Part shown: one piece after another, positions 1 through 64,000 of the stretch
Position numbering within the stretch: the first letter of the stretch is position 1
Layout of the letters: every line of letters begins with the position of its first letter
The notes under the pieces: model-generated
What the model saw: only the letters and a program-made list of their open reading frames with translations
What the model was told of the DNA's origin: nothing
The model's database searches: none
From: Coriobacteriia bacterium
GTDB taxonomy: Bacteria > Actinomycetota > Coriobacteriia > Anaerosomatales > PHET01
Direction of reading: 5' to 3'
Assembly (NCBI GenBank): GCA_034370385.1
Contig: JAXMKZ010000011.1
Coordinates: 165,103 to 229,102, forward strand
Length of the DNA stretch: 64,000 bases
Program-made: the position numbers and the translations under genes

Positions 1-756
1 CACACGCGACTTGAGCCGGGCACGGGCATCATCGCTCAGGCCGAGCTGATCGATCTCACGAGCAAGCTGCGCTTGTGTCCCGCTTCCTGCAAGGTACCCG
101 TTGACCTTCATCGCCGAGGTGCTCTCACGCAGCGCCTCTTCGTCATCGCCGAGCATCGCTCTGAATTCGGCCGTAATCGCTCCGTCACGCCGCAAGTACC
201 ACTTCTGGTGGTAGTCCTCGGCTGGCCAGAAGCGGTCAAGCCGGTCGATTCGCGTGACAACGGGCCTGCCGCGCTTCTCAGACATGGCGCGGGCCCTCTC
301 GCGGGCGATCTCGAGCTCTTCGGCGTCGCTCGCCAGCACGACATGGGCGTACTGGCCGCTTGTGGGGCTCGATGCCGCGTTGTACTCGCCTAGCACGAGG
401 TCCACGAGCTCCGCATAGCTGACGACGGTCGGGTCGTAGTCCACCTGCACGCACTCGGTGTGGCCTCTCATATCCTTGTACGTCGGGTTCTGAGAGTCGC
501 TGCCTGCGTAGCCGACGCGGGTCCTCCACACGCCTTCGACAAGCCCGAACCGGGCTTCGACGCCCCAGAATCAACCCAAACCGAACGTAGCGGTCGAAAG
601 CATTGCCGGAACCTCCTTGTCGATTGGTGCGGAAGCGGTGCGCACAGGAGCCGATGCGGGCTGCGTCGCGGCGTCACATCCCGCGAGTGCGACCCCCGTT
701 AGTGCGAGGGCGGCTGCGGCGACGAGAATCCGGCGGACGTGCACTGAGCGAGGCAC
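1..756 (-). CDS. msrA: Peptide methionine (S)-S-oxide reductase MsrA. The C-terminus runs off the window edge. An in-frame TGA (573..571) sits at the catalytic Cys position, so this is a candidate selenocysteine codon. The start is either GTG 756 (lipoprotein-type signal) or ATG 603.
   Basis: Manual minus-strand translation: MLSTATFGLG-TGA-FWGVEARFGLVEGVWRTRVGYAGSDSQNPTYKDMRGHTECVQVDYDP...AEDYHQKWYLRR. This matches the MsrA signature GCFWG..VGY.GG..PTY..GH.E.V.V.YDP. The frame stays open from 570 to position 1. Confidence 0.75.
541..557 (-). promoter_or_regulatory. Candidate bacterial SECIS-like hairpin 3' of the msrA UGA
   Basis: The mRNA reads UGA-UUCUGGGGCGUCG-AAGCCC-GGUUC-GGGCUU. This gives a 6-bp stem and a 5-nt apical loop starting with GG, about 19 nt after the UGA. 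Confidence 0.4.
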
Positions 757-924
757 GGGACACCTTCGCGAGTAGGGTGCGTGTCACCCTGAAGTGCAAT
801 TCACGTGCCTGCGATAGCAAACGGACCGCAGTCCGACATGTGCCCCCGTTCAGGGAGACACAACGAGTCCCCTGTGGCCACGATTCTCACTGTTGCCGCG
901 TCCCGCTTCAGCTAGACTCTCCGC

Positions 925-1914
925 ATGACTCCTGACGCAGCCGCCGCCCCTCGCCAGCGCCTCGTCGCCCTGGCGCGCATAGCGGCCGCCGGACTCATCT
1001 GGGGCACGATACCGCTGATCATGCGCAGTGCGGACGGCGCGTCGGTCGTCAAGGTGTTCTTCCGGGTCTTCTTCGCCTGGGTCGTCATCGCGCTGGGCTT
1101 GGTGGCCACCGGCGGCTGGCGCGAGCTTCGAGGGCTGTCACGCTCAAAGGTGCTGCAGGTGGTGGGACAGGGCCTGATCCTGACCCTCAACTGGTTTCTC
1201 TTTCTGACCGCCATCGACATGACGACCGTGGCCACGGCAGAGCTGCTCGGCTATACCGGCCCGGTCATCGTGGCGGCCCTCGCCCCCTACGTGACAGGCG
1301 AACCGTTCGATCGACGCGTGATCGCCCCCCTCTCGCTCGCCATGGTGGGCATCGTCGTGATCCTGGCCCCCCACGGCCTGCAGGTGGGCACCGACGAGGA
1401 GGCCATCGGCGCCCTTCTGGCGTTCGCCTCGGCCTTCACGTACGCCACGCTGCTTCTGCGCTCGAAGAAGATCCTGCGTGGCATCTCGAGCGGGGCGCTC
1501 ATGTTCATGGAGTACGCGACCGCATCGCTCGTGCTCCTGCCGTTTGTGATCGCGGCCTACCTGCGGGGGGACGCTCCGAGCACGCCCGTGGCTTACGCCG
1601 CTCTCGTCTCTTTGGGCATCATCCACACAGCGTTTGCCGGCTTCCTCTTCCTGGGAGGCTTGCGCCGGGTGCGCACCGACCATGCGGCGATTCTGACCTA
1701 CGTCGAGCCGGTGAGCGCGGTGGTGTTCGCGTCGCTGTTCCTGAGCGAAGCGCTGACGTGGACCACGCTCGTCGGCGGTGCACTGGTGATCGGCGGCGGA
1801 GTCGTCGTCGCCCGCCTTGAGGCCCGCGAGGGGATCGAGACCGTCCCCCTTGAAGCCGCCGGAACCGACGTGTGCCTCGATGATGCCGATTCGCGGTCCC
1901 CGGAACCACCGTAG
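925..1914 (+). CDS. EamA/DMT-family permease (about 10 TM)
   Basis: 329-aa hydrophobic ORF with two EamA-like halves. It is divergent from msrA. Confidence 0.8.
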   Translation: MTPDAAAAPRQRLVALARIAAAGLIWGTIPLIMRSADGASVVKVFFRVFFAWVVIALGLVATGGWRELRGLSRSKVLQVVGQGLILTLNWFLFLTAIDMTTVATAELLGYTGPVIVAALAPYVTGEPFDRRVIAPLSLAMVGIVVILAPHGLQVGTDEEAIGALLAFASAFTYATLLLRSKKILRGISSGALMFMEYATASLVLLPFVIAAYLRGDAPSTPVAYAALVSLGIIHTAFAGFLFLGGLRRVRTDHAAILTYVEPVSAVVFASLFLSEALTWTTLVGGALVIGGGVVVARLEAREGIETVPLEAAGTDVCLDDADSRSPEPP

Positions 1915-1960
1915 GGAACAATCAAGAAGGAACCGATGTACACCGACGGAAGGTGCGGCC

Positions 1961-3592
1961 ATGGAACTGCCGAGATTCGATTTCCCGGAAGGCGTGCTGG
2001 CGCGCCTCGCGGCCCGTGACGGTTCGCTGTTCAGTGACGACCCCGCCGTGGCCGCGGAAGCCACCGCGTACATGGGCTGGACCGACCTGGCCGCGCAGGC
2101 GTCCCAGACGCTGCCCTTGGTCGAGGCGCTGGTCGCCGATGTGAAGGCCGAGCCTCTGACCGACGTTGTACTGCTGGGCATGGGCGGGTCATCGCTCGCC
2201 ACCCTCGTGCTCAGCCGCTTGCTGCCGGGAGACGGCACCCGGATGCACGTCCTGGACACGACCTCCCCTGTCACGATAGCTGCCACGCTCGAGGCGGTGG
2301 ATCCTGCGACGACGCTCTTCATACTGGCGAGCAAATCAGGGGGCACGGTAGAGCCCAACGCCCTCTACACGATATTCCGATCACACGCAGACGGCGCACT
2401 GGGGCGCGAGGCTGCTGGCAGGCGCTTCATAGCGATCACGGACCCGGGGTCTTCTCTTGAGCGCCTTGCGGCCGATGACGGGATGCGTGCGTGCGTGCTC
2501 GCCCCGCCCAACGTCGGCGGACGCTACTCGGCCCTGACGGTCTTCGGGCTCGTGCCGGCGGCGCTCATCGGTGTGGACGTGCGACGACTGATCTCCTTCG
2601 CGCACGCGATGGAGGAGGGCCTGCAAGACGGAGAGCCCCCCCAGCTCGCGCATCTCATGGCCAGCGGACATGCTGCGGGACGAGACAAGCTCACGATCCT
2701 TGCCCCTGAGGAGTTCCGGGTGTTCGGGCTGTGGGTGGAGCAGCTCGTCGCGGAGTCGCTGGGCAAGCATGGGCGTGGAGTCGTGCCGCTGGTAGTCCAT
2801 CAGACGTCGACACTTCGGTCCGCGCGCGCAGACGAGACGCTCATCGCGATCAACGCCTCCGATCCCACGGTGTGCCTGCCAGACGGCGACCTCCCGCTTC
2901 TGGCCTTCGAACTCGCTGACCCGCACGAGCTGGGTGGCTGGTTCGTGCTGTGGGAGTACTCGGTGGCACTTGTCGGCTGCGCCTTGCGGGTGAACGCCTT
3001 CGACCAGCCCAATGTGGCAGAGGCCAAGGCTGCGACAAACGCGATGCTTGATGGCTCGCTCCAAGCGCCGGCCTCACAGGGGGGCGAGCGCGGATTCGAG
3101 CTGACGTTCGCGAGCAGGCTCGAGGCCCCGCCGCAGGCGGATCACATCTCAGTCATCGGCGCCGTATCGCAGGCGCTCGACTCACTGCACCCGGGCGACT
3201 ATCTGTGTGTGCTGGCGTTCCTGCCCGACGACCAGACGGCTCTGGAGCCTCTGCTCTCGGCTACCGACAGCATCGGAATCGCGCGCAACGTCGGCACCGC
3301 CTTCGGGCTTGGCCCGCGCTACCTGCACTCCACCGGACAGCTGCACAAAGGCGGACCGAACACGGGTGTCTTCATCGTCGTGACCTCGCGTGACACGCGC
3401 GATGCAGAGATCCCCGGATGGCCCTTCACTCTGGGAGAGCTGCATCGAGCACAGGCCGAAGGCGATCTGGCCACGCTCGCCGCACACGGGCGGCGAGCCC
3501 TGCGCATCGATCTTCCGGACGCCGACCCGACAACGGTTCGTGCCCTCGCGGAACTGCTTGAGCGCGCTAGCAGATCTCATCAAGGGGAATGA
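1961..3592 (+). CDS. pgi: Glucose-6-phosphate isomerase (SIS-domain PGI)
   Basis: Motifs LLGMGGSSLA and ILASKSGGTVEP. ATG at 1961 is preceded by GGAAGGTG; the longer ORF from 1817 is probably a spurious extension. Confidence 0.8.
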   Translation: MELPRFDFPEGVLARLAARDGSLFSDDPAVAAEATAYMGWTDLAAQASQTLPLVEALVADVKAEPLTDVVLLGMGGSSLATLVLSRLLPGDGTRMHVLDTTSPVTIAATLEAVDPATTLFILASKSGGTVEPNALYTIFRSHADGALGREAAGRRFIAITDPGSSLERLAADDGMRACVLAPPNVGGRYSALTVFGLVPAALIGVDVRRLISFAHAMEEGLQDGEPPQLAHLMASGHAAGRDKLTILAPEEFRVFGLWVEQLVAESLGKHGRGVVPLVVHQTSTLRSARADETLIAINASDPTVCLPDGDLPLLAFELADPHELGGWFVLWEYSVALVGCALRVNAFDQPNVAEAKAATNAMLDGSLQAPASQGGERGFELTFASRLEAPPQADHISVIGAVSQALDSLHPGDYLCVLAFLPDDQTALEPLLSATDSIGIARNVGTAFGLGPRYLHSTGQLHKGGPNTGVFIVVTSRDTRDAEIPGWPFTLGELHRAQAEGDLATLAAHGRRALRIDLPDADPTTVRALAELLERASRSHQGE

Positions 3593-4058
3593 GTCTGAAC
3601 TCCCCGACCGCCCTGTCTCTCACCTCAAGCACCCCGACCGTGCGACTCGGTTGACGCCTGCGCTGTGAGGACGACCCGGGATTCACCACCAGCACGCACC
3701 CGTGCCATTCGCATCGAGGAACGTGCGAGTGGCCGCAGACCACGACATCGACATCCTCAGGAATCGGTCCTAGGTCCGAGAAATCGTGGATCACGAGGAA
3801 TCGGACGCCGCCGATGCGTGTGCGGGCGACGTAGTCGAGGTCCATGCCGGGAGTCGCCGCGTGATCGCAGTTGCCGGCCACCGCGGTCACCGGCGCGAGG
3901 GACTCCAGATCCCGAAGCACGTGGGGAGCGCACACGTCACCGGCGTGGATGATGGCCTCGACCCCCTCGAATGCCACCGCGACGCGCTCGTCGAGCACTC
4001 CGTGCGTATCCGAGAGCAGACCCACGAGACAGGGTGTGGCGGCTACCTCGTCGGCCAA
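3567..4058 (-). CDS. YfcE/MJ0936-family metallophosphoesterase
   Basis: LLSDTHG, HAGD, GNCD, VCGHSH and NPGS motifs in order. The 3' end overlaps the pgi 3' end by 26 nt (convergent). Confidence 0.8.
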   Translation of the reverse strand: MADEVAATPCLVGLLSDTHGVLDERVAVAFEGVEAIIHAGDVCAPHVLRDLESLAPVTAVAGNCDHAATPGMDLDYVARTRIGGVRFLVIHDFSDLGPIPEDVDVVVCGHSHVPRCEWHGCVLVVNPGSSSQRRRQPSRTVGVLEVRDRAVGEFRLIPLDEIC

Positions 4059-4059
4059 C

Positions 4060-4776
4060 CTACATCCCCAGCGCCTTCTTCAGCGCGGGAACGCGGCGAC
4101 GCGACACCGGGATCTGAGCCCCGCCCTCGCCGGTGAGCGTGAGCAGGAGCGTGCCGCCGTACATCGGCACGACTTCCTTCACGCACGACAGGTTCACGAG
4201 GTAGCGCCGGTGGATTCGGAAGAAGCCGGCTGGCTCGAGTTTGGACTCCAGGCTCGCGAGTGACATCGTGGACAGGTAGCGCTCGTTGGCCGTGTGCAGG
4301 TAGCTGTAGTCGTCCTTCGCCATGATGAAGAGAATGTCTTCCACCGAGATGAGCAGTTTCTTCCCGGCCTTCTCCACAAGGACGCGATCCACGCGAGCCA
4401 GCGCCTGCTCCGACACCGGCGTCAGGCGCGTGATCGCCTGCTTCAGCCGCTCCAGTTCCACCGGCTTGACGAGGTAGTCTGTCGCCTTGACCTCGAAGGC
4501 CTTCACGGCGTGTTCTGAGTGCGCAGTGACGAACACAATGGCCGGCGGTCGTGGATGCGCCGACAGCGTCTCTGCCAACTGCACGCCGCTCAGACCAGGC
4601 ATCTGGACATCGAGGAAGATCACGTCGTAGGGGATGGCCTTGATAAGCTGCAGCGCTTCCATCGCGTTGCCAGCCTCGCCGACCACCTCGACACCACCCG
4701 CTTCGCCCAGCAAGAACCGCAGCTCCGAGCGGGCGGGCGCCTCATCATCGACCACAAGTGCCTTGAGCATCCGCAC
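4060..4776 (-). CDS. LytR/AlgR-family response regulator (REC + LytTR), no adjacent kinase
   Basis: N-terminal receiver (VVDDE...DVIFLDVQMPG...VTA) and a C-terminal LytTR-like domain (FFRIHRRYLVNL). Confidence 0.85.
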   Translation of the reverse strand: MRMLKALVVDDEAPARSELRFLLGEAGGVEVVGEAGNAMEALQLIKAIPYDVIFLDVQMPGLSGVQLAETLSAHPRPPAIVFVTAHSEHAVKAFEVKATDYLVKPVELERLKQAITRLTPVSEQALARVDRVLVEKAGKKLLISVEDILFIMAKDDYSYLHTANERYLSTMSLASLESKLEPAGFFRIHRRYLVNLSCVKEVVPMYGGTLLLTLTGEGGAQIPVSRRRVPALKKALGM

Positions 4777-4925
4777 CTCCTCCGAGCAACGAAACCGCCC
4801 CGCAGATCATCGACGAGCAGCTTGAAGCATAGTGTATCCGCAATTCCGCGCCCGGCACACCTGCGTCAGGCAGGCCCGGAAGGGTCGGCTGACGGCGCTT
4901 CACGACGAGACCACCGTGTTCACGC

Positions 4926-5744
4926 TCAGACATCGCGCACGAGCAGCAGGTAGCGATGGGCGTCTGTGCGGAATCCGGCTGCCTCGTACGCAGTTCGCCC
5001 AGCGTAGTTGCTCTCCTGCGTACAGAGCGATATCCCGAGCGCCCCGCACCTGAGCGCCCACCGGTCCGCATCGCACAGGAGCGCGGTCGCAACGCCTCTG
5101 CGCCGGGCACCAGGGATGACCGCGAGCTTGCTCACCGACACGGTCGAGCCGAGGAGCGTCGACGCCGCGTAGCCGACCGCCACCCCTGCGTCATCTCGCA
5201 CCACACGCACGTGGTCGGTGGCGAGCATTCGCCCGAACTCCTCGGGGCCGTGTCGCCAGAACGCACCGAAGCACTCGACGTCGATGCGTTCAAGCGCCTC
5301 GACGTCGGTGGGCGTGGCCGCCTCCGGTGGGTGTGCCCGGGGCGTCCGACCGCGCGCAACGCCACCAGCGGCAACGGTGAACGCCACCAGGCCCTCAAGG
5401 TCGCCCATCCCGCACCGACGGTAGGGAGCGGCTGCGCCCTCCTGTATGAGCGGCGACATGACTCGACGGTATCCACGCGACGCTGCGATCGTCGCGGCCT
5501 GATCCACAAGACCGGCGATCCGAGCGGCGGGGGCACACAGCGCCCGTATCGCCAGTACATCCCCTCGGTCGCGCCACGCCTCGAGGACGATGACATCGCC
5601 TCGGTCTGAGACGCGCACGCGCCACGCACCTGCCTCGTGGAACGCGGCGAACTCCCGTTGCGTCCCCATGAGGTGCGCCGACCGGACCGCTGGCCACAGG
5701 CTCGCGAGCTCCTCGGAGCGTGCCTCCCGGGTCATCGTCGTCAC
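4926..5744 (-). CDS. GNAT-family N-acetyltransferase, apparently with two tandem GNAT-like halves
   Basis: The C-terminal half carries LAVIPGARRRGVATALL...AYEAAGF. The GTG start overlaps the upstream TauE stop (GTGA). Confidence 0.7.
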   Translation of the reverse strand: MTTMTREARSEELASLWPAVRSAHLMGTQREFAAFHEAGAWRVRVSDRGDVIVLEAWRDRGDVLAIRALCAPAARIAGLVDQAATIAASRGYRRVMSPLIQEGAAAPYRRCGMGDLEGLVAFTVAAGGVARGRTPRAHPPEAATPTDVEALERIDVECFGAFWRHGPEEFGRMLATDHVRVVRDDAGVAVGYAASTLLGSTVSVSKLAVIPGARRRGVATALLCDADRWALRCGALGISLCTQESNYAGRTAYEAAGFRTDAHRYLLLVRDV

Positions 5745-6529
5745 AGCAACGCGCCCACTTCACTTGCGCCCAGCCACAGGGCCATGGTCAGCAGCAACAA
5801 GGCGAATCCGATGCGTAGTCGACGATCGGCGGCGCCCGCACTGATCCGCGCGCCGACCAGTGCGCCGGGTATCACGCCGACCGTAAGGCCGGCCGCTATC
5901 GCCCAATCGATGTTCCCCAGCAGCGCGTGCGTGATGGTTCCCGGCACCGCCAGGAGTGCGACGGCGACCAGTGATGTCCCGATCGCCACTTTGATGGGGT
6001 ACCTGAGCCATCTCGTCAGAAGGGGAACGAGCACGAATCCGCCGCCCAAACCGAAGAAGCCCGAGTAGGCGCCGGTGAGCACCCCGATCGCCGCGAGCTT
6101 GAGGGCGCGCCCGCCGGTGTTCGGGACGTTGTGCGCATCGGCATCCTCACGTGGGGGCCGGTAGATCTGGATCGTCATGTCCGCTGCCGCCCAGACGATC
6201 AGAAGAGCCGTGCCGACGAGCACCACCGAACCACCGACGAGCCGGGTCGCCCACGCTCCCGCGACGGCGGTCAAAGAGCCCGCGAGGCCAACGACCACTC
6301 CGGCACGCACATCAGCGAGCCCCCGCCGCGCGTAGGAAGCCGCCCCGGTGATCGCGCTGGGCAGAATGACCGGCAGCGGCGTTCCGACCGCCACCAGGGC
6401 GGAGGCATCGGTGAAGAACCGAATCGCGGGCGTCGTGATGATGCCCCCGCCGATGCCGAACATGCCGGACAAGACCCCTGAGACGAACCCGATGCCCACC
6501 GCAACGAACGCGCCGGCCATCGAGCTCAC
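5741..6529 (-). CDS. TauE/SafE-family anion exporter (sulfite-exporter family permease)
   Basis: 262-aa polytopic protein with repeated GxGGG motifs (FGIGGGIITTP, FFGLGGGFVLVP). The GTGA overlap links it to the upstream gene. Confidence 0.8.
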   Translation of the reverse strand: MSSMAGAFVAVGIGFVSGVLSGMFGIGGGIITTPAIRFFTDASALVAVGTPLPVILPSAITGAASYARRGLADVRAGVVVGLAGSLTAVAGAWATRLVGGSVVLVGTALLIVWAAADMTIQIYRPPREDADAHNVPNTGGRALKLAAIGVLTGAYSGFFGLGGGFVLVPLLTRWLRYPIKVAIGTSLVAVALLAVPGTITHALLGNIDWAIAAGLTVGVIPGALVGARISAGAADRRLRIGFALLLLTMALWLGASEVGALL

Positions 6530-7785
6530 CTGGAGGGCGGTACGACCGGAAAACGCCCGGTGAGCGCGGTGCGGTCGATCTGACGTTCACCGGTGAACAG
6601 GGTCTCGAGCGCCACATCGCCCCAGATGCGCTCCATGAGCAGTGGCCAGCGTCGCTGGAACTCGAAGTAGTTCTGGCAGTTCTCGCGAGCGTAGGCGCCG
6701 GCTTCGCGCACGGCGTGGAGCCCGTAGCGGAAGTACAGGGCCTTCTCGGGCCGGGCGATCGCGCGCAGCATGCCCGTCATGAACGCGCGCCATCCGACCG
6801 ACGAGTCGATGAACTCGCCCGGGTAGGGCGCCATCGACTTCGGCGTCACCTGACGCAAGTCCACCTGAGACTTGGCGAACTCGATCTTGCGGTGCTCGTA
6901 CACGAAGCGATAGACGTCCTGCCTGAACCGCATCGCCTCGCTCACGGCAGTCGGCGGAAGGTGCAGCACGCACCATTCGTCGTCGATGAAGACGTCTCCG
7001 CCGTGCATGCGCGCGTTGATGACGTAGTCGACATCCTCGCCGCGTGTCACCCACGGGTCGAAACTCACCGCAGAGAACATGTCGCGGTGCAAAGCGAGGA
7101 TTCCGCCGAACGCGACCTTCGCACGCTGAATCCTCGGTGGCTTCATCACCACGTCCAAGGCCTTGTTGAATGCGTCCTGCTGACGCCAGAAGGCATCTGA
7201 CCAGTGAGGCTCGCTGTGTTTCTGCCAGCGCCCCTGGGAGTCCACGTAGTAGCCACTCTTGGCCAGCAGCGGCGTGCCGTCCTGCAGGTGAGCGCCCAGA
7301 CCGTACAGCGCCGTCTCGAGAAACGCCGCCGACTCGACCATCTCGTCGTCGTCGACGAACACCACGGAGTCATGCCCAAGCACCGCTGCCGCTATCAGGC
7401 CCACGTTGCGAACCGCTCCGTAACCGGTGAGCGTTATGCCCTCGATGAGATCGGCGAACTCGAGCTGCTCGAGTCGGCGGTGCAGCGACCCCATCTCCGC
7501 CGGGCCGAAGACGAACGCATCGATGTCGGAGAACTCATCGATGATATCCCGCACGCGGTCCTCCGCCTGGTGGGCGATGGCTTCCTCGGTGACGGCGACG
7601 ATGACAACCACGCGGCCCAGCCCACGCACATTGCGCAGGGACTGGAGGCATGCCCTGAGCGGCGGCTCGATGTCGTCGAGCGGCGTCGGGTGGTCGTAGA
7701 TGGCCGCGTTCTCGTCAACGCCGACGCGGCCTCGTCCGCCGGTCCGGCGGGTCCAGAAGGTCGGTATCACTACAACGGGGTCCAC
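6526..7785 (-). CDS. Uncharacterised GT-A-like (DXD) glycosyltransferase-like protein
   Basis: 419-aa ORF. The N-terminal VVVIPTF..., an internal VVFVDDDEMV (DXD-like) and later GEDVDY resemble a GT-A fold. I do not recognise the family. Confidence 0.45.
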   Translation of the reverse strand: MDPVVVIPTFWTRRTGGRGRVGVDENAAIYDHPTPLDDIEPPLRACLQSLRNVRGLGRVVVIVAVTEEAIAHQAEDRVRDIIDEFSDIDAFVFGPAEMGSLHRRLEQLEFADLIEGITLTGYGAVRNVGLIAAAVLGHDSVVFVDDDEMVESAAFLETALYGLGAHLQDGTPLLAKSGYYVDSQGRWQKHSEPHWSDAFWRQQDAFNKALDVVMKPPRIQRAKVAFGGILALHRDMFSAVSFDPWVTRGEDVDYVINARMHGGDVFIDDEWCVLHLPPTAVSEAMRFRQDVYRFVYEHRKIEFAKSQVDLRQVTPKSMAPYPGEFIDSSVGWRAFMTGMLRAIARPEKALYFRYGLHAVREAGAYARENCQNYFEFQRRWPLLMERIWGDVALETLFTGERQIDRTALTGRFPVVPPSR

Positions 7786-7842
7786 GGTGCGGCGGCTCCT
7801 GAGTCGGGTGCAGATCGTGTAGCAGCGCGCACCATGATACCG

Positions 7843-8529
7843 CTACGGAGCCGCTTGCGCCGTGATGGTGCGCTCATCGACCAGACAATGGCGAAGCGAC
7901 TCCTCCAGCACACGGTACGGTCGACTGCCGATGAGAAGCTCATTGCAGATCAGAGCCGCGGGCGTTGCTTCGATACCAAACGACAAGGCCATGTGACGGA
8001 ACTGATGGAGGCGCTCGTCGTACGTCCCCGCATCGAGCGCTCCCCGCGCCTCCTCGGCGCTGAGTCCGCACTCTTGTGCGATGCGCACGAGAACATCCAT
8101 CTCCCCAATATCGGCAGCGTGACCGTTGTAGGCAGCGAACAGCGCCTCGTGAACGAGCTCATGAACTTGTGGCCCCCCGTCGCGTGCGAACTCACCCAAT
8201 GAGAGCGCGAGGTGGGTGTTGGGCATGAACCCGGGCGACGCAAGGAGCAGATCGCCTTCGCGGGCCATGAGCTGCATGTGTTCCTCGACGCGCTCCGAAT
8301 GCCCGCCGCCAAACGCCTCCATCGATACTCCCCGCGCGTCGAGCGTAGGTCGCAGCTCGAACGGCACCAAGAACAGTTCGACTGCGTGCTCGCTGCGCAT
8401 ACGCTTGAAGCGTGGCCAGTCCAGGTAGCAGAACGGACAGGCGTAGTCGAAGAACACCAGAACCCGCGGCGTCACCGACTCACGGCTCTCGTCATTGTGG
8501 TCATGCTCACGGTCCGGGGTGTCAGACAT
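7843..8529 (-). CDS. DsbA/FrnE-like thiol:disulfide oxidoreductase, no signal peptide
   Basis: FFDYACPFCY thioredoxin-fold CxxC motif, with a DsbA-family helical insert. Confidence 0.75.
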   Translation of the reverse strand: MSDTPDREHDHNDESRESVTPRVLVFFDYACPFCYLDWPRFKRMRSEHAVELFLVPFELRPTLDARGVSMEAFGGGHSERVEEHMQLMAREGDLLLASPGFMPNTHLALSLGEFARDGGPQVHELVHEALFAAYNGHAADIGEMDVLVRIAQECGLSAEEARGALDAGTYDERLHQFRHMALSFGIEATPAALICNELLIGSRPYRVLEESLRHCLVDERTITAQAAP

Positions 8530-8571
8530 CGTCCTCCTTCAGTCAACGAGAAGTACGTACCCAACCCCCGC

Positions 8572-9591
8572 TCAGCGCACGATGCGCAACTCATGCCGGC
8601 ATGCGACGCACCGACCACGGCTATCGAGACCTGATGCATCGCACGCGAACCCCGATCGGTGCACGGCCACGGCCTGGCAGACGGGGCAGAGCGTATCCGC
8701 CCCTCCGACCACGTCCACGTTACCGAGGTAGACAAAAGACAGTCCCTCCTCGCGACCGATCCGCCGCGCTCGCTCAAGATCTGCGACGGGGGTCGGCGGC
8801 AGATGCGCGAACTCCAGGTACGGCACGAACCGAGTCACGTGCCACGGCGTGTCGACACCGAGAGCGGAGGCGATCCAAGCGGCCACGGCACGGAGTTCGT
8901 CATCGGAGTCGTTGATTCCGGGAACGACGTTGGTGACGCACTCCACGTGCATGCCATGCACGGCAGAAGCGCGCTCGGCTGCGGCTCTAACGGCCGAACC
9001 ATGGCCCACATGACAGAGCGCTTGGTAGGTCTGGTCGTAGTACCCCTTCACGTCGGTGCGCCAGACATCGACGTGTCCGGCGAACAGATCCAAGCCCTCC
9101 GCCGTCACGTAGCCGTTCGTGACCATGACCGTGTAGAGACCCGCCGCTTTCGCCGCACGTGCACCGTCGAGCACGAACTCGGGCCATATCGTCGGCTCGT
9201 TGTAGGTCCAGGCAACCCCCGAACAACTCTGCGCACGAGCGAGTTCAGGTATCCGCTCGGGATCCAGCGAGGATAGCGGCACGGTGCCGTCGTCGCCTCT
9301 GGGCCGTGAGATCTGCCAGTTCTGACAGTGCCCGCATCGCATCGAGCAGCCAACGCCACCCACTGACAGCACCCGGCTGCCCGGGTGAAAATGGAACACC
9401 GGCTTCTTCTCGATGGGATCGGCCGCAATCGAGCTGACCAGACCGTACGTCAGCGCCTCGAGGCGACCTGCGACCACGCCACGTGCACCACACACGCCCG
9501 AAGCGCCCTCGGCGATGAGGCATGCGTTGGGGCACAGGAGACAACGGACGCGGTCACCCTCCGCCCTCCACAGAAGAGCTTCGTGACCCAC
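8572..9591 (-). CDS. AmmeMemoRadiSam-type radical SAM enzyme (PflA-like activase family)
   Basis: N-terminal CLLCPNACLIAEGASGVCGAR motif followed by GCSMRCGHCQNW (CX3CX2C). Confidence 0.8.
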   Translation of the reverse strand: MGHEALLWRAEGDRVRCLLCPNACLIAEGASGVCGARGVVAGRLEALTYGLVSSIAADPIEKKPVFHFHPGSRVLSVGGVGCSMRCGHCQNWQISRPRGDDGTVPLSSLDPERIPELARAQSCSGVAWTYNEPTIWPEFVLDGARAAKAAGLYTVMVTNGYVTAEGLDLFAGHVDVWRTDVKGYYDQTYQALCHVGHGSAVRAAAERASAVHGMHVECVTNVVPGINDSDDELRAVAAWIASALGVDTPWHVTRFVPYLEFAHLPPTPVADLERARRIGREEGLSFVYLGNVDVVGGADTLCPVCQAVAVHRSGFACDASGLDSRGRCVACRHELRIVR

Positions 9592-9630
9592 GGTCGCCTC
9601 CCTTCACACGCGAAGGCCGCGCGCCGTTCG

Positions 9631-11421
9631 CTAGTGGGTCTGTACCCGACTCGCCAGTTCGACGCGGTTGCGACCGCGACGTTTCGCGCGATACAGCGCG
9701 GCGTCAGCTGCCGAGAGCAACCCTTGGGGATCCGTGATCGACGGCCCGAACGCCGCCACGCCCAGAGATGCTGTGGCACTCACCCGCATACCGTGTTCCG
9801 TGTGCGAGACCATCGAGCCCAGAAGCGTCCGTAGCTTCTCCGCCACGACCCATGCGTCAGACTCGGTGGTGGCAGCCAACACCAGCGCGAACTCGTCGCC
9901 CCCGTAACGGAAGGCGATGTCCGTAGCGCGCAACTCCGACTTCAGCAGCACCCCGACCGAACGCAGCAGCGTGTCGCCGGCCGCGTGACCTTGCGTGTCA
10001 TTCACGCCCTTGAAGCCGTCGAGATCGAGCATGATCAATGCGAGGTCGTTCCCGTATCGCCTGGAGCGACCGACTTCTTCCTCAAGGCGCAGGTTGAAAG
10101 CTCGCCGATTGAACAGGCCGGTGAGGTCGTCTGTGACCGCCTCGGACTCGAGACGCTCGCGCTCGCGCGTGAGCCGCCTGCGCGCCAGCGGGAAGCACGC
10201 GTCCCACGACGAGTTGCCGAGGCAGACGGAGGCTGCGTGTTCGATACAGGTGTCGTAGCCGCAGGCGCCGCAGTCTAGTGCGTCGTTGCGGGTGAAGAAC
10301 TCACCTGCGGCCAGGGCCTGATCGATCTCGGCGTCGCTCGGCTCGACCCTCATCGCAGGATCCGGCGAGAAGGAGCGACGCAGGTCCACCGTCGGGCGGT
10401 CGAGTCTCAAGACGTCCCGCGGAGGCAACATACGCTCTCGCTCCGCGAGATCGATGTTGCGCTTGGCAAACACGGATACCCCGGCATTGACACACGGTCC
10501 GTCGATGCAGCTCTCGCAGCTCAGCATGTCCACCACCTCGGGGAAGACCTCACCGCGGCTGATTGCCGTCAGGAATCGGTCTATGTCCCTCAGCCCGCGC
10601 ACCACAGCTACGCCGCGGTCCGTGAGGTTGCTCTTCTGAAGAGTGCGGCGCGGGAACCCGTCGGTTGCCGAGAGCTCCTTGCGATGCGCAAGCGGCCCGG
10701 GCTCGCAGCCGTCGTTGATGGCGTGCGCCCCTTCCGCCACGAGCTTTCTCAGCTCATCGAAGCCGATCACAACGTCGACGTATTCAGCTGCAAGCGCTTC
10801 GTCCTTTCGGGCCCAACAGGGAGACGCGTAGACGATGGCCACCTCTGTGTGATGCTTGTCGCGGATCACGCGCGACTGGGCGATGTAGGGTGGCACCAAG
10901 GGAACGAGAGCCCCGGTGAGCGCAGGGTGGAAGAAACGAACCCAGTCCACCGCCACCGGACACGTCGAACGCAGCCGAGGAGGATGGACCGCATCGGTAG
11001 CGTGCACCTGTTCGTACGCCGCGGCGACGATCTCCTCGCCGACCACGGTGGTCTCGATGTGCTCGAAGCCGAGCGCGCACAGCGAAACCTCTACCTGCGT
11101 GGGCTCGAGCGGATGCAGCGCCGCGATGTACTCGCTGGCCAGAAGCATGACAACGGGAGTCTCGCCCTCAAGGAGCTCACGGACCAGGCCAAGATCGTCT
11201 CGGATGATGCGTGCACCGTTGCCGCATTCGGTGACGCACGCTCCGCACTTCACGCATCGCTCCTCGATGATCTCGGTGCGGCCGTCTATCACGCGAATCG
11301 CGCGTGCAGGGCAGTGGCGCGCGCATCCCCAGCACTCGCTGCACCGATCCGGGACGTGGATGATCAGCGGCTGCACCGCGCCGAAACCCCGCCCATTCGT
11401 CCCCTGCTGGTTGTGAACCAC
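9631..11421 (-). CDS. Fe-S sensor diguanylate cyclase: 2x[4Fe-4S] ferredoxin, [FeFe]-hydrogenase-like domain, RnfB-type Fe-S domain, GGDEF
   Basis: CSECWGCARHCP and CVKCGACVTEC ferredoxin motifs. H-domain-like motifs STCP, SPCWARKDE and LSCESCIDGP. CGACGYDTCIEHA...C Fe-S motif. C-terminal RYGGDEFALV with RxxD-type context. Confidence 0.8.
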   Translation of the reverse strand: MVHNQQGTNGRGFGAVQPLIIHVPDRCSECWGCARHCPARAIRVIDGRTEIIEERCVKCGACVTECGNGARIIRDDLGLVRELLEGETPVVMLLASEYIAALHPLEPTQVEVSLCALGFEHIETTVVGEEIVAAAYEQVHATDAVHPPRLRSTCPVAVDWVRFFHPALTGALVPLVPPYIAQSRVIRDKHHTEVAIVYASPCWARKDEALAAEYVDVVIGFDELRKLVAEGAHAINDGCEPGPLAHRKELSATDGFPRRTLQKSNLTDRGVAVVRGLRDIDRFLTAISRGEVFPEVVDMLSCESCIDGPCVNAGVSVFAKRNIDLAERERMLPPRDVLRLDRPTVDLRRSFSPDPAMRVEPSDAEIDQALAAGEFFTRNDALDCGACGYDTCIEHAASVCLGNSSWDACFPLARRRLTRERERLESEAVTDDLTGLFNRRAFNLRLEEEVGRSRRYGNDLALIMLDLDGFKGVNDTQGHAAGDTLLRSVGVLLKSELRATDIAFRYGGDEFALVLAATTESDAWVVAEKLRTLLGSMVSHTEHGMRVSATASLGVAAFGPSITDPQGLLSAADAALYRAKRRGRNRVELASRVQTH

Positions 11422-11436
11422 GCGCTACTCCCCCGG

Positions 11437-12000
11437 TCACGCTTCGCGCTTGAGCACCTCGCGAAGGCCAAGCCGATCCAGCGCGGCAAGAAGCGGCCAC
11501 CCCAAACCGTATACCACGAACGCCTCACCGACGCCTACTGCCACGACACCGAACAGATACATCCCCAGCCACGACTGTTCAAGGTTGATGCCTAGCGCAG
11601 GGATCTGATACAGACCCAGTCCCTTCAGCAGCCACGGAAGGTAGGCGGGCACGATCAGGGCGTTCGCCACCACCGGACCGGCCAGCGCGAGGGCTCGCTT
11701 CTGGCGAAAACGCCATGTCCACATGGCCCCGATCGCCGTGGCGCATGAACCGAAGACCACGTCGAGCAGTGCCAGCGGTCCGAGCACCGTAAGATTCGTG
11801 AGGTTGGCCATGGCGGTGCCCAGCGTCAGACCCGGAATCGCGGCGGGCGTGAAACACGCGATCACGGTGAAAGCCTCGCTGAGCCTGAACTGGATCGGTC
11901 CCCAGGAGAACACGGTCAGCGTCTGCATGGTGATGAACGACAGCGTCACGTGTACGGCGGCGATCACCCCGGCTTGGGCGACGTAGCGGGTGCGGGTCAA
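11437..12000 (-). CDS. queT: QueT-family (queuosine precursor) transporter
   Basis: 187-aa, 5-6 TM protein. The N-terminus AQAGVIAAVHVTLSF...FRLSEAFTV is typical of the QueT/ECF-S-like family. TTG start. Confidence 0.65.
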   Translation of the reverse strand: MTRTRYVAQAGVIAAVHVTLSFITMQTLTVFSWGPIQFRLSEAFTVIACFTPAAIPGLTLGTAMANLTNLTVLGPLALLDVVFGSCATAIGAMWTWRFRQKRALALAGPVVANALIVPAYLPWLLKGLGLYQIPALGINLEQSWLGMYLFGVVAVGVGEAFVVYGLGWPLLAALDRLGLREVLKREA

Positions 12001-12090
12001 GGAGATTCGGACCTTCCTGCACGCTCATCGGAGACCCTGTCGGCCGCCGATCAAGTGCACGGGATTGTAGCAGTGCGCCACGAGGCTACG

Positions 12091-14199
12091 CTATGCGGGC
12101 AGCTCAGGGCTCCCGAACACCTCGCTGTAGGCCAGTAGTCCGGTGCCACCTGCCAGGGCCATGCGGTCCAAAACATCGAAGAAGGCCGCGACGACACGCG
12201 GATCGAACTGCGTGCCCGTCCCCGCTTCCAGCTCCTCCTTCGCCTGTTTCAGGGTGAGTTTGGACGCGTACGTGCGCACACTCGTCATCGCGTCGAACGC
12301 ATCAGCGACGGCCAGAACGCGCGCAAGCAGTGGAATGCCGTCGCCCTTGATGCCCTGAGGATAGCCCTTGCCGTCCCACCGCTCGTGGTGGTGAAGGATG
12401 ATCGGCGCGAGCGATTTGAGGAACTCGATCTGGTCGATGATCGAAGCGCCCATCTCGGCGTGCTTCTTCGCAAGTTCGAACTCGTCTGTGGTGAGTCGAC
12501 TCGGCTTGAGCAGAATCTCCTCGGGCACACCGCTCTTGCCCACATCGTGCAGCAGGCCGGCGAATCGCAGCTGTTCGACGGCCTCGTGTCCAAGCCCAAG
12601 CTCGATTCCGATCTCCATCGCGTACTGCATGACCCGACCCGAGTGACCGCTCACGGCGTGTTCACCCAGGTCAAGGGTGACCGAGAGCGCCGCTATCGTC
12701 TTGGCGTAGTCGTCGCGGATACGCGAGAACAAAGCCGACCGGCCAAACGCCGGCCCGCCGTGCGCGGCGATACCCTCGAGCAGCGCGTTATCCTGAGCAC
12801 CGTAGCGCTCCCCGTCCATCCGGGCGATGAAGAGATACCCGACGTCCAGATCCCCGTGACGAAGCGAGGCCACAGCCAGAGCCCAGTCCGCATCGTCCTC
12901 GCCGTCTGTGAGCTCACCGTGCACGGTGACGAAGCGCTCGGTCGCGAACGGTTCCGACTCGATCTGGCGACCGCAGACCTGAGAGAGCACCTCGCCCAGG
13001 GCGACCGTGGGCACCATGCCGCCTACGGCGACCTCAAGACGGTCCTCGCCCCATCCGGTGAGCACAAGGCCGGCCAGATCGTACGTGAACGACTTCTCCA
13101 CGACGCCCAAGAGCAGCTGCGCCACAGAAGCGATGTCGGTCTGACCGCCCAAGGCGGCAGCCAGCCCGTTGAGCTGTGTGTACCCCGCCATGGCTCGCTC
13201 GACGGCGACCCGTTCGTCCTCCCGCTCGATAGCGATCGAGATGAACTGTCCGAAGCGTGAGAGGCGGGCGATGCGGTCCTGAGAGACGGGATACGCTGAG
13301 GCCGGCAGCCTGACCTCAAGAACTCCGAGTACTGTCTCAGAAAGGGCGAGTGGCATCGCCAGCGTTGCGGAACCGCCGTTGCCCGGTGCAACCACGGTGC
13401 GCCGCGTCTCGGCCGCTCGTCCCGAGGCCGTGGATGCCCTCGGCACGGTCGCCCCCAACCCACCCCGCCATCCGGGCGTGCGGGCTATGACCTCAAGCGC
13501 AACTCCGCGAGGTCGCAGAATGGCACCAGCGTCGCCACCGACGAGCGCGACCGCCTCTTCGGTGATCTCGCCCAGGGCACCTGAGTCCAAGTGAGCGTGG
13601 GACACCACGTGGTGACCCGCTGAAACGAAGAGCCGAAGCTCCTCGATCCGCTCGGTCGCCGCCGCATGCTCGACGGCGGCCTCGAGCACGGTCTTGGCAC
13701 TCGCAACCGCCAACAGGAGGAAGGACTCGGCCTGATGGCGCGCCAAGACCGGAAGGGACTTCATGGCGCGCCGCGCCGTATCCTCACTCGAACCGCGACC
13801 GAGCAGCGACTCATACCGACCGCGCCGTTCGCGTGTCGAGGTCACGAAACCCGCAAGGGCAACGTGTCCCACCGTCGTCCCCGCACGCTCGAGTGGCGCG
13901 TACAGCACGGGCAGTCCGGCACGGCAGACGATGCGACCGGGACCGGCGTCCGAGGATGGGCAGACATCAAAACATGAAGCCGGGGTCATGACCGACCCGT
14001 CAGCGGCGAGCAGGCAGTAGCTGCAGCGGCCCGCCCCGGACAGCGGGGCACATGCCTCGAAGTCCATCACCGACACGGTCGCTCCCGTGGCCTGGAACAG
14101 GGCGTCCGCAGATGCCTTCCAGTCCGGGGAATCGAATGCCGTAGCGACGATCCTTCTGTCTGCGATGGACACGCGCGCGCAACCCTTCCGTTCGTGCAC
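12091..14199 (-). CDS. PocR-like sensor, GAF domains and HD-GYP phosphodiesterase
   Basis: The N-terminal Cys-rich region ending in CRAGLPVLYAPL...GHVALAGF is PocR-like. The C-terminus has HDVGK...HHERWDGKGYPQG (HD-GYP). Confidence 0.8.
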   Translation of the reverse strand: MHERKGCARVSIADRRIVATAFDSPDWKASADALFQATGATVSVMDFEACAPLSGAGRCSYCLLAADGSVMTPASCFDVCPSSDAGPGRIVCRAGLPVLYAPLERAGTTVGHVALAGFVTSTRERRGRYESLLGRGSSEDTARRAMKSLPVLARHQAESFLLLAVASAKTVLEAAVEHAAATERIEELRLFVSAGHHVVSHAHLDSGALGEITEEAVALVGGDAGAILRPRGVALEVIARTPGWRGGLGATVPRASTASGRAAETRRTVVAPGNGGSATLAMPLALSETVLGVLEVRLPASAYPVSQDRIARLSRFGQFISIAIEREDERVAVERAMAGYTQLNGLAAALGGQTDIASVAQLLLGVVEKSFTYDLAGLVLTGWGEDRLEVAVGGMVPTVALGEVLSQVCGRQIESEPFATERFVTVHGELTDGEDDADWALAVASLRHGDLDVGYLFIARMDGERYGAQDNALLEGIAAHGGPAFGRSALFSRIRDDYAKTIAALSVTLDLGEHAVSGHSGRVMQYAMEIGIELGLGHEAVEQLRFAGLLHDVGKSGVPEEILLKPSRLTTDEFELAKKHAEMGASIIDQIEFLKSLAPIILHHHERWDGKGYPQGIKGDGIPLLARVLAVADAFDAMTSVRTYASKLTLKQAKEELEAGTGTQFDPRVVAAFFDVLDRMALAGGTGLLAYSEVFGSPELPA

Positions 14200-14283
14200 G
14201 GACAGAACACTGCTCTTAGTGTCGGCTTAGACCGAGTCCGACTTGAGGGGCAACGTCCGCTTCTCCTTGCGCGCGGACCGCGG

Positions 14284-15768
14284 TCAGATTCGACCGCGGG
14301 GCAACGTGATCAGGAACGTGGTACCTACTCCGATTTCGCTCTCGACCGCGATCGTCCCGTTCATGTTGTCCAGCAGGCTCTTGGCAATCGCAAGCCCCAG
14401 TCCGAACCCGCCTTCTCCTGCGGCTCTGGCCGAATCACTGCGAAAGAAGCGGTCGAACAGACGCGGCAGGTCCTCCGCCGGGATTCCCTTGCCGGTGTCG
14501 CTCACGACAATGGTCACCATGTCACGACGACGTGAGGTCATAAGAGCGATGCGGCCGCCCGCAGACGTGTACTTGGCCGCGTTGTCGAGCAGGATAGTCA
14601 GCACGTCCTCGATGCGACCGGGGTCGCCCACCATGAGCAACGACTCTTCAAGGGGTCCCTCGAACTCGATACCCCGATCGAGGAACCGGCTGGCGGTGGC
14701 AGCGATCCGGTCTCTGGCAACAGCGTTCAGATCGAGCTTCTGTGTATTCAGACGCAGACCCTGGTCGGCATGAAGCAGATTCAGCAGGTCGCTGGTCAGT
14801 CGGGCCATCCGCCGAGACTCGCGGTCGATCGCATCGATGGACTCCTCTTGCACCTTGGGGTCATCAGCACCCCAGGCACGAAGGATGCTCGTGTAGCCGC
14901 GGATACCTGCGACCGGCGTGGCAAGCTCGTGCGATGCGTCGGCCACGAACCGCGATTGAGCCTCAGCGCGTCTTCCGAGCCGCTCGATCAGCTGGTTGAT
15001 CGAGCGCGCAAGCGCGCCGATCTCATTGTCCCCAAGCTCCGGTAGCCGCTCATCGAGCCTTCCCGCATCGATCGAATCGGCAGCGCGGCGGAGTTCGTCG
15101 ACCAGATTGAGAACCCATGTCATCGACGTCTGCATGAGAAACGCCATCACCAACATCGCCGAGAGGGCAAGCACCATCATCGGCAGCCGGATCCGGTCGA
15201 TCACCCGCTCTTCGATGACGGGATCGTACGAGACGTCCAGCACCCCCACGCGATCATCAGACACCTCGATGGGCACGTGTACGACCGTGACGCCAAGGCC
15301 GGCCCTGTTGATCAGCCCACTTAGGAAGTCGCCCTGTTCGCTTGTGGAACGCCGCGGCAGCCCGCTCAGAATAGCCGCTTCGCGAGCGATCGAGCCCGCG
15401 GGCTCGATCGCTTCTGGCGTCGAAGCCCACAGCAGCTTGTCGTCATCGGTGAACAGCGCGAATCGCGCACCCGCAAGGCCGGCGGCGGCCAAGCGCTCCG
15501 GCAGGCGCGAGGACATGAGTGCGCGCACCTCGAGCGCACGCTGGTCCGGGTCCAACATGAGCACCTGCGGGTCCGTCTCGGCAGCAGTGGCGATGTCTTG
15601 AGCGATCGCCTTAGCAGTCGATGCGACGTTCTCGGTCGTCTCAACCGCGACAGACTGCATGCCATCCGAGACGATCACGTACGTCGTCAGAGCTACGCCC
15701 CCGACCACGAGGACGGCAAACAACACCGAGACGAACAGAAGCCAGCCCCTGAGTGACCAGGGTCGCAT
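14284..15768 (-). CDS. Sensor histidine kinase (2 TM, HAMP, HisKA, HATPase_c)
   Basis: FVADASHELATP H-box, with DNAAKYT (N box), DTGKGI and GGFGLGLAI (G boxes). Confidence 0.9.
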   Translation of the reverse strand: MRPWSLRGWLLFVSVLFAVLVVGGVALTTYVIVSDGMQSVAVETTENVASTAKAIAQDIATAAETDPQVLMLDPDQRALEVRALMSSRLPERLAAAGLAGARFALFTDDDKLLWASTPEAIEPAGSIAREAAILSGLPRRSTSEQGDFLSGLINRAGLGVTVVHVPIEVSDDRVGVLDVSYDPVIEERVIDRIRLPMMVLALSAMLVMAFLMQTSMTWVLNLVDELRRAADSIDAGRLDERLPELGDNEIGALARSINQLIERLGRRAEAQSRFVADASHELATPVAGIRGYTSILRAWGADDPKVQEESIDAIDRESRRMARLTSDLLNLLHADQGLRLNTQKLDLNAVARDRIAATASRFLDRGIEFEGPLEESLLMVGDPGRIEDVLTILLDNAAKYTSAGGRIALMTSRRRDMVTIVVSDTGKGIPAEDLPRLFDRFFRSDSARAAGEGGFGLGLAIAKSLLDNMNGTIAVESEIGVGTTFLITLPRGRI

Positions 15769-16455
15769 CTACGTCCTCGCGAAGAAGTAGCCCACGCCCC
15801 TGATGGTCCGGATGACCTGGTTGTCCACATCGCCGATCTTGTTGCGCAGGTGACACACGAAGACCTCGATGACGTTGCTGTCGGTGGAGTGCTGCCCTGC
15901 CCACACGCGCTCGAGAATCTCATCGCGGCTGATAACCCTGCCCGCGTTGGTGACGAAGAACTCCAGCAGGTCGTACTCTTTCGCCGTGAACTTCACGACT
16001 TCGCCCGCGACGAGCACCGTCCGAGATGACGGGTCGATCTCGATGTTGCCGGAGCGATACTGGGGCCCGGACTTGTCCGAGTCGACGCGCTTGAGCAAAG
16101 CGCGAATCCTCGAGAGCAACTCGGGAATCTCGAAGGGCTTGCGCAGGTAATCATCAGCACCGGCATCGAAGCCGGTGACGACGTCTTGGGTCTCTGAGCG
16201 TGCGGTCAGCATGAGTATCGGGGTCGCGACGCCATCAGCCCTCAGAGTTCGAGCGATCTGAAGCCCATCGATTCCCGGCAGCATCAGGTCAAGCACGATG
16301 ACGTCGGGCTCGAACTCCTCGACCGCCAGAATCGCTGCGTTCCCCTCTCCCACCTTCATCACCTGAAACCCGGCGTGCAGCAGTTCGAGCTCTACGAAAC
16401 GCGCGATGGTCGCATCATCTTCAACCACGAGCACTTTTGATCCGGTCTCGTCCAT
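15769..16455 (-). CDS. OmpR/PhoB-family response regulator
   Basis: REC domain (VVEDD...DVIVLDLMLPG...LTA) plus a winged-helix C-terminus (IRTIRGVGY). It abuts the kinase gene. Confidence 0.9.
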   Translation of the reverse strand: MDETGSKVLVVEDDATIARFVELELLHAGFQVMKVGEGNAAILAVEEFEPDVIVLDLMLPGIDGLQIARTLRADGVATPILMLTARSETQDVVTGFDAGADDYLRKPFEIPELLSRIRALLKRVDSDKSGPQYRSGNIEIDPSSRTVLVAGEVVKFTAKEYDLLEFFVTNAGRVISRDEILERVWAGQHSTDSNVIEVFVCHLRNKIGDVDNQVIRTIRGVGYFFART

Positions 16456-16486
16456 CTGTGCCTCCTGCCCTTGTCCATGCCTGCTC

Positions 16487-17533
16487 TTAGGAGCTCAGAA
16501 GCGTCTCCGCGATCTGCACCGCATTGAGCGCAGCCCCCTTCCTGAGCTGGTCAGCGACCACCCACATGCTCAGGCCGTGCTCAACAGTCGAATCGACCCT
16601 CAGTCGACCGACATAGGTGTCGTCAGTACCTTCGAGCATCGCCGGCATCGGATACTCCTTGGCGGCGGGGTCATCCAGCACCGTGATTCCCGGTGCCGCC
16701 GACAGTGCCGCGCGGGCTTGCTCTAGTGAAATGGCCGAGGAGAACTCGACGTTAACGGCTTCCGAATGGCACCGGAGCACCGGCACACGCACGCAGGTGG
16801 CGCTCACCTCGATCTCAGGTGCACCCATGATCTTCTTGGTCTCGGCGACCATCTTCCACTCTTCCTTGGTGGACCCGTCATCGAGGAACACATCGATCTG
16901 AGGGATGCAGTTGAAAGCGATACGGTGCGCGAACTCGCGAACGTGAATCTCCTGGCCGCGCAGGAAGTCCCCGCTTTGGCTGTAGAGCTCATCCATGGCG
17001 GCCTGACCAGCGCCCGAGGCCGCCTGATACGTCGCCACCACGACGCGCTTGATCACAGCGATGTCGTGAAGCGGCTTGAGCGCCACCACCATCTGGATGG
17101 TGGAGCAGTTGGGATTGGCGATGACTCCCCTGTGCCCCCCTACGTCGCCGGGATTCACCTCGGGCACCACGAGCGGGACGTCGTCGTCCATCCGAAACGC
17201 CGACGAGTTGTCGATCATCACTGCACCGGCACCGATGACGGCCGCACGAAACTCCTTGCTCACCGATGCTCCGGCACTGAAAAGCGCGATGTCGACGCCC
17301 TCGAAACTCGAGGGCGTCAGCTCTTCGACGATGAGTTCGCCGCCGCGAAACGGAATCTTCTTGCCCGCTGAGCGCGCCGAGGCAAGGGCCACGACCCGCG
17401 ACGACGGGAATGCGCGCTGGTCAAGCACCTTGAGCATCTCGCGGCCCACAGCGCCTGTCACGCCGGCCACAGCCACCACCGGCGAGGGTGGCATCGGCTT
17501 TGTCCACGTCATGTCGCTCGTTCCCCCCCGCAC
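16487..17533 (-). CDS. asd: Aspartate-semialdehyde dehydrogenase
   Basis: GVTGAVG NAD motif and the NPNCSTI active-site Cys motif. Positioned downstream of ask, as in Actinobacteria. Confidence 0.9.
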   Translation of the reverse strand: MRGGTSDMTWTKPMPPSPVVAVAGVTGAVGREMLKVLDQRAFPSSRVVALASARSAGKKIPFRGGELIVEELTPSSFEGVDIALFSAGASVSKEFRAAVIGAGAVMIDNSSAFRMDDDVPLVVPEVNPGDVGGHRGVIANPNCSTIQMVVALKPLHDIAVIKRVVVATYQAASGAGQAAMDELYSQSGDFLRGQEIHVREFAHRIAFNCIPQIDVFLDDGSTKEEWKMVAETKKIMGAPEIEVSATCVRVPVLRCHSEAVNVEFSSAISLEQARAALSAAPGITVLDDPAAKEYPMPAMLEGTDDTYVGRLRVDSTVEHGLSMWVVADQLRKGAALNAVQIAETLLSS

Positions 17534-18774
17534 GCCACAGAGACCTCGGCGGTGATCTCGTCTTGAGCAAGCCCAAAGGCCGTGTGCAACGCGTTCACGG
17601 CGGTCGCGACCTGATCCGCCCCGATCACGCAGCTGATGCGTATCGGAGAGGTCGAGATGAGGTCGATGTTCACTCCGGCATCGGCGAGCGTTGCGAACAT
17701 CTTGGCTGAGATGCCTGGGTGCGTCCGCATACCCGCACCCACGAGCGAGACCTTCGCGATTCCCTCATCAACGAGCCACGTGCGAGCCCCGAGCTCTGCG
17801 ACAAGCTCCGCCAGAGCGCGCTTCGCTTTGGCCAGATCGTCTTTCGGAGCGGTGAAGGAGATGTCGGTTGTGCCGTCCTCGGATACGTTCTGGATGATCA
17901 TGTCGACATTGACGTTGGCCTCTGCGAGCTTGCCGAACACGCTCGCGGCCACACCGGGATGGTCCGGGACATCGCGAATCGTCAGCTTGGCCTCCGAGGT
18001 GTCGTGCGTGACACCCGAGATGATCGCTTGTTCCATGGTCTCGTCAGCCTCCTTGACGATGGTGCCGGGTTCATCGGTGAAGCTGGATCGGCAGTGGATG
18101 ACCACGCCGTGGTTGCGGCCGAACTCGACCGAGCGCATCTGCAGGACGCCTGCTCCGCTCGCGGCCATCTCGAGCATCTCCTCGTAGCTGATGACATCTA
18201 TCTTGCGCGCAGACGGCACGATGCGGGGATCCGCCGTGAACACCCCGTCGACATCGGTATATATCTCGCAGACGTCAGCGCCCACTCCAGCAGCCACCGC
18301 AACGGCCGTCGTGTCCGATCCGCCGCGCCCAAGCGTGGTGATCTGCCCATCCGCCGTCGTGCCTTGGAATCCCGCGACGATGACGATGTAGCCCTCGTCC
18401 AGAGCCTGTCTGACCCTGTCAGCGCGCACCTCGGTGATCTTGGCCTTGCTGTGCACGGCATCAGTGACGATGCCAACCTGCGAGCCCGTGAACGAGATGG
18501 CGTTCTCGCCGCCGGCATGAATCGCCATAGCCAGCAGCGCGATCGAGACCTGCTCGCCGGTGGACAGCAGCATGTCCATCTCGCGCTCCGGCGGCTCCGA
18601 GCACACCTCAGATGCGAGCGCGACCAGTTCGTCAGTCACCTGCCCCATCGCGGAGACGACAGCGACGACACTGTCCCCGCTCCGCCTGCGCGCGATCAAG
18701 CGCTGGGCGACCGCGCGGATGCGCTCGGTCGTACCGACGGAGGTGCCCCCAAATTTCGTGACTACAAGAGCCAA
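17509..18774 (-). CDS. lysC: Aspartate kinase (catalytic domain plus two ACT domains)
   Basis: VVTKFGGTSV...VVVSAMG...GRGGSDTTAVA. The C-terminal ACT repeats are present. TTG start. Confidence 0.9.
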   Translation of the reverse strand: MALVVTKFGGTSVGTTERIRAVAQRLIARRRSGDSVVAVVSAMGQVTDELVALASEVCSEPPEREMDMLLSTGEQVSIALLAMAIHAGGENAISFTGSQVGIVTDAVHSKAKITEVRADRVRQALDEGYIVIVAGFQGTTADGQITTLGRGGSDTTAVAVAAGVGADVCEIYTDVDGVFTADPRIVPSARKIDVISYEEMLEMAASGAGVLQMRSVEFGRNHGVVIHCRSSFTDEPGTIVKEADETMEQAIISGVTHDTSEAKLTIRDVPDHPGVAASVFGKLAEANVNVDMIIQNVSEDGTTDISFTAPKDDLAKAKRALAELVAELGARTWLVDEGIAKVSLVGAGMRTHPGISAKMFATLADAGVNIDLISTSPIRISCVIGADQVATAVNALHTAFGLAQDEITAEVSVACGGERAT

Positions 18775-18895
18775 GACCCGCCCCCTGGAAAGACGCGATC
18801 AACGCCAGCTTCAGCAACGCAGAACCTGACGTTAAGGTTTCTCCCCAGTCTAGTGTGTCTCTGTTCGTGGCGCCAGCACGTCTGCGGCGGTTCTA

Positions 18896-21457
18896 TCAGG
18901 CGTCATCGAGGAGCCTGAGCGCCTCCGCCAAGTGCCTCATGCGAACCGACAAGCCGTCGAAGGCCTCCTCATAGAAATGCTCGACCAGCGTGCTGCCCGA
19001 AACCCGACTCATCGCCGCATTCGTGTGCTTCAGCGCCAAGCGCATCACCGGAAGCTCCTCGTCAAGTGAGCCGACTTCACTGACGGTGAACGAGACCCGC
19101 CCCCGGAGCACTCTGAACGGCATCCCGGCCGATTCGAAGTAGGCGTCGGCCTCGCGCTCGACGTTGGACGCCAGCCGCGGACCTCCCAGCCGCCTGAAAC
19201 TGACCAGCACTCCGTCGAGAAGGGCAGCGAAGATAGCCCGAGCCTCCTCAGGAGCGATCTCCTCGTCAGACGCGATCGGCGGTGCGTCCTCGGTTCCTTC
19301 GATTTCCTGGAGGACCTGTTCGAACGCGAGCACGATCCTGGGATCGAACTGGCTGCCCGAGCAACGTCGTAGCTCCTCGGTCGCCGCGGGGACGGATCGG
19401 CCCGCACGGTACGGACGGTCAGCGGTCATCGCCTCGAAGCTGTCGGCTACGGTGAGGATACGCGCAAGAAGCGGGATCTCCTCGCCCCGAAGTCCGGCCG
19501 GGTAGCCGGTGCCGTCGAAGGCTTCGTGGTGGTGTCGAACCACGGGCGTGATCGCCCAGGGGAACGCGACCGGCTTGAGAATGTTCGCGCCGATAAGCGG
19601 ATGATGGCGCATCTCACACATCTCGTCGTCGTCCAGCAGTCCGGGCTTGAGCAGTATCTCCTCGCGCACACCGATCTTGCCGATGTCGTGGAGGTAGGCC
19701 GCCATCTCCAAAGCGATGCGCTGATCGTGGCTCAGACCCATATGCTCGGCGATGTGCGTGGCGTAGGTCGCGACGCGGTCAGAGTGGTCCCGCGTGTAGG
19801 TGTCCTTCGCGTCGACTGCGGCCGCCAGTGAACGCACCGTGGCCAGGTAGGCCTCTTGAAGGCTCGAAAACAGCTCGATATTCCCAATGGCGATGGTCAC
19901 GTGATTCGCGATGGTGGACAGAAGGCGAACGTCATCGCTCGAGAACCGGTAGTCCGCGCGGCTCGATCCGATTGCCGCTGAACCGATCGTGCCCTCAGCT
20001 GAGACGAGCGGCACGCAGAGCGCCGCCTTGGCCCCGGTTACCGCGTCTACCTGACCTTCGTCCCCAGAATCAGGATTGAAGATGAGCGGTCGGCCCTCAC
20101 GAACAACCCACTCTGACATCGATGAGCGCAGCGCGCCGTCTGCAGCAGCCTCCGCACCGCGAACCGCCCTCACCGACAACAGGTTCGTCTCCTTGTCGCG
20201 CAGTGTGACGTATCCAAGATCCAGATCGAAGATTCGGAGCGCCGACTCCAGCACCGAACCGAGAAGCTCGTCCATCTCGAGCGTGGAGCCAAGCGCTCGA
20301 GACATCTCGTAGAGGGTTGCCAGCTCAAGTACCTTCTTGGTCAGGGACTCTGAGCGTTCCCTGAGCGAGTCCGTCATGTCGTTGAAGCTGCCAGCCAGCT
20401 CGGCCACTTCATTGGTCCCCGCGACATCGACCTTGGTGGAGAAGTCGCCATCGGCGATGCGCCGCGCACCATCCGAGAGCTCGACGAGCGGATCCGCGAC
20501 GCGGCGCGCGATCCATCCTCCAAGGCCCACGAGCGCCGCAACCGCTACAACCGACCACATCGCAATCAGGTTTCGGGTGGTTCGTCCTGTCTCGTCGGAT
20601 AGCCCCCGGTCTCGCAACCCAACCACGTAGAACTGGGAGCCAGCTTCCACGACGCCCGGAAGGTTCACCTGGGTGGCGGCGATTCCATAGCTTTCGCCAT
20701 CGATGCGAATCGAGCCTTCGGCCGATTCGTAGGGCGTGGTTTCGTCGATCAGGCCCAAGACCTCCGGCGCTGGCCGCCTCATGGCGGCCAGGATGCGGGC
20801 GCTCGTGACCTTGTCATAGCCGTTGCCGACCGCAGCGGACAGATTGTGGCCGCCCGCCGAGTAGACGCCGTACGCAGTCCCGTCCGTGATTCCCAATCTG
20901 CGCATAAAGCGGTCATCGACGGCTTCGATCACCGCGAGGGTGTGGATGCGACCCTTCACTTTGACAGGCTGGAGCGCGGCGATCGCGTGCTCCTGACCGA
21001 CATCCCACACGGCGACTCGGCTCCGTGAGCTCCCACCCGCGCTCTTGATCGTGGCTCTGGCGTCGGGAGAGGGGCCCAATCCGAGACGACCGGTCGAAGC
21101 AACCGGCGTCCCGGTCGCGTCCATCAACACGATGCCGTCGACGCCCAGCACGGCAGCCTGATCGGCCAGAAGTCCGGCGGTCACGGTAGTGTCGCCAGCG
21201 GCTGCCGCACAAGCGAGGTCCCTGTCGTCGGCGGCGAGTCGTGTCTCGCGCATCAACTGCTCGGCGTGATTGTGGTACCCCTCCGCGAAGCTCTCCACTC
21301 CGGCGGTCACAACCTCGCTCACCCATCGGTCGGTCAGGTCCTCGAGGAAGTAGACCGCTACGACCGTGGCGACGATTCCGACGATCACGGAAGCCGCAAG
21401 CAGCGGATAGACGATCTGATTGTAGAGGTGCGCACCGAACAGTGAGCGTCGCTTCAT
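18896..21457 (-). CDS. Membrane sensor HD-GYP phosphodiesterase: large extracytoplasmic domain, HAMP, GAF, HD-GYP, and an extra ~150-aa C-terminal region
   Basis: HDIGKIGV...HHHEAFDGTGYPAGL. A HAMP domain follows TM2. The start is placed at ATG 21457 (MKRRSLFG...) because a terminator hairpin abuts the longer ORF start at 21598. Confidence 0.8.
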   Translation of the reverse strand: MKRRSLFGAHLYNQIVYPLLAASVIVGIVATVVAVYFLEDLTDRWVSEVVTAGVESFAEGYHNHAEQLMRETRLAADDRDLACAAAAGDTTVTAGLLADQAAVLGVDGIVLMDATGTPVASTGRLGLGPSPDARATIKSAGGSSRSRVAVWDVGQEHAIAALQPVKVKGRIHTLAVIEAVDDRFMRRLGITDGTAYGVYSAGGHNLSAAVGNGYDKVTSARILAAMRRPAPEVLGLIDETTPYESAEGSIRIDGESYGIAATQVNLPGVVEAGSQFYVVGLRDRGLSDETGRTTRNLIAMWSVVAVAALVGLGGWIARRVADPLVELSDGARRIADGDFSTKVDVAGTNEVAELAGSFNDMTDSLRERSESLTKKVLELATLYEMSRALGSTLEMDELLGSVLESALRIFDLDLGYVTLRDKETNLLSVRAVRGAEAAADGALRSSMSEWVVREGRPLIFNPDSGDEGQVDAVTGAKAALCVPLVSAEGTIGSAAIGSSRADYRFSSDDVRLLSTIANHVTIAIGNIELFSSLQEAYLATVRSLAAAVDAKDTYTRDHSDRVATYATHIAEHMGLSHDQRIALEMAAYLHDIGKIGVREEILLKPGLLDDDEMCEMRHHPLIGANILKPVAFPWAITPVVRHHHEAFDGTGYPAGLRGEEIPLLARILTVADSFEAMTADRPYRAGRSVPAATEELRRCSGSQFDPRIVLAFEQVLQEIEGTEDAPPIASDEEIAPEEARAIFAALLDGVLVSFRRLGGPRLASNVEREADAYFESAGMPFRVLRGRVSFTVSEVGSLDEELPVMRLALKHTNAAMSRVSGSTLVEHFYEEAFDGLSVRMRHLAEALRLLDDA

Positions 21458-21598
21458 CGATCCGCCCGCAGCTTGAATGGCTGCGGATAGCCCCTTCTTC
21501 CGAATGGACAGTGATACGTCGTGTAGTTGATGTGCTAGGCCTGCGCAGCAGCACGAGTGGTGCCTAATCGACACTGCCAGCATAACAATAGCGCACAA

Positions 21599-21626
21599 AC
21601 GGACCCCGGGCCGCCCCGGGGTCCGT
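21599..21626 (-). terminator. Intrinsic-terminator-like hairpin after the por operon
   Basis: ACGGACCCCGGG-(4 nt loop)-CCCGGGGTCCGT forms a perfect 12-bp stem. On the minus strand it is followed by UUGUGCGCUAUUGUUAUG. Confidence 0.55.
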
Positions 21627-21672
21627 CGATGTTCACTCCGATGAACGATCTCACTCAGGCCGGACGATTCAC

Positions 21673-22608
21673 TCAGCCCTCGCAGGCACAGCGCTTCTGG
21701 ATGTACGCATAGTACTCGTCCACTCCCTGCTGGACTGCAGCGAGCAGCGCCTCATTACCGGGTGCGAACAGGTGCTTGAAGCGGCCCTGCGGCTTCAAGA
21801 ACTCCTCAATCGGCTTCAGGGTCGGTGTCTTGACCGTCTGTCGCCACACGCCGTCCTCGACCTCGAAGAGCGGCCAGAAACCCGTCTGCACGCCGGCCCT
21901 CGCGAGTTCGATCGACTTGCCGGACGCAGTACGCCATCCGCGCGGACACGGCGAAAGCACATTGATGAACGCAGCACCATCGCACGCGAACGCCTTCTCG
22001 GCCTTCGCCGTGAGATCCTTCCAATGGCTGACCGAAGCCTGTGCGGCGTAGGGGATACCATGGTCGGCGATGATCGAGGTGAGATCCTTGCGACGCTGGA
22101 TCTTGCCCTGCTGTGCCTTGCCCACCTCAGCCGTCGTCGCCCATGCTCCGAGCGGGGTAGCGCTGGAGCGCTGGATGCCGGTGTTCATGTAGGCACCGTT
22201 GTCGTAGCACACGTACACCATGTCGTGCCCGCGCTCCATAGCACCCGAAAGTGACTGCAGCCCGATGTCGTAGGTCCCGCCGTCGCCGCCGAAGGCGATG
22301 AACTTCATCTTCTTGTCCGCGGGGATCTTCCCTGCGCGTTGCAGGCCCTTGAAGGCAGCTTCGACGCCCGAGATGGTCGCGGCGGAGTTCTCGAACGCAT
22401 TGTGGATGAACGGCACCCGCCACGACGAGTAGGGGTAGATCGTGGTCGAGACCTCGAGGCACCCCGTGGCACAGCCTGCGACCATCGGCACATCGCCGGC
22501 CGCGAGCATGATCTGACGTACAGCGATCGAGGCGCCACAGCCTCCGCAGAGGCGGTGGCCTCCAGCGAGGCGATCGGGATTGGCGGTGAGTTCCTTCAGT
22601 GTTGCCAT
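21673..22608 (-). CDS. porB: 2-oxoacid:ferredoxin oxidoreductase beta subunit (TPP-binding)
   Basis: CGGCG...FGGDGGTYDIG TPP motif. Last gene of the G-D-A-B order. Confidence 0.85.
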   Translation of the reverse strand: MATLKELTANPDRLAGGHRLCGGCGASIAVRQIMLAAGDVPMVAGCATGCLEVSTTIYPYSSWRVPFIHNAFENSAATISGVEAAFKGLQRAGKIPADKKMKFIAFGGDGGTYDIGLQSLSGAMERGHDMVYVCYDNGAYMNTGIQRSSATPLGAWATTAEVGKAQQGKIQRRKDLTSIIADHGIPYAAQASVSHWKDLTAKAEKAFACDGAAFINVLSPCPRGWRTASGKSIELARAGVQTGFWPLFEVEDGVWRQTVKTPTLKPIEEFLKPQGRFKHLFAPGNEALLAAVQQGVDEYYAYIQKRCACEG

Positions 22609-22620
22609 CTCGCCTCCCTC

Positions 22621-23808
22621 CTATCGGGTGCCCAGGTACTGCATGGCGGACGGTGCCGCGGTACCTGAGACGATGTCGGACAGGTCGGCGTAAACGCTCT
22701 CAATGAGTTCGAGACGCACATCGGCGCCCCCGAGACCGTAGATGTAGTTGACAAGCGGCACACGGGCATCGAGGTCGTAGAGCGCGCTCTTGACCTCGAG
22801 GAAGACCGGCCCGCCCTCCGCGCCGAAGCTCTCCGAGCGATCCAGAACCGCAACCGCCTTCACGCCCTTGAGCGCTTCGCGAATCTCCGCCGACGGGAAC
22901 GGTCGGAAGCAGCGGATCTTGAGGACCCCTGCTTTGACGCCCTTCGCGCGCAGGTCGCGCGCCACATGTCGGGCGTTGCCTGCCGTGGAGCCGATGACGA
23001 CGATCGCGACGTCAGCGTCATCCATGCCCCAACCCTCGACGACGTCGAAGGGACGGCCCGCCAAGGCCGAGAACTCAGCGCCCACGCTCTTCACGACGGA
23101 GAGTGCCGCATCCATCGCGGTGCGCTGCTGCTTCTTGAACTCGAAGTAGGCACCCCCCAACCCCGAGAAGTTGCCGTGGCTGACAGGCTTGTCGGTGTCG
23201 AGCAGCGCGTAGCGCGGGGTGTACTCGCCGACGAACTCAGTGACGCTCGCGTCATCCAGCATCTCGGCGCGATCGATCGAATGGGTCGTGATGAAGCCGT
23301 CGAGGCACGTCATAACCGGAAGCATGACGTCCGCATGCTCGGCTATGCGCACGCTCATGATCGTATTGTCGTAAGCCTCCTGCGCGGTCTCGGCGAAGAG
23401 CATGACCCAACCAGCGTCACGGGCACCCATCGCATCCGAGTGGTCGCAGTGGATGTTGATCGGGGCGGCCAGCGCACGGTTCGCGTTGGCCATAACGATC
23501 GGTAGCCGCAGGCCGGAAGCGATGTAGAGCTCCTCCCACATCAGGGCGAGGCCCTGGGAGCAGGTGGCGGTCATGACGCGAGCGCCGGCGGCCGAAGCGC
23601 CCACGCACGCGCTCATCGCGGAGTGCTCGGACTCGACGGTGACGTACTCGGCGTGGGTCTTGCCATTGGCTGCGAACTTGGCGAACTCCTCGACGATGGT
23701 CGTCTGCGGAGTGATGGGGTAGGCGGCCATGACGTCTGGCTTGCACTGACGCATAGCCTCGGCCACGAGAACGTTTCCCGTGGTAGCAACGGTAGTCTGC
23801 TCAGCCAT
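22621..23808 (-). CDS. porA: 2-oxoacid:ferredoxin oxidoreductase alpha subunit
   Basis: 395 aa. The N-terminus GNVLVAEAMRQ...AAYPITPQT is typical of POR/VOR alpha subunits. Confidence 0.85.
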   Translation of the reverse strand: MAEQTTVATTGNVLVAEAMRQCKPDVMAAYPITPQTTIVEEFAKFAANGKTHAEYVTVESEHSAMSACVGASAAGARVMTATCSQGLALMWEELYIASGLRLPIVMANANRALAAPINIHCDHSDAMGARDAGWVMLFAETAQEAYDNTIMSVRIAEHADVMLPVMTCLDGFITTHSIDRAEMLDDASVTEFVGEYTPRYALLDTDKPVSHGNFSGLGGAYFEFKKQQRTAMDAALSVVKSVGAEFSALAGRPFDVVEGWGMDDADVAIVVIGSTAGNARHVARDLRAKGVKAGVLKIRCFRPFPSAEIREALKGVKAVAVLDRSESFGAEGGPVFLEVKSALYDLDARVPLVNYIYGLGGADVRLELIESVYADLSDIVSGTAAPSAMQYLGTR

Positions 23809-23810
23809 CT

Positions 23811-24149
23811 CTACTTCACCCCCGGCAGTTCGCAGCCCTCAGGAATCATCTCAATGGCCTTTCTGCCGAACTTCGGGTTCGTGGGGCACTCGTTGGCGCA
23901 GATCCCGCAACCCTTGCAGTGCTCAAGATCGAAGTCGACGACCTTCTCGCCGTCCAGTACGACCGCGGTGTCCGGGCAGAAGATCCAACACAGCAGGCAC
24001 TGCGTGCAGGCCTTGTCGTCGCGTACCGGGCGCTCCGAGCGCCACCCGCCCACGTTGTAGTCGTGCGAGTTACCGCCCTCAGGAATGACGGCCCCGGGAG
24101 GGAACTCCTCGGACTTCCACTCATTGACGCGTGAGATATCCCACTTCAT
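23811..24149 (-). CDS. porD: 2-oxoacid:ferredoxin oxidoreductase delta subunit (2x[4Fe-4S])
   Basis: CTQCLLCWIFCP and CKGCGICANECP ferredoxin motifs. Confidence 0.85.
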   Translation of the reverse strand: MKWDISRVNEWKSEEFPPGAVIPEGGNSHDYNVGGWRSERPVRDDKACTQCLLCWIFCPDTAVVLDGEKVVDFDLEHCKGCGICANECPTNPKFGRKAIEMIPEGCELPGVK

Positions 24150-24760
24150 GCCACGGTCACCTCCTCATGTGCACGGTCGACCGCCGCGAAGTTCGCGTCG
24201 ATCATCTCCTGGCCGAACTTCTTGCCGAGGTTGGTGGCGAGCAGCCCCTTGAACGAGTCGAGGTCGACCGCACCCGTCACCGCGATCATCGCGCCGACGA
24301 TGGGCGTATTGGGGATGTCACGCTTGATGGTGTCGAGGGCGATACCGCTCGCGTCCACGCACGCAACCTTCTGGGTGTCAGGCATTCCGAGGGCCTTCTT
24401 GACCGCAGCAGCAGGCGAGCACGTGTTGATGATGAGTGCGCCGTCCTGCTTCAACCCCTCGGTCACGTCGACCACATCGAGGAGTGTCTCGTCCAAGACG
24501 ATGACGATGTCGGGAAACTCGATATTGTTGTGAATCTCGATGGGCTCGTCGCAGATTCGGGTGAACGCCTTGATCGGCGCACCCATGCGCTCCGGACCGT
24601 ACTCGGGCATCGCCTGCATGTACAGATTCGCCGACAACGCGGTCTCGGCGACGACCTTGGCAGCCGTGACGGCTCCCTGGCCGGCGCGCGCGTGCCAACG
24701 GATCTCAGTCAGCTTCGGCATGGCGCCCCCTTCCTTCACTTGAATCGTCGACCCCGTCAC
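24146..24760 (-). CDS. porG: 2-oxoacid:ferredoxin oxidoreductase gamma subunit
   Basis: IRWHARAGQGAVTAAK... is the gamma-subunit signature. ATGA overlap with porD. Confidence 0.85.
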   Translation of the reverse strand: MTGSTIQVKEGGAMPKLTEIRWHARAGQGAVTAAKVVAETALSANLYMQAMPEYGPERMGAPIKAFTRICDEPIEIHNNIEFPDIVIVLDETLLDVVDVTEGLKQDGALIINTCSPAAAVKKALGMPDTQKVACVDASGIALDTIKRDIPNTPIVGAMIAVTGAVDLDSFKGLLATNLGKKFGQEMIDANFAAVDRAHEEVTVA

Positions 24761-24925
24761 GGGGTCGCGACGAGGTCAGTACAGGATAGGGGCGGCATGG
24801 GCACACGGCGGCGTACGGCGTCATCAAGGCGGTCAGCGGTGCGATGGCATCGGTGAACGGTAGACAGAAACTGGAATCACGCAGGGCCGGGTCCGAGGGC
24901 GCCAGCGAGCGCAGTCTGCGGACCG

Positions 24926-25522
24926 CTACATCTCGCGACGGGCTTCCAGCGCGCGGCCCAGCGTCACCTCGTCGGCGAACTCGATGTCGCCTCCGACGGG
25001 AAGTCCACTGGCTATCCGCGTCACACGTATGCCGAGAGGCTTGATGAGCCGCGCCAGATACAGGGCGGTCGTCTCTCCCTCGACGTTGGGGTTCGTGGCA
25101 ACGACGATCTCGGTCACATCGGCGGAGCCGAGGCGCTCGATGAGCTCTCGCATCCGCAACTGGTCAGGTCCGATTCCGTCGATGGGGGACACGGCGCCGT
25201 GGAGCACATGGTAGAGACCGCGGTACTCGTGCGTGCGCTCGACCGCTGCGAGGTCGCGCGGCTCTTCGACGACGCAGATCATCGACTCATCCCGCTGAGG
25301 ATCGGAACACACGCCGCACAGCTCGTCCTCGGCGAAGTTGAAGCAGCGCGGGCAGAAGTGGATGCTTCGCTTCACCTCGCTGATAGCGGAGGCGAGTCGG
25401 TCGGCATCGCTCGTCTCCACGGTCAGCAGCCAGTACGCGATGCGCTGAGCGCTCTTCGGCCCCACGCCGGGAAGCCTCTCGAGTTCCTCCAGCAGGCGCT
25501 GGATGGGAGTCGGATAGCGCAC
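24926..25522 (-). CDS. recR: Recombination protein RecR
   Basis: LPGVGPKSAQR HhH motif, CxxC...CxxC zinc finger and Toprim region. Confidence 0.95.
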   Translation of the reverse strand: MRYPTPIQRLLEELERLPGVGPKSAQRIAYWLLTVETSDADRLASAISEVKRSIHFCPRCFNFAEDELCGVCSDPQRDESMICVVEEPRDLAAVERTHEYRGLYHVLHGAVSPIDGIGPDQLRMRELIERLGSADVTEIVVATNPNVEGETTALYLARLIKPLGIRVTRIASGLPVGGDIEFADEVTLGRALEARREM

Positions 25523-25523
25523 G

Positions 25524-25832
25524 CTACATGAGCCCCGGGACGTTCATGCCCCCGGTGATCGCGGCCATCTTGGTGTTTGCCAGCTCCTGCGCCGAACGCA
25601 GTGCCTCGTTGGCCGCGGCAGCAACCATGTCCTGCAGCAGCTCGACGTCATCGGGGTCGACGGCCTCCGGATTGATGTGCACCGACTCGATCCTCAGATC
25701 GCCGGTCATGACAACGCGAACCATACCGCCGCCCGCCGACGCCTCGACCCGCTCTTCCTTGAGCTCCTCCTGCACGACGGCCATCTTGGCCTGAGCCTGC
25801 TGTACCTGCTTCATCATCTTTCCGAAGTTCAC
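25524..25832 (-). CDS. ybaB: YbaB/EbfC nucleoid-associated protein
   Basis: 102 aa beginning MNFGKMMKQVQQAQ..., located between dnaX and recR. Confidence 0.9.
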   Translation of the reverse strand: MNFGKMMKQVQQAQAKMAVVQEELKEERVEASAGGGMVRVVMTGDLRIESVHINPEAVDPDDVELLQDMVAAAANEALRSAQELANTKMAAITGGMNVPGLM

Positions 25833-27787
25833 TAGTCTTCCTTTCGTTCGTTTGCCGGGTGCTCGCTCACCATCTGCGCCCCAAGCTGATTGAACAGAAC
25901 ATGCTCCAAGTCTGATGCCGGCTCCGCAGAACCATCGGAGGACGCCGGCTCGGCGCTCTCGGCCGCGACGGCATCCTGCGGTGCCGCTACCGCAGGCTCG
26001 ACAGCGGCCGCAACAGGCTCGGCTGTTGTCACGGCCGGCTCGGCCTCAGGCGTTGCCTCAGCCACGCGCGGCGGCGCTTCCGGCTCCAAGACCGGACGTA
26101 CTGGTCCACGTCCCAGCTGGTAGCGGAAGGGCGGCGCCACGCCGAAGACCACCGCAAGAGCGTCTCTCAGCAGGATGCGCGTCTCAGGCTCTTCAGCCAA
26201 CTGCAGCGAGAACTGCTGGTCCTTGGGGAACTCGAGCACGAGCGTCCGTTCGTCCGCATCGACATCGATCTCGACCATCGCGAACGTGTGAGCACGAGCG
26301 GGTCGCAGCTTCTTGACCTCGACGAGCGTCGCCTTCCAAGCGCGCTTGGCAGAGGCCCTGTCGATGGTGCCGGCCTCGCCTACCGGGTGCACGGCAGCCT
26401 CACCGGGCGACGCCACGACGGCATCGGCTCCGGCCGATTCGGCTGCCGGGGCGACCGATGGTGCGACCTGCTCGGCGGCCTTCACGGCGACCGGTTCCGG
26501 CGCCGGTTCGGACGCGGGCATCTTCTCCGATGCCGCGTCCACCGTGGACTCGGAGGCCCCCACGGACACCGCGGGCACCGCGGCGGGCAGGGGCCCCGCC
26601 CCGGAGCGCAACGCGCGCTCGACGGTCTCCACTCGGGCGGCGAGCGCCGGAAGGGTCGTCTCGCCCTGCGGGCGCGCCATGCGCGTAAGCGCGATCTCGA
26701 GGGAGAGGCGCGGATCGCTCGACCAGCGCAGCTCCGCCGCAAGGTCCACCAGCACGTCGAGCACGTGCTCGATCCGCGAGGGGCCGCCGAACTCAGCGGC
26801 CTGTGCGATGAGGAGAGCCATCTCATCAGCCGGGCGGTCGACGATACCGCTCACGTCACCGATCACCGTAGCGACGTACAGGTCACGGACGTGGCCGGTG
26901 AGCTCCCGCACGAGCTCGGCCACATCGGCACCGGTCTCGACGATGTCGGCGACCCAGACGAAGCAACCGGCGACATCCTGACGCGCCATCAGGCCGGCGA
27001 GCGTGAACAGCTGCGAAGAATCGACCTCGCACAGCATCCCCTCGACATCGTCGACGGTGATCTCGCCACCCGTGTAGGCCGCCAGTTGTTCGAGGGCCGT
27101 GATTGCGTCGCGCATGCCGCCATCGGCATGACGCGCTATGAGGGTGAAGGCGCCCCGGTCGACCTTGAACCCCTCGGATTCGGCGATGAACCGCAGGTGA
27201 TCTGCGACGTCTTCGACGCTGATGCGATGGAAGTCGAAGCGTTGGCAGCGCGAGTGAATCGTGTCCGGGACCTTGTGCGGATGGGTCGTGCACATGACGA
27301 ACACGACGTGGGACGGCGGCTCCTCGAGCGTCTTGAGCAGCGCGTTGAACGACGACGGCGACAGCATGTGCACCTCGTCGATGATGTAGATCTTGTACGC
27401 GCCGCGGGTGGGCGCGTACTGCACGCGATTGATGATCTGATCGCGCACGATATCGACCTGGGTATGCGATGCAGCGTCAAGCTCGAAGACATCCGGGTGG
27501 TTGCCTTCGGCGACCGCGCGACACTCCTCGCAGGTGCCGTCGGGCTCCGCGGCGGGCGCTCGCTCGCACAGAAGGGCCTTGGCAAGAAGCCGCGCCGTGG
27601 TCGTCTTGCCCGTTCCGCGCGGCCCGGTGAACAGGTACGCGTGGGCGACCTTGCCCTCGGCGACCGCATTGCGCAGTGTGCGCTCTATGGGCTGCTGCCC
27701 GACCACCTCGTCAAACGTGGCCGGACGGTACTTGCGATAGAGCGACTGGTGCGCCATCGGCCTCGTTGCCCCTTGCGTCTTGAACAT
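25832..27787 (-). CDS. dnaX: DNA polymerase III gamma/tau subunit
   Basis: GPRGTGKTT Walker A, IIDEVHML and a CxxC zinc module, with an Ala/Pro-rich tau C-terminus. Confidence 0.9.
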   Translation of the reverse strand: MFKTQGATRPMAHQSLYRKYRPATFDEVVGQQPIERTLRNAVAEGKVAHAYLFTGPRGTGKTTTARLLAKALLCERAPAAEPDGTCEECRAVAEGNHPDVFELDAASHTQVDIVRDQIINRVQYAPTRGAYKIYIIDEVHMLSPSSFNALLKTLEEPPSHVVFVMCTTHPHKVPDTIHSRCQRFDFHRISVEDVADHLRFIAESEGFKVDRGAFTLIARHADGGMRDAITALEQLAAYTGGEITVDDVEGMLCEVDSSQLFTLAGLMARQDVAGCFVWVADIVETGADVAELVRELTGHVRDLYVATVIGDVSGIVDRPADEMALLIAQAAEFGGPSRIEHVLDVLVDLAAELRWSSDPRLSLEIALTRMARPQGETTLPALAARVETVERALRSGAGPLPAAVPAVSVGASESTVDAASEKMPASEPAPEPVAVKAAEQVAPSVAPAAESAGADAVVASPGEAAVHPVGEAGTIDRASAKRAWKATLVEVKKLRPARAHTFAMVEIDVDADERTLVLEFPKDQQFSLQLAEEPETRILLRDALAVVFGVAPPFRYQLGRGPVRPVLEPEAPPRVAEATPEAEPAVTTAEPVAAAVEPAVAAPQDAVAAESAEPASSDGSAEPASDLEHVLFNQLGAQMVSEHPANERKED

Positions 27788-27856
27788 GCTGATCTACCTT
27801 GCGAGTATACCGCCGCACTCTGACGGGACCTCGCGTGAATCACAGAAGCGCGCCCT

Positions 27857-27945
<89 letters not shown>

Positions 27946-28022
27946 GACGCGCTCCTCGCGGACGCACAGTATACCGTGCGCGCCGCCGAGCGACATGCTC
28001 ATTGGCGCCCTACTTCACGACC

Positions 28023-28952
28023 CTACTTCGTGGTGAATCCCATCAGCCCGAGCGCCGTGGTCACCGCGACGATTCCCAGCATCACCGCGGCCGTCAAGCC
28101 CACCAGCGCCAGCGGTGAGAGCGCCCCGCCGCGCCGGCCACGAATCTCGAGCGCTTCTGCCTTCGGGCACGCGTCGACGCAGAGCGCGCACGCGATACAT
28201 TCGCTATCGCTCACCACCGACTCGACACCCGAGACCTCGATGTTCACCGGACACACCTTGTCGCACGCTCCGCAGTCAACGCAGGCCCCCGAGACCCGGG
28301 TGACGCGAAACCAGCTCAGGCGACTGAACAGTGCGAGGAACGCGCCCATCGGGCACAGGTACTTGCAGAAGAAGCGGTCGTAGACGAACGAACCGGCGAG
28401 CGATACGCCGAGAACCGCCGCCCCGATGCCGAACTCGGTGAAGAGCTCCGGGGATGTCAGGTGGTGGTAGGCGGCCCAGGGGTCATACGGCCGAATCACC
28501 AGCGTGCCGAAGAGCCAGGACAGCCAGGTGAAGATCCCGAACACCGCGTACTTGAGCATCCGGGCCGGGATGTCGAGACCCGCTGGGACCTCTCGCCGCC
28601 GCACGCCGATGCGCCCTCGCAACGACCCGAAGATCTCTTGAAGCGTGCCCAGCGGACAGAACTGTCCGCAGAAGGCGCGACCAACCGCCAGGTTGAGCGC
28701 CACAGCGCCGCCAAGGAGCACGACGCTTCCCCACGCGATGCGCTTGATGAATACTCCCGCCGACAGCAGCGCCCACAGCGACTCGATTCCGCCGAACGGG
28801 CACAGCGCATCAACGCCGACGACCCCAAGGTGCCGAGCCTTCTGATGGAGCAGACCGATCACCGTGCTCGTCGCGAGAACCGTGAGCACCAGTGCCCACC
28901 GGGCTACCCGGAAGCCCCGATCACCTCGGCCGGTGGCCCGTGTCGGTGTCAC
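28023..28952 (-). CDS. Polytopic 4Fe-4S-binding membrane protein (NapH/MauN/COG0348-like)
   Basis: FCGQFCPLG and FFCKYLCPMG membrane Cys motifs, plus CVDCGACDKVCP and CIACALCVDACP. Confidence 0.7.
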   Translation of the reverse strand: MTPTRATGRGDRGFRVARWALVLTVLATSTVIGLLHQKARHLGVVGVDALCPFGGIESLWALLSAGVFIKRIAWGSVVLLGGAVALNLAVGRAFCGQFCPLGTLQEIFGSLRGRIGVRRREVPAGLDIPARMLKYAVFGIFTWLSWLFGTLVIRPYDPWAAYHHLTSPELFTEFGIGAAVLGVSLAGSFVYDRFFCKYLCPMGAFLALFSRLSWFRVTRVSGACVDCGACDKVCPVNIEVSGVESVVSDSECIACALCVDACPKAEALEIRGRRGGALSPLALVGLTAAVMLGIVAVTTALGLMGFTTK

Positions 28953-29623
28953 TTGGCGCAGTTCTCAGTCGCAGGTGTGAGCTTGCGCCCCAAGCGGCGC
29001 TGGATGGCGTGAACGATGCCCGGCGAGACGCTGACAAGGATGATCCCGATGACGAGGTACTCAAGGTTCTCCGCAACGGCAGGGATGTTGCCAAAGAAGT
29101 ACCCCGCTCCCACAAACAGCACGATCCAAGCGACGGCGCCTGTGACGTTGTACAGTGCGAAGCGACCGTAGTCCATGTGGCCGATACCCGCGATGAACGG
29201 GGCGAAGGTCCGGATGAAGGGAAAGAAGCGGGCGAGCGAGATGGTCTTGCCGCCATGACGGCAGAAGAACGTTTCGGTCTCCGCGACGTGCTCGGGCGTG
29301 ATCACCCGAGAGAACTTGCCCGAGTTGAGAATCGCCCGGCCCCACTTACGCCCGATAGAGTAGTTCACCGCATCACCCAGCACGGCCGCCACGAAGAGGA
29401 CCCCGACGATCACCCAGACGTTGAGCCCCCCGACAGCGGCAATCGCCCCTCCGGCAAATAGCAGCGAATCGCCGGGCAGAAACGGCATGATGACGACACC
29501 GGTCTCCATAAAGACGATGACGAACAGAATCGCGTAGATCCAGATACCGTACACCGCCGCCCACTGAGCAAGGACGGCGTCGAGATTGAAGAAGAGGTCA
29601 GTGAAGAACGAGATGATATCCAT
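28949..29623 (-). CDS. DedA/SNARE-associated family membrane protein
   Basis: FMETGVVIMPFLPGDSLLFAGG motif. The start is set at ATG 29623 (MDIISFF...); the ORF extends to 29689 but that would overlap the divergent gene. Confidence 0.8.
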   Translation of the reverse strand: MDIISFFTDLFFNLDAVLAQWAAVYGIWIYAILFVIVFMETGVVIMPFLPGDSLLFAGGAIAAVGGLNVWVIVGVLFVAAVLGDAVNYSIGRKWGRAILNSGKFSRVITPEHVAETETFFCRHGGKTISLARFFPFIRTFAPFIAGIGHMDYGRFALYNVTGAVAWIVLFVGAGYFFGNIPAVAENLEYLVIGIILVSVSPGIVHAIQRRLGRKLTPATENCAK

Positions 29624-29669
29624 GGGTCTCCGGGACGAGGGCTCGAGCGGTCGCGAGAGAGCATACTCC

Positions 29670-30497
29670 ATGCTGTCGGAACGGAGCATAGCGTGGTCTC
29701 AAGCGCTACTGAACCGTCACTCGCGACGTCGCTACGACGAGGAGTCGGCTTCAGACGAGGCCCTTGCCGCGCTCGACCGTGTGTGCCAGGGGTTCCGCCC
29801 GTACCCCGACGCACGGGCGGTTCTCGTGCGCACGCCGTCGGTCGACATCTTCACCGGTGCCGTCGGCTCGTACGGCAAGGTGGTCGGGGCTCCTCACGTG
29901 CTGGCGTTCATCGCGAACGAAAGCTCGCCGGCGTCGGCCCTGCACCTCGGCTACACCGGCGAAGCCGTCGTGTTGGAGGCCACTGCTCAGGGACTCGATA
30001 CCTGCTGGGTCGCCGGCTTCTTTGACCGGGGGGCCGCGTCACAACTGGTCGAGCTCGCGCCCGAAGAACGCATCGCCGCAGTCTCGCCCGTCGGGCATAC
30101 CGCCGTGAAGCGGTCGTCCACCGAGCGCACCATGAGCGCCCTGGCCCGCTCTAAACAGCGCAAGCCACTCCGCACCATCGCCAAGGACGCCAGCCTCGAA
30201 TGGCCGCAGTGGGCGCTCGGCGCGATCGAAGCTGCACGGGTCGCACCGTCGGCGATGAATCGCCAGCCGTGGCGGTTCCGCCTCGAGGATGGATCGCTTG
30301 TCCTGTCGATGGACTCGAACCGGCAGATTCCGGTGGTGCGCAAGGAGTTGGACTGCGGCATCGCGATGCTGCACGCGGAGGTGGCAGCCCACGCCCATGG
30401 CGTTCAGGGTCGATGGGTCGAGGCCCGTGAAGGACGCGACCTCGCACGCTTCACCCCCGTGGTCGAAACAGCGCAATCCACCGCGGACAGCGAGTGA
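29670..30497 (+). CDS. Nitroreductase-family protein
   Basis: [10 protein letters not shown] near the N-terminus and [12 protein letters not shown] further on. Confidence 0.75.
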
Positions 30498-31411
30498 GTC
30501 CCGTGCGCGTGGCGATCGCCGGCGGAAACGGCTTCATCGGGCGGTTGCTCACCGATCAGCTTCTGGAGTCGGGCGCCGATGTCGCGTGGCTCTCTCACTC
30601 GCCTGGCCGTCGCCTGCTGCCGTCCGGTGTCTCGGAGGTCGCTTTCAGGCCCGGTGCCGACGGTGCCTGGCAGCGCGAGGTGGCGGATGCTGACGCGATC
30701 GTCAACCTGTCCGGGTACCCCATCGCCAGCCGATGGAGCCCTCGCGTGAAGGCACAACTCCGGTCAAGCCGCATCGACACCACGCAGGCGCTTGTCGGTG
30801 CGATTGCCGCCGCCCGCGCTCGGGACCGGGGACCAACCGTTCTGGTGAACGCATCGGGCATCGGTGTCTACGGTGACGGTGGCGAAGAGGTTCTGACCGA
30901 GGAGTCCCGTATCGGCGGGGATTGGCTCGCCGACCTGGCCGTCGACTGGGAGAACGCGGCATGCCCCGCTGAGGCGAGCGGCTGCAGAGTCGTCATCGTG
31001 CGCACCGGCCTGGTGCTGGGAGCCGAAGGTCTACTGCCGAAGCTCCTGCTGCCGATGCGCCTGTTCGTCGGGGGTCCGGTCGGCTCCGGCAAACAGTGGA
31101 CGCCGTGGATTCACCAGAGGGATATCGCAGCTGTGTACCGGCACGCCATCGAGTCGCCGACGTTGAGCGGCCCAGTGAACGCCTGCGCCCCGAACGCCGT
31201 GCGCATGAAGGAGCTCACCGCCGCGCTGGGACACGTCGTCGGACGACCGTCGTGGCTTCCGGTTCCCGGCGTCGCGCTGCGTGTCGTCTTGGGCGAAGTC
31301 GCTCCTTACACGCTCATGAGCCAGCGAGCATCCGCGTCCAGACTGGTCAAAGCCGGCTTCCAGTTCGCGTTTCCTGCGCTTGATGTCGCCCTGCACGACC
31401 TGCTCGACTAG
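30494..31411 (+). CDS. TIGR01777/YfcH-like SDR epimerase-family protein (C-terminal DUF1731-like)
   Basis: [11 protein letters not shown] Rossmann motif, with a C-terminus of [23 protein letters not shown] overlap with the upstream gene. Confidence 0.8.
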
Positions 31412-31457
31412 TCGTGGCGGTCTGACCGGGCAGCGACGCCCCCCAAGACAGCCCGCC

Positions 31458-32921
31458 TCACAGCGCTCGCGAGAACAGCCGCGCGACCGCGTTGCGGAAC
31501 CGTGCAAGCGGCCCTATCCGGGCGAGCACCTCGCCCGTGAGCTCCCTGCAGCACAGCGAATCCGCATCAAACAGCGCCTCCTGTCTACGAGCGATCGCCG
31601 CGTCGTAGAAGAACAACTGCAGCTCATCGTGCAGTGCGAAGCTGCGATAGTCGAAGTTCGTCGTGCCGATGGACGCGAGTCTTCCGTCGACGGTGACCGC
31701 CTTGGCGTGCAGGAAGCCGGCCTCGTACTGAAGCACCGTCGCACCGGCGGCCACGAGTTCGTCGAGGTAGCTGAACGCCGCCCACCACGGCAGTCGCTTG
31801 TCGTGCACGCCCGCCATCATGAGCTTCACGTCGATGCCCGCGAATGCCGAAGCCGCGAGGGCATCGGCGATCGTCTGATCCGGCACGTAGTACGGCGACT
31901 GTACCCGCACCGACGCGTTCGCATGAGAGATGGCGAACAGCAGTACGTGTCTGAGCGCCTGCCACTGGGATTCAGGTCCCGAAAAGGCGAGTTGCGCCCA
32001 AACCCAACCGCTCTCAGGAAGTGGCTCGGGCTCAGGGAACCGCTCCGCGTCGAACAAGCTCTCGCCGGTCACCCGATACCACCTTGAGCAGTACAGCGCG
32101 TGCACGTCATGCACGAGCGGGCCCTCGAAGCGCACATGCGTGTCACGCCACACGTCGAAACGACGCCCGCCATCGGCGTACTCGCGACCCATGTTCATGC
32201 CGCCCGTGTAGGCGATGCGCCCGTCGATGACCACCGTCTTGCGGTGGTTACGGAAGTTGAGCTTGCGCCAATCGGCTCGATCGGGCCGCACCTGTGCGCC
32301 CGCTGCACGCAAGGCCTTCAGCTGCTTCTTGCCATAGGGCGCCGAGCCGATCCAGTCGTACAGCACCCGCACTTCAACACCCTCATGGACCTTGCGAGCG
32401 AGGAGGTCGCACACCTGCTGGGTCAGGTCATCCGACTCCCAGATGAAGTACTGCAGATGGACGAAGCGTTTCGCACCCTCGATGTCCTCGAGCAGCCGCG
32501 CGAACTTCTCGTCACCCGTCGAGAAGATCTGCAGATCCACGCAGGGCAACGCCGTCGTACCGTTGAAGCGCTCGATCGCCCGGGAGACGCCCGCGAAGAG
32601 CGGGTCCGCCGCCGTCTCAGTGTCCGCGAACCGATAGCACCCACGCACTTCCCTCAGCGCCTCGGCCGCAAGAGCCGTGGCCTCTTGGCGACGTCGGTCG
32701 CGGGCTCCGGAGCGCCGAAGGTCACGACCGAACAGCAGATAGAGTCCCACGCCGAGTACCGGCACGAGCAGCAGCACGAGGATCCAGGCGAGCGTCGTCG
32801 AAGGATCGCGCTCCTCGTAGATGAGGGTCACGATGACTGCAACCGCGTACACGGCTATGGCGAGGAGGATCAAGTCGTAGGACACGAGTTCATCGTACCC
32901 GCCCACGGACTCGCTGAGCAC
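31458..32921 (-). CDS. cls: Cardiolipin synthase (two PLD HKD motifs)
   Basis: Two N-terminal TM segments, then HRKTVVIDG and HAKAVTVDG. Confidence 0.9.
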   Translation of the reverse strand: MLSESVGGYDELVSYDLILLAIAVYAVAVIVTLIYEERDPSTTLAWILVLLLVPVLGVGLYLLFGRDLRRSGARDRRRQEATALAAEALREVRGCYRFADTETAADPLFAGVSRAIERFNGTTALPCVDLQIFSTGDEKFARLLEDIEGAKRFVHLQYFIWESDDLTQQVCDLLARKVHEGVEVRVLYDWIGSAPYGKKQLKALRAAGAQVRPDRADWRKLNFRNHRKTVVIDGRIAYTGGMNMGREYADGGRRFDVWRDTHVRFEGPLVHDVHALYCSRWYRVTGESLFDAERFPEPEPLPESGWVWAQLAFSGPESQWQALRHVLLFAISHANASVRVQSPYYVPDQTIADALAASAFAGIDVKLMMAGVHDKRLPWWAAFSYLDELVAAGATVLQYEAGFLHAKAVTVDGRLASIGTTNFDYRSFALHDELQLFFYDAAIARRQEALFDADSLCCRELTGEVLARIGPLARFRNAVARLFSRAL

Positions 32922-32950
32922 CTCGGGCGCGAGGAGCGTATACTTGCGCT

Positions 32951-34168
32951 ATGACGTTTGAAGAACTCGGTCTATCAGACGAGATACTCGCGGCGGTGGC
33001 CGCGCTCGGCTACGTAGAGCCAACCCCAATTCAAGAACAAGCCATCCCCCTGGTCCTAGCGGGCCGGGACGTCGTTGGCGCGGCGCAAACCGGCACCGGC
33101 AAGACGGCCGCCTTCACCCTGCCGCTGCTCCAGTGCATCGGCGTCGGGCGGGGCGCACCCCTCGCGCTCGTCGTGACTCCCACCCGCGAACTCGCGGCGC
33201 AGATCGATGGCGTCGCGGCGGCGGTATCCGAGCACACGGGGCAGCGCATCGCCGCCATCGTCGGCGGTGTGGGCTACGGCCCGCAGCTCAAGCGGGTCAA
33301 AGACGGCGCCGACGTGTTGGTTGCCACACCCGGGCGCCTCATCGACCTGGTCGATCGCGGAGACGTCGATCTTTCCAAGGTCGAGATCCTCGTGCTGGAT
33401 GAAGCCGACCGCATGCTCGACATGGGCTTCTGGCCGAGCGTGAGACGCATCCTGAGCTTCCTGCCGGCCAAGCGACAGAACCTGCTGTTCTCGGCGACCA
33501 TCTCGCCGGAGATAACCCAGATCGTGGGCCGTATGCTCCACGAGCCGGCGTTCATCGAGATCGCGCGCAAGGGCACCACCGCCGAAGGCATCGAGCAGGC
33601 GATCATGCCCGTAGAGCAGTCACAAAAACCCGAGCTCCTTGCCGCGCTCATCGAGTCGCGCGGCGCGGACCGCGTCTTGGTGTTCACCAAGACGAAGGCA
33701 CGCGCGGACCTCGTTCGCACGATTCTGGACCGCCTGGGCCTGAATGTGGCGGTCATGCACGCGGATCGCACGCAGCAGCAGCGCGACTCTGCGCTCGCCC
33801 GATTCTCGGAGGGCAAGGTGGACGTGCTCGTGGCCACCGACATAATCGCCCGGGGCATCGACGTCTCGGAGATAGACCACGTCGTCAACTATGACGTGCC
33901 GGAGAACCCCGAGGACTACGTCCATCGCATCGGCCGAACCGGCCGCGCGGGAGCGAGTGGATACGCGCTCACGCTTGTGGGCCCCGACGAGATCACGCAG
34001 CTGCGCGAGATCGAGTACATGCTCGGCAAGATCCTGCCGTCGAAAGACGTGGAGGGTTTTCCGTACCGCGAAGGGCGCATCATCCCGTTCGAGGGGCGCC
34101 CTGCGAAGAAGCCGACGCGTGCCGCCTTCGGCGCGAAGGCCCGCTCGAGCAGGATCGGCCGCCGGTAG
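32951..34168 (+). CDS. DEAD-box ATP-dependent RNA helicase
   Basis: AQTGTGKT, PTRELA, VLDEAD, SAT and HRIGRTGRAG motifs. Confidence 0.9.
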   Translation: MTFEELGLSDEILAAVAALGYVEPTPIQEQAIPLVLAGRDVVGAAQTGTGKTAAFTLPLLQCIGVGRGAPLALVVTPTRELAAQIDGVAAAVSEHTGQRIAAIVGGVGYGPQLKRVKDGADVLVATPGRLIDLVDRGDVDLSKVEILVLDEADRMLDMGFWPSVRRILSFLPAKRQNLLFSATISPEITQIVGRMLHEPAFIEIARKGTTAEGIEQAIMPVEQSQKPELLAALIESRGADRVLVFTKTKARADLVRTILDRLGLNVAVMHADRTQQQRDSALARFSEGKVDVLVATDIIARGIDVSEIDHVVNYDVPENPEDYVHRIGRTGRAGASGYALTLVGPDEITQLREIEYMLGKILPSKDVEGFPYREGRIIPFEGRPAKKPTRAAFGAKARSSRIGRR

Positions 34169-34181
34169 AGCCTCACAGGTC

Positions 34182-36356
34182 CTACGGTACGGTCAGGTAG
34201 ACCGCGCGCGACGTCGTGGCGGCGTGGCGGGTGCTGGCGGGCACGCTCGCGGTGATGCGCCACTTTCCGGATCCTGGCACGGTGAGTCGAGCCGTGTAGC
34301 GGGTCGCTCCGTCACGCTGGCTGGCTTCCGCGCGCACGGTGCGCCGCGACACGTACCGTGCGCCCTGGAGCTCCGCTAGCACCACGCGTACGACGCCGTC
34401 GGCGTCGTACGTCGGCTTGAGCGTGCCCGCCACCGTGAACGCGACGCCCCTGCGAACCGACCCCACCGGCACCGGAGGACTCAGCTGAGCGCGCGGGGTC
34501 ACTTCGACGGTCCTGCTCACCGATTCAAAACGCCCCGGGGCGCCCTCGAACCGCACGCGGTATCGCGTCTGGCGAGCGGGTTTCACCGACACCCGGAATC
34601 CCCCGAAGGCATTCAGGGAGCCTGATGCGATGCCCAGAGTCCATCCGGATGATCCCGCAGGGCGTCTGTCCACGATGAATCCGGCCCGGGTAACGGGTTG
34701 GCCATCGGCCTCTTTCACCGAACCTGACAGGAATACCGACCCGCCCCACGCGCATGTCTTCGGAGCGGACACGGCAACGTTGGTCGGGCGTCCCTTCTCC
34801 CATGCGAGCGAGTACGCGCCGCCGCCCTCCTCAGCACTGACCACGATTCGGTAGACGCCTTCGGCCTCATCCGGGACGGCATAGTCCAGCCGAACCGATG
34901 TGCCCGTGGAAAGGACCGAGACGAGCGGTGCAGCGAGCGCGGTGCTCTCGCCTGAGGGGTCATAGAGGGTCAACGATATCGTGGCTGTTTCGGAGCCCTT
35001 GAACCACAGCCGGATCTCCTGTCCTGCAGCAAGCGCAATGGACAGCACGTCAACCGGGTCGGTCACCTCGTCCACGACGCCGTCGTGTGTGGCGGTGGTG
35101 AGGGGGATTCCCGGGAACTCGTCGTCAGAGGGCGCTTCGGGGTCCTCTCCGAGCGCGCGGTCGGCACGCACGAGACCAAACCCGAATCGGGGATCCTTGC
35201 CCATGGGCCCCAGATCCTCTGCGGTGTCCATGAGACGTCGGATCACCATTCCGGCGGTCCAGGTAGGATTGGCGGATCGCAGCAATGCGGCCACCCCGGC
35301 CACGTGGGGCGTGGCCATGGAGGTTCCGCTCATGACGCCCGTTCCCGAATCGGCTGCACCAGTGATCGGTCGTAGCGAGTGAACCGCTACCCCCGGCGCA
35401 ACCATGTCGAGCCGATCGCCGAATCGGGAGAACGAAGCGGACGCATCCGTCTCGTCGACTGCGCCCACGGACACGACATCCGGATACGCAGCTGGATAGT
35501 CGAGCCCCGCGATGCCGCGGTTGCCCGCAGCCGCCACTACGACACAACCCTTGGAGACCGCGTAGTCGACGGCGTCGCTCAGCACGCGCGCATCGTCGGG
35601 TCCGCCGGCGCTCACGTTGATGACATCGGCACCTTGATCGGCGGCGTAGCGAATGCCCTCCGCCATGGTGGAGGTTTCTCCGTTGCCCCATCTGTCCAGC
35701 ACCCGGACGGGAATCAGCACGCACTCGCCGGCGATGCCCGCCACGTGACTTCCGTTGTCCGTCGCCGCCGCCAACACCCCCGCCACATGCGTGCCGTGGC
35801 CGAAGCCGTCATCGGCGACCGCGTCGCGGCCGATGAAATCGTAACCACGCGACGTATCGATTCGTCCCTCGAGGTCGGGGTGATCCAGGTCCACGCCGGA
35901 GTCCACCACCGCTATCCTCACCTCGCGGGAACCCTGGGTGATATCCCACGCATCGGGTGCGCCGATGCGCTCAAGGTTCCATTGAAGGCCGAAGTCAGGG
36001 TCGTCAGGCACGAACGCCGCTGTCACCCTGCTCTCCGGCTCGGCGTACTCGACTCCGGGCAAGCGTGAGACGGAAGCCGCGAATGCGGCGGGGTCCTCGC
36101 CCTCAGGAGCATCCGCAACGAGGAAGGCTCCGGGCCCGCTGCGCCGGATCACCGTGCCGCCGGCCCTCACGACCCGATTCTCCACGGCCTCAATGGTTCC
36201 TGCGGCCACGCCCACAACGACCGAGCCGGTCCACGCCTTCTCGGCGATGCGAGTCGAAGAGGCGACCTTGGCTCCCGCGGTGGGCACGGCGAGCCCGAAC
36301 GCCAGCGACACTGCGAGGATAAGTCGGAGGAACTCGGATGTCGGGCGAGTGAACAC
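34182..36356 (-). CDS. Secreted subtilisin-like (S8) serine protease with C-terminal beta-sandwich domains
   Basis: Signal peptide, then VAVVDSGVD (Asp), HGTHVAGV (His) and GTSMATPHVAG (Ser). The last ~200 aa are Ig-like modules shared with neighbouring secreted proteins. Confidence 0.85.
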   Translation of the reverse strand: MFTRPTSEFLRLILAVSLAFGLAVPTAGAKVASSTRIAEKAWTGSVVVGVAAGTIEAVENRVVRAGGTVIRRSGPGAFLVADAPEGEDPAAFAASVSRLPGVEYAEPESRVTAAFVPDDPDFGLQWNLERIGAPDAWDITQGSREVRIAVVDSGVDLDHPDLEGRIDTSRGYDFIGRDAVADDGFGHGTHVAGVLAAATDNGSHVAGIAGECVLIPVRVLDRWGNGETSTMAEGIRYAADQGADVINVSAGGPDDARVLSDAVDYAVSKGCVVVAAAGNRGIAGLDYPAAYPDVVSVGAVDETDASASFSRFGDRLDMVAPGVAVHSLRPITGAADSGTGVMSGTSMATPHVAGVAALLRSANPTWTAGMVIRRLMDTAEDLGPMGKDPRFGFGLVRADRALGEDPEAPSDDEFPGIPLTTATHDGVVDEVTDPVDVLSIALAAGQEIRLWFKGSETATISLTLYDPSGESTALAAPLVSVLSTGTSVRLDYAVPDEAEGVYRIVVSAEEGGGAYSLAWEKGRPTNVAVSAPKTCAWGGSVFLSGSVKEADGQPVTRAGFIVDRRPAGSSGWTLGIASGSLNAFGGFRVSVKPARQTRYRVRFEGAPGRFESVSRTVEVTPRAQLSPPVPVGSVRRGVAFTVAGTLKPTYDADGVVRVVLAELQGARYVSRRTVRAEASQRDGATRYTARLTVPGSGKWRITASVPASTRHAATTSRAVYLTVP

Positions 36357-37502
36357 CTACTTCACCGTCACCGTGCGCGGAGACGAAACGGTCGCGGCAT
36401 GAAGCGTGTCGGTCGGCACGGACGCCCGCAGTTGGAACGTCCCCTTAGGGAGTTTCAGTGAAGCACTCCACCCCGTCGACGAGTGCCGTGCCGGCACAGC
36501 GCGATAGACGCGCCACCCGGAACCAGACTTGCGAGCGACGAGCACACGGACATGCCCGGAGCCCCGGCTGTGTGCGGGCTTGAGCGCACCGCTCACCGTG
36601 AATGCCTTTCCGAACGTCGCACGCGACGGCGCCTTCGGCGCGGGCAGGTATGCGCGCGGCCACACGGTCATGACGGGGCCGATTCCGTAACCGACCGCAC
36701 TGCCGTCCTGCGTCACGCTCCATGTGCTCTGAATGCGGTAGTCGGTCCGCTTAGCCGGCTTGGCCTGCAACGTGAATGAGCCGTCGGCGGCGGTCTTGGT
36801 CGAGGCGACCCTGGTCCATGTGGTGGAGCCGTACGGTCGCTGCCTGATCTGGACCGCGAACCCGACCATCGGACGACCGGCGACAAGGGCGGTGCCGGTG
36901 GCTGACGCGCTGCCGCCGAACCGGACGATCACCGGAGCCGTGGACATGATGTCGGGCGTCGGCAGCTGAGTCCGGCGCCACACCAACGTGTAGGGACCGG
37001 ATCCATCGAACTGCTGCGCAACGTGTACGTAGAACGTGGCCGTCGACGATCGATCGGAGACGTAGGAGATGCGCTCAACCGCCCCGGTCGCCCCCTCGGA
37101 AGCGCGCAGGATCGGTGTGAACGGCCTGGTGAACGCGACGGACAGACGGCGGGTGCCGGGCGCGATGAGATACAGATCGAAATCCGCATCGGGGGGCGGC
37201 GTCATCGTCGCCTCAAAACGCTCGTTGTAGGCCAGCCGGAACTGGTACACGTCGTCGATGTCCCACAGTGGCACATTGCCCGGGCCGACCGCGGTGGTCT
37301 CGGTGAGGGAGTCACGCACCGTCCCCCCCGAGCCCTGTAGCGCGACTCCGGGGATGTCATCGTCAGCCGCGCGCGCGAACGCCGCGCCGACGCTCAACAC
37401 GATGAACACGATAGCAAGCACGACAACGCGGCTTGTGAAAACGCCTCTTCGCCTCATCAAAACGCAGCCTTCCTCAACGGGGACCGATCGCACGAGCGAC
37501 AT
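36357..37502 (-). CDS. Secreted PPC (pre-peptidase C-terminal)-like domain protein carrying the shared C-terminal modules
   Basis: TM/signal at the N-terminus, DVYQFRL...DFDLYLI PPC-like core, and a C-terminus AFTVSGALKPAH...LHAATVSSPRTVTVK. Its stop abuts the protease start. Confidence 0.6.
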   Translation of the reverse strand: MSLVRSVPVEEGCVLMRRRGVFTSRVVVLAIVFIVLSVGAAFARAADDDIPGVALQGSGGTVRDSLTETTAVGPGNVPLWDIDDVYQFRLAYNERFEATMTPPPDADFDLYLIAPGTRRLSVAFTRPFTPILRASEGATGAVERISYVSDRSSTATFYVHVAQQFDGSGPYTLVWRRTQLPTPDIMSTAPVIVRFGGSASATGTALVAGRPMVGFAVQIRQRPYGSTTWTRVASTKTAADGSFTLQAKPAKRTDYRIQSTWSVTQDGSAVGYGIGPVMTVWPRAYLPAPKAPSRATFGKAFTVSGALKPAHSRGSGHVRVLVARKSGSGWRVYRAVPARHSSTGWSASLKLPKGTFQLRASVPTDTLHAATVSSPRTVTVK

Positions 37503-37523
37503 TCGAGTCGCCCCTTGCCAACG

Positions 37524-37997
37524 CTACTGGGTCAGCAGCACCGGCGCGCCAATACCAAGCGTCACTGAAGCAGAAACCGGTCCTCCGGATTCGCCCTCAG
37601 TCACTGTGACGCTCGATTCGGCGTTTCCCTTACGGAACATCAGGACGGTCTTGCGGCCCGTAGAATCCTGGGCTTCTTCGCCTACCTGCTCCCATTGCCG
37701 CCCTAGGTAGGCAGCGCGGTACCACTGGACAAGATCCTCGAACCCGTTAGGCACTTCCACGACGTAATCCCACGCGTCGTCTCCCTGTGCTTGTGCGCGC
37801 GTGAAGTCTCCCACGGGAACGGGCACCTCGGCCGGGAAGCTCGTCGCTATCGTCGCGCGCTTCGCAGACGGCGTCATCGGCTCGATTGCCAACGGTGCGG
37901 ACGAGCCCGCCGGAACCGGGTTCTCAGGGACACATGCGACGCCAACCGCGCACAGCAGCGCCAGAGCCGCGACGGCTGCGTACCTCAGAAGCCTCAT
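37524..37997 (-). CDS. Putative lipoprotein of unknown function
   Basis: MRLLRYAAVAALALLCAVGVAC signal with a lipobox-like VGVAC. ATGA overlap with the upstream DUF1622 gene. Confidence 0.55.
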   Translation of the reverse strand: MRLLRYAAVAALALLCAVGVACVPENPVPAGSSAPLAIEPMTPSAKRATIATSFPAEVPVPVGDFTRAQAQGDDAWDYVVEVPNGFEDLVQWYRAAYLGRQWEQVGEEAQDSTGRKTVLMFRKGNAESSVTVTEGESGGPVSASVTLGIGAPVLLTQ

Positions 37998-38368
37998 GGT
38001 TTCTCCTCGCACCTACGCTCCGCTGCCGCACGTTGCCACGGCCAACGGCCCTCGATCTCGACCTCAAGCGACCACGAGAGGAAGGTCCGAATGATGACGA
38101 GCGCACCGAGGACGGCCAGGTTCTCAAGTGTGGGCTCCACGGCGATCGTGCGAATCAGGTCGGCAGCGACGAGAATCTCCAGCCCCAGGAGCACGCTGCG
38201 CCCGAAGGTAGCGCGGAATGCTTCGTAGGGCGTGATCGCCGATCCGCGGACACGGTACGCTCGCACGAGTGCGTAGAAGAAGCCCGCGAGGATCACGAGC
38301 ACTCCCGTGACCTCAAACAAGACGGATACCTGCGACATCACTGCCTGTACTTGATCATGCATGCGCAC
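37994..38368 (-). CDS. DUF1622-like small membrane protein
   Basis: LLGLEILVAADLIRTIAVEPTLENL...IIRTFLSWSLEVE is typical of DUF1622. Confidence 0.65.
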   Translation of the reverse strand: MRMHDQVQAVMSQVSVLFEVTGVLVILAGFFYALVRAYRVRGSAITPYEAFRATFGRSVLLGLEILVAADLIRTIAVEPTLENLAVLGALVIIRTFLSWSLEVEIEGRWPWQRAAAERRCEEKP

Positions 38369-38522
38369 CAGTCTACCCCCACAAGGCCGTCAAGCCCCGC
38401 AGTGGGCTCATCGAAGGCAACTGACAGGACCGTCTGGAGCGCTTACCGCCCGAGCACGTGACGGCAGCAGCCGGCACAGGAGCAACCTCTCGGTCGTCCA
38501 ACTCCTCGGAACGAGGCTTCGC

Positions 38523-38933
38523 TCAGTTCTGCGCGTGGCGGACGAAGGTCATCTGCTCGCCGGCCATATCCTTCAGGACCTGAATCCTCGCGAGCGGGTC
38601 CAGTGCGGCCAGTTCGTCGCGCATCCGGCCCTCGGCGGCCAAGATGCGTGAACCCCTCTGGTGCACTGCGCTCCGGCTCACGATGACAAGCCCGAGGGCG
38701 ACAAGCGCAAGAGGCGCCAGCAGTGAGGTCAGTCCCTTGTGTCCTCGAATCACCTGAGTCATGCCCCACGCCACCCCCCCGCTCACAAGGGTCAATCCGG
38801 CCGCCATGGTCACGGCGTCTCCGTCCACTCGATCGCCGAACTCCTCGCGAATCTCATTGGCGCGGGCAAGGAGCGCCTCGCGTCGGGCGAACAGATCATC
38901 TCGTGCTGTCATGATGTCCTCACGCGAGACCAT
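38523..38933 (-). CDS. Hypothetical 2-TM membrane protein
   Basis: High GC3. GGAGG lies 8 nt upstream of ATG 38933. I recognise no family. Confidence 0.5.
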   Translation of the reverse strand: MVSREDIMTARDDLFARREALLARANEIREEFGDRVDGDAVTMAAGLTLVSGGVAWGMTQVIRGHKGLTSLLAPLALVALGLVIVSRSAVHQRGSRILAAEGRMRDELAALDPLARIQVLKDMAGEQMTFVRHAQN

Positions 38934-39054
38934 CACGATCACCTCCAAAGGTTGAGTCCTCCACTGAAGTTCATCCCCCGCCCCAAACCGCACGACTCAC
39001 CCACGTGGATGCGGGCGCTATGCTGTGTGCAGTCACCGAGATTCGGAGCTGCGC

Positions 39055-39285
39055 ATGCCCGACGACGACCCACTCACTCCTGAGCACCATCGCGTACCCG
39101 GTGCCGACATCCTTCGGGAGGACACGTGGGGCGAGAAGCCCGATCAGTGTCCGGGGTGCGGCCAGCCGATCTCCGGCGGACAGGCCCAGTGCCGCACGTG
39201 CGGCCAGTGGCTCGAAACCTGCGCGCGCTCGTGCTCGAGTTGCGCCTCGCCGCGCTGCGTCGGAGGGCTCCGAAGCGAGCGCTGA
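39055..39285 (+). CDS. Small Cys-rich (zinc-ribbon-like) hypothetical protein
   Basis: CPGC...CRTC followed by C..SC.SC..PRC. The codon third-position GC bias is consistent with coding. The start is uncertain (39025 or 39055). Confidence 0.4.
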   Translation: MPDDDPLTPEHHRVPGADILREDTWGEKPDQCPGCGQPISGGQAQCRTCGQWLETCARSCSSCASPRCVGGLRSER

Positions 39286-39289
39286 GCAC

Positions 39290-40099
39290 CTAGCTGCGCT
39301 CAGTCGCCAAGTCGCTCGCGATGAGTGCTCCGAGCATCAGCAGGGCGTGCCCGATGCCCCAGCCGTAGTCGATGACCGAACCCGAGGAGTACAGGTCGTA
39401 CGTCGACAGCCACGAGTATGCGACGTCCGTGATCGCGATGACGACCGTGCCAGCAGCGACCGCCCTCCAGGGCCAGACCAGTCGACCTCCCCCAAGCGAG
39501 GCCATCACCGAAAGTACGAAGACCGCAGGCGCGATCATGAGCAGCACGTCGCCCAGCGGATAGAGCGAAGAGAACAGCATCTCTGCGGTGGACACGCCCG
39601 GCTCGTTCAGGACGAACGGCTTGAGCAGGGCGAAGTACACGATCGCTGCGAGCCCCCCGCCGGTAACGATCGCGATGGTGGCCGGGCGCCGCAGGGGCAC
39701 GAGGCCGCGGAATGCCAGGCCGGCGGTCAGAAGACCCCACGCCACAAACGGATACTCAAGCAGGTAGAACACATCCGGCCAGCCGGGATAGGGAACTTCT
39801 TGCTGCATTCCGACTTCGATGACGGTCCAGATGAAGTCTCCGACGAAATAGCTGAACGTGCCAAGGCCGATGAGCAACCACGGCTTACCCACGCTTCCCA
39901 GCGGGCCGAGACGCACGGCCGCGCGTAGAATGACGGCAGCAGCCAACCCCACCACGAGCGTCTCATGGATGTCGCTGACTGCGACGATCCCGGCCTCTCC
40001 ACCCACCTTCAGCGTCACCAAGATCGCTGCCAGCGCGATGAACGCGATGGTCGACCCGAACAGCACCCACGTGCTTCGGGAGATGATCCGTTGGCTCAT
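39290..40099 (-). CDS. Hypothetical polytopic (about 8 TM) membrane protein
   Basis: Hydrophobic segments throughout. The start is set at ATG 40099 (MSQRIISRS...), which overlaps the stop of the upstream small ORF (ATGA). Confidence 0.6.
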   Translation of the reverse strand: MSQRIISRSTWVLFGSTIAFIALAAILVTLKVGGEAGIVAVSDIHETLVVGLAAAVILRAAVRLGPLGSVGKPWLLIGLGTFSYFVGDFIWTVIEVGMQQEVPYPGWPDVFYLLEYPFVAWGLLTAGLAFRGLVPLRRPATIAIVTGGGLAAIVYFALLKPFVLNEPGVSTAEMLFSSLYPLGDVLLMIAPAVFVLSVMASLGGGRLVWPWRAVAAGTVVIAITDVAYSWLSTYDLYSSGSVIDYGWGIGHALLMLGALIASDLATERS

Positions 40100-40338
40100 C
40101 TCACACCGCCATCCCAGCGGCTGCTTCTGAGCGCCCCGATCGCGTCTTCGATGGCGGCCAATGGGGCCACCGGTTCCAGAAGTCGGCGGATGTTCACCTC
40201 GAGTTCGGGTAGATCCTGCGCGCACAGATCGTCAGAGGTCTTGCCCAGTTTGAGCGCGGTTGCGCGCACGCATGTGTCCGCGACCGTGCACCCAACGTGG
40301 GGCTCAAGCGCGGCCCGGACCTCATCAGCAATTCCCAT
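40096..40338 (-). CDS. Small hypothetical cytoplasmic protein (80 aa)
   Basis: MGIADEVRAALEPHVG... Translationally coupled to the membrane protein and located 46 nt downstream of ppk1. Confidence 0.45.
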   Translation of the reverse strand: MGIADEVRAALEPHVGCTVADTCVRATALKLGKTSDDLCAQDLPELEVNIRRLLEPVAPLAAIEDAIGALRSSRWDGGVR

Positions 40339-40384
40339 CTGTCCCCCCCGGAACCTGGATTCACCCTGATCACCCGCCGCTAGT

Positions 40385-42523
40385 CTACCGCCTCGCAGCA
40401 CCATCCGCTAACCTGCGCTCGGCAACCGACAGGAAGGCGACCTGCGCGTCAACGGGCGCCTCGCCATCGTTCGGCTGACGGAGTGCGTAGGTACCGTCGG
40501 CAGCCAGCTCCCTCGTGTGAGCGTTGTCGGCCAGATAGACGTCAAGAATCGACTTCAGCCGGCGAACGAGCGCGCGGTCGATGATCGGTGCCAGCACCTC
40601 GACCCGACGGTCCATGTTGCGAGTCATGAGGTCCCCGCTCCCGATGAGCACCTCCGGTCTGCCGTTGTTGCGGAACCAGTAGATCCTAGTGTGCTCGAGG
40701 AATCGGCTGACGAGGCTCGTGACCGTGATGTTCTCCGAGACACCCTCGACCCCGGGCTTGAGGGTGCACACCCCCCGCACGAGCAGGTCGATTCTGACAC
40801 CCGCCTGAGAGGCCTCGTAGAGCAGCGGAACCATGCGCCGGTCAACGAGCGAGTTCATCTTGAAGATGATGTGCGCCGGCTTCCCCGCAGCGGCGTTGGC
40901 CATCTCGCGACGGATCCTGCTCTCCATTCCGCTACGCAGTGTGTTCGGCGCAACGAGGAACCGCTCGAACTGTGTATCGGCGGCCCACCCGGTGAGCGAA
41001 TTGAAGAGCTGAGTAGCGTCGTGCCCGACATCCTCGCGGCAGGTGAGCAGGTCCAGATCCGTGTATTGCGAAGAGGTGACCGCGTTGTAGTTGCCGGTTC
41101 CCACGTGCACGTAGCGCCTGATCCGCCGCCCCTCTTTGCGCACGATGAGCGTGACCTTGCTGTGCGTCTTGAGTCCGAGGAGCCCGTACACGACGTGCAC
41201 GCCCGCAGCCTCGAGCATTCTCGCCCATCCGATGTTGCTCTCCTCATCGAAGCGCGCCTTGAGTTCGACGAGCGCTGCGACCTCCTTGCCGTTCTCGGCC
41301 GCCTCGAGAAGCGCCTGCACGACCGGCGCGTCGCGCCCCACCCGATACAGCGTCATCTTTATGGCCAGAACATCGGGGTCGTTGGCGGCCTGGCGCAGCA
41401 AGGCCACGACAGGCTCGAACGATTCAAACGGTCGATGGAGCATTATGTCGTGCTCGCGGATCGCTTCGAACCAGTCGGTGGTCGCGGCCTCGTCGCACCC
41501 TGGCGGAAGGGCGGGCACGAAGGGCTTCTCCTTGAGATCAGGCCGATCGACACGGTAGAGCGCGAAGAGGTCTGAGAATCCGAGCGGCGGGTCGACGACC
41601 ACCATCTCATCCGGTTCGAGTTCGAGGTTCTCGGACAGAATCTGGCGGACGGGCTCAGGCATGTCCTCGTCGACGGTCACTCGGACTACGCTACCGAAAC
41701 GTCGTTTCCGAATGCCTTCTTCGATACTCTCGAGCAGATCGTCCGCCTCAATCTCCTGGATCTCGATCTCGGCGTCACGCGTGATTCGAAACGCGTGCGC
41801 TTCAACGACTTCGTAGCCCGGGAAGAGCGAAGCCAGATGTGTGCAGACGAGATCGTCGATCCAGATGAACCAGTGTCCGTGAGCCCGCCCGGGGCGGCCG
41901 CCCTGCCGGCCCGGCATGGGCACAAGTCGAGGCAAGGACCTGGGAAGCTTGAGGCGCGCAAAGCGTTCTTCACCCTCGGGTGAACGCACGACGATGGCCA
42001 GGTTCAGAGACATGTTCGAGATGTGCGGGAACGGTCGGCCGGGATCGAACGCAAGCGGCGTGAGCGTGGGGAACGCGGTGTCGCGAAAGTACTCGTCGGC
42101 AGCACCTCGCTGAACCGCGTCTAGGTCGCGGTAGCCGACGACGTGGATGTTCTGTGCAGCGAGCTCAGTCCGCAGTGAGCGGTACAGCACACGCCCCCGC
42201 CGCATGAGCTCTACCGCGCGCTCACGTGACGCCGCCAGTTGTTCGGCCGGAGTCATGCCGTCAGCCGAAGTACCGCCTACGCCCGCCTTGACCTGCTGCT
42301 TCAGCCCCCCGATGCGCACCATGTAGAACTCGCCGAGGTTGCTCGACATGATCGCGAGGAACTTGACCCTCTCCAGCAAGGGGTTGCGCTCGTCCTCGGC
42401 TTCCTCGAGTACGCGCTCTTGGAAGGCGAGCAGCGACAACTCGCGATTCAGGAACAGTGACGGGTCATCAAGTCGAACCGCCTCAGGCTCAGGCAGGCCG
42501 CTCTCAGGGCTGTCTATCTTCAT
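40385..42523 (-). CDS. ppk: Polyphosphate kinase 1
   Basis: 712 aa. LNRELSLLAFQERVLEEA N-terminus, the autophosphorylated His region (THSK) and two PLD-like C-terminal domains. Confidence 0.95.
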   Translation of the reverse strand: MKIDSPESGLPEPEAVRLDDPSLFLNRELSLLAFQERVLEEAEDERNPLLERVKFLAIMSSNLGEFYMVRIGGLKQQVKAGVGGTSADGMTPAEQLAASRERAVELMRRGRVLYRSLRTELAAQNIHVVGYRDLDAVQRGAADEYFRDTAFPTLTPLAFDPGRPFPHISNMSLNLAIVVRSPEGEERFARLKLPRSLPRLVPMPGRQGGRPGRAHGHWFIWIDDLVCTHLASLFPGYEVVEAHAFRITRDAEIEIQEIEADDLLESIEEGIRKRRFGSVVRVTVDEDMPEPVRQILSENLELEPDEMVVVDPPLGFSDLFALYRVDRPDLKEKPFVPALPPGCDEAATTDWFEAIREHDIMLHRPFESFEPVVALLRQAANDPDVLAIKMTLYRVGRDAPVVQALLEAAENGKEVAALVELKARFDEESNIGWARMLEAAGVHVVYGLLGLKTHSKVTLIVRKEGRRIRRYVHVGTGNYNAVTSSQYTDLDLLTCREDVGHDATQLFNSLTGWAADTQFERFLVAPNTLRSGMESRIRREMANAAAGKPAHIIFKMNSLVDRRMVPLLYEASQAGVRIDLLVRGVCTLKPGVEGVSENITVTSLVSRFLEHTRIYWFRNNGRPEVLIGSGDLMTRNMDRRVEVLAPIIDRALVRRLKSILDVYLADNAHTRELAADGTYALRQPNDGEAPVDAQVAFLSVAERRLADGAARR

Positions 42524-42641
42524 TGGCTCCCCGCAGGTCCGGCAACCGAACAGGCCCCTCGCATGGTACTCACTTTCGGCAGCTCAGGCACGATTTCACA
42601 TACCTGACACGAGTGCGCCCGCAAGAACCACGCTCAACGTG

Positions 42642-42672
42642 TTGACTCTCACGTAACGTGAGGGTCTAGGCT
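42642..42672 (+). promoter_or_regulatory. MerR/TipA-type promoter: -35 TTGACT, 19-bp spacer containing a perfect dyad, -10 TAGGCT
   Basis: TTGACT-CTCACGTAACGTGAG-GGTC-TAGGCT. The dyad CTCACGT-A-ACGTGAG spans 42648..42662. GGAGGTG and ATG 42696 lie downstream. Confidence 0.6.
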
Positions 42673-42695
42673 GATGCACCGGAGGTGAGTGCGAC

Positions 42696-43351
42696 ATGAC
42701 GCACACGGTAGGACAGGTGGCCAGGCTCGCGCACGTCAGCGTGAGGACGCTCCACCACTACGACGAGATTGGACTGCTCAAGCCTTCGGCGCGCAGCGAT
42801 GCGGGCTATCGGCTGTATACGTTGCACTGCTCCGGCAACGGGACCTCATCGCCGAGCAGGCACTTCGGCTGGAGGCGCTGCTCGCACTCATCGACCGATC
42901 GATAGCAGCAAACGAAGGAGGTATCCGCATGACGAATGAAGAGATGTTCGAGGTGTTCGGCGACTTCGACCCGTCCGAGTACGAGGACGAGACCAGAGAG
43001 CGCTGGGGCGACACGGACGCGTATCGCGAGTCCGCGCGCCGCACCGGGCGCTACACCAAGGATGACTGGGCACGCTTCAAGGCCGAGGGCGAGCATCAGA
43101 TGGCGAGGATGATCGAGCTGTTCGACGCCGGCGCTTCGCCCGACTCGCCCGAGGCGATGGACGCCGCCGAGGCCGCCCGACTGCAGATCGACGCGTGGTT
43201 CTACCCGTGTTCGCGTGAGATGCACTGCGGCCTGGCAGAGATGTACATCGCCGACGCACGCCTTACGGCGCACTACGAAGACCACCGGCAGGGACTCGCG
43301 GTCTGGTTCCACGATGCGATTCTTGCCAACGCGGTACGCGGCGAGGAGTAG
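42696..43351 (+). pseudogene. TipAL-like MerR-family regulator disrupted by an internal deletion and frameshift
   Basis: The HTH (MTHTVGQVARLAHVSVRTLHHYDEIGLLKPSARSDAGYRLY) is in the frame of 42696. The coiled-coil and TipAS part (LLRQRDLIAEQALRLE...FEVFGDFDP...) is in the frame of 42689. The span is 656 nt, not a multiple of 3, and the expected DLxRLQQILFxRELGF segment is missing. Confidence 0.65.
42929..43351 (+). CDS. Stand-alone TipAS-like antibiotic-recognition domain, if translated from the internal start
   Basis: GAAGGAGG lies 7 nt upstream of ATG 42929. The product reads MTNEEMFEVFGDFDPSEYEDETRERWGDTDAYRES... The 140-aa frame is intact. Confidence 0.5.
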   Translation: MTNEEMFEVFGDFDPSEYEDETRERWGDTDAYRESARRTGRYTKDDWARFKAEGEHQMARMIELFDAGASPDSPEAMDAAEAARLQIDAWFYPCSREMHCGLAEMYIADARLTAHYEDHRQGLAVWFHDAILANAVRGEE

Positions 43352-43414
43352 AATGCGACGCACAAGAGGCGAGTGGCTTCAGGCCCGCCGCAACTGCAAC
43401 TGCCAGGAGGTCCG

Positions 43415-44434
43415 ATGCGTCACACGATCCGCATCCTGCTATCTCTAGCTTTCGCCTGCGGGGCGATGGTAGGCAGCGTCGGGACGGCGAGCGCCGAACC
43501 CGTCCGTGCCTCGGCCGGCTACACGATCTCCGGCAGTGTGTATGCCGTGCCCCCGGTCAGGCCGCTCGACGAGGTCGAGGTGGCCCTCTACCAGTCGAAC
43601 GGCGCGGGAGGGTGGAGTCGCGTGAACTGGACGGTGCCGCTCAACGGCGAGTACCAGTTCAACGACGTCCCAGCGGGCGAGTATCGGGTCGGGGTCGAAC
43701 GGCCCGCAAACGCATCCAGCCCGCTGTGGCGCTATCCCCTGCCACTCTTCTGGAGCAACTACGCCTCGACGGTCGAATCGGCCACGACACTCCGTGTCGT
43801 CGGCGATGTGCAGCTCTCGTCCGTGGCGGCCTTCGAGAACTCGCGCGTCTCGGGCACGCTCCGGTCAGAGGTGAACGGCGCTCCCCTGTCTGGTGCGGCC
43901 GTGACACTGTACTGGTTCGCGGGCGCTGAAGCGCCTCGCACCGACACCGTGCTCACGGATCGGTTCGGCGAGTACTCCATCTACGTACCGAGGGGTGATG
44001 CGAACTCGTTCAGCCTGCGGTTCGCCAAGCCGGGCTACGTCACGGAGTTCTACGACGACCGGACCCGCCTCGAAGATACCGAACGACGAAGCGCCGACAC
44101 ATGGGAAGGACTGGGCGGTTGGTTGCGCGCGCGCATCACGGGCGCTGTCGCACCCTCGGTGCGCACGGTGCGCGGACGCGGCACGGTGCGAGTCACGACG
44201 ACCTTGCGTGACGGTCCCACCGGTGCGCCGAAGCCCAACGCGCAGTTCCGTCTCCAGCGCTCGTACAACAACCGCACGTGGAGCAACATCGGAGGCGTGC
44301 TGAAGACCGGTAGCACCGGACGGCATGTCGCGTCCACGACGGTGACCCGCACGACGTACTTCCGCTGCGTGCCGTTGTCTTCGTCGAAGTACCTCGGCGT
44401 GACCTCGTCTTCGGTGAAGGTGAGCAAGCTGTAG
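43415..44434 (+). CDS. Secreted protein with CarboxypepD_reg-like beta-sandwich repeats (paralog A)
   Basis: Signal MRHTIRILLSLAFACGAMVGSVGTASA. Repeats of the type YTISGSV...G.YQFNDVPAGEYRVGVE. C-terminal FRLQRSYNNRTW...RTTYFR module. Confidence 0.7.
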   Translation: MRHTIRILLSLAFACGAMVGSVGTASAEPVRASAGYTISGSVYAVPPVRPLDEVEVALYQSNGAGGWSRVNWTVPLNGEYQFNDVPAGEYRVGVERPANASSPLWRYPLPLFWSNYASTVESATTLRVVGDVQLSSVAAFENSRVSGTLRSEVNGAPLSGAAVTLYWFAGAEAPRTDTVLTDRFGEYSIYVPRGDANSFSLRFAKPGYVTEFYDDRTRLEDTERRSADTWEGLGGWLRARITGAVAPSVRTVRGRGTVRVTTTLRDGPTGAPKPNAQFRLQRSYNNRTWSNIGGVLKTGSTGRHVASTTVTRTTYFRCVPLSSSKYLGVTSSSVKVSKL

Positions 44435-44493
44435 AGAGAGCGGCCCGAGTCGCTCGTGGCCGGCTGCCTATCCACCGCGAACGGGGAGGAACG

Positions 44494-45867
44494 ATGCGCC
44501 GCACACTCAACGTACTACTGGCCCTCGCTGTGGCAACAGGGGTGATCATCGGCGCCGGGCTCTGTGCGACAGAGCCTGCGAACGCCACCACCGCCCCGCT
44601 GCTCGGTGGAGTGTGGGACGCAAGCGACAACCCGATCGATGACGTTCAGGTCGTGCTCTACCGCTACAATCCGGCCAGCGCCACCGACTGGGCCGTCGTG
44701 ACCTTCGTCGAACCCATGGGCGGCACCTTCGACTTTGGCGAAGTACCCACGGGGACCTACCGGGTCGGCATCAGGCCCCATCCTGACGCACCCGCCTCGG
44801 AACAATGGAAGTATTCGCCGATGTTCTGGGAGGATGCGTACTCCCTCGAATACGCCACAGATATCGACCTCGTCGATGGCGAGGCTGTCAATCTCCGCCT
44901 CAGGGTCAACCCCCAGCTCACGGGAACGCTGACTTCTGAGCAGAGCGGCCTGCCCATTGAAGGCGTGACCGTGCGCGTCTACTGGTACGAGGACGCGACG
45001 GACCTGACGGTCGAGACGGCGAGCACGACGACCGACGCGCAAGGGCGCTACGCCATCAGCGTGCCGGACACCGGCACGATACTGATCGAGTTCGCGGGCA
45101 ACGGGTGGGCTATGGAGTACTACCCGAACAAGGCTCGGTTCAACGAAGCCGAGCCCCGGACCTCAGGCGGCATGGTCATCGACGAGTCGCTCAGCCCGGG
45201 AGCGACGTTTCGCGTGGACCGGGCGCTCAGTCCCTTTGGTACCAGGATGCCCTCTGCCTGGACGGCGATCGAGGCGGGACTGCCGTATGGCATCGAACTC
45301 GAACGGCGCTTGGATCTGCCTGCAGCTGACCCTGCCCAGTGGGAGCCGTTCTGGATCATGCCGGCTCGAACCCGCTCTCAGTGGCCGGACTTTCTCCCGT
45401 ATGGGCAGTATCGCGTGCGCTTCGTCGCGCCCACCGGAACCTACCGCTCAGCGTGGCACGCGCACGTGGCCACACCGGAAGCAGCTACGCCGATGACCGC
45501 GGATCCCTCGGCCCGCAACATGGTTGCCGACGCCCGCTTCCTCGGCCGCACCAAGGCTTCAACGAGCATCCGTTCGTCGGTTGCGAGTGTGCGGCGCAAT
45601 GGGCGTGCGCGCCTCACCGTGACGATTCGTGACGCGTCAATCACCGGACGCACACCGTTCGCTCTGCCCAGCGCGCCGTTCCGTCTGCAGAGGTCGTATG
45701 ACGGACGAAGGTGGACGACGATCGGCGGCGTTCGCCGCACGGGCAGCGCCGGGACGTACGCGACGAGCCTCGGAATCTCCCGCACCACCTACTTCCGAGC
45801 CGTGCCCGCGGCCACGCCGACGTACTACGGGGCGACCTCATCTCGCGTTCGCGTGCGAGTCCGCTGA
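44494..45867 (+). CDS. Secreted protein with CarboxypepD_reg-like repeats (divergent relative)
   Basis: Signal MRRTLNVLLALAVATGVIIGAGLCA. GTFDFGEVPTGTYRVGI-type repeats. C-terminal FRLQRSYDGRRW...RTTYFRAVP module. Confidence 0.7.
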   Translation: MRRTLNVLLALAVATGVIIGAGLCATEPANATTAPLLGGVWDASDNPIDDVQVVLYRYNPASATDWAVVTFVEPMGGTFDFGEVPTGTYRVGIRPHPDAPASEQWKYSPMFWEDAYSLEYATDIDLVDGEAVNLRLRVNPQLTGTLTSEQSGLPIEGVTVRVYWYEDATDLTVETASTTTDAQGRYAISVPDTGTILIEFAGNGWAMEYYPNKARFNEAEPRTSGGMVIDESLSPGATFRVDRALSPFGTRMPSAWTAIEAGLPYGIELERRLDLPAADPAQWEPFWIMPARTRSQWPDFLPYGQYRVRFVAPTGTYRSAWHAHVATPEAATPMTADPSARNMVADARFLGRTKASTSIRSSVASVRRNGRARLTVTIRDASITGRTPFALPSAPFRLQRSYDGRRWTTIGGVRRTGSAGTYATSLGISRTTYFRAVPAATPTYYGATSSRVRVRVR

Positions 45868-46042
45868 GACGAGAGCCTCGTCCGAAGTGAAGATGCCGTT
45901 CGCCGACACGGTGTCCCGGTCGGCCCGCTGTAGTCTTGTGTAAGGGTCCATCCGCAGTAGCGTCGTCGGAAGGAGTAGCGTGCCACGGGTCTGGACGAGT
46001 ACCCTGATGCGCGCCCAGCCGTTCACGCCCACAGGAGGTCCG

Positions 46043-47065
46043 ATGCGCCACACGATCCGAATCCTGCTCACACTGACGCTCGGCTTCGGAGCGCTGGTAG
46101 GAGCCGTCGGGACCGCGAGCGCCGAACCCGTTCGTGCCTCAGCCGGCTACACGATCTCAGGCAGCGTGTACGCCATGCCCCCGATCAGGCCGCTCAACGA
46201 GGTCGCGGTGGCCCTTCACCAGTCGAACGGTGCGGGCGGGTGGAATCGCATCCGCTCGACAGTGCCGTCCGGCGGTGCGTTCCAGTTCAACGACGTCCCC
46301 GCAGGCGACTATCGGGTCGGTTTCGAGCCACTGGCGAACGCGTCGAGCCCGCTGTGGCGCTATCCCCTCCCGGTCTTCTGGAACAACTACGCCTCAACCG
46401 TCGAATCGGCCACATCGGTTCGAGTCGTCGGCGACACGGAGCTCGCACCCATCGCGATCTTTGAGAACTCGCGCGTCTCGGGCACACTCCAGTCTGCAGT
46501 GGACGGCGCCCCTCTGAAGGATGCGGCAGTGACGTTGTACTGGTTCTCGGGAGCCGGGGCGTATCGCACCGATACCGTGCTCACGGATCGGTTCGGCGAG
46601 TACTCGATCTACGTGCCCAGAGGGGATGAGAACTCATTCAGTCTGCGATTCGCCAAGTCGGGCTACGTCACGGAGTTCTACGACGACCGGACTCGCCTCG
46701 AGGACACCCAACGCCGAAGCGCCGACTCGTGGGAAGGGCTCGGCGGCTGGCTACGCGCACGCATCACCGCCTCTGTGACGCCCTCGGTGCGCACGGTGCG
46801 CGGACGCGGTGCGGTGCGATTCACGACGGTTCTTCGTGATGGTCGTTCTACGAGTGGCGCGATGGCTCGCACCGGCTTCCGGCTTCAGCGCTCGTACAAC
46901 AATCGCACGTGGACGAACGTAGGTGGCGAACTCAAGACCGGCATCACCGGCCGCTACACCTCGTCCATCTTGGTCACCCGTACGACCTTCTTCCGAGCCT
47001 TGCCGACCTCATCGTCCAAGTTCTACGGCGTCCCTTCGCCGTCGGTGAAGATCACGAAGAGGTAG
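46043..47065 (+). CDS. Secreted protein with CarboxypepD_reg-like repeats (paralog A')
   Basis: About 80% aa identity by eye to the 43415..44434 product over its full length. The SD/start context is identical (CAGGAGGTCCGATGCG). Confidence 0.7.
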   Translation: MRHTIRILLTLTLGFGALVGAVGTASAEPVRASAGYTISGSVYAMPPIRPLNEVAVALHQSNGAGGWNRIRSTVPSGGAFQFNDVPAGDYRVGFEPLANASSPLWRYPLPVFWNNYASTVESATSVRVVGDTELAPIAIFENSRVSGTLQSAVDGAPLKDAAVTLYWFSGAGAYRTDTVLTDRFGEYSIYVPRGDENSFSLRFAKSGYVTEFYDDRTRLEDTQRRSADSWEGLGGWLRARITASVTPSVRTVRGRGAVRFTTVLRDGRSTSGAMARTGFRLQRSYNNRTWTNVGGELKTGITGRYTSSILVTRTTFFRALPTSSSKFYGVPSPSVKITKR

Positions 47066-47094
47066 CCGTCGAGAGCACTGGCTCCGAACGTTTC

Positions 47095-47126
47095 CGAGGC
47101 CCGACCACGTGGATGTGGTCGGGCCT
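47095..47126. terminator. Hairpin between convergent genes (possible bidirectional terminator)
   Basis: GAGGCCCGACCAC-GTGGAT-GTGGTCGGGCCTC forms a perfect 13-bp stem. There is no clear U-tract. Confidence 0.45.
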
Positions 47127-47151
47127 CGTTACGCTCAGCATCAGGTCTCGG

Positions 47152-47967
47152 CTACTCGCCCAGTTCGATCGAGACCTCACCGATACCCTGCTTCACCCGA
47201 ATCTCGTAGGCCGGACGGTCGTCGTCGTATGCATCGTTGACCCAGGCGCCGCCATCCTCTGACAGGCCGTCGACGGTCACCTCTCCGATGCCCTGGTCGA
47301 TTGTGACCCGAACGGGCACTCCGTTCGGAAGCGCCAACCGCATCGCCCCGACGCCGCCGATGACATCGATCTCGACGTCGTCATCCAGTTCACGCCCGCC
47401 TGTGAGGTCGATCGTCGTCTCACCCGCGCCGTTGACGATTCGTGCCGACAACAGCAGGAGGTCTCCGATGAGGAGATCTGCCTCGCCCGCGCCACGCTCG
47501 ATCACGAGATCCATCGGCGTGCCGGTATCGAGAGCGACGTCCCAGTTGTTGCGCGTGTCTCCCTCGGCGAACGGGTCGAACTCGGACTGCCTGACGGTCA
47601 GCTCGCCGACCTCGCCGTCCACTCGGTAGTCCACCTCGGGCGTCCAGCGCTTGGGCTTGGTGTCGAACTGGGCGTCCATGAGCGGCCCGCTCGCACCGCG
47701 AACCTTCAACTCACCCACGGGCTGTGCCAGTCGCACCTCCGCTCGCGTCGCGGTGCCGAGCTCGACCACCTCGGTGGCAGTGCGACCGACGACCGGCGAG
47801 TCCGGCTCTTCGGGGGCCTGTGGCTCATCGGCCTCGATGCGGTCCCCGATGTGTAGATTCGCGTACCACTCGTCGCCGGTGTTCTCGACGCGACGGAAAC
47901 CGGTCCCCAACGCGATCATGCCGATGAGTACCACCGCGATGATGATCGGTATCGAACGGTCCTTCAT
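47152..47967 (-). CDS. Toast-rack-type (DUF2154/DUF4097-like) protein with an N-terminal TM anchor
   Basis: MKDRSIPIIIAVVLIGMIALG TM segment, then repetitive beta-strand motifs (GAGEADLLIG, GAGETTIDL, GVGAMRLAL, GIGEVTVD, GIGEVSIEL). ATGA overlap with the upstream gene. The ORF-track extension to 48582 is judged spurious. Confidence 0.65.
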   Translation of the reverse strand: MKDRSIPIIIAVVLIGMIALGTGFRRVENTGDEWYANLHIGDRIEADEPQAPEEPDSPVVGRTATEVVELGTATRAEVRLAQPVGELKVRGASGPLMDAQFDTKPKRWTPEVDYRVDGEVGELTVRQSEFDPFAEGDTRNNWDVALDTGTPMDLVIERGAGEADLLIGDLLLLSARIVNGAGETTIDLTGGRELDDDVEIDVIGGVGAMRLALPNGVPVRVTIDQGIGEVTVDGLSEDGGAWVNDAYDDDRPAYEIRVKQGIGEVSIELGE

Positions 47968-48917
47968 GACTGCACCTCCTGACCGGCTACGCCCGCAGCT
48001 GCATCGCTGTCGAAACGCCCCACGAGCATCACCTTGGCGTAGGCGCCGTGGAGCACGCCGACACCCTTCGCCACCCACATGGTGGCCACGAACGTGAGCA
48101 CGCCGATCAGGATCACGAAGGGCGCGGCCCACCAGTTCATCTGATAGTGGTAGTCGCCGAACACGAACAGCGGCAGATCGAAGATCCACTGGGCGAACGG
48201 CAGCGCGATGAACGACAGCGCAAGCGACAGCCCCGTCACCACGACCGTGAAGTAGATGATGCCGAACATGAGCTGCAGCACCATGTAGAGCATCGTCGTC
48301 CACGTGCGGTAGTCGGTGAACCAGCTCTTGATGCGCTCCCACAGGTTGCCTGTCTGACCGACGGTGCGCGGACGCCGTGGCATGCGCAGACCGAGCAGCC
48401 CCTCGACCATTCGTCCTTCGGCCAGTGAAACCGCCCGGACGATGGCGATGAACAGCAGCGCCAACGGGATGCCAACGATCAGTACCGACAGACCGAAGGT
48501 GAGCGACAGCCCCGTCACCACGACCGTGAAGTACATGATGCCCGTCACCAACGCCAGAAGCATGTAGAACAGCGCGCCCCACGCTCCGGGATCGGCCAGT
48601 ACGCCGAAGAATCGGCCGAGTATCGTGGAGCGACGCTGCGGCGCCGGCTTGCGGAGCGCCTCTGCCACCGTGATCTCACGCTCGCGATACGCGTCGGCGA
48701 TCTCTTCCGGAGTCCCGTATGCATCGATCGCCGTGGCGATGGACTCGGGAGTCGTCCCGTCCTCGGCCGCAGCCGAACGCAGGTACTCCTCCGCATCGTA
48801 GAGCGCATCTTGCACAAGCGCGGGATCCGCCCCGGCGAGTGCGCCCCTCAGTTGGGCCAGATAGCCCTCGATTGTCTCAGCCAACGTTACCCTCCAACGT
48901 CGCATCGACGAAGTCAC
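47964..48917 (-). CDS. HAAS/DUF1700-like N-terminal domain fused to a duplicated 'putative sensor' membrane domain
   Basis: IEGYLAQLRGAL...YGTPEEIADAYRE (DUF1700-like), followed by two repeats of LFYMLLALVTGIMYFTVVVTGLSL / MLYMVLQLMFGIIYFTVVVTGLSL. The start is uncertain (48917 or GTG 48890). Confidence 0.6.
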   Translation of the reverse strand: MTSSMRRWRVTLAETIEGYLAQLRGALAGADPALVQDALYDAEEYLRSAAAEDGTTPESIATAIDAYGTPEEIADAYREREITVAEALRKPAPQRRSTILGRFFGVLADPGAWGALFYMLLALVTGIMYFTVVVTGLSLTFGLSVLIVGIPLALLFIAIVRAVSLAEGRMVEGLLGLRMPRRPRTVGQTGNLWERIKSWFTDYRTWTTMLYMVLQLMFGIIYFTVVVTGLSLALSFIALPFAQWIFDLPLFVFGDYHYQMNWWAAPFVILIGVLTFVATMWVAKGVGVLHGAYAKVMLVGRFDSDAAAGVAGQEVQS

Positions 48918-49242
48918 GTGTCCGTGACCACGCCGCCTTCCAGTCGTCTAGCACCGCACTCCCGCGCTCGGTGATCGCGTAGTACTTCCGCGGTGGGCCC
49001 GAGACACTCGGCTCCACCCGGCTCTCAAGCAGTCCGTTCTCCTCCATCATGCGCAGAACCGGGTACAACGTTCCCTGCTTCACCGGCAGTCCGCCGGCCC
49101 ACCCGGACTCGATGCGCTTCGCGATCTGGTAGCCGTACAGCGGCTCAGAAGAGCGGTCCAGAATCGCTAGGAGAACGAGTGAGACGGTGCCTGCGTTGAG
49201 CTCCTTCTGGATCTTTCGAAGCATGGCTTCGTCCGCGGTCAC
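48877..49242 (-). CDS. PadR-family transcriptional regulator
   Basis: LLAILDRSSEPLYGYQI...GTLYPVLRMMEENGLL winged helix. Confidence 0.9.
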   Translation of the reverse strand: MTADEAMLRKIQKELNAGTVSLVLLAILDRSSEPLYGYQIAKRIESGWAGGLPVKQGTLYPVLRMMEENGLLESRVEPSVSGPPRKYYAITERGSAVLDDWKAAWSRTRDFVDATLEGNVG

Positions 49243-49299
49243 TGCCCACCTCCCTCACGTGTCGTCCAGCGGTTGTATCAACTCGCTGGTATTCGGAAC

Positions 49300-49345
49300 T
49301 TCGGACTAGTCACGATGCATACTACTACTAAGTTCCGACTAGTCA
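49300..49345. promoter_or_regulatory. Candidate PadR operator: two copies of TTC(G/C)GACTAGTCA, 33 bp apart, in an AT-rich divergent intergenic region
   Basis: The palindromic core GACTAGTC occurs at 49304..49311 and 49337..49344, flanked by the inverted GAACTT/AAGTTC. Confidence 0.4.
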
Positions 49346-49354
49346 AGGGCTTCT

Positions 49355-49810
49355 TTGCCGAGGCGCAACCTGTACCGCATCACCTCGCAGATGCTGGTGG
49401 CGGGCGAGATAGACCCCGGGCTGACGACGACCTTCCGCCGCGACACGCCTGGTGCGACGTTCTTCTCGCTGTTCCGCCAGTTGCTGTCCGATGTGAGCGA
49501 CCTGATGCTGTTCGAGGCGAGCAACGGGGCGCTGTTCGGCAAGGTCGACGACAGCCGTCTGGACTCGGTGTACGACGCCATACGCGGAGTGCTCAAGCGC
49601 ACGGTGGTCCTGTGGGAGCAGAACCCGGAGCCCGCGTGTGAACTCGTCCTGTGCGACAACGAACACGATCTCGAGGCCATCTGCGAGATGAGCGAGCGAC
49701 TCGCTCGGCTCGGCCGCAAGGGCTCGCGCAACAAGGAGATCGTCGAGATCTGTGACGCCATCCTTGAGCTGAGCGGCGAGATCAGGGCGCGGGTACTCCC
49801 CGAGTTGTGA
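49355..49810 (+). CDS. Hypothetical cytoplasmic protein, no recognised family
   Basis: 151-codon ORF with strong GC3 bias, divergent from padR. The start is uncertain (TTG 49355 or a later ATG). The antisense 363-aa ORF is judged spurious. Confidence 0.5.
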   Translation: MPRRNLYRITSQMLVAGEIDPGLTTTFRRDTPGATFFSLFRQLLSDVSDLMLFEASNGALFGKVDDSRLDSVYDAIRGVLKRTVVLWEQNPEPACELVLCDNEHDLEAICEMSERLARLGRKGSRNKEIVEICDAILELSGEIRARVLPEL

Positions 49811-49917
49811 AGAATGCCTTCCGGACGTCTGATTCTGATACCCCATAGGGTATATAGCCTTCGGAGAATGTGGTGCGCGATCCGTGAGGGGAGCGCCGTC
49901 TTTCGGAGGTGTTTGAG

Positions 49918-51894
49918 ATGAAGAAGGTGCTTTCTCTGGGCATGGCGCTGGCGATGTTCGTCGCGGTATCTCCTACGGCCTTTGGCGCACCCAGCGAACA
50001 AACGATCGTCCACCAGGATTTGTCTACGCGGACCCAATTGGTCAGTCAGTGGGCGGGGAAGCGCGGCTACGACTACTACAAGAGCATGAGCGATGTCGCC
50101 GTTGGCGTTGCGCAGGGCGGAATCGGCACCGCAGGGCAGGTCATCCCTGGCGGGAACGTGCTGGCCTACGTGACCGAGGCCGGGGAGGTCGTTTGGGAAA
50201 GAGACGGCGATCCGGCCTCGCGCAGCATCGTCATGACCACCACCAAGGGCGTTCACATCCCCCACGTCGTCTTCACTGTAGACAAGCTGGTCGTGCTTGA
50301 GGGGGTTCCGGACCTGGACCAGCCCGGCTTCGTGGAGCAGGCGAGTCTCCATGTGTTTGACTCGACGACGGGCGGGCGTTCGCTTACCGCGAGCATCGGG
50401 CCGGACATCGACGGGTGGTCTGTCGGCCACCTCGATGCCGACTCCGACGGCGATGGTGTGGCGTTTCTCAAGCTTCGCAAGCGTCCGGAGATTCTGTATC
50501 AGGTGACAACGTCGACGCCCGTGGACGTGGACGCGTCGATCTTCTACTCGTCCCTCGCCCCTGACTCAGTCGGACCTGACGCGCCACTCGCCCAGTTCCA
50601 TCCCCGCGAGATCGCCCTAGACAAGCCTGTCAGCGGTCTGTCTCTGCACCGCGGCCGGATCGCGTACAACGCTGGAGGCTCGATTGGCTACGTGCTCGCA
50701 TCGAAGATCGCGACCGAGTACAGCTTCAGCTGGGGTCTGAGCCAGCAGGGCGGATTTGGCGGCCGCTTGGGTTCAGGCCGCGTCGTCGGCTCGCCGGCGC
50801 TCTTCGATGACACGCTCGCCTACCTTGAGGCCGACGATGCGCGCACGAGCGGCTCGGTGATACTCGTAGACATGAACTCGGGACAGGTCTCAGCGATCGG
50901 CGTAGGCGAAGCGGCGCTCGATGCACCGAGCCCGGTGCTCAACGACGACTTCGTCTACTGGGTACGCGATGCGGGCGAGGCGACCCTCAAGCCGGTTGGA
51001 GGCACGTCACGCACGTTCATCCTTCCCCACGTCCTTGAGAGAACGGGCTTCCGCGCAACCGACCGCAGCTCGTCCACCGTGGCTACTCTCGGGCTGGACC
51101 CGAGCCCGATCAGTGTCTGGCGGGAGCGCGGCAGCGGACTGGCGACAGGTCGACGCTCCCACGGCATCTACACCGTGCAGAGTGATGGGGCCCGCTGGGT
51201 GCACGCCATCCACCGAGGCGAGCAGCTCCCGGTCTTCACGGGCGCTCGTATCCTCCCGACGGCCAACAAGCGCGGCGTCACCCTCTCCGTTTCAGCGCCC
51301 GGAGGAGGCAGCCTGCCGCTGCCGGTATCGGTCGTGTCCACCGGCACGACCAGCGGAGGAGGTGCAGGCAAGGCCTCGTTCCAGGACTTCCACTTCCGGA
51401 CATCAGTGACTCCTACGACCAGCCCCCTTGGCCCGATCTACTCAGCCACGTTCGATGAAGTCGGCCGGCGGACCCTGTTCCAGTTCCGCTATCCCGGTGA
51501 TGGCACGTTCGGCTCGGGCGAGAGCGTGCTGTTCGAGTTCGCTCCCACGCCGGTTGTGACCGCAGGCATCAGCCCGTCGTCACCACTGCGCGGGCGGGCG
51601 TTCACCGTGCGCGGCGAGGTCAGGACCCCGCAGCCCGACGACGGCTCTGTCAGCGGCACGGCGACAGTCTCCCTGCAGCGCCTGACCCGCAAGGGCTGGG
51701 ACGGCACCGTCAAGGGAAGCGGCAAGCGCAACCCCCTCTACCAAGGCAACAGCACCGGCGGCACCAACCCGATCTACACAGCGAGCAACCTCCGCATCAC
51801 CGAACCGGGCGTGTACCGGGTGCGTGTGACGGTGCCGGCGAACGAGTTCCACGAGGCGGCAAGCTCTCCCTGGCGTCAGTTCCGCGTGAGGTAG
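49918..51894 (+). CDS. Large secreted hypothetical protein ending in the shared C-terminal module
   Basis: GGAGG lies 8 nt upstream of ATG 49918. Signal MKKVLSLGMALAMFVAVSPTAFGA. C-terminus AFTVRGEV...GVYRVRVTVPANEFHEAASSPWRQFRVR. Confidence 0.7.
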   Translation: MKKVLSLGMALAMFVAVSPTAFGAPSEQTIVHQDLSTRTQLVSQWAGKRGYDYYKSMSDVAVGVAQGGIGTAGQVIPGGNVLAYVTEAGEVVWERDGDPASRSIVMTTTKGVHIPHVVFTVDKLVVLEGVPDLDQPGFVEQASLHVFDSTTGGRSLTASIGPDIDGWSVGHLDADSDGDGVAFLKLRKRPEILYQVTTSTPVDVDASIFYSSLAPDSVGPDAPLAQFHPREIALDKPVSGLSLHRGRIAYNAGGSIGYVLASKIATEYSFSWGLSQQGGFGGRLGSGRVVGSPALFDDTLAYLEADDARTSGSVILVDMNSGQVSAIGVGEAALDAPSPVLNDDFVYWVRDAGEATLKPVGGTSRTFILPHVLERTGFRATDRSSSTVATLGLDPSPISVWRERGSGLATGRRSHGIYTVQSDGARWVHAIHRGEQLPVFTGARILPTANKRGVTLSVSAPGGGSLPLPVSVVSTGTTSGGGAGKASFQDFHFRTSVTPTTSPLGPIYSATFDEVGRRTLFQFRYPGDGTFGSGESVLFEFAPTPVVTAGISPSSPLRGRAFTVRGEVRTPQPDDGSVSGTATVSLQRLTRKGWDGTVKGSGKRNPLYQGNSTGGTNPIYTASNLRITEPGVYRVRVTVPANEFHEAASSPWRQFRVR

Positions 51895-51935
51895 CACACG
51901 AGGCGCAGCCAGCGCACACAGAGAGTCTTGCGAGG

Positions 51936-51965
51936 GCGTCCCGAACCATCGGGGCGCCCTCCTCG
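51936..51965. terminator. Hairpin between convergent genes
   Basis: GAGGGCGTCCC-(8 nt)-GGGGCGCCCTC gives an 11-bp stem with one G-U pair. Confidence 0.4.
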
Positions 51966-51967
51966 CG

Positions 51968-52381
51968 TCAGGGGATGAGCTCGAGCGAGCCGGCGAACGT
52001 GGGCTTGTAGGCCGCAAGCCGCCGGTCGAACGACATGATCCGCGCGGTGCCTTCGCGCTCGCAGGTCGCCAGCAGCGTGCAGTCGGCGAACCCGAACCCG
52101 GCGTCGGCGTAGGCGAGGTCAATGGCGTGAGCGTTGGCGATCAGGTCGGCGTCCGTGCCCAGGATCGTGATGCCAGACGCTTCAAGCGAGTCCCAGAAGT
52201 GGCGCTGGACGTGCAGCCCCCAGTGTGACTTCAGGAGTCCCATCGTTTCGGCGAGAATGGCGGCTGGGACCGCAAGGCCGTCACGTGCGTGCGCTACGAG
52301 GGCGGCGCGCGCTCGGGAGTGGTTCGACTCGTTCTGCCGAGCGGCAGCTATCAGGAAGCTCGTGTCAGTCAGAATCAGCAA
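51968..52381 (-). CDS. vapC: PIN-domain toxin VapC (pair 1)
   Basis: LILTDTSFLIAA...ILAET...FADCTLLA...SFDRRL places the acidic PIN residues correctly. The TTG start at 52381 is preceded by AGGAG and overlaps the vapB end. Confidence 0.8.
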   Translation of the reverse strand: MLILTDTSFLIAAARQNESNHSRARAALVAHARDGLAVPAAILAETMGLLKSHWGLHVQRHFWDSLEASGITILGTDADLIANAHAIDLAYADAGFGFADCTLLATCEREGTARIMSFDRRLAAYKPTFAGSLELIP

Positions 52382-52649
52382 GACCGTGCTCCTGATCCCA
52401 TTCGCCGCCTGGCCTGAAGTAGTCCGCGAGAATCTCATCCACGCGCATCGACAGGTCGGTCGCGGGGTCGTCATCCTCGATGACTCCCACGATCGCGAGG
52501 TAGTTGGTCGTCGCCGGCTTCTCGGTGTGCGCGCGGTACTCCGCAATGGCCTCGCGCGCGATCTCGGCCATGGAGGAACCCCGCCTCTGCGCCTCTTCGG
52601 CGAGGAAGGCATGCAGCTCCTCAGGCAGGTACATCATCGTCTTCTTCAT
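52365..52649 (-). CDS. vapB: Ribbon-helix-helix antitoxin VapB (pair 1)
   Basis: MKKTMMYLPEELHAFLAEEAQRRGSSMAEIAREAI is a CopG/RHH N-terminus. Confidence 0.75.
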   Translation of the reverse strand: MKKTMMYLPEELHAFLAEEAQRRGSSMAEIAREAIAEYRAHTEKPATTNYLAIVGVIEDDDPATDLSMRVDEILADYFRPGGEWDQEHGLADSD

Positions 52650-52670
52650 GCCCACGAGCTTAGCGCCCGA

Positions 52671-52697
52671 TGACATATATGTCAACCATATATGTCA
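52671..52697. promoter_or_regulatory. Candidate VapB(1) operator: a 14-bp perfect palindrome plus a half-site repeat
   Basis: TGACATATATGTCA at 52671..52684, followed by CATATATGTCA at 52687..52697. The stretch is strongly AT-rich relative to the genome. Confidence 0.4.
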
Positions 52698-52711
52698 CTC
52701 AGTGCTGATTC

Positions 52712-54151
52712 TCAGTTGCGCACCGTGAAGTACCTGATCGAGCTCCAGCTCGGATCGTGCCCGAGGTCCGCGTGGTACGAACGCACGTACCACTTGCCTG
52801 CAGTGGGCAGCGTGACAGCCTTGCGATAGGTCCCGACGCCGCCGAGCACACCGACGTTCGTGCCGGTCTTGTAGACGTACTTCCCCTTCGAGTTGCGCAG
52901 GTAGAACTTGAGCGCGACGCTCGTCGAGTACACATGAGCCGGCAGCGTCCCCGACACGTAGAACCGCGCCTTCTTGCGAGGACTCGACGGAGACAAACTC
53001 GGCGTCCCAAGCTTCGCGATCGTGCCTCCGAGACGCGCCCACGTGAGGCCGCCGTTGCGCGAGACGAACGCGCCGCCCTCTCCCCCCGTGTACGATCCGC
53101 CGGTCACCACGAACACGGTGTTGTCGTTGGCGAAGTTCGGCGAGTAGTCGATGTCCTCGATCCAGCTCCCGGTCAGCCCGGTCTCAGCGCGCACCCAGGT
53201 GACCCCGCGGTCGGTCGAACGGCCGAACAGCGGCCCCGGATCGATTCCGGCGCTCACCGACCGCGCTCCTCCCGCGAGTACGGTGTTGTCGATCGCGAAA
53301 CGCGGCGAGGTCACGATCGATCGCGCGGGGATGACCCCGAAGCCCTCGGCTATCCGCGTGAACTGCGCGCCTCCATCCGTGGAACGGAAGATGTGCCCGT
53401 TGCCGTGGGTGGCGAAGACGGTGTGGTCGTTGGCGAAGTCCGACGAGTAGCACGCATCGTTGAATCCCTGATTCCACGAGGGGGACACGGCGGCTGGACT
53501 CCACGCTGACCCGCCGGTGGTGGACACGCGGATAGTGTCGCGGAAGCCCTCGACCGCAACGAGTCCGCCGTCCGTGGCAAACCCGGGCGACATCGCGAAG
53601 TTGTCCATCGCCAGCTCGCCGTAAGCACCGCTCGGCGTGATGAGCGTCCAGGATTCGCCGGCGTCGGCTGACTTGTAGAGGTTCGTGTTCACCATCGCGA
53701 CGATGGTCCGGTCGGCCGCGAACCCCGGCGAGATCCGCAGGCGGTACGGCTGGCCGTCGAACGGCAGGCCCGTGGAGAGCTTCGTCCACGTCGCCCCCCC
53801 GTCAACCGAGCGGTAGATTGCGGCGCCGACGCCGAAGCGGTTGCCCCGCGACGCAACGAACAGTGTGCGGTCAGTGGCGTACGCGGGCGAGACTGCGATG
53901 TCCTCGATGTCCTGCGGAGCGCCGGCGATCAGTGAGAACGATGAGCCACCGTTCGTGCTCTTCCAGAAGGTGGCGTCGTACTGGCCGCCCACGAAGATCG
54001 TCTTGTCGGTGGCGAACGCAGGCGAGACGGCCAGGGACTTGATCTCTTTCCCCTTGCCGGGCGGCGAGACGGCGCCGGCGACGGTCGGCGAGACGACAAG
54101 TGCGACGAGCATCGCGAGTGCGAGTGTGCGGCCGAGATACCTGTGCAACAT
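52712..54151 (-). CDS. Secreted BNR/Asp-box beta-propeller protein (Ycf48/sortilin-like) ending in the shared C-terminal module
   Basis: Signal MLHRYLGRTLALAMLVALVVSPTVAGA. At least six SxDxGxTW-type boxes (STNGGSSF, SVDGGATW, SADAGESW, STTGGSAW, STDGGAQF, STDRGVTW, SRNGGLTW). Confidence 0.75.
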   Translation of the reverse strand: MLHRYLGRTLALAMLVALVVSPTVAGAVSPPGKGKEIKSLAVSPAFATDKTIFVGGQYDATFWKSTNGGSSFSLIAGAPQDIEDIAVSPAYATDRTLFVASRGNRFGVGAAIYRSVDGGATWTKLSTGLPFDGQPYRLRISPGFAADRTIVAMVNTNLYKSADAGESWTLITPSGAYGELAMDNFAMSPGFATDGGLVAVEGFRDTIRVSTTGGSAWSPAAVSPSWNQGFNDACYSSDFANDHTVFATHGNGHIFRSTDGGAQFTRIAEGFGVIPARSIVTSPRFAIDNTVLAGGARSVSAGIDPGPLFGRSTDRGVTWVRAETGLTGSWIEDIDYSPNFANDNTVFVVTGGSYTGGEGGAFVSRNGGLTWARLGGTIAKLGTPSLSPSSPRKKARFYVSGTLPAHVYSTSVALKFYLRNSKGKYVYKTGTNVGVLGGVGTYRKAVTLPTAGKWYVRSYHADLGHDPSWSSIRYFTVRN

Positions 54152-54323
54152 GGATACCGCCCCCCAAGGCGAAAGCGCGTCGGCGCGAATTGCCGACGCC
54201 ACGAGGAGAGTGTACCCGTGAGGGACGGGCAGTTCCCGGGGCGCCTGCCACTTCGCCGCCTCGTTTCATGGGTATACACTGATAGTGGTTATCGAGGTTC
54301 TCCACCATCGAACGGACGCCGGC

Positions 54324-54605
54324 ATGACGAAACTCAACATCTCGATGCCCGAGGAGCTCTTGATCGAGCTGGATGCAGAAGCCCGCGAACTGGGGCTTTC
54401 GCGAAGCGGCCTCATCCAGGAAGCCTCGGCTCGCTACATCGTGCAGGCCCGGGAGGACCGGGCGGCGGAGCGCCGTCGGCTCACGACGCTGTCTGCCGCG
54501 CGGCGGATGCATGAGGCTGGGGTGAGGCTGGGGCTCGCCGGCCAAGACCCGGTGGAGCTCCTCTCGCAAGCCCGTGCGGCGGACGAGGTCACTCGTGCCC
54601 GATAG
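54324..54605 (+). CDS. vapB: Ribbon-helix-helix antitoxin VapB (pair 2)
   Basis: MTKLNISMPEELLIELDAEARELGLSRSGLIQEA. Confidence 0.8.
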   Translation: MTKLNISMPEELLIELDAEARELGLSRSGLIQEASARYIVQAREDRAAERRRLTTLSAARRMHEAGVRLGLAGQDPVELLSQARAADEVTRAR

Positions 54606-55017
54606 CCCCCGGCCCCTCGTGGTGGACGCGAGCGTTGTCGTGAAGTGGTTCGTATCGGCGGGCGAGTCCGGCACCGACACGGCGGCCGAGTTGCTGACCG
54701 AGCACGCCGATGGTGCAGTCCGTCTCGTTGCACCCACGTTGCTTGCTCAGGAAGTCTTCGGTGTCCTCACGCGAGGCGGGCGGACAGCGGGCTCCGCCGA
54801 CGAGGCGATCGAGGCATTCTGCGATGTCGGTGTGGTGCTGATCGCGCCGACGCGCGAACTGATGCTGACGGCAGCCGATCTCATGCGAAGCCACGGGGTC
54901 TCCGCGCTCGACTCGGCGTACGCTGGTCTCGCGAAGACGCTCGACTGCGAGCTCGCTACGGCGGACCGCAAGCTCGCGCGAGCAGTCAGCGGAGCGGTCC
55001 GGGTGCGCAGGGCCTGA
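54595..55017 (+). CDS. vapC: PIN-domain toxin VapC (pair 2)
   Basis: LVVDASVVVKW...LLAQEV...ALDSAYAGLA...LATADRKLA. The GTG start overlaps the vapB end. Confidence 0.8.
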   Translation: MPDSPRPLVVDASVVVKWFVSAGESGTDTAAELLTEHADGAVRLVAPTLLAQEVFGVLTRGGRTAGSADEAIEAFCDVGVVLIAPTRELMLTAADLMRSHGVSALDSAYAGLAKTLDCELATADRKLARAVSGAVRVRRA

Positions 55018-55042
55018 GGGGAACCCGTGAGATCGCGCGCCC

Positions 55043-57322
55043 CTACCCCTCGAACAACTCCTCGGTCTGCACCTCGCCATGCACGAGCGCCTCGAGCGTG
55101 GGCTCGAATGCGTCGCGCAGGTCGTCGAGCGAGAGGCTCAGCCGCTCGCAGATGGCGAGGCGGTCGCCGGCCACGGTGCCGATGACGCTGTAGGGCACGT
55201 CGGCCGCGACGAGCGCTTCGACCAGCGCGTCGGCGTCTTCCTCGGCACACGTCACGATGATGCGGCTCTGGCTCTCGCCGAACAGCGAAGAGACGGCCGG
55301 CAGCTCGTCGTGCAGGTGGACGTCGGCGCCGAGGTCTCCGGCCATGCAGCTCTCGGCGAGCGCGACGGCTATGCCACCTTCCGAGCAGTCGTGCGCGCTC
55401 TTCACGAGCCCGTTGCGGATACCCGCGCGCACGGCGGCCTGCACTGCGGCCTCGAGCTCCAGATCGAGTGCGGGCGGGGCGCCGGTGACGAGGCCATGCT
55501 CGACCTTCAGGTACTCGCTGCCGCCCAGCTCGTCGTAGGACTCGCCCACGAGCACGATCACGTCGCCCTCGTCCTTGAAGTCCATGGTGCAGTGCTGGTC
55601 GACGTGGTCGAGCACGCCGACAAGGCCCACGGTCGGCGTCGGGTAGATCGGGTTGCCGAAGCTCTCGTTGTAGAAGCTCACGTTGCCGCTGATGACGGGG
55701 ACCGTCCACGCCTTGCACGCGTCGGACAGGCCGCGGATGGCCTCGTGGAACGTGTAGAATACCTCGGGCTTTTCCGGATTGCCGAAGTTCAGGCAGTCGG
55801 TGATCGCCGCCGGCTCGCCGCCCGCGCACGTCACGTTGCGCGCGGCCTCGGCCAGCGCGATCTGCGCGCCCGTGTACGGATCGAGGTAGCAGTAGCGGCC
55901 GTTGCAGTCGCTCGAGACGGCGATGGCGCGGTCGGTCATCTCGCCCCGTCCGGTGTCGCCGATGCGGATGACGGCCGCATCGCCACCGGGCAGCACGACG
56001 GTGTTCGTCATGACCTGGTGGTCGTACTGCTCCCAAATCCAGTGCCGGGAGCAGATGTTGGGACTGGCGAGCAGCCCGAGCAGCGTCTCTGCGAGCGCCT
56101 CTTCGGTCTCCGGATGCGTGAGCGTATGGGGGTCGAACGCCTGCACCTCGTCGAGGTACGCGGGTCTCGACATCGCCGGGTCGTAGATCGGCGCGTCGTG
56201 GGCGAGCGTGGCGGCCGGCATGTCGCCGACGATCGTCTCCCCCTCGCGGATCACGAAGCGGCCGGTATCGGTGACCGTACCGATGACGGTCGAGCGCAGT
56301 CCCCACTTCGCACACACCGCCATCGCAGCGTCGAGCTTCTCCGGCTCGACCACGGCGAGCATGCGCTCCTGCGACTCGGAGACCATGAACTCGAACGGCT
56401 TCATCTCCAGTTCGCGCGCGGGGATCTTTGTGACGTCGATGTCGAGACCGACTCCGCCGCGGCTGGCCATCTCGCTCGCGCTCGAGGTGAGCCCGGCCGC
56501 GCCGAGGTCGCCCAGCGCGACGAGCAGCCCGGCGCGCAGCAGCTCGAGGCACGCCTCGATGAGCAGCTTCTCCTCGAACGGGTCGCCCACCTGGACTGCC
56601 GGGCGCTTGTCTTCGGCTCGCTCGTCGAACTCCTGGCTGGCCAGCACGCTCGCGCCACCAATGCCATCGCGGCCGGTCGTCGACCCGATGAGCACGACGA
56701 GGTTGCCAGGCCCCGTGGCCACCGCGCGCATGAGGTCTTCCTCGCGCATGAGGCCGATCGACATCGCATTGATGAGGCAGTTGCCTTCGTAGGCCTCCTC
56801 GAAGTAGACCTCGCCACCGACCGTCGGCACGCCCAAACAGTTGCCGTAGCCGCCGATGCCGGCCACCGCGCCCTCGAACAGGTAGCGCTGGCGCGCCTTG
56901 TCCAGCGTGCCGAAGCGCAAGGAGTCGAGGCTGCCGATGGGCCGCGCGCCCATCGTGAAGATGTCGCGGATGATACCGCCGACGCCGGTCGCCGCGCCCT
57001 GGTACGGCTCGATGGCGCTCGGGTGGTTGTGGCTCTCCATCTTGAACGCGACCGCCCAGCCGTCGCCGACGCCGATGACGCCGGCGTTCTCGCCGGGGCC
57101 CTGCAAGACGTGCGGACCCTCGGTCGGGAACATGCGAAGCGCCTTGCGCGAGTGCTTGTAGCTGCAGTGCTCGCTCCACATGAGCGAGTACATGTAGAGC
57201 TCGGTGATCGTCGGTGTGCGGCCCAGAATCTCGACGACGTGGTCGTACTCAGAGGGCTTGAGACCCAGCTCCACGGCGAGCTTCGGCGCGAGTTCGGGCG
57301 AGAGATCGGCGACGACGGTCAC
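55043..57322 (-). CDS. purL: Phosphoribosylformylglycinamidine synthase subunit PurL (FGAM synthase II)
   Basis: MWSEHCSYKHS, ESHNHPS and two AIRS-like repeats. 759 aa. Confidence 0.95.
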   Translation of the reverse strand: MTVVADLSPELAPKLAVELGLKPSEYDHVVEILGRTPTITELYMYSLMWSEHCSYKHSRKALRMFPTEGPHVLQGPGENAGVIGVGDGWAVAFKMESHNHPSAIEPYQGAATGVGGIIRDIFTMGARPIGSLDSLRFGTLDKARQRYLFEGAVAGIGGYGNCLGVPTVGGEVYFEEAYEGNCLINAMSIGLMREEDLMRAVATGPGNLVVLIGSTTGRDGIGGASVLASQEFDERAEDKRPAVQVGDPFEEKLLIEACLELLRAGLLVALGDLGAAGLTSSASEMASRGGVGLDIDVTKIPARELEMKPFEFMVSESQERMLAVVEPEKLDAAMAVCAKWGLRSTVIGTVTDTGRFVIREGETIVGDMPAATLAHDAPIYDPAMSRPAYLDEVQAFDPHTLTHPETEEALAETLLGLLASPNICSRHWIWEQYDHQVMTNTVVLPGGDAAVIRIGDTGRGEMTDRAIAVSSDCNGRYCYLDPYTGAQIALAEAARNVTCAGGEPAAITDCLNFGNPEKPEVFYTFHEAIRGLSDACKAWTVPVISGNVSFYNESFGNPIYPTPTVGLVGVLDHVDQHCTMDFKDEGDVIVLVGESYDELGGSEYLKVEHGLVTGAPPALDLELEAAVQAAVRAGIRNGLVKSAHDCSEGGIAVALAESCMAGDLGADVHLHDELPAVSSLFGESQSRIIVTCAEEDADALVEALVAADVPYSVIGTVAGDRLAICERLSLSLDDLRDAFEPTLEALVHGEVQTEELFEG

Positions 57323-57434
57323 AGCGGTGACCCCTTTCGAACGGTGAGGAGAGCGTGAACGAACGCGCCCATTGTAAGCGAATACCTGGCGCGAGCGACG
57401 GGCGTCACTGGATGATGAGCGCGCCGGTATCCCG

Positions 57435-60400
57435 CTACTTCACCTGCAGGTAGTCGTAGTTCTTCGACCAGCTCGCGGCGTGTCCTGAATCGGCGTGGTA
57501 AGCGCGCATGCGCCAGCGGCCGGCCTTGGTGAGCCGCAGCGAAACGCGGTACCTCGAGTAGGTGGCATGGTTCGCACAGGTAGCGTTCTTGTAGCCATAA
57601 GCCTTCCAGCGGCCCTTCTCCAAGCGCCACAGGTAGACGCGCACGGGCTTGGAGCCGACCGCGTGACGCGGCTTGAGCGTGCCGCTCACCGTGATCGGCT
57701 TGCCCACCTTGGCCTTGGGCGGCGCGACCGGGGTGCCCACGAACGCGCGCGGCAACACCCATGCGCCCGGGCCCACGACGCCCGGCACCCCTTCGCCGGG
57801 CAGCGAACGCACGCGATAGATGGCGCGAACACCCGGAACTACGGTGATACTGAACCCTCCGTCAGCCGCGGTCGCGACCGGAGCCGAGCAATCAGAGAAA
57901 CCCACGCCGTCAGAGGAGGACTGCGCCACGACGCGTGCGCCCGCTATCGGGCCCGCCTCGGCGCTCAGGCGGCCTTCGAGCACGAACGGATCACCCCAGG
58001 CCGGCAGTACGCGTGATGTCGTGAGCATCTCGATCCAGGCCGGGCCGGTGACGGTGAAGGTGTGGACCACCGAGGCGCTCCGGTTACCGGCCACGTCGAT
58101 CGCCCACGCGGTGATGGTGTGCGGGCCGGGAACCTCGTAGGCCACGAGCGCCTCTGACACCGGCAGCGTGGCTGTGGGCTCTTGGCCGATGCGCCACCCG
58201 ACCGCCGAGACGCCCGAGAGGGTGTCGGCTCCCCAAAGGCGCAGGCGCGCCAGGTAGCTCACCGTGCTCGAGTCGGCGATGGTGAGGGTCGGCGCTGTCA
58301 GGTCGATGCGCACGATGGCGGTCTCGGTCGCACAGCGGTTGCCCGCACCGTCAATCGCACTGTAGGCGAGCGTCGAGGTGCCCTGCTCGGAGATGATCAC
58401 GGTACTCGCCGATCCCGCGGACTGCCCGGCGAGCGGGGGCCCGGACGGCCCGGTGACCAGCCACTCGATGCGGGCGATGCCCGAACCGTCGTCCGTGGCG
58501 CGCAGGCGCACCGTCACAGGCGCCGCCCGCCACACGCCCGGGGCGTCGTCTGAGACGCTCGGTGCGGTGGTGTCGGGGACGACCGGGGCGGCGATGTGGA
58601 CGGTGGTGGAGTGCGGATCCTCGGTGTTGCCGGCCGTGTCGACCGACCAGAAGCTCACGGTCGTGGTGCCCACGGTGCTCACGGCGAACGGGCCGCCGTA
58701 GATCGAGGCGGGGCCGGTCCCGATGCGGAACCACGTGCTCGCGACACCAGAGCGCGTGTCGGAAGGTGTGAGGGTCACGAGGACCGGGGCGCCGGGGGCG
58801 CCGGGAACGTGTGCGGCTGTCGTGTGTGGCGCGCTCTTGTCGATGCGCACTACAGCGGTCTCGGTCGCGCAGCGGTTGCCGGCGACGTCGATGGCCGAGT
58901 ACTCGATGGTGGTGGTGCCCTCGGCGCTGATCGCGACCTTCGCGGGGCTGCTCGCCGAGGAACCCGCACCTGCGCTCGCACCTGAGAGGGCCCAGTCGAT
59001 GCTCGCGATGCCACTGCGCGCATCAGAGGCGGTGATGGTCACGGTGACGTCGCCCGTCTGCCAGCCGCCCGGCGCGTCGTCTGAGACGGTGGGGGCATCG
59101 GTGTCCACGGTCACGAAGGCGGACTTGGCAGTCGGGTTACCGGCCAGGTCGCTGCACCACGCCATGATGAGGTGATCGCCTGAAGCGCCTGGCGAGAACG
59201 AGCCGCCGGTATAGAGCTGGGGCGCGCCTCCGTCGACGGTGTAGAAGACCGGACCGACACCGGATACCGCATCCGATGCCTCGATCGAGACCGAGGAGGG
59301 CGAGGCGGTGATCGCGAGCCCCGGCGCGCTCTTGTCGAGCCGCACGGTCGCGGTCTCGGTCGCGCAGCGGTTGCCGGCCACATCAGCGGCCGAGTACTCG
59401 ATGGTGGTGGTGCCCTCGTCGGTGAGTGCGACGGTCGCGATGCCGGCAGAAGGATGCGTCACGGTGGGTGTGCCCCCGCCGGTGACGAGGACGTCGGTAC
59501 CCGCGACGCCGGAGAGCGCGTCGGTCGCCTCCACCGTCACCGTGACGTCATGCGCACGCCAGCCGCCCGGAGCGTCGTCTGAGACAGCCGGCAGACCGGT
59601 GTCGACGAGGATCGGCCCGAAGTGGGTGCCGGCAGACCACAAGCCGACCGCATCGGCTGTAGCGACGTTGACGTAGAGCGGCACACCCGGAGTGGCGGCA
59701 AACGTGAACGCCGAGGTGCCGGCCGAATGCGTGACGATGGGCAGCGGGTACCCGGTCGTGCCGGTCGAGACCGAGATCGCGAAGCCGGCGACGGGCGCGA
59801 CGGTGCCCGTCGCACTGCTGATGTCCACCGTGACCGTGGCGCTCTTGGACCAGACGCCCTGCGTGTGGGTCAAACTCGTCAGCGTCGGGTCCACCGGCGC
59901 GACCGGACCGGCCAAGTCCACGTACTCGTGGGCTCCCATGTCAAAGCCCGCTCCCCGTGGCCGCCAGACGCCGAGCTTGTCTGCTGCCGGCGCGGCCGTG
60001 GAGGTCGCCACATCAATGCACGGAGAGCCGGCCTTCAGTCGGAAGTCGCCCGCCGAGGTCGCGACGAAGCTCGGTGCGACCGAGATGTTGCCGGTACCCG
60101 CGTCCCCGTCCTCGATGTCCGAGTAGGTCGCCGAACAGCCGAGGAGGTCGTCTCCGTTGCCCCACACGATGCTGTTCGTGATGGCCGGCACGGAAAGGGC
60201 GCAGTAGATGCCGCCGCCGGTGGTCGCGGAGTTGCCCGTGATGGTGCTGTTCGTGATGGTCGGAGCGGACCCGTCGCCAAAGATGAAAATGCCGCCGCCG
60301 CCGCCGTTGCCGCCGGAGTAGCCGGGGGCGGAGTTGCCGGAGATGGTGTTGTTCGTGATCGCTGGCGAGGAGTAGGAGGAGTAGATGCCGCCGCCGTAGG

Positions 60401-61517
60401 TGGCGCTGAAGTTGTCGGTGATGGTGTTGTTCGTGATCGCCGGCGAGGAGGATTCGCAGCAGTAGATGCCGCCGCCTGCGCCGAAGCGGAAGTTCTTGGA
60501 GTTGAAGGCGGAGTTGCCGGAGATGGTGTTGTTCGTGATCGCTGGCGAGGAGAGGAGGCCGCCGCACCAGATGCCGGCGCCGTATTGTGTGGCGGAGTTG
60601 CCGGACATGGTGTTGTTTGTGATCGCCGGCGAGGAGGAGAGACAGTAGATGCCGCCGCCGTAGCTGGCGGAGTTGCTGGTGATGATGTTGTTCGTGATCG
60701 CCGGCGAGCCGGGGTCGCAGGAGATGCCGCCGCCGAAGTTGGCGGAGTTGCGGGTGATGATGTTGTTCGTGATCGCCGGCGAGGAGGAGAGACAGTAAAT
60801 GCCGCCGCCGTTGGCGGGGATGCCGGAGACGGAGTTGCCGGAGATGGTGTTGTTCGTGATCGCTGGCGAGGAGGAGAGACAGTAAATGCCGCCGCCGCCG
60901 CCGCCGTCGCCGAAGGCGAAGCCGGAGGCGGAGTTGCCGGAGATGGTGTTGTTCGTGATCGCTGGCGAGGAGGAGAGACAGTAAATGCCGCCGCCGTAGT
61001 CGGTGGAGTTGCCGGAGATGTTGTTCTCAGAGATCGTCGGCGAGGAGTCGAAGCAGTAGATGCCGCCGCCGCCGTTGGTGGCGGAGTTGCCGGAGATGGT
61101 GTTGTTCGTGATCGCTGGCGAGGAGGAGCGACAGTAGATGCCGCCGCCGTAGGTGGCGGAACCGCCTGTGATCGTGAATCCGTCGATGCTCTCACCGGTG
61201 CCGGTGCTGCTCACCGTCACGACCGAGCCTGTGCCGGTGCCCTTGAGCGTCGTCGACGCGGCGCCGGCGCCGTGGATCGACACACCGTCCTTCATCGTGA
61301 TGTTTCCGCAGAAGGTCCCCGGCCCCACGTTGACGTCATCGCCTGCCGCCGCGGAATCGATAGCGTGCTGGACGGTGGCGAACGGCATGAGCGGCGAGCC
61401 GTCCCCAAGCGTGTCGCTCCCGAACTGCGACACAAAGACAGGTGCCGCCTGCGCGGTCAACGGGAACGCGAGTACGGATGCGAACAGAACGAGCGCTACG
61501 AGCACGAAGCGGCGCAT
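57435..61517 (-). CDS. Giant (1360 aa) secreted protein: about 13 PbH1-type parallel beta-helix repeats, several Ig-like domains, and the shared C-terminal module
   Basis: GGAGG lies 8 nt upstream of ATG 61517. Signal MRRFVLVALVLFASVLAFPLTAQA. Repeats read ITNNTISGNSA..GGGIYC.SSSPA. Three ~95-aa domains end in AGNRCATETA.VR.D. The ORF-track extension to 62390 overlaps the real vapBC genes and is rejected. Confidence 0.85.
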   Translation of the reverse strand: MRRFVLVALVLFASVLAFPLTAQAAPVFVSQFGSDTLGDGSPLMPFATVQHAIDSAAAGDDVNVGPGTFCGNITMKDGVSIHGAGAASTTLKGTGTGSVVTVSSTGTGESIDGFTITGGSATYGGGIYCRSSSPAITNNTISGNSATNGGGGIYCFDSSPTISENNISGNSTDYGGGIYCLSSSPAITNNTISGNSASGFAFGDGGGGGGIYCLSSSPAITNNTISGNSVSGIPANGGGIYCLSSSPAITNNIITRNSANFGGGISCDPGSPAITNNIITSNSASYGGGIYCLSSSPAITNNTMSGNSATQYGAGIWCGGLLSSPAITNNTISGNSAFNSKNFRFGAGGGIYCCESSSPAITNNTITDNFSATYGGGIYSSYSSPAITNNTISGNSAPGYSGGNGGGGGIFIFGDGSAPTITNSTITGNSATTGGGIYCALSVPAITNSIVWGNGDDLLGCSATYSDIEDGDAGTGNISVAPSFVATSAGDFRLKAGSPCIDVATSTAAPAADKLGVWRPRGAGFDMGAHEYVDLAGPVAPVDPTLTSLTHTQGVWSKSATVTVDISSATGTVAPVAGFAISVSTGTTGYPLPIVTHSAGTSAFTFAATPGVPLYVNVATADAVGLWSAGTHFGPILVDTGLPAVSDDAPGGWRAHDVTVTVEATDALSGVAGTDVLVTGGGTPTVTHPSAGIATVALTDEGTTTIEYSAADVAGNRCATETATVRLDKSAPGLAITASPSSVSIEASDAVSGVGPVFYTVDGGAPQLYTGGSFSPGASGDHLIMAWCSDLAGNPTAKSAFVTVDTDAPTVSDDAPGGWQTGDVTVTITASDARSGIASIDWALSGASAGAGSSASSPAKVAISAEGTTTIEYSAIDVAGNRCATETAVVRIDKSAPHTTAAHVPGAPGAPVLVTLTPSDTRSGVASTWFRIGTGPASIYGGPFAVSTVGTTTVSFWSVDTAGNTEDPHSTTVHIAAPVVPDTTAPSVSDDAPGVWRAAPVTVRLRATDDGSGIARIEWLVTGPSGPPLAGQSAGSASTVIISEQGTSTLAYSAIDGAGNRCATETAIVRIDLTAPTLTIADSSTVSYLARLRLWGADTLSGVSAVGWRIGQEPTATLPVSEALVAYEVPGPHTITAWAIDVAGNRSASVVHTFTVTGPAWIEMLTTSRVLPAWGDPFVLEGRLSAEAGPIAGARVVAQSSSDGVGFSDCSAPVATAADGGFSITVVPGVRAIYRVRSLPGEGVPGVVGPGAWVLPRAFVGTPVAPPKAKVGKPITVSGTLKPRHAVGSKPVRVYLWRLEKGRWKAYGYKNATCANHATYSRYRVSLRLTKAGRWRMRAYHADSGHAASWSKNYDYLQVK
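60150..61150 (-). repeat. Intragenic tandem coding repeats (66-75 nt units), including five perfect copies of a 44-nt core
   Basis: cggagttgccggagatggtgttgttcgtgatcgctggcgaggag occurs at 60329..60372, 60509..60552, 60830..60873, 60929..60972 and 61082..61125 (plus strand). Degenerate copies lie between them. Confidence 0.85.
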
Positions 61518-61741
61518 GGGATTCCCCTCCGAAACCATGGTTGCATGCCATCCGGCACCTGATGCTGATGCGGTGCGACATCGCCGCGCAGCCAGCATAA
61601 CCCAACGCGAGCGCACGAGCGGACGCCGAGACGGCACAGACGCCCGCCTCCCTGGGCTGCGACGGCGACCCCTGTCGAAAGGCGAGGTTGACTTGTAGGA
61701 ATGCGCCCATGCCACGCGAACACGTGGGCGAGCGGCGTGTG

Positions 61742-62146
61742 TCACGTGATGATCAGCGCGCCGGGATACGCACCGTGTGCACAGGCGTCCGCGCTCACGA
61801 GCGTCGCACCGAGCAGACTCGCGCACGCCGGCGCGAGCGCGTCGTAGAACGAGCAGCCCAGGGCGGCGCACTGGGTGGCGGCCTCGGCGATGACTTGGTC
61901 TTCGAGCGGAACGATCGTGATGCCCGACGCTTTCATATCCTCCCACGCCTCGGGAATCGCCCGATGGGTGAATTCGCGCCGCACGACGGACAGCACCTCG
62001 TGCACGAAATGCGTCGGCGCAACGAGCAGAATCTCTCCGTCCATTGCCCTGCGATACAGGACACGCGAGGCGTCCGAGCCGGGTTCGTCCATGAACCACT
62101 TCACCCCGATGGACGCATCGAGTGCGAAGGCTTCCCGCGAACTCAC
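61742..62146 (-). CDS. vapC: PIN-domain toxin VapC (pair 3)
   Basis: ALDASIGVKWF...HFVHEVL...FYDALAPA...LVSADACA. ATGA-type overlap with vapB. Confidence 0.85.
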   Translation of the reverse strand: MSSREAFALDASIGVKWFMDEPGSDASRVLYRRAMDGEILLVAPTHFVHEVLSVVRREFTHRAIPEAWEDMKASGITIVPLEDQVIAEAATQCAALGCSFYDALAPACASLLGATLVSADACAHGAYPGALIIT

Positions 62147-62454
62147 TCCCGCTCCCCGTCGTGCGCGTACCTGAGCGGGGCGGAGTCGTCCGTCTCTCTG
62201 ATCTCCCTGAGAATCTCGAGGCTCGGGCGGTCGTCGTTGATCGGATAGCGCAGGTGGAACGTCCGCATGCTTTCGAGCGCGGCGAGTCCCCGGGCCCTGC
62301 GCGCATCGCGCTCACGCTCGTCTGCGGTCTTGCCCAGGTACGTCGCGAGCGACTCCTGCACGAGTTCGCTGCGGGGCACGCCGGCAGCATCGGCCTCAGC
62401 GTCGAGACGCGCCAGCAACTCGTCGGGCAGCGATATGGTCACACGGGCGGTCAC
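62143..62454 (-). CDS. vapB: Ribbon-helix-helix antitoxin VapB (pair 3)
   Basis: MTARVTISLPDELLARLDAEADAAGVPRSELVQES is clearly related to the pair 2 antitoxin. Confidence 0.85.
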   Translation of the reverse strand: MTARVTISLPDELLARLDAEADAAGVPRSELVQESLATYLGKTADERERDARRARGLAALESMRTFHLRYPINDDRPSLEILREIRETDDSAPLRYAHDGERE

Positions 62455-62482
62455 GACGCCTCCTCGTTCGCACGGCAGAACG

Positions 62483-62564
62483 GTTCATACTCAGGTTCAT
62501 ACTATCAGTATGATTCCCGCACCCTCGCGCCGTCAAACGCTGACGGCATCTGACGAGAGTATGA
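62483..62564. promoter_or_regulatory. Candidate VapB(3) operator array: repeated heptamer TCATACT/AGTATGA
   Basis: GTTCATACT at 62483..62491 and 62495..62503. Inverted AGTATGA at 62507..62513 and 62558..62564. The core palindrome is ATACT-ATC-AGTAT. Confidence 0.4.
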
Positions 62565-62571
62565 TGCGGGC

Positions 62572-63684
62572 ATGTCCTCCTCACCGCTCATCCATCGCCT
62601 TGCACGAATCACCCTCGCGGTGGCGCTCGTGGCCGGCGCACTCGCGACACCCGCGACCGCCAACGCGGCCCCCCGGTTCAACCCGCTCGACATCATCAGC
62701 TACGAGGTGTGGCGCGATGTCGACTCGATGTCCGAGGCGCAGATCCAGCGCTTCCTCGCAAGGCAGCCGGGGGTGCTCGACACCTACGTCGCCGCCGACC
62801 ATCAGGGCGTCCGCAAACGCGCCTCGCGCATCATCTACGAGGCGGCTCAGGCGTGGGACCTCAACCCGAAGGTCATCCTCGCCACGCTCCAGAAGGAGCA
62901 GAGTCTGCTCGCGATGCGCTCGCCGGGGTCGAAGCGGCTCAACGAGGCGATGGGGTGCGGCATCTTCCCGGGCAGCACCGAGCGCTTCCCGGGCTTCGGC
63001 AATCAGGTGTGGCACGGCACGCGGAAGCTGTCGACCTACGAGACCGACTTCGCCTGGCGTCCGGGGCTGAAGAAGGAAGTCACCGTGCGCGGTGCCGGTG
63101 GCGGCCGGCTCGCGACGATAACGCCTCGCAACGCGTGCACGTACGCGCTGTACACCTACACGCCGTTCTACCCCCAGCGCCTGTTCTGGGACGTGTACGT
63201 CCGCTACTTCGGCGATCCACGCCGCACGCCACCGACGCGCGCGGTGCACCGCCTGGTCGACGTCGAGTCGGGCGCGTTCTTCTACACGTGGAGCACCACC
63301 GAACGCTTCGCTCTCACCACGCGCGACCCCCTGCGCTGGCGCTACGACGGCGTCGCCTTCGCACTCACCCGCTCGGCCTCCGCGAACCGGCTGCCGCTGA
63401 TGCGACTTCATGACCGTTCGACCGGCGCATGGCGCTACACCGTCGATCCCGCCGAGCGCGATCGCCTTCTGGCTCTCCCCGATGCCACGTGGGAGGCGAG
63501 CGGAACCGCCTGCCTTGTTGCCCCGGCAGGCGCCGCCGGCACACGCCCCGTCTACCGGCTTGAGAGCACGTGGAACGGCGGGGTCTTCCTGACGTCCTCG
63601 CCCGCGGAGCGCGCCGACCTCACCTCTGGTGAGAACGCCCCCTTCCTCGACCGCGGAACCGCGTTCGGCATCGTCGGCCGCTAG
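62572..63684 (+). CDS. Secreted protein: conserved N-terminal domain of unknown function plus three DUF5648-like repeats
   Basis: Signal ...LVAGALATPATANA. N-terminal domain with MSEAQIQRFL...KVILATLQKEQSLL. Repeats VHRLVDVESGAFFYTWSTTER, LMRLHDRSTGAWRYTVDPAER and VYRLESTWNGGVFLTSSPAER. Confidence 0.6.
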   Translation: MSSSPLIHRLARITLAVALVAGALATPATANAAPRFNPLDIISYEVWRDVDSMSEAQIQRFLARQPGVLDTYVAADHQGVRKRASRIIYEAAQAWDLNPKVILATLQKEQSLLAMRSPGSKRLNEAMGCGIFPGSTERFPGFGNQVWHGTRKLSTYETDFAWRPGLKKEVTVRGAGGGRLATITPRNACTYALYTYTPFYPQRLFWDVYVRYFGDPRRTPPTRAVHRLVDVESGAFFYTWSTTERFALTTRDPLRWRYDGVAFALTRSASANRLPLMRLHDRSTGAWRYTVDPAERDRLLALPDATWEASGTACLVAPAGAAGTRPVYRLESTWNGGVFLTSSPAERADLTSGENAPFLDRGTAFGIVGR

Positions 63685-63695
63685 GACCGCTCTGC

Positions 63696-64000
63696 CTACT
63701 CCATCACCGCAAGCCTGACCGGCAGGTCGAGTTTCGGAAGATCGATCGTCCGATCAACCTTCGCCGTCACCGGATCGATCACGAGCAGCCTCGAGTCCCC
63801 GAAGCTCGCAACCACAACTCGATCTCCCCACGGCTGTACATCGCACGCCCCGCCCGGGACATCGATTCGGCCGGTCTCCTCAAGCGTCGCGGGATCCGCG
63901 AAGATGAGTGCCGTTCCGGTCTGAGCCAGATCCTGGCCCGCCCAATCAGCGAAGACCAGCGTGTCGCCGACCAGCACCATGTCGCCGCATCCGCCGACGA
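63696..64000 (-). CDS. C-terminal part of a beta-propeller-like (YncE/YVTN-like) protein; the N-terminus lies beyond the window
   Basis: The frame is open from 64000 down to the stop at 63696. Sequence ...GDRVVVASFGDSRLLVIDPVTAKVDRTIDLP. Confidence 0.45.
   Translation of the reverse strand, partial: VGGCGDMVLVGDTLVFADWAGQDLAQTGTALIFADPATLEETGRIDVPGGACDVQPWGDRVVVASFGDSRLLVIDPVTAKVDRTIDLPKLDLPVRLAVME

Follow-up and report, generated by a model that had tools for sequence, protein, structure and literature searches.

Selenocysteine (Sec) occupies the catalytic position of the selenoprotein peptide-methionine (S)-S-oxide reductase (MsrA) of Chlamydomonas reinhardtii, a feature shared by the bacterial locus described here; the Chlamydomonas enzyme, which is eukaryotic and served by a 3'-UTR SECIS element, is presumably a member of a different subfamily. 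In bacteria, the solved structures 4LWJ, 4U66 and 7C13 represent one enzyme, CoMsrA of Clostridium (Alkaliphilus) oremlandii OhILAs (Kim et al. 2009; Lee et al. 2014/2015). CoMsrA is a native selenoprotein that is 20-fold more active than its own Cys mutant; it has 209 residues and no cysteine (1-Cys type), its reductant is glutaredoxin and not thioredoxin, and it carries a helical domain unknown in other characterised MsrAs (PMC4479559). MsrA as such is an experimentally verified prokaryotic selenoprotein family with the motif GUFWG/H (PMC13188914), and a Sec-containing MsrA was reported in Syntrophobacter fumaroxidans in 2006 (PMC1794560). We found that the gene analysed below belongs to this known and experimentally verified family.

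The stretch of DNA analysed (hereafter the window) is 64 kb long and comes from a Coriobacteriia MAG, the relatives of which are environmental Coriobacteriia/Actinobacteria MAGs. We put the probability at about 0.9 that its minus strand, at 756..1, encodes an MsrA of the C. oremlandii type in which a UGA codon is read as Sec. This reading is preferred because the TGA is kept across more than 70 species, the RNA behind it covaries, synonymous differences are in excess on both sides of the codon, and homology to CoMsrA extends over the full length of the protein. On these same lines of evidence, the core of an earlier sequence-only reading of this DNA, namely that the catalytic residue of an MsrA is Sec and that a SECIS element lies downstream, was supported.

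The msrA gene lies on the minus strand, as do all features given below, and runs from a GTG at 756..754 to base 1 of the window (1..756). This GTG (754..756) is the most upstream start codon possible and has a Shine-Dalgarno-like GAAGGTG 4 nt upstream. From it the frame reads VPRSVHVRRILVAAAALALTGVALAGCDAATQPASAPVRTASAPIDKEVPAMLSTATFGLG-TGA-FWGVEARFGLVEGVWRTRVGYAGS..., or, with a longer stretch given after the TGA, VPRSVHVRRILVAAAALALTGVALAGCDAATQPASAPVRTASAPIDKEVPAMLSTATFGLG-TGA-FWGVEARFGLVEGVWRTRVGYAGSDSQNPTYKDMRGHTECVQVDYDP..., and the immediate surroundings of the codon read ...ATFGLG-TGA(573..571)-FWGVEARFGLVEGVWRTRVGY... After the TGA, which is codon 62, 190 codons remain open to base 1, so that the approximately 190 open codons with MsrA similarity claimed in the sequence-only reading were recovered (the similarity to Pfam PMSR, PF01625, has an E-value of 2.3e-34 over residues 55-190). 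Codons 1-252 are inside the window. Past base 1 the gene continues for its final 12 codons and the stop, which were read as ...RDTAADTWCPVP from L001, a 22-kb Logan contig of run SRR26726069 that is identical to the window at 756/756 bases and is possibly from the same sample as the MAG, which makes it a not fully independent check of the base calls. With this contig the C-terminal end of the protein is ...RLKSRVRDTAADTWCPVP, and the full protein has 264 residues. Sequence comparison shows that the part upstream of Met52 is translated: codons 43-61 are under purifying selection, and a P-(P/I)-I/L-D motif is conserved family-wide.

The predicted Sec codon (571..573) falls in the active-site motif G-U-F-W-G and aligns with the catalytic Cys16 (native Sec16) of CoMsrA, just where it had been placed before, at the catalytic Cys of GCFWG. 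The MsrA catalytic domain, as delimited by Pfam PMSR and the structure-match alignment, comprises residues 55-190 (187..594) and includes the catalytic Glu101 (456..454), which is adjoined by a clade-specific Cys102 (453..451). It is followed by a C-terminal helical domain of the selenoprotein-type MsrA (residues 191-253, 1..186), which was defined by the 4LWJ alignment and is cut by the window edge. The best solved-structure match was the C. oremlandii selenoprotein MsrA (4LWJ, 4U66 and 7C13; E-value 1.8e-38, residues 52-253), and the 4LWJ alignment reached chain residue 206 of 217, with the helical domain included; ordinary MsrAs, in contrast, matched at about 1e-22 and were aligned over the catalytic domain only. 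The TIGR00401 score of the window protein was 103 bits, slightly below the 108-bit cut-off, and PF20939 (“Selenoprotein MsrA, helical domain”) gave a weak match (E-value 0.0069) below its gathering score, a domain that is present in many homologues.

The window protein and CoMsrA have in common the catalytic and helical domains, the Sec of G-U-F-W-G, a SECIS element directly after the UGA and a host that is an anaerobic Gram-positive bacterium. They also differ. CoMsrA starts 15 residues before its Sec and has neither an N-terminal hydrophobic segment nor a lipobox, whereas the window protein has an N-terminal extension of about 50 residues with a lipoprotein signal. Two further features are missing from CoMsrA: Cys102, which does not vary within the clade of the window protein, and the Cys-Pro tail at the C-terminus. 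With Cys27 (of the lipobox), Cys102 and Cys260, the window protein is not a 1-Cys enzyme of the CoMsrA type; these extra cysteines are a difference of subtype and not a failure of family membership.

A hairpin at 536..560 follows the UGA. Its sequence, AAGCCC-GGUUC-GGGCUU, occupies 557..541, or mRNA nt 17-33 when the U of UGA is counted as 1; the upper stem pairs 557..552 with 546..541 (A17-C22 with G28-U33) and the apical loop GGUUC is at 551..547 (G23-G-U-U-C27). The structure reaches 560/536 through a lower stem that has a 2-nt bulge. The hairpin begins 13 nt past the UGA and its 5-nt loop 19 nt past it (spacing, mRNA nt 4-22), exactly the position that had been read from the sequence, i.e., plus 541..557 with a loop beginning GG about 19 nt from the UGA. 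The MFE was -12.8 kcal/mol (nt 12-40; z = -2.3 versus shuffles). The bacterial SECIS consensus used for comparison is the bSECISearch model of Zhang & Gladyshev. In the summary given by PMC13188914 (Fig. 2), it calls for 4-16 bp in the upper stem, an apical loop of 3-9 nt in which G occupies the first two places (pattern N1-G-[G|U]-N-N2), a spacing of 16-37 nt and an MFE of no more than -7.5 kcal/mol. The window hairpin agreed with the model in all four respects (loop GGUUC with its G, upper stem of 6-7 bp, 19-nt spacing and the MFE given above), and the geometry expected of bacterial SECIS elements was confirmed. The window family is far more conserved in sequence than the generic model requires, as CCC-GGUUC-GGG was present in 66 of 68 members.

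Evidence that this structure is maintained as RNA came from an ungapped alignment of the UGA and the following 45 nt from 68 Sec-type genes. Helix columns 16-23 with 27-34 had 78.7% of cells paired, compared with 70.6% in shuffles, and a covariation score of 0.218, compared with 0.101; in neither case was any of 500 shuffles as high, and every slid control was worse. Double-sided changes were seen at pairs 18-32 (n=19; CG/AU/UA/GC), 19-31 (n=23; UA/GC) and 23-27 (n=7; GC/AU), and RNAalifold independently gave the same helix. The pairing forces covariation even of the encoded amino acids: D-A-R-F-G-L is specified via GCC...GGGCU and D-S-R-F-G-S via UCC...GGGAG. Within the loop, U25 and U26 never varied across the 68 aligned sequences, at least 90% of which had G24. 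Synonymous sites were constrained as well, and here the Sec and Cys forms of the gene differed. The Gly codon was GGG in 66 of 68 Sec forms versus 2 of 10 Cys forms, and in the seven Cys forms from the genome scan (described below) it was always GGC, GGU or GGA. These seven had on average 3.4 pairs out of 8 and an MFE of -6.3 kcal/mol, versus 6.25 pairs and -11.2 kcal/mol in the Sec forms. Most Cys forms lack the hairpin; among the closest Cys-type relatives it was degraded in two (L087/88 and L090) and still intact in L089, a TGT form that seems to have been converted from Sec to Cys only recently. A covariance model, the kind of search that had been proposed with the sequence-only reading, was built from 64 other species with the window, L001, L002 and L083 excluded. 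In the 64-kb window it gave one significant match, at 526..573(-), with 60.5 bits and an E-value of 1.9e-11; the next match had an E-value of 0.22. Rfam scans (permissive over 1..1000, and at the gathering threshold over the whole window) returned no SECIS family, the sole match being an SRP RNA elsewhere.

In the proposed mechanism, the hairpin 13-37 nt downstream, with its CCC-GGUUC-GGG core, would work as a bacterial SECIS element that brings SelB·GTP·Sec-tRNA(Sec) to the ribosome with the UGA in the A site, and the UGA at 573..571 would then be decoded as Sec. In the finished enzyme, Sec62 of GUFWG would attack the sulfoxide, by which methionine is released and a selenenic acid is left.

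The genomic surroundings were analysed with regard to host physiology and Sec machinery. Proteins encoded in the window include pyruvate:ferredoxin oxidoreductase, an [FeFe]-hydrogenase-like protein, radical-SAM enzymes and aspartate-semialdehyde dehydrogenase; the first three are consistent with an anaerobic host. Neither the 64-kb window, nor the 6 kb that L001 adds to it, nor any of the fetched flanks contained selA, selB, selD or tRNA-Sec. ARAGORN found 0 tRNAs in the window, and its tRNA-SeC scan of all fetched loci was negative. A Pfam/NCBIfam scan of about 36 window ORFs detected no SelA, SelB or SelD, the sole AIRS-domain protein being PurL, and tblastn of all fetched loci with E. coli SelD (an approximate query) and EF-Tu gave nothing. 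A crude GC3-based scan for in-frame TGA returned only antisense-frame artefacts as candidates for a second selenoprotein gene in the window. Compared with selenoprotein models, the radical-SAM/DsbA-like/TauE cluster at 5.7-9.6 kb yielded no more than a weak, sub-threshold match, that of the DsbA-like protein to a (seleno)lipoprotein family. The organism of L002, a homologous locus from another metagenome, has a second gene with an in-frame TGA 5.4 kb from its Sec-MsrA; its product, which reads ..NRTFA-TGA-PFC.. (UxxC), is peroxiredoxin-like and belongs to a selenoprotein family that is already known. A search of the literature brought up nothing specific on the use of Sec in Coriobacteriia.

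Several other explanations of the in-frame TGA were weighed. The UGA might be read as something other than Sec, either by genome-wide reassignment to Trp or Gly or by near-cognate insertion of Cys or Trp, and low-level insertion of Cys or Trp at UGA does occur under selenium limitation. TGA terminates approximately half of the well-supported ORFs in the window; being an ordinary stop for these genes, it argues that the code is standard and not reassigned. A UGA at a redox-active Cys position, with Cys homologues and a SECIS element, is also the signature of Sec, and we regard other modes of reading as highly improbable.

Alternatively, a Cys-type msrA might be decaying after a nonsense mutation of TGY to TGA, as the two are one mutation apart (TGC/TGT), public calls treat the family as truncated proteins starting MWRTRV, and Sec machinery was not found in the window. 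The distribution of the codon argues against such decay. In a scan of one genome per species (GTDB) with a clade profile, of which the best 80 loci were retained, the catalytic codon was TGA in 73 and TGC/TGT in 7, and one of the TGA loci carried two such genes; an alignment of Sec- and Cys-type homologues had been suggested in the sequence-only reading, and this was its outcome. The peptide flanking the TGA was kept on both sides in all TGA loci (..ETATFALG-U-FWGPD(A/S)RFG..VRTRVGYAGG). L002, a homologue with 60% identity, has the TGA and then an identical hairpin. L083, which is from a different run than L001 (SRR22388173) and has 88% amino-acid identity to the window protein, also keeps the TGA. 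Over 223 aligned codons, the window and L083 had 59 synonymous and 23 non-synonymous differences; the 19 codons directly upstream of the TGA had 5 and 1, respectively, and the 11 hairpin codons after it had none. This pattern shows translation and constraint upstream of the TGA and, over the SECIS region, a constraint on the nucleotides themselves. Visible decay in close relatives had been named beforehand as an observation that would count against Sec. It was not seen: synonymous differences from L083 far exceeded non-synonymous ones both upstream and downstream of a TGA that L083 retains, and the window gene had no additional stops or frameshifts. A conserved, covarying hairpin would also be without reason in a decaying gene, and we give scarcely any credence to this explanation.

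It could also be proposed that the region yields two products, a 61-residue lipoprotein-signal peptide that stops at the TGA and an N-terminally truncated MsrA made from an internal GTG or ATG. The automatic call P0001 (189 aa, starting MWRTRV) takes this form, as do many entries like it in protein databases: the closest proteins in a collection of 5.8 billion were mostly of about 190 residues and started with MWRTRVGY.., MKGVWRT.. or VGYAGG.., just past the TGA position. Such entries are the signature of gene callers that halt at an in-frame UGA. A truncated MsrA would be without its catalytic nucleophile and its first beta-strand (FWGVEARFG..), a stretch whose protein sequence all homologues conserve, and the internal starts vary among homologues (MWRT, MKGVW, MGLVNG, VGYAGG), which points to artefacts of gene calling; a two-product arrangement is scarcely believable. 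A sequencing or assembly error hiding a true TGC or TGT has next to no chance of being correct: it would need only a single-base difference, and L001 is perhaps from the same sample as the MAG, but the Logan assembly of SRR26726069 is identical and TGA is also present in L083, in L002 and in dozens of other assemblies. The pseudogene and the base-call error are both effectively excluded by the conservation of the TGA, the substitution pattern with L083 and the covarying hairpin.

The window protein departs from CoMsrA in its N-terminus, in Cys102 and in its C-terminal tail. On inspection of the sequence, residues 1-27 (676..756) are predicted to be a lipoprotein signal peptide: an Arg-rich n-region leads into a hydrophobic core, and the lipobox L-A-G-C comes last, with Cys27 at 678..676. 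As a sequence rule only, VPRSVHVRRILVAAAALALTGVA-LAGC with Cys27 agrees with the lipoprotein pattern (basic n-region, hydrophobic h-region, [LVI][ASTVI][GAS]C, Cys at position 15-35). A linker of about 25 residues comes next and closes with the P-x-I-D motif common to the family. In L083 the corresponding signal has the lipobox IASC, and among 74 complete Sec-type genes 56 had an N-terminal hydrophobic segment and 25 a lipobox-like motif; some of the closest relatives (L005-L008) had no signal peptide. At the other end, the protein finishes with ..TWCPVP, a Cys-Pro tail that lies beyond the window edge and was read from L001. A Cys within the last 15 residues was present in 32 of 74 Sec forms (22 as a Cys-Pro motif) versus 1 of 10 Cys forms. 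Throughout the actinobacterial clade, Cys102 beside the catalytic Glu101 is unchanged; it sits on a strand next to this Glu and may point away from the active site.

From the lipoprotein signal, Cys102 and the Cys-Pro tail, we infer an enzyme that is probably exported, anchored in the membrane and recycled through a C-terminal resolving Cys. With its LAGC signal peptide the protein would be exported and tethered by lipid to the membrane's outer face, and the anchored MsrA could there repair oxidised methionines of envelope proteins. Resolution of the selenenic acid would fall to the C-terminal Cys in the flexible ..WCPVP tail, perhaps together with Cys102, and the resolved enzyme would then be reduced by a thioredoxin-like partner, unlike the 1-Cys, glutaredoxin-dependent enzyme of C. 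oremlandii. In L002, DsbD_TM and thioredoxin-like genes occur within a few kb of the Sec-MsrA, an arrangement in keeping with an extracytoplasmic reducing pathway; the window's own redox gene nearest to msrA encodes the DsbA-like protein, approximately 7 kb off. Neisseria PilB and Streptococcus pneumoniae MsrAB2 are presumably comparable cases, being extracytoplasmic Cys-type MsrA/MsrB fusions fed by CcdA/DsbD-thioredoxin. They resemble the window MsrA in their location outside the cytoplasmic membrane, which for the latter is a prediction. They differ from it in using Cys and in being MsrA/MsrB fusions; the window enzyme relies on Sec, its MsrA is not fused but carries a helical domain, and no reductant genes adjoin it in the window. 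A broader proposal is that this gene and most of its subfamily are surface-exposed, lipid-anchored Sec-MsrAs recycled via the Cys-Pro tail by an exported thioredoxin-like system. They would then form a subtype distinct from the sole characterised bacterial Sec-MsrA (cytoplasmic, 1-Cys and glutaredoxin-dependent) and one that database truncation at the UGA has hidden. We give this proposal an even chance of being right.

The TGA-bearing genomes of the scan span at least seven phyla and include, besides others, Coriobacteriia, other Actinomycetota (including Gaiellales), Chloroflexota/Dehalococcoidia, Desulfobacterota, Nitrospirota, Planctomycetota and Syntrophomonadaceae. Within this MsrA subfamily, Sec is the majority state across these named lineages, a spread over many anaerobic phyla, and the claim in the sequence-only reading that Sec-type MsrA is known from only a few anaerobes and from Chlamydomonas did not hold. 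Nor did its companion, that such a gene would be unusual in a genome of this kind: the host is an anaerobic Coriobacteriia MAG, and Sec-MsrA occurs in many anaerobic Actinomycetota MAGs. At least 12 of the 73 Sec-MsrA loci were from Actinomycetota, and therefore the gene is not exceptional for its lineage. The gene family is already characterised and widespread, and the find is correct but fairly ordinary. What goes beyond earlier description is only the probable lipoprotein or export feature and the putative resolving-Cys tail. The correct annotation of the gene is a selenoprotein of 264 residues; to call it a pseudogene or a fragment of 189 residues would be wrong. In public databases, the majority of protein entries for this MsrA subfamily are truncated at the N-terminus. 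For the organism, the gene implies decoding of UGA as Sec in a Coriobacteriia MAG. For the family, most members have predicted export or lipoprotein signals without counterpart in CoMsrA, and these signals point to the repair of envelope proteins by a selenoenzyme in anaerobes, which would be a modest extension of known biology and not a new system.

In the public protein collection, the majority of entries for the MsrA subfamily of the Clostridium oremlandii selenoprotein type were N-terminally truncated artefacts that started just past the UGA and had neither the active site nor the signal peptide (for example, P0001, P0002, P0007–P0009 and P0011–P0016). Two Sec-MsrA genes were found in a single Actinomycetes MAG (locus L004, positions 1808 and 3052), located on the same strand with approximately 1.2 kb between them. 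In one of these proteins a LIGC lipobox accompanied a hydrophobic N-terminus, and the other lacked both features; they may represent an exported/cytoplasmic pair. Besides, in L002, a locus from another metagenome whose Sec-MsrA is 60% identical to the window protein, a peroxiredoxin/AhpC-TSA-like gene (4174–4938, plus strand) was called as two ORFs that are joined by an in-frame TGA (4582–4584). This TGA occurred in the context NRTFA-TGA-PFC, forming a UxxC motif, and the gene, which was 5.4 kb from the L002 msrA, probably encodes a second selenoprotein of this organism.

Additional features were observed in the window. A minus-strand cluster (5741..9591) encoded a radical SAM enzyme of the AmmeMemoRadiSam type, a DsbA-like protein, a 419-residue protein that matched no family, and a TauE-like permease. 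The match of the DsbA-like protein to a thioredoxin-like (seleno)lipoprotein family was weak and below threshold. In a 596-residue protein encoded at 9631..11421 (minus strand), a ferredoxin/[FeFe]-hydrogenase-like large-subunit domain at the N-terminus was fused to a GGDEF diguanylate cyclase at the C-terminus; the protein may be a c-di-GMP synthase that senses H2 or redox state. The bacterial small SRP RNA (27851..27946, minus strand; Rfam RF00169, 62.9 bits) was directly upstream of dnaX (25832..27787) and recR (24926..25543), both also on the minus strand. A CarboxypepD_reg-like domain was present in each product of three successive paralogous genes (43373..47065, plus strand; 353, 457 and 361 aa). 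These products and a 1651-residue beta-helix protein encoded beyond them (57435..62390, minus strand) are probably cell-surface proteins.

In P0004, a close homologue, the Sec/Cys position was occupied by TCA (Ser), a single-base difference from TGA that was seen in two ENA assemblies (L085 and L086, position 3106). The CCC-GGUUC-GGG hairpin was intact in this gene. The TCA codon could reflect a Ser variant, an error in assembly or a mutation that recently inactivated the gene. The nearest homologues of the Cys type, whose msrA genes adjoin msrB (SelR) and DsbD_TM/cupredoxin genes, included one TGT form in which the SECIS hairpin was still complete (L089:440, encoding P0005) and two TGC forms from which it had been lost (L087/L088:3106 and L090:613). 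These hairpin states seem to capture stages of a conversion from Sec to Cys with subsequent decay of the SECIS element.

Follow-up and report, generated by a model that had tools for sequence, protein, structure and literature searches.

Which signal enters a bacterial protein that joins an [FeFe]-hydrogenase-like Fe-S module to a diguanylate cyclase: molecular hydrogen, or the redox state of the cell? This question is raised by a gene in the 64-kb stretch of DNA analysed here, referred to as the window, whose product is identical to the database entry 'MAG: diguanylate cyclase [Coriobacteriia bacterium]'. The original prediction, made from the sequence letters, described a candidate H2/redox-sensing diguanylate cyclase. 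The gene and its parts are located as follows.

9631..11421, minus strand: whole gene, HydS-like Fe-S sensor plus diguanylate cyclase (596 aa, GTG start; ORF list)
11212..11364, minus strand: N-terminal ferredoxin-like domain (Fer4_10, Fer4 and Fer4_9 matches)
10486..11202, minus strand: [FeFe]-hydrogenase H-domain-like region, residues 74-312
11131..11142, minus strand: LASE, residues 94-97 (HMMER alignment to TmHydA 'APA'; clade frequency table)
10957..10971, minus strand: L1 motif RSTCP, residues 151-155; T153 at the C299 position, C154 at a cluster ligand position
10798..10824, minus strand: L2 motif SPCWARKDE, residues 200-208 (profile alignments)
10495..10530, minus strand: L3 motif DMLSCESCIDGP, residues 298-309; C302 and C305 at ligand positions, CxxC
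10195..10275, minus strand: C-terminal accessory cluster motif Cx2Cx4Cx16C; C384, C387, C392, C409 (PF04060)
10141..10194, minus strand: linker helix, residues 410-427 (AlphaFold2 secondary structure)
9652..10140, minus strand: GGDEF diguanylate cyclase domain, residues 428-590 (PF00990, TIGR00254)
9919-9930, minus strand: I-site RATD, within the GGDEF domain
9889-9903, minus strand: GGDEF active site, within the GGDEF domain

The order of domains is two ferredoxin clusters, an [FeFe]-hydrogenase H-domain, a Cx2Cx4Cx16C cluster, a helix and a GGDEF domain with an I-site. Pfam and NCBIfam matches agree with the order that had been read from the translation, and back-translation places the motifs CSECWGCARHCP, CVKCGACVTEC, RSTCP, SPCWARKDE, DMLSCESCIDGP, DCGACGYDTCIEHA...C and RYGGDEF as it had stated. 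The N-terminal domain matches Fer4 twice at residues 20-70 (Pfam), contains two CxxCxxCxxxC motifs (C27/30/33/37 and C56/59/62/66) whose eight Cys are invariant or near-invariant in the family alignment, and is alignable with the F-domain of TamHydS. The H-domain matches Fe_hyd_lg_C (PF02906) over residues 90-309 with an E-value of 2.9e-22, above the gathering score. For the C-terminal cluster, FeS (PF04060) covers residues 382-411 with 21.4 bits, slightly below its 23-bit cut-off, which 127 of 129 relatives exceed; C384, C387, C392 and C409 are all invariant in the family alignment and match C379...C404 of TamHydS. This motif had been called RnfB-type; it is present, but it is more exactly the Cx2Cx4Cx16C motif that is a hallmark of group C/D HydS (PMC8163306). 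The helix predicted at residues 410-427 by AlphaFold2 begins right after C409, the last ligand position, and continues into the GGDEF domain.

When profiles are aligned by HMMER with hydrogenases of solved structure (7p5h, 8a6t, 7qv7, CbA5H, DdH and CpI; E-values down to 3e-21), C154, C202, C302 and C305 coincide with the four Cys of the H-cluster, in agreement with the original assignment. An AlphaFold2 model (pLDDT 83.9) compared by Foldseek yields [FeFe]-hydrogenase matches over about 390-460 columns with E-values of about 1e-16, among them DdH, CbA5H and HydABC, and it matches solved GGDEF domains with a TM-score of 0.9. The sensor half is co-linear with TamHydS across residues 25-428 (E 7e-27), which supports the predicted kinship with [FeFe]-hydrogenases of the sensory rather than the catalytic type. 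Judged by its sequence, the sensor half descends from the HydS (group C/D-like) branch of these enzymes, whose members are putative H2 sensors. An exhaustive profile search identified 737 clusters that carry the same sensor module at E<1e-30, fused to PAS, HisKA/HATPase, sigma-54 AAA+ or GGDEF outputs. The GGDEF-fused [FeFe]-type sensor belongs to this large superfamily, most of which is unannotated.

The output half matches GGDEF over residues 428-586 (PF00990, E 1.7e-42, 145 bits; TIGR00254, 168.6 bits). RYGGDEF is invariant in all 26 aligned sequences, as are D466, D468, N474, D483, R498 and D501 in the family alignment, and the RxxD I-site sits five residues before GGDEF. By analogy with PleD, we take D466, D468, N474 and D483 to serve metal and substrate binding and R498/D501 to form the I-site. 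With these residues in place, the GGDEF output looks catalytically competent.

The sensor half is remodelled where a hydrogenase would hold its diiron site. In L1, the proton-relay Cys is replaced by Thr (T153 at C299), as had been predicted, and this residue is invariant in the family. LASE occupies the position of the CpI A230-P231-S232 motif, which contacts the proximal CN ligand, and its E97 is invariant. In L2, S200 stands at the M353 position, C202 at a ligand position and E208 at E361; MPCxxKxxE is in register with SPC-WA-R-KD-E, and therefore the K358 position is taken by R205, with K206 following one residue later. In L3, the pair C-E-S-C is a CxxC, owing to a one-residue deletion placed there by both HMMER and BLAST; L300 is found at the M497 position and D298 at the position of TamHydS E289, the only residue of that proton path used here, as BLAST and HMM alignments disagree on the equivalents of S249 and E252. 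Thus, the three H-cluster motifs are all present where originally stated, but the spacing of L3 is CxxC rather than CxxxC, the K358 position holds Arg rather than Lys, and the three-motif account missed a wider change of the pocket that comprises Thr for C299, Glu for S232, Ser or Thr for P231, Tyr for Q325 and Ser for M353.

These replacements are shared to different extents among relatives. According to the clade frequency table, Thr occupies the C299 position in 100% and Glu the S232 position in 88-100% of the members of the GGDEF-linked clade. At the K358 position the core family, to which the product of 9631-11421 belongs, has R, and outer members of the clade have M, Q, H, A or K; in the core family, P231 is furthermore replaced by S/T, Q325 by Y and M353 by S. 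The remaining sensors of the CxxC and CxxxC types have kept APS, SPM and G, and 89-98% of them also K. The four H-cluster Cys positions are strictly conserved over more than 100 species, and T153, E97, Y179 and R205 are invariant in the family rather than decaying. One clade member, P0261, has lost all H-site Cys and has kept the C-terminal cluster and GGDEF. Most of the changes appear to bring in bulkier side chains, as expected for a diiron cavity that is being filled. Together, the relatives provide a graded natural series at the pocket, from the canonical-like P0140 over intermediates with APE/T/R to the ASE/T/PPY/S/R form of 9631-11421. Our rough NJ tree separates P0140 from the bulk of the GGDEF clade; synteny, by contrast, suggests shared ancestry.

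Hydrogenase and maturase genes are a second source of evidence. None were found in the 64-kb window, neither hydE, hydF or hydG nor hydrogenase genes, by Pfam searches on 40 long ORFs and tblastn of HydE, HydG and HydF against the whole window. Along this line, the flanks of the family were searched in 80 related species, covering about 1.5 Mb in total with at most 10 kb each rather than whole genomes, and such genes were encountered within 10 kb in 0 of 80 species loci (0 of 46 fully flanked). For histidine-kinase-fused sensors that retain K358, 23 loci have flanks of 8 kb or more on either side, and 22 of these carry HydB/HydC-like and/or HydE/G/F genes no further than 10 kb away; for the sigma-54-fused subfamily, in which K358 is also lost, the count is 0 of 11. 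These counts (22/23, 0/80 and 0/11) ignore kinship among the loci. Loss of K358 thus tracks the loss of hydrogenase and maturase neighbours across the relatives, and the state of this residue suggests a simple sequence rule by which H2-sensing members of the superfamily may be told from redox-repurposed ones.

The genes next to the sensor are of a different kind.

8572..9591, minus strand: AmmeMemoRadiSam-family radical SAM gene, 39 nt downstream (TIGR04337, 288 bits against a 220-bit cut-off)
12091..14199, minus strand: GAF/HD-GYP protein, candidate c-di-GMP phosphodiesterase, two genes upstream (HD_5, HD, GAF_3)

The radical SAM gene was considered as HydE or HydG and rejected as such, being an AmmeMemoRadiSam according to TIGR04337; tblastn with Bacteroides HydE and HydG found nothing in the window or in the family loci. 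Most loci of the family have an HD-GYP gene directly beside the sensor gene or no more than 6 kb away, and its product may belong to the same system as a possible antagonist of the cyclase. Synteny across the entire region (ask-asd ... tauE-GNAT-lytS/lytTR) is old. A preQ1 riboswitch expected upstream of queT was sought, and nothing from Rfam was detected within 4000-16600; promoter and terminator scans remained at chance level.

Since both the metal pocket and the gene neighbourhood are so changed, cellular redox state is a likelier signal than H2. Our best explanation, to which we assign a probability of about 0.5, is that the protein is an Fe-S redox or oxidant sensor that drives c-di-GMP synthesis and derives from H2 sensors. 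Because the diiron cavity is remodelled, we propose that the H-site carries a [4Fe-4S] cubane only and responds to redox state or oxidants rather than to H2. The protein would be a cytoplasmic diguanylate cyclase with a four-cluster Fe-S input module, and its signal would be the reduction level of a ferredoxin-type electron pool, or cluster damage by O2 or NO. Electrons may pass in or out via the two N-terminal [4Fe-4S] clusters to the H-site cubane. A change in cluster state could then alter the packing of the H-domain and the C-terminal Cx2Cx4Cx16C cluster, whose last ligand, C409, is placed at the base of helix 410-427; this helix would set the dimer geometry of the GGDEF domain and thereby switch c-di-GMP synthesis. 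The RxxD I-site would confer product inhibition, and nearby HD-GYP proteins would degrade c-di-GMP.

It is possible, albeit doubtful, that the protein is instead a true H2 sensor. Here, the H-site would hold a complete non-canonical H-cluster, with a Thr/Glu/Arg second sphere and CxxC ligation, its maturation would rely on HydEFG proteins encoded elsewhere in the genome, the radical SAM neighbour might assist, and H2 oxidation would reduce the clusters and so switch the GGDEF domain. Homology over the full length to TmHydS and TamHydS, which bind the H-cluster in vitro, speaks for this tentative reading, as do the invariance of the four ligand Cys, the strong purifying selection on the pocket and the conservation of D298, which matches E289 of the TamHydS proton path. 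From the K358 position, R205 could still form a hydrogen bond with a CN ligand, and CxxC alone does not exclude an H-cluster, as many CxxC sensors lie within hydCBA-sensor-hydEGF clusters. P0140 (locus L086), a GGDEF-fused relative with 36-40% identity, is located only 4 nt downstream of hydF (TIGR03918, 490 bits) and is followed by the same radical SAM gene. Cultured Anaerosomatales, moreover, are hydrogenotrophs that grow on H2 (PMC9686372), so H2 would be a relevant signal. However, the anchor of the distal CN ligand, K358, is Arg and in several clade members the non-basic M, Q or A; a Glu replaces S232 beside the proximal CN ligand; and hydEFG and hydrogenase neighbours are absent within 10 kb from all 80 species loci, as against the 22 of 23 for sensors retaining K358. 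Descriptions of the cultured Anaerosomatales list only [NiFe] hydrogenases with Hyp maturases and report no [FeFe] hydrogenase or Hyd maturase (PMC9686372). Among the best 120 relatives of the HydF beside P0140, none in the minority with organism names is labelled Coriobacteriia, which is weak evidence. Consequently, the redox half of the predicted H2/redox sensing fits better than its H2 half.

A further view treats the sensor and the radical SAM gene as one unit, in which a cofactor or residue of the remodelled H-site would be introduced or altered by the AmmeMemoRadiSam-type enzyme, so that the signal would be neither H2 nor simple redox. The radical SAM gene follows immediately, at a distance of 5-160 nt, in about 75 of 80 species, and it is also kept beside the distant relatives L084, L086 and L091, where the proteins are 48-57% identical and the other flanks differ. 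It is missing from 80 loci of histidine-kinase- and sigma-54-fused sensors. The remodelled polar residues of the pocket are invariant, which indicates selection on the pocket and, as a point against the preferred reading too, would allow a modified cofactor to be bound there. However, as the region is an old syntenic block, the adjacency of sensor and radical SAM gene may be inherited rather than functional, and the clade members L088 and L089 keep the sensor-cyclase without the radical SAM gene. We thus regard the radical SAM gene as a conserved partner that may belong to the system, and the unit with its own cofactor chemistry as unlikely. Highly improbable is, finally, a functioning catalytic hydrogenase to which GGDEF has been added by chance, or else a purely structural Fe-S module with a constitutive cyclase. 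Characterised HydS proteins do keep slow H2 turnover and the GGDEF domain is intact, but none of the residues proton-relay Cys, M353, M497 and K358 has been retained, the scores for hydrogenase models of NCBIfam remain far below the cut-offs (94.8 vs 450 bits), and the gene lies outside any hydrogenase operon. Moreover, hundreds of clusters have this module joined to a kinase, sigma-54 or PAS output, which identifies it as an input domain rather than a structural appendage.

The fusion of an Fe-S sensor to a cyclase points to a redox- or H2-controlled c-di-GMP switch in the abundant subsurface Anaerosomatales. A 2026 study of TamHydS leaves the signalling partner and the mechanism of putative sensory [FeFe]-hydrogenases open. 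As the output product, c-di-GMP, is easily measured, the natural fusion of the same module to a c-di-GMP enzyme offers a one-protein assay for HydS signalling. If the H2 reading were true, H2-oxidising Coriobacteriia of the subsurface, whose other hydrogenases are all of the [NiFe] type, would translate H2 availability directly into c-di-GMP. No direct link from a gas to c-di-GMP would have been based on an [FeFe] site before, and the H-cluster would have a new coordination variant.

A literature search on [FeFe] combined with GGDEF or diguanylate cyclase returned nothing relevant, in agreement with the original statement that an [FeFe]-type sensor wired to c-di-GMP is not known to have been characterised experimentally; we found no description of one. 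Its sole match was the [NiFe] group 2c of HydDB, 'diguanylate cyclase-linked (putative)', which shares the proposed logic of a hydrogenase-type sensor acting on c-di-GMP. This group belongs to an unrelated metalloenzyme superfamily, its cyclase is 'linked' according to HydDB whereas here both functions reside in one polypeptide, and it is likewise only predicted.

Among [FeFe]-type proteins, TamHydS of Thermoanaerobacter mathranii (group D / M2e, putative sensory) displays the same co-linear arrangement of 2x[4Fe-4S], compact H-domain and Cx2Cx4Cx16C. It likewise has Ser at M353 and Leu at M497 and has lost the proton-relay Cys (Ala in TamHydS, Thr here). In contrast to the product of 9631-11421 with its GGDEF domain, TamHydS lacks an output domain, its chain ending behind the C-terminal cluster; it retains K358, APS and CxxxC where our protein has R, ASE and CxxC, and its gene adjoins a bifurcating hydrogenase operon, none of which is near 9631-11421.

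TmHydS and group C (M2f) have the same input module with an output attached at the same point after the Cx2Cx4Cx16C cluster, and C299 is likewise replaced by a non-relay residue. Their output is PAS or a kinase, not GGDEF, the CxxxC class retains K358 (98%), APS and G at M353, and group C genes are typically found in hydrogenase or regulator clusters, unlike the family of 9631-11421. HydDB distinguishes C1-C3 as kinase-, MCP- and phosphatase-linked, all of them putative. Greening et al. 2024 used the CxxxC pair (C499/C503) as a hard filter for [FeFe]-hydrogenases; surveys filtering in this way would miss the entire CxxC branch.

To this branch belong the nearest sequence relatives outside the family, the uncharacterised CxxC-type HydS-like histidine kinases and sigma-54 activators of Chloroflexota, Armatimonadota and other MAGs. 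They share CxxC in L3, Leu at M497 and the same C-terminal cluster, but retain K358, APS, SPM and G. Of 23 well-flanked loci, 22 lie in hydC-hydB-hydA-sensor-hydE/G/F clusters, and the sensors act on a phosphorelay or on transcription instead of c-di-GMP.

Nar1 and NARFL, eukaryotic Fe-S assembly factors, have an H-domain-like fold with four Cys that holds only [4Fe-4S] and needs no HydEFG. Although they have neither a signalling output nor a Cx2Cx4Cx16C domain, they may serve as a functional analogy for an H-site that has kept its cubane as a redox or oxidant sensor.

Pfam/NCBIfam searches and an AlphaFold2 model agree on the gene and on the domain composition that the original prediction had read from the translation, and all motifs quoted there were recovered from the DNA at their positions. 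The window has a G+C content of about 65%, and an identical database protein is named 'MAG: diguanylate cyclase [Coriobacteriia bacterium]'.

The sensor diguanylate cyclase gene (minus strand) and the domains of its protein
9631-11421, minus strand: ORF of 596 aa, GTG start
residues 20-70: two ferredoxin-type 4Fe-4S motifs (Pfam/NCBIfam)
residues 90-309: Fe_hyd_lg_C domain (E 2.9e-22)
residues 382-411: small 'FeS' domain, slightly below cut-off
residues 428-586: GGDEF domain (E 1.7e-42; TIGR00254, 168.6 bits)

The 'FeS' domain passes the cut-off in 127 of 129 relatives. Residues ~1-400 of the model (26 homologues as input, mean pLDDT 83.9) match the solved [FeFe]-hydrogenases DdH, CbA5H and HydA of HydABC (E ~1e-16, 390-460 aligned columns), and the C-terminus matches solved GGDEF domains with a TM of about 0.9.

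The protein was aligned to solved hydrogenases with HMMER (single-sequence and profile), and the result was checked against a BLASTP alignment to TamHydS, a putative sensory hydrogenase whose sequence was rebuilt from the gene given in the PMC13104023 supplement (17 of 17 residue numbers quoted there match). The alignments concur in placing RSTCP on TSCCP, such that T153 occupies the proton-relay position C299 (CpI numbering) and C154 the ligand position C300. SPCWARKDE falls on MPCxxKxxE, with S200, C202, R205 and E208 at M353, C355, K358 and E361, respectively. DMLSCESCIDGP falls on ExMxCxxxCxxGG with L300 at the M497 position and a one-residue deletion between the cysteines, giving a CxxC spacing; in the HMMER alignment, LASE (residues 94-97) overlies A230-P231-S232. 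The four ligand cysteines are present and invariant across the family, and the proposed pattern of four retained ligands with Thr at the proton-relay Cys is borne out. The second and third motif matches stand in part: Cys and Glu of the second correspond, but not Lys, since the lysine originally matched (K206) sits one position late and R205 takes the K358 position; both cysteines of the third correspond, but their spacing is not the canonical CxxxC. As aligned, the H-site is non-canonical in the spacing of one Cys pair and in several second-sphere residues. Greening et al. 2024 strictly required CxxxC when selecting [FeFe]-hydrogenases, so CxxC proteins like this one would drop out of such surveys.

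A rough tree built from the sensor module by neighbour joining clusters the family with other GGDEF-fused proteins and places a few further GGDEF fusions elsewhere. Diiron pockets were compared by column frequencies and a motif table.

Pocket residues by CpI position: core family (to which the window protein belongs); GGDEF clade outside the core; remaining sensors, CxxC / CxxxC
C299: T 100%; T 100%; P/A/T/S or A/S/C
S232: E 100%; E 88%; S 82-96%
K358: R 100%; M, Q, K, H or A; K 89-98%
P231: S/T; mostly P; P 92-98%
Q325: Y; mostly M; M
M353: S; mostly G; G 98%

A graded series runs from the relative P0140 (APS / A / SPM / G / K) through P0276-P0281 and P0330 (APE / T / SPM / G / R) to the window family (ASE / T / PPY / S / R). 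Most changes result in a larger side chain, and the [2Fe]-subcluster cavity would, judged from these substitutions, be filled by bulkier residues. K358 hydrogen-bonds the distal CN ligand. Its replacement is said to abolish cofactor insertion in model enzymes (mutagenesis by Knörzer et al.). In P0261 (574 aa), which belongs to the GGDEF clade, the cysteines of all three H-cluster motifs are gone (IRSTSP; PC motif and CxxC both absent), and the C-terminal cluster motif and GGDEF are retained; this protein may represent an end-point of H-site decay.

The family occurs in at least 112 species in a scan of GTDB species representatives. All 80 loci examined are from uncultured Coriobacteriia/Actinomycetota MAGs of the Anaerosomatales/OPB41 type, and the order queT-sensor-rSAM (radical SAM)-...-tauE-GNAT is nearly universal among them.

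Genes of the same-strand run
before GAF/HD-GYP, minus strand: OmpR-type response regulator and histidine kinase
12091-14199, minus strand: GAF/HD-GYP
11437-12000, minus strand: queT
8572-9591, minus strand: AmmeMemoRadiSam rSAM (TIGR04337, 288 bits)
after the rSAM gene: dsbA, unknown 419-aa protein, tauE, GNAT acetyltransferase
4060-4776, farther along: LytTR-type response regulator

In related loci, the equivalent LytTR-type regulator follows a LytS-type histidine kinase. The TIGR04337 rSAM gene lies directly downstream of the sensor in ~75 of 80 species and also in distant relatives (L086, 2958-3536; L084, 11876-12919; L091, 11642-12661). None of the 80 loci with kinase- or sigma-54-fused sensors has it, and its neighbourhood showed no AMMECR1 or Memo partner. 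Two GAF/HD-GYP proteins, candidate c-di-GMP phosphodiesterases, are encoded upstream of the cyclase, less than 10 kb away (12091-14199 and 18896-21598, both minus strand); one has HAMP, and PocR or CHASE4 occurs in relatives. Most family loci retain these genes, and the region is thus rich in genes for c-di-GMP turnover. Genes for queT are often under riboswitch control; neither a preQ1 riboswitch nor another Rfam match (E up to 0.1) was found in the 90-nt gap upstream of queT (12001-12090). Elsewhere in the window, each of three consecutive paralogous genes (43373-47065, plus strand) carries a CarboxypepD_reg domain, and a 1651-aa ORF lies at 57435-62390 (minus strand).

Neither a hydrogenase nor the maturases HydE, HydF and HydG turned up when 40 of the window's long ORFs were scanned against Pfam and the entire window was searched by tblastn with HydE/G/F. 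Queries from a Bacteroides finegoldii record, searched against the window and 89 loci (1.6 Mb), gave zero matches for HydE and HydG and one for HydF: in L086, a genuine hydF (TIGR03918, 490 bits) stops 4 nt upstream of P0140, a GGDEF-fused sensor with a canonical-like pocket. Because P0140 is followed by an rSAM of the same family as the window's, and P0281 (L091) lies in a block syntenic with that around the window gene, each is most likely a positional orthologue of that gene. Among the 120 best relatives of this HydF, no entry with an organism name (most have none) is labelled Coriobacteriia, which is weak evidence. In the outer-clade loci L084 (~19167-21507) and L089 (9687-14507, there with hypF), the [NiFe] maturation genes hypE, hypD and hypC lie 4-10 kb from the sensor, which may reflect inherited synteny or hint at a link to [NiFe]-based H2 metabolism.

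For comparison, a metagenome scan with two K358-type sensors as queries returned 80 loci. HydB/HydC-like and/or HydE/G/F genes occur within 10 kb of 22 of 23 histidine-kinase-fused K358 sensors with at least ~8 kb on each side, usually as hydC-hydB-hydA-sensor kinase-...-hydE/G/F. Such genes are near none of 11 loci of a sigma-54-fused subfamily whose K358 position holds G or A and whose C299 position holds His (L142, L144, L146, L149, L153, L156-L158, L163, L165, L168), and near none of the 80 loci of the window's family (0/46 with full flanks); for this contrast Fisher p is ~4e-17, the loci not being phylogenetically independent. In L087, a sigma-54-fused K358-type sensor lies directly upstream of nuoE/nuoF-like hydrogenase subunits. 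The context supports H2-linked roles for K358-type sensors; CxxC spacing alone is no argument against an H-cluster, and the window's family groups with sensors that left the hydrogenase context. A recurrent metagenomic cluster, hydC-hydB-hydA-(CxxC or CCxGC HydS-like sensor histidine kinase)-hydE/hydG/hydF (L098, L109, L111, L133, L150, L155 and others), resembles a hydrogenase operon that includes its own H2-sensing kinase; its CxxC-type members were not found described in the literature searched.

The anatomy of the proposed H2/redox-sensing diguanylate cyclase stands and the proposal itself is reasonable, and the formal alignment and the comparative data shift the weight from 'H2' to 'redox'. 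With a probability of about 0.5, the protein is an Fe-S sensor diguanylate cyclase from the HydS lineage, whose H-site would hold the cubane, probably without the diiron subcluster, and whose output would reflect redox state or oxidant exposure. The main rival reading, in which a non-canonical H-cluster makes the protein a true H2 sensor, appears rather unlikely; in its favour, the four cysteines and the new pocket residues are strictly conserved, one relative adjoins hydF, and the order's lifestyle is hydrogenotrophic. Cultured Anaerosomatales use H2 for growth, and for their genomes [NiFe] groups 1i and 3b with HypABCDEF only are described, [FeFe] or Hyd maturases being unmentioned (PMC9686372). 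Conservation of the rSAM neighbour could also suggest that it helps to make a different H-site cofactor, which we consider improbable.

In the output half, RYGGDEF, D466/D468, N474 and D483 are invariant in 26 diverse family members, as is the RxxD I-site R498-D501, five residues ahead of GGDEF. Since catalytic residues and I-site are invariant, the predicted cyclase should be active and product-inhibited. AlphaFold2 predicts a single helix (410-427) that leads to GGDEF and is immediately preceded by C409, the final ligand of the C-terminal cluster; through this helix, the state of the cluster might plausibly act mechanically on the geometry of the GGDEF dimer. In group C proteins, PAS is attached at this same point. 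In TamHydS, H2 does not reduce the C-terminal cluster, and the signalling role suggested for this cluster is structural, not redox-based (PMC13104023).

TamHydS aligns with residues 25-428 of the window protein without large gaps (23% identity, E 7e-27), and its C379/C404 coincide with C384/C409. The C-terminal motif C384-x2-C387-x4-C392-x16-C409 is exactly the Cx2Cx4Cx16C that unites the putative sensory groups C (M2f, TmHydS) and D (M2e, TamHydS) (PMC8163306, PMC13104023). An exhaustive profile search with the N-terminal 418 residues against 1.84 billion representative proteins gave 8836 matches, 737 of them at <1e-30; each of the best 150 contains the whole module. Sorted by the third motif, they form three classes.

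Classes of sensor-module relatives
CxxxC: 60 clusters, ~570 aa, with PAS, the classical HydS architecture
CxxC: 69 clusters, 392-1035 aa (mostly 560-1035), varied outputs: HisKA/HATPase_c 34-36, sigma-54 AAA+ 13, GGDEF 11, also extra PAS
window's own family: 18 clusters

Because the same module is joined to PAS, HisKA/HATPase_c, sigma-54 AAA+ and GGDEF, the HydS-type module is, on domain architecture, an input domain that signalling proteins have reused widely. HydDB lists kinase-linked (C1), chemotaxis-linked (C2) and phosphatase-linked (C3) [FeFe] classes, all putative, and a diguanylate-cyclase-linked class in [NiFe] group 2c only. Full-text literature searches returned no combination of [FeFe] or H-cluster with GGDEF. 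With its GGDEF output and remodelled pocket, the window protein is new within a known, poorly understood HydS-type class.

Follow-up and report, generated by a model that had tools for sequence, protein, structure and literature searches.

A probable recent 106 bp deletion splits a TipA-class MerR-family gene in a Coriobacteriia bacterium

Promoter, operator and reading frames of the locus

The locus lies on the forward strand at 42642–43351 of the window (the whole 64 000-nucleotide stretch of DNA that was analysed). Its divergent neighbour is ppk, a polyphosphate kinase gene of 712 aa (40385..42523, − strand) that was taken from the open reading frames and used as the synteny anchor; the copy of this gene in L001, which is identical, carries PP_kinase Pfam domains. 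A promoter of the MerR type (42642..42672, + strand; TTGACT-19-TAGGCT) opens the locus, with all of its parts where the first-pass annotation had placed them. Direct reading of the sequence gave a −35 element TTGACT at 42642–42647 and a −10 element TAGGCT at 42667–42672 (both + strand), separated by the 19 nt spacer CTCACGTAACGTGAGGGTC at 42648–42666 (+ strand). The presumed TipAL site is the operator dyad CTCACGT-A-ACGTGAG (42648..42662, no strand assigned), a perfect 7-1-7 inverted repeat (CTCACGTAACGTGAG), which the inverted-repeat finder lengthened to 11 nt arms with 10/11 complementary positions (repeat I3). Scanning of the 64 kb window returned one exact copy of CTCACGTAACGTGAG and no second operator dyad. 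A standard sigma-70 scan with spacers of 16–18 nt called no promoter at 42642..42672, as expected. The same −35/dyad/−10 layout was present in 102 of 131 homologue loci, with a spacer of 19 bp in 102/102 of these; CTCACGTAACGTGAGGGTC was the most frequent spacer variant, and operator and promoter together represent the commonest variant of the family. The locus thus has an own promoter of MerR design, with a 19 bp spacer and an inverted-repeat operator, as TipAL-type regulators do.

The TipAL start, ATG 42696, is preceded at a distance of 8 nt by a Shine–Dalgarno sequence GGAGGTG (42681..42687, + strand), which is kept in L002, L003 and L063. The reading frame that begins here (42696..42905, + strand; assigned from the ORF list and Pfam MerR) is a stub of 69 aa with a translation starting MTHTVGQVARLAHVSVRTLHHYDEIGLLKPSARSDAGYRLY. 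It consists of 41 native codons, which cover the MerR HTH and wing through GYRLY, followed by Thr42, 27 out-of-frame residues and a TAG stop at 42903–42905, and its alignment to the Pfam MerR profile covers positions 1–38 of 38 (E = 3e-17). The frame is interrupted at a deletion junction (42819..42828, + strand) located between 42823 and 42824 (±2 nt), where TATACGTT is joined to GCACTGCTCC. Downstream of the junction, 35 codons of the coiled-coil helix α5 remain (42824..42928, + strand; ALLRQRDLIAEQALRLEALLALIDRSIAANEGGIR); they are in the TipAS frame and are severed from the TipAL start. The span 42696–43351 measures 656 nt and is indivisible by 3, as had been claimed. A TipAL-type regulator has a complete winged-helix DNA-binding domain (α1–α4) that is linked by α5 to the effector in one polypeptide, and its long and short starts share a frame. 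At this locus only α1, α2 and wing 1 (41 residues) are in frame, α5 is reduced to 35 codons in the other frame, and the two starts, each with its Shine–Dalgarno sequence, are present in different frames.

The internal Shine–Dalgarno sequence GAAGGAGG (42914..42921, + strand) was confirmed to lie 7 nt upstream of ATG 42929, so that the TipAS part has the own translation start (GAAGGAGG-N7-ATG) expected of a stand-alone TipAS. The ORF that follows (42929..43351, + strand; stop at 43349–43351) encodes 140 aa and a complete ligand-binding domain, in agreement with the intact TipAS part that had been described; a complete effector domain of this kind is common to the TipAL-type and the stand-alone TipAS classes. 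It matches PF07739 over positions 1–117 of 117 (E = 1.7e-36) and the solved structures 2mbz and 1ny9 (E = 1e-42), and is identical to P0014, the NCBI entry 'MAG: TipAS antibiotic-recognition domain-containing protein [Coriobacteriia bacterium]'. At the conserved TipAS columns (≥95%, n = 25) a single deviation, F112L, was observed, which is inside the normal range. Among homologues with the E-G-G motif (n = 20), the rare codons GAA and GGA were used in 18/20, compared with gene-wide backgrounds of 18% and 13%, and this preference suggests that the clade conserves the internal Shine–Dalgarno site as a nucleotide sequence. Its start had been equated with that of the short form in Streptomyces; an internal Shine–Dalgarno sequence and start are indeed present, but the ATG is placed four codons downstream of the S. 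lividans TipAS start.

Binding of a thiopeptide in particular, which had also been suggested, is unsupported because the position of the reactive cysteine is not conserved. The window has Gly at the position aligned with Cys214, which we take to be the reactive cysteine of S. lividans TipA, and has Cys one residue earlier (MHCG versus MHTC in S. lividans); the reactive cysteine for covalent thiopeptide capture is accordingly missing from its place. Close orthologues read MHAAL in this region, with Cys at neither position. No intrinsic terminator was found after TipAS, and the lone Rfam match to structured RNA in the region (E = 0.92) was far below the gathering score.

Intact orthologues and the deletion junction

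The ortholog P0002 in L002 (GCA_029265315.1, contig JAJUJM010000003.1) is intact, encodes 256 aa and adjoins ppk in the same divergent arrangement, and the flanks of the two loci are collinear over the stretch between the DEAD helicase and purL. P0002 and a second ortholog, P0001 (Logan SRR19759709), are single ORFs of 256–257 aa, whereas the window gene is split by the loss of 106 nt; identity is 82% over the aligned residues, and the window agrees with them in its promoter layout and in the internal GAAGGAGG-N7-ATG. In the window the leader is 12 nt shorter, the start codon is ATG instead of GTG, and an extra gene block of ~6 kb lies directly downstream.

Alignment of the DNA with the intact loci L002 and L003 showed one gap only, exactly 106 nt long (35 codons plus 1 nt), and the two tblastn HSPs switch frame at 42824. 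Sized in this way against a syntenic intact ortholog, the lesion bears out the deleted and frameshifted DNA-binding half described in the first-pass annotation and agrees with its estimate of 35–40 missing residues. The missing segment corresponds to residues 46–81 of P0002, that is α3 (47–61), α4 (66–74) and the first turn of α5, as mapped on an AF2 model of P0002 (mean pLDDT 87). Reconstitution of TipAL by programmed frameshifting or bypass was rejected because 35 codons are physically missing from the DNA. Repeats or microhomology were also considered as the deletion mechanism, and no convincing direct repeat was found at the junction: the CGCTCG repeat in L002 predicts a loss of 111 nt where 106 is observed, and a 10/11 match (TTGGACTGCTC and TTGCACTGCTC) is positioned outside the deleted segment.

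At the species level 79/80 homologue loci were intact, single-frame and ~250 aa in length, and among the 72 metagenome homologue loci that do not run off a contig, 66 were intact as well. The possibility that a short in-frame architecture is normal, which the earlier annotation had allowed for, was therefore rejected, the two halves of the window gene being in different frames and the homologues overwhelmingly undivided. Other metagenomic homologues carry damage that is probably technical: L168 and L174, both from 'contig_' assemblies, have single-base frameshifts, and L092 and L159 contain chimeric joins.

An assembly or consensus error had been offered as the alternative, in which the real gene would be intact and the 106 nt gap would stem from the assembly or from a rare subpopulation. 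The source is a metagenome-assembled genome, the exact allele occurs in one sample only, and other homologues (L168, L174, L092 and L159) have probably technical lesions, all of which is in favour of this view. The suggestion is weakened by the Logan assembly of SRR26726069, in which the same junction was found at 99.99% identity over 10,347 nt; this assembly possibly derives from the same sequencing run as the MAG, and the two may share reads, but two different assemblers produced one junction within 10.3 kb of 99.99% identical sequence. The junction is not flanked by any direct repeat as long as an assembler k-mer, so that, from the way such assemblers work, a de Bruijn contig should require junction-spanning reads. 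Moreover, 5.8 billion clustered proteins contained no intact allele above 82% identity, and analogous deletions elsewhere recur across MAGs. No intact allele of the same species was found in public data, where the best intact match had 82% identity and the best match of the metagenome scan 76%. Taken with the evidence on both sides, an artefact or minority variant is considered very improbable.

Age of the lesion and comparable deletions

Relative to L002, ω was 0.04 for the HTH stub (dS 0.88), 0.17 for the coiled-coil remnant and 0.20 for TipAS, with dS of 0.6–0.9 across the three parts. These low values and the perfect operator indicate a recent lesion; judged by substitutions, the lesion is young and its remnants are undecayed. 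The absence of decay fits continued selection on TipAS, promoter and stub equally well. A deletion inherited in common with L063 was rejected, since the intact loci L002, L003 and L085 are nearer to the window in the tree.

Large deletions were found independently in three lineages: one of 106 nt in the window, another of 181 nt in L063/L167 and a third of 130 nt in L170–172. In the last two groups promoter, HTH stub and TipAS follow one another as they do in the window, and the 181 nt and 130 nt alleles each turned up two or three times, in different assemblies or samples. All three deletions start no more than ~7 codons past GYRLY, measure 1 mod 3 and spare the promoter and the TipAS Shine–Dalgarno sequence and ATG, a pattern suggestive of a deletion hot spot or of selection. 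Stand-alone ORFs with PF07739 only, of ~140 aa and with the same internal Met, are frequent and resemble the window TipAS. L169 and L173 differ from the window in that they are TipAS-only genes without an HTH remnant, in unrelated contexts.

These parallels bear on the view that the gene was converted under selection to a stand-alone TipAS. Loss of the DNA-binding half would then be tolerated or favoured and the two-ORF unit maintained; termination of the stub where TipAS begins or slightly upstream would feed ribosomes to the internal Shine–Dalgarno sequence and ATG, and the ligand would be sequestered constitutively at a low level without autoinduction. In all three lineages the deletion left in place the promoter, the start of the stub, and the Shine–Dalgarno sequence and ATG of TipAS, and the common remainder of 1 mod 3 makes the stub frame stop at or before an A-TGA that overlaps the TipAS ATG. 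The recurrence of the 181 nt and 130 nt alleles, the undecayed TipAS of the window and the existence of HTH-free TipAS-only genes (L169, L173) are in its favour, as are the short stand-alone forms of known systems (TipAS; AlbAS), which are functional. The coincidence of frame, however, has p ~0.04 to 0.12 at n = 3, the promoter shows no compensating change and keeps its 19 bp spacer, and in L170 the third codon of the stub is a nonsense codon, which implies that the stub ORF is dispensable. After the deletion, TipAS of L063 and L167 differs by 4.5 nonsynonymous and 1.5 synonymous changes, an ω of ~0.9 based on six changes only, which is compatible with neutral drift.

In the early screens the DNA-binding half had seemed to be lost preferentially and TipAS kept, with all lesions N-terminal; these screens had found homologues through TipAS only, and the idea was dropped after a symmetric search. 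On long contigs, truncations that leave TipAN only, found by searching with the N-terminal domain, were about as numerous as those that leave TipAS only, without a bias towards keeping TipAS. Because homologues broken on the TipAS side are just as numerous, this control lends no support to selection toward a TipAS-only state, and equal frequencies on both sides are what would be expected for unselected decay. Selected conversion is thus regarded as unlikely. Distinctly unlikely, too, is the broader proposition that TipA-class genes repeatedly become two-ORF cassettes through frameshifting deletions of 100–180 bp just past GYRLY, always 1 mod 3, in which a vestigial HTH mini-ORF comes to its end where TipAS begins, or slightly earlier, and is translationally coupled to TipAS, the window being one of at least three instances.

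Loss of the regulator and its consequences

The biology of TipA involves two start codons, autoregulation and a ligand that enhances the binding of TipAL to ptipA (PMC7762955), and the activity of ptipA is minimal without activated TipAL (PMC13316812). The window locus resembles S. lividans tipA in its N-terminal MerR HTH, C-terminal TipAS and internal Shine–Dalgarno sequence and start, and its half-sites CTCACGT/ACGTGAG are identical to those of S. lividans ptipA (TTGCACCTCACGTCACGTGAGGAGGC; PMC7762955), which also has a 19 bp spacer. It belongs to an uncultured Coriobacteriia-type actinomycetote instead of Streptomyces and, unlike tipA, cannot make TipAL, as the 106 nt frameshifting deletion has taken α3–α4. 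The combination of MerR HTH, coiled coil and TipAS-type effector is likewise found in B. subtilis Mta, C. crescentus SkgA and K. oxytoca AlbA, and operators of the Mta/SkgA type have a similar dyad inside a long spacer (PMC7762955), as in the window. AlbA, too, has a short product with ligand binding only, AlbAS. These proteins are functional full-length regulators, whereas the window locus is broken, and similarity to them is much lower (SkgA, E = 7e-22; Lmo0526-type 3qao, E = 5e-23).

The locus is probably a self-activating MerR-family gene of the TipA class in which a real, evolutionarily recent deletion of 106 bp destroyed TipAL. In an undamaged copy, dimers of TipAL would occupy the dyad within the 19 bp-spacer promoter, ligand-bound TipAL would realign the −35 and −10 elements and so switch on its own gene, and the second, internal start would yield the short, ligand-sequestering TipAS. 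The deletion removes α3–α4 and shifts the frame, such that translation from ATG 42696 stops after 69 aa and leaves a fragment without the second wing and the dimerization helix. It has not touched the promoter with its operator, either of the ribosome-binding sites or any part of the TipAS ORF. Ligand-inducible autoactivation would be lost. TipAS should still be translatable from its own conserved Shine–Dalgarno sequence and ATG, possibly helped by ribosomes that end at TAG 42903 just upstream, and would be made at most at a basal level from the unactivated promoter unless a TipAL-like paralogue elsewhere acts on the dyad.

Such induction in trans, by a TipAL- or Mta-type paralogue that recognizes the dyad, would turn the locus into a regulated TipAS-only gene. 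The operator is perfect and of the commonest variant, so that a paralogue would need only a TipAN-type recognition helix to be able to bind it, and the dyads of ptipA, mta and skgA are similar across distant species (PMC7762955). The search for another TipAL-like regulator proposed in the first-pass annotation was nevertheless negative within the 64 kb window, where a six-frame hmmsearch found no other MerR-type DNA-binding domain and no second dyad was seen; induction in trans is considered very improbable.

The destroyed TipAL gene is most likely a case of ordinary recent gene decay, a young pseudogene or loss-of-function allele, with no new system involved. Its importance is limited: it is a minimal drug-response module of the TipA class in uncultured Coriobacteriia that appears to have been caught soon after loss of the regulator. 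In annotation, the 69 aa 'MerR' and 140 aa 'TipAS' ORFs should be treated as the two parts of a single disrupted gene rather than as separate genes. For the family, conservation of the internal Shine–Dalgarno sequence and ATG at the nucleotide level far beyond Streptomyces suggests that the two-product design is general. If recurrent formation of two-ORF cassettes were true, it would uncouple a drug-sequestering protein from autoinduction, and if TipAS-only remnants are expressed and protective, a sensor-regulator gene would have been reduced to a gene for constitutive sequestration.

Promoter, reading frames and internal start

Each element of the MerR-class promoter claimed in the first-pass annotation was recovered on the forward strand when the window was read between 42400 and 43600: a −35 hexamer TTGACT (42642–42647), a 19-nt spacer (42648–42666) enclosing the perfect dyad CTCACGT-A-ACGTGAG (42648–42662), a −10 hexamer TAGGCT (42667–42672), a Shine–Dalgarno sequence GGAGGTG (42681–42687) and the start ATG of the long regulator TipAL at 42696, also present in the ORF listing. 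The dyad occurs once in the whole 64 kb window and its arms grew to 11 nt in a repeat finder. This layout (−35 hexamer, ACGT-N-ACGT dyad inside the spacer, TANNNT as −10 hexamer) was found at 102 of 131 homolog loci; the spacer was 19 bp in all 102 and its commonest variant was that of the window. The half-sites of the dyad are identical to those in ptipA of S. lividans (TTGCACCTCACGTCACGTGAGGAGGC) and similar to the operators of mta and skgA (PMC7762955). A generic σ70 scan (16–18-nt spacers only) returned no promoter at the tipA locus, which is the signature expected of an activator-dependent MerR-type promoter. Judged by these elements, the promoter is canonical and undecayed. The leader (window 42688–42698 versus 9985–10003 in L002, the syntenic intact locus of GCA_029265315.1) lacks 12 nt relative to L002 and to L003, a further intact ortholog; the TipAL ATG aligns with the second GTG of both, whose annotated start adds four residues.

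The ORF from ATG 42696 encodes MTHTVGQVARLAHVSVRTLHHYDEIGLLKPSARSDAGYRLY, which matched Pfam MerR over all 38 profile positions (E = 3e-17), and runs on out of frame past the broken-off HTH to a TAG at 42903–42905, giving a stub of 69 aa in all. The TipAS part, said to be intact in a second frame, is complete there (PF07739, 1–117 of 117, E = 1.7e-36; E = 1e-42 against 2mbz and 1ny9, the solved structures of TipAS from S. lividans). Its 140-aa ORF (42929–43351, forward strand) has its own Shine–Dalgarno sequence GAAGGAGG (42914–42921, forward strand) 7 nt ahead of ATG 42929, and the product is identical to P0014, the NCBI entry 'MAG: TipAS antibiotic-recognition domain-containing protein [Coriobacteriia bacterium]', encoded on a contig of 242,743 bp; the window is accordingly part of a metagenome-assembled genome.

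This ATG had been equated with the start of the short Streptomyces form. An ATG, GTG or TTG occupied the aligned position in 85 of 106 homologs; the others, mostly of the S. lividans-like EARxMGINLTPEE type, have an in-frame ATG (GTG or TTG in a few) four codons upstream, so that the conserved Shine–Dalgarno/ATG arrangement stands but the exact codon differs. At 18 of 20 loci with an E-G-G motif, GAA and GGA were used (gene-wide usage 18% and 13%; binomial p ~1e-12 to 1e-14, a significance inflated by kinship of the loci, the direction being clear), and the purine-rich stretch therefore appears to be kept as nucleotides, beyond its amino acids. Such conservation agrees with the two start codons described for tipA (PMC7762955), a design that the window keeps unchanged.

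Extent and authenticity of the deletion

A DNA alignment with L002 and L003 contained a single gap of exactly 106 columns (35 codons plus 1 nt) between 42823 and 42824, flanked by ...TATACGTT on the left and GCACTGCTCC... on the right, which gives a size to the loss earlier estimated at about 35–40 aa. A tblastn search with P0002, the protein of L002, gave two HSPs with a frame switch at 42824. P0002 (256 aa) and P0001 (257 aa, Logan SRR19759709) were the nearest full-length relatives, with 82% identity over aligned residues. The P0002 gene adjoins a divergent polyphosphate kinase gene, as does tipA in the window, and the flanks are collinear from the DEAD helicase through purL; P0002 is therefore the positional ortholog, and its gene is intact. 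Relative to L002, the window carries ∼6 kb of extra genes straight after tipA (43415–49300), comprising a tandem array of three secreted paralogs that have CarboxypepD_reg domains (43415–44434, 44494–45867 and 45980–47065; two share 82% nucleotide identity) and a LiaF-like/putative-sensor pair on the minus strand.

Helices were mapped on an AlphaFold2 model of P0002 (mean pLDDT 86.8): α1 (residues 9–16), α2 (20–28), a wing strand (43–45), α3 (47–61), α4 (66–74) and the coiled coil α5 (80–112). Residues 46–81 are absent from the window, so that α3, α4 and the first turn of α5 are lost; the second wing would be absent even were the gene in frame, and the frameshift also severs the 41-residue HTH from the dimerization helix. 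The description of a deleted and frameshifted DNA-binding half is thus supported structurally, and from these frames TipAL cannot be made.

An assembly error had been raised as the alternative. The Logan contig L001 (SRR26726069; 10 347 nt), 99.99% identical to window 33629–43975, reproduces the junction and both gene calls (69 and 140 aa), though both assemblies were possibly built from one and the same run; it ends within the tandem CarboxypepD_reg repeat. A repeat search of the junction flanks found nothing of a length that could misdirect a k-mer assembler, from which we infer that reads physically span the junction. In the protein collection, intact alleles reached at most 82% identity, and the best match in a metagenome scan was 76%. 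The artefact explanation is weakened accordingly, and on the sequence evidence the 106-bp deletion is most probably real, whether as a majority or a minority allele.

In comparison with L002, ω was 0.04 for the HTH stub (40 codons, dS 0.88), 0.17 for the coiled-coil remnant (35 codons, dS 0.85) and 0.20 for TipAS (138 codons, dS 0.60). TipAS departs at one of 25 columns conserved at ≥95%, within the usual spread of intact genes; the departure is F112L (window 43262–43264), Phe being present in at least 95% of 151 TipAS sequences. This lack of decay points to a deletion that is young compared with the divergence from the L002 lineage; continued selection on the remnants would account for it as well, and the ω values do not separate the two.

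Other disrupted tipA loci

A shorter in-frame architecture as a normal variant was looked for among homologs and is ruled out, since 79 of 80 species-representative genome loci hold single-frame genes of ∼250 aa; of 80 metagenome loci, 66 were intact, eight were cut by contig ends and six were disrupted in various ways. A homolog in L095 (∼1750–1850) is broken after ...YRELG by a ∼100-nt insertion with terminal inverted repeats (GAGGGTGCGG ... CCGTACCCTC), which looks like a miniature transposable element within the DNA-binding domain. In two metagenome contigs, joins of a TipA homolog at short shared motifs to an isocitrate-dehydrogenase-like C-terminus (L092, ∼1100–1200, ...LQQV/MFFKELGF) and to a Ku-like protein (L159, ∼790–830, ...YDPAQYEDEV) are probably chimeric assemblies rather than genuine fusions, and the lesions in L168 and L174 ('contig_' assemblies) are probably technical.

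A second split tipA was found in MAGs JBBIJX01 (JBBIJX010000036; L063, 2944–3578) and GCA_037441865.1 (L167, 2293–2929), which share a 181-nt deletion allele. The layout of L063 is window-like, with the left edge of the deletion at most 2 nt from the left breakpoint in the window; because the intact L002, L003 and L085 are nearer to the window than L063 is in a neighbour-joining tree, the two deletions are independent. Both MAGs have a TTGACC-19-TACCAT promoter with dyad and a stub of 53–56 aa whose TGA overlaps the TipAS ATG (ATGA). The two copies differ at 6 of 700 nt, and the TipAS changes (4.5 nonsynonymous, 1.5 synonymous, ω ∼0.9), which involve very few sites, are compatible with drift. 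A third, independent case, in an Acidimicrobiia-like lineage (L170, L171 at 1250–1923, and L172, from JGI, ENA and Logan assemblies; nearest intact relative L069), has a 130-nt deletion that starts 6–7 codons further on, after ...GYRQYDEQDLER, with the stub stop overlapping the TipAS ATG. L170 has a nonsense change besides, TAC>TAG in the third stub codon, which shows that the stub ORF is dispensable. Within the clade of the window, an in-frame TAG replaces the second Gln of LQQ in α3 of L165 (100–111; P0041, Logan SRR7903765), whose gene call is therefore a protein of 203 aa that lacks its N-terminal part; Ion_trans_2 lies downstream, as in L002. A TipAS ORF in L169 (2501–2926) is preceded by a META-domain gene instead of an HTH, and L173 (1340–1929) has no HTH either, although a coiled-coil remnant and a promoter with dyad (CTCACGCGACCTGAG), now decayed, are left. 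The two loci may show this decay at a more advanced stage or may be true stand-alone genes.

Each of the three large deletions has a length of 1 mod 3, and the stub frame consequently never runs beyond the A-TGA that overlaps the TipAS ATG. This made it attractive to suppose that selection had repeatedly converted tipA genes into a cassette of stub and translationally coupled TipAS. The first homolog screens were ascertained via TipAS; a symmetric control with the 117-aa N-terminal domain yielded about as many ORFs on long contigs with TipAN only or truncated TipAS as the TipAS search had yielded TipAS-only ORFs. The TipAS half thus shows no sign of being kept in preference to the other; such selection is improbable, and ordinary gene decay is the default reading of the surviving TipAS ORF.

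Consequences for TipAS expression

The sequence points to no particular ligand: where S. lividans TipA has its reactive cysteine there is a Gly (Cys stands one residue earlier), and the closest orthologs have Cys at neither position. Binding of TipAL to ptipA, which ligand enhances, drives transcription (PMC7762955); without activated TipAL, transcription from ptipA is minimal (PMC13316812). The upstream neighbour is divergent, so that there is no read-through into the locus, and a six-frame hmmsearch of the 64 kb found no other MerR-type DNA-binding domain and hence no second TipAL-like regulator encoded there. Termination of the stub 24 nt upstream of the TipAS start, where the Shine–Dalgarno sequence and ATG are intact, may aid reinitiation. 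The first-pass observation is confirmed and its structural reading supported: by its sequence, the locus belongs to the well-known TipA class and carries a probably recent loss-of-function deletion in the DNA-binding domain, from which we infer that inducible autoregulation would be lost and that TipAS synthesis would not exceed a basal level.
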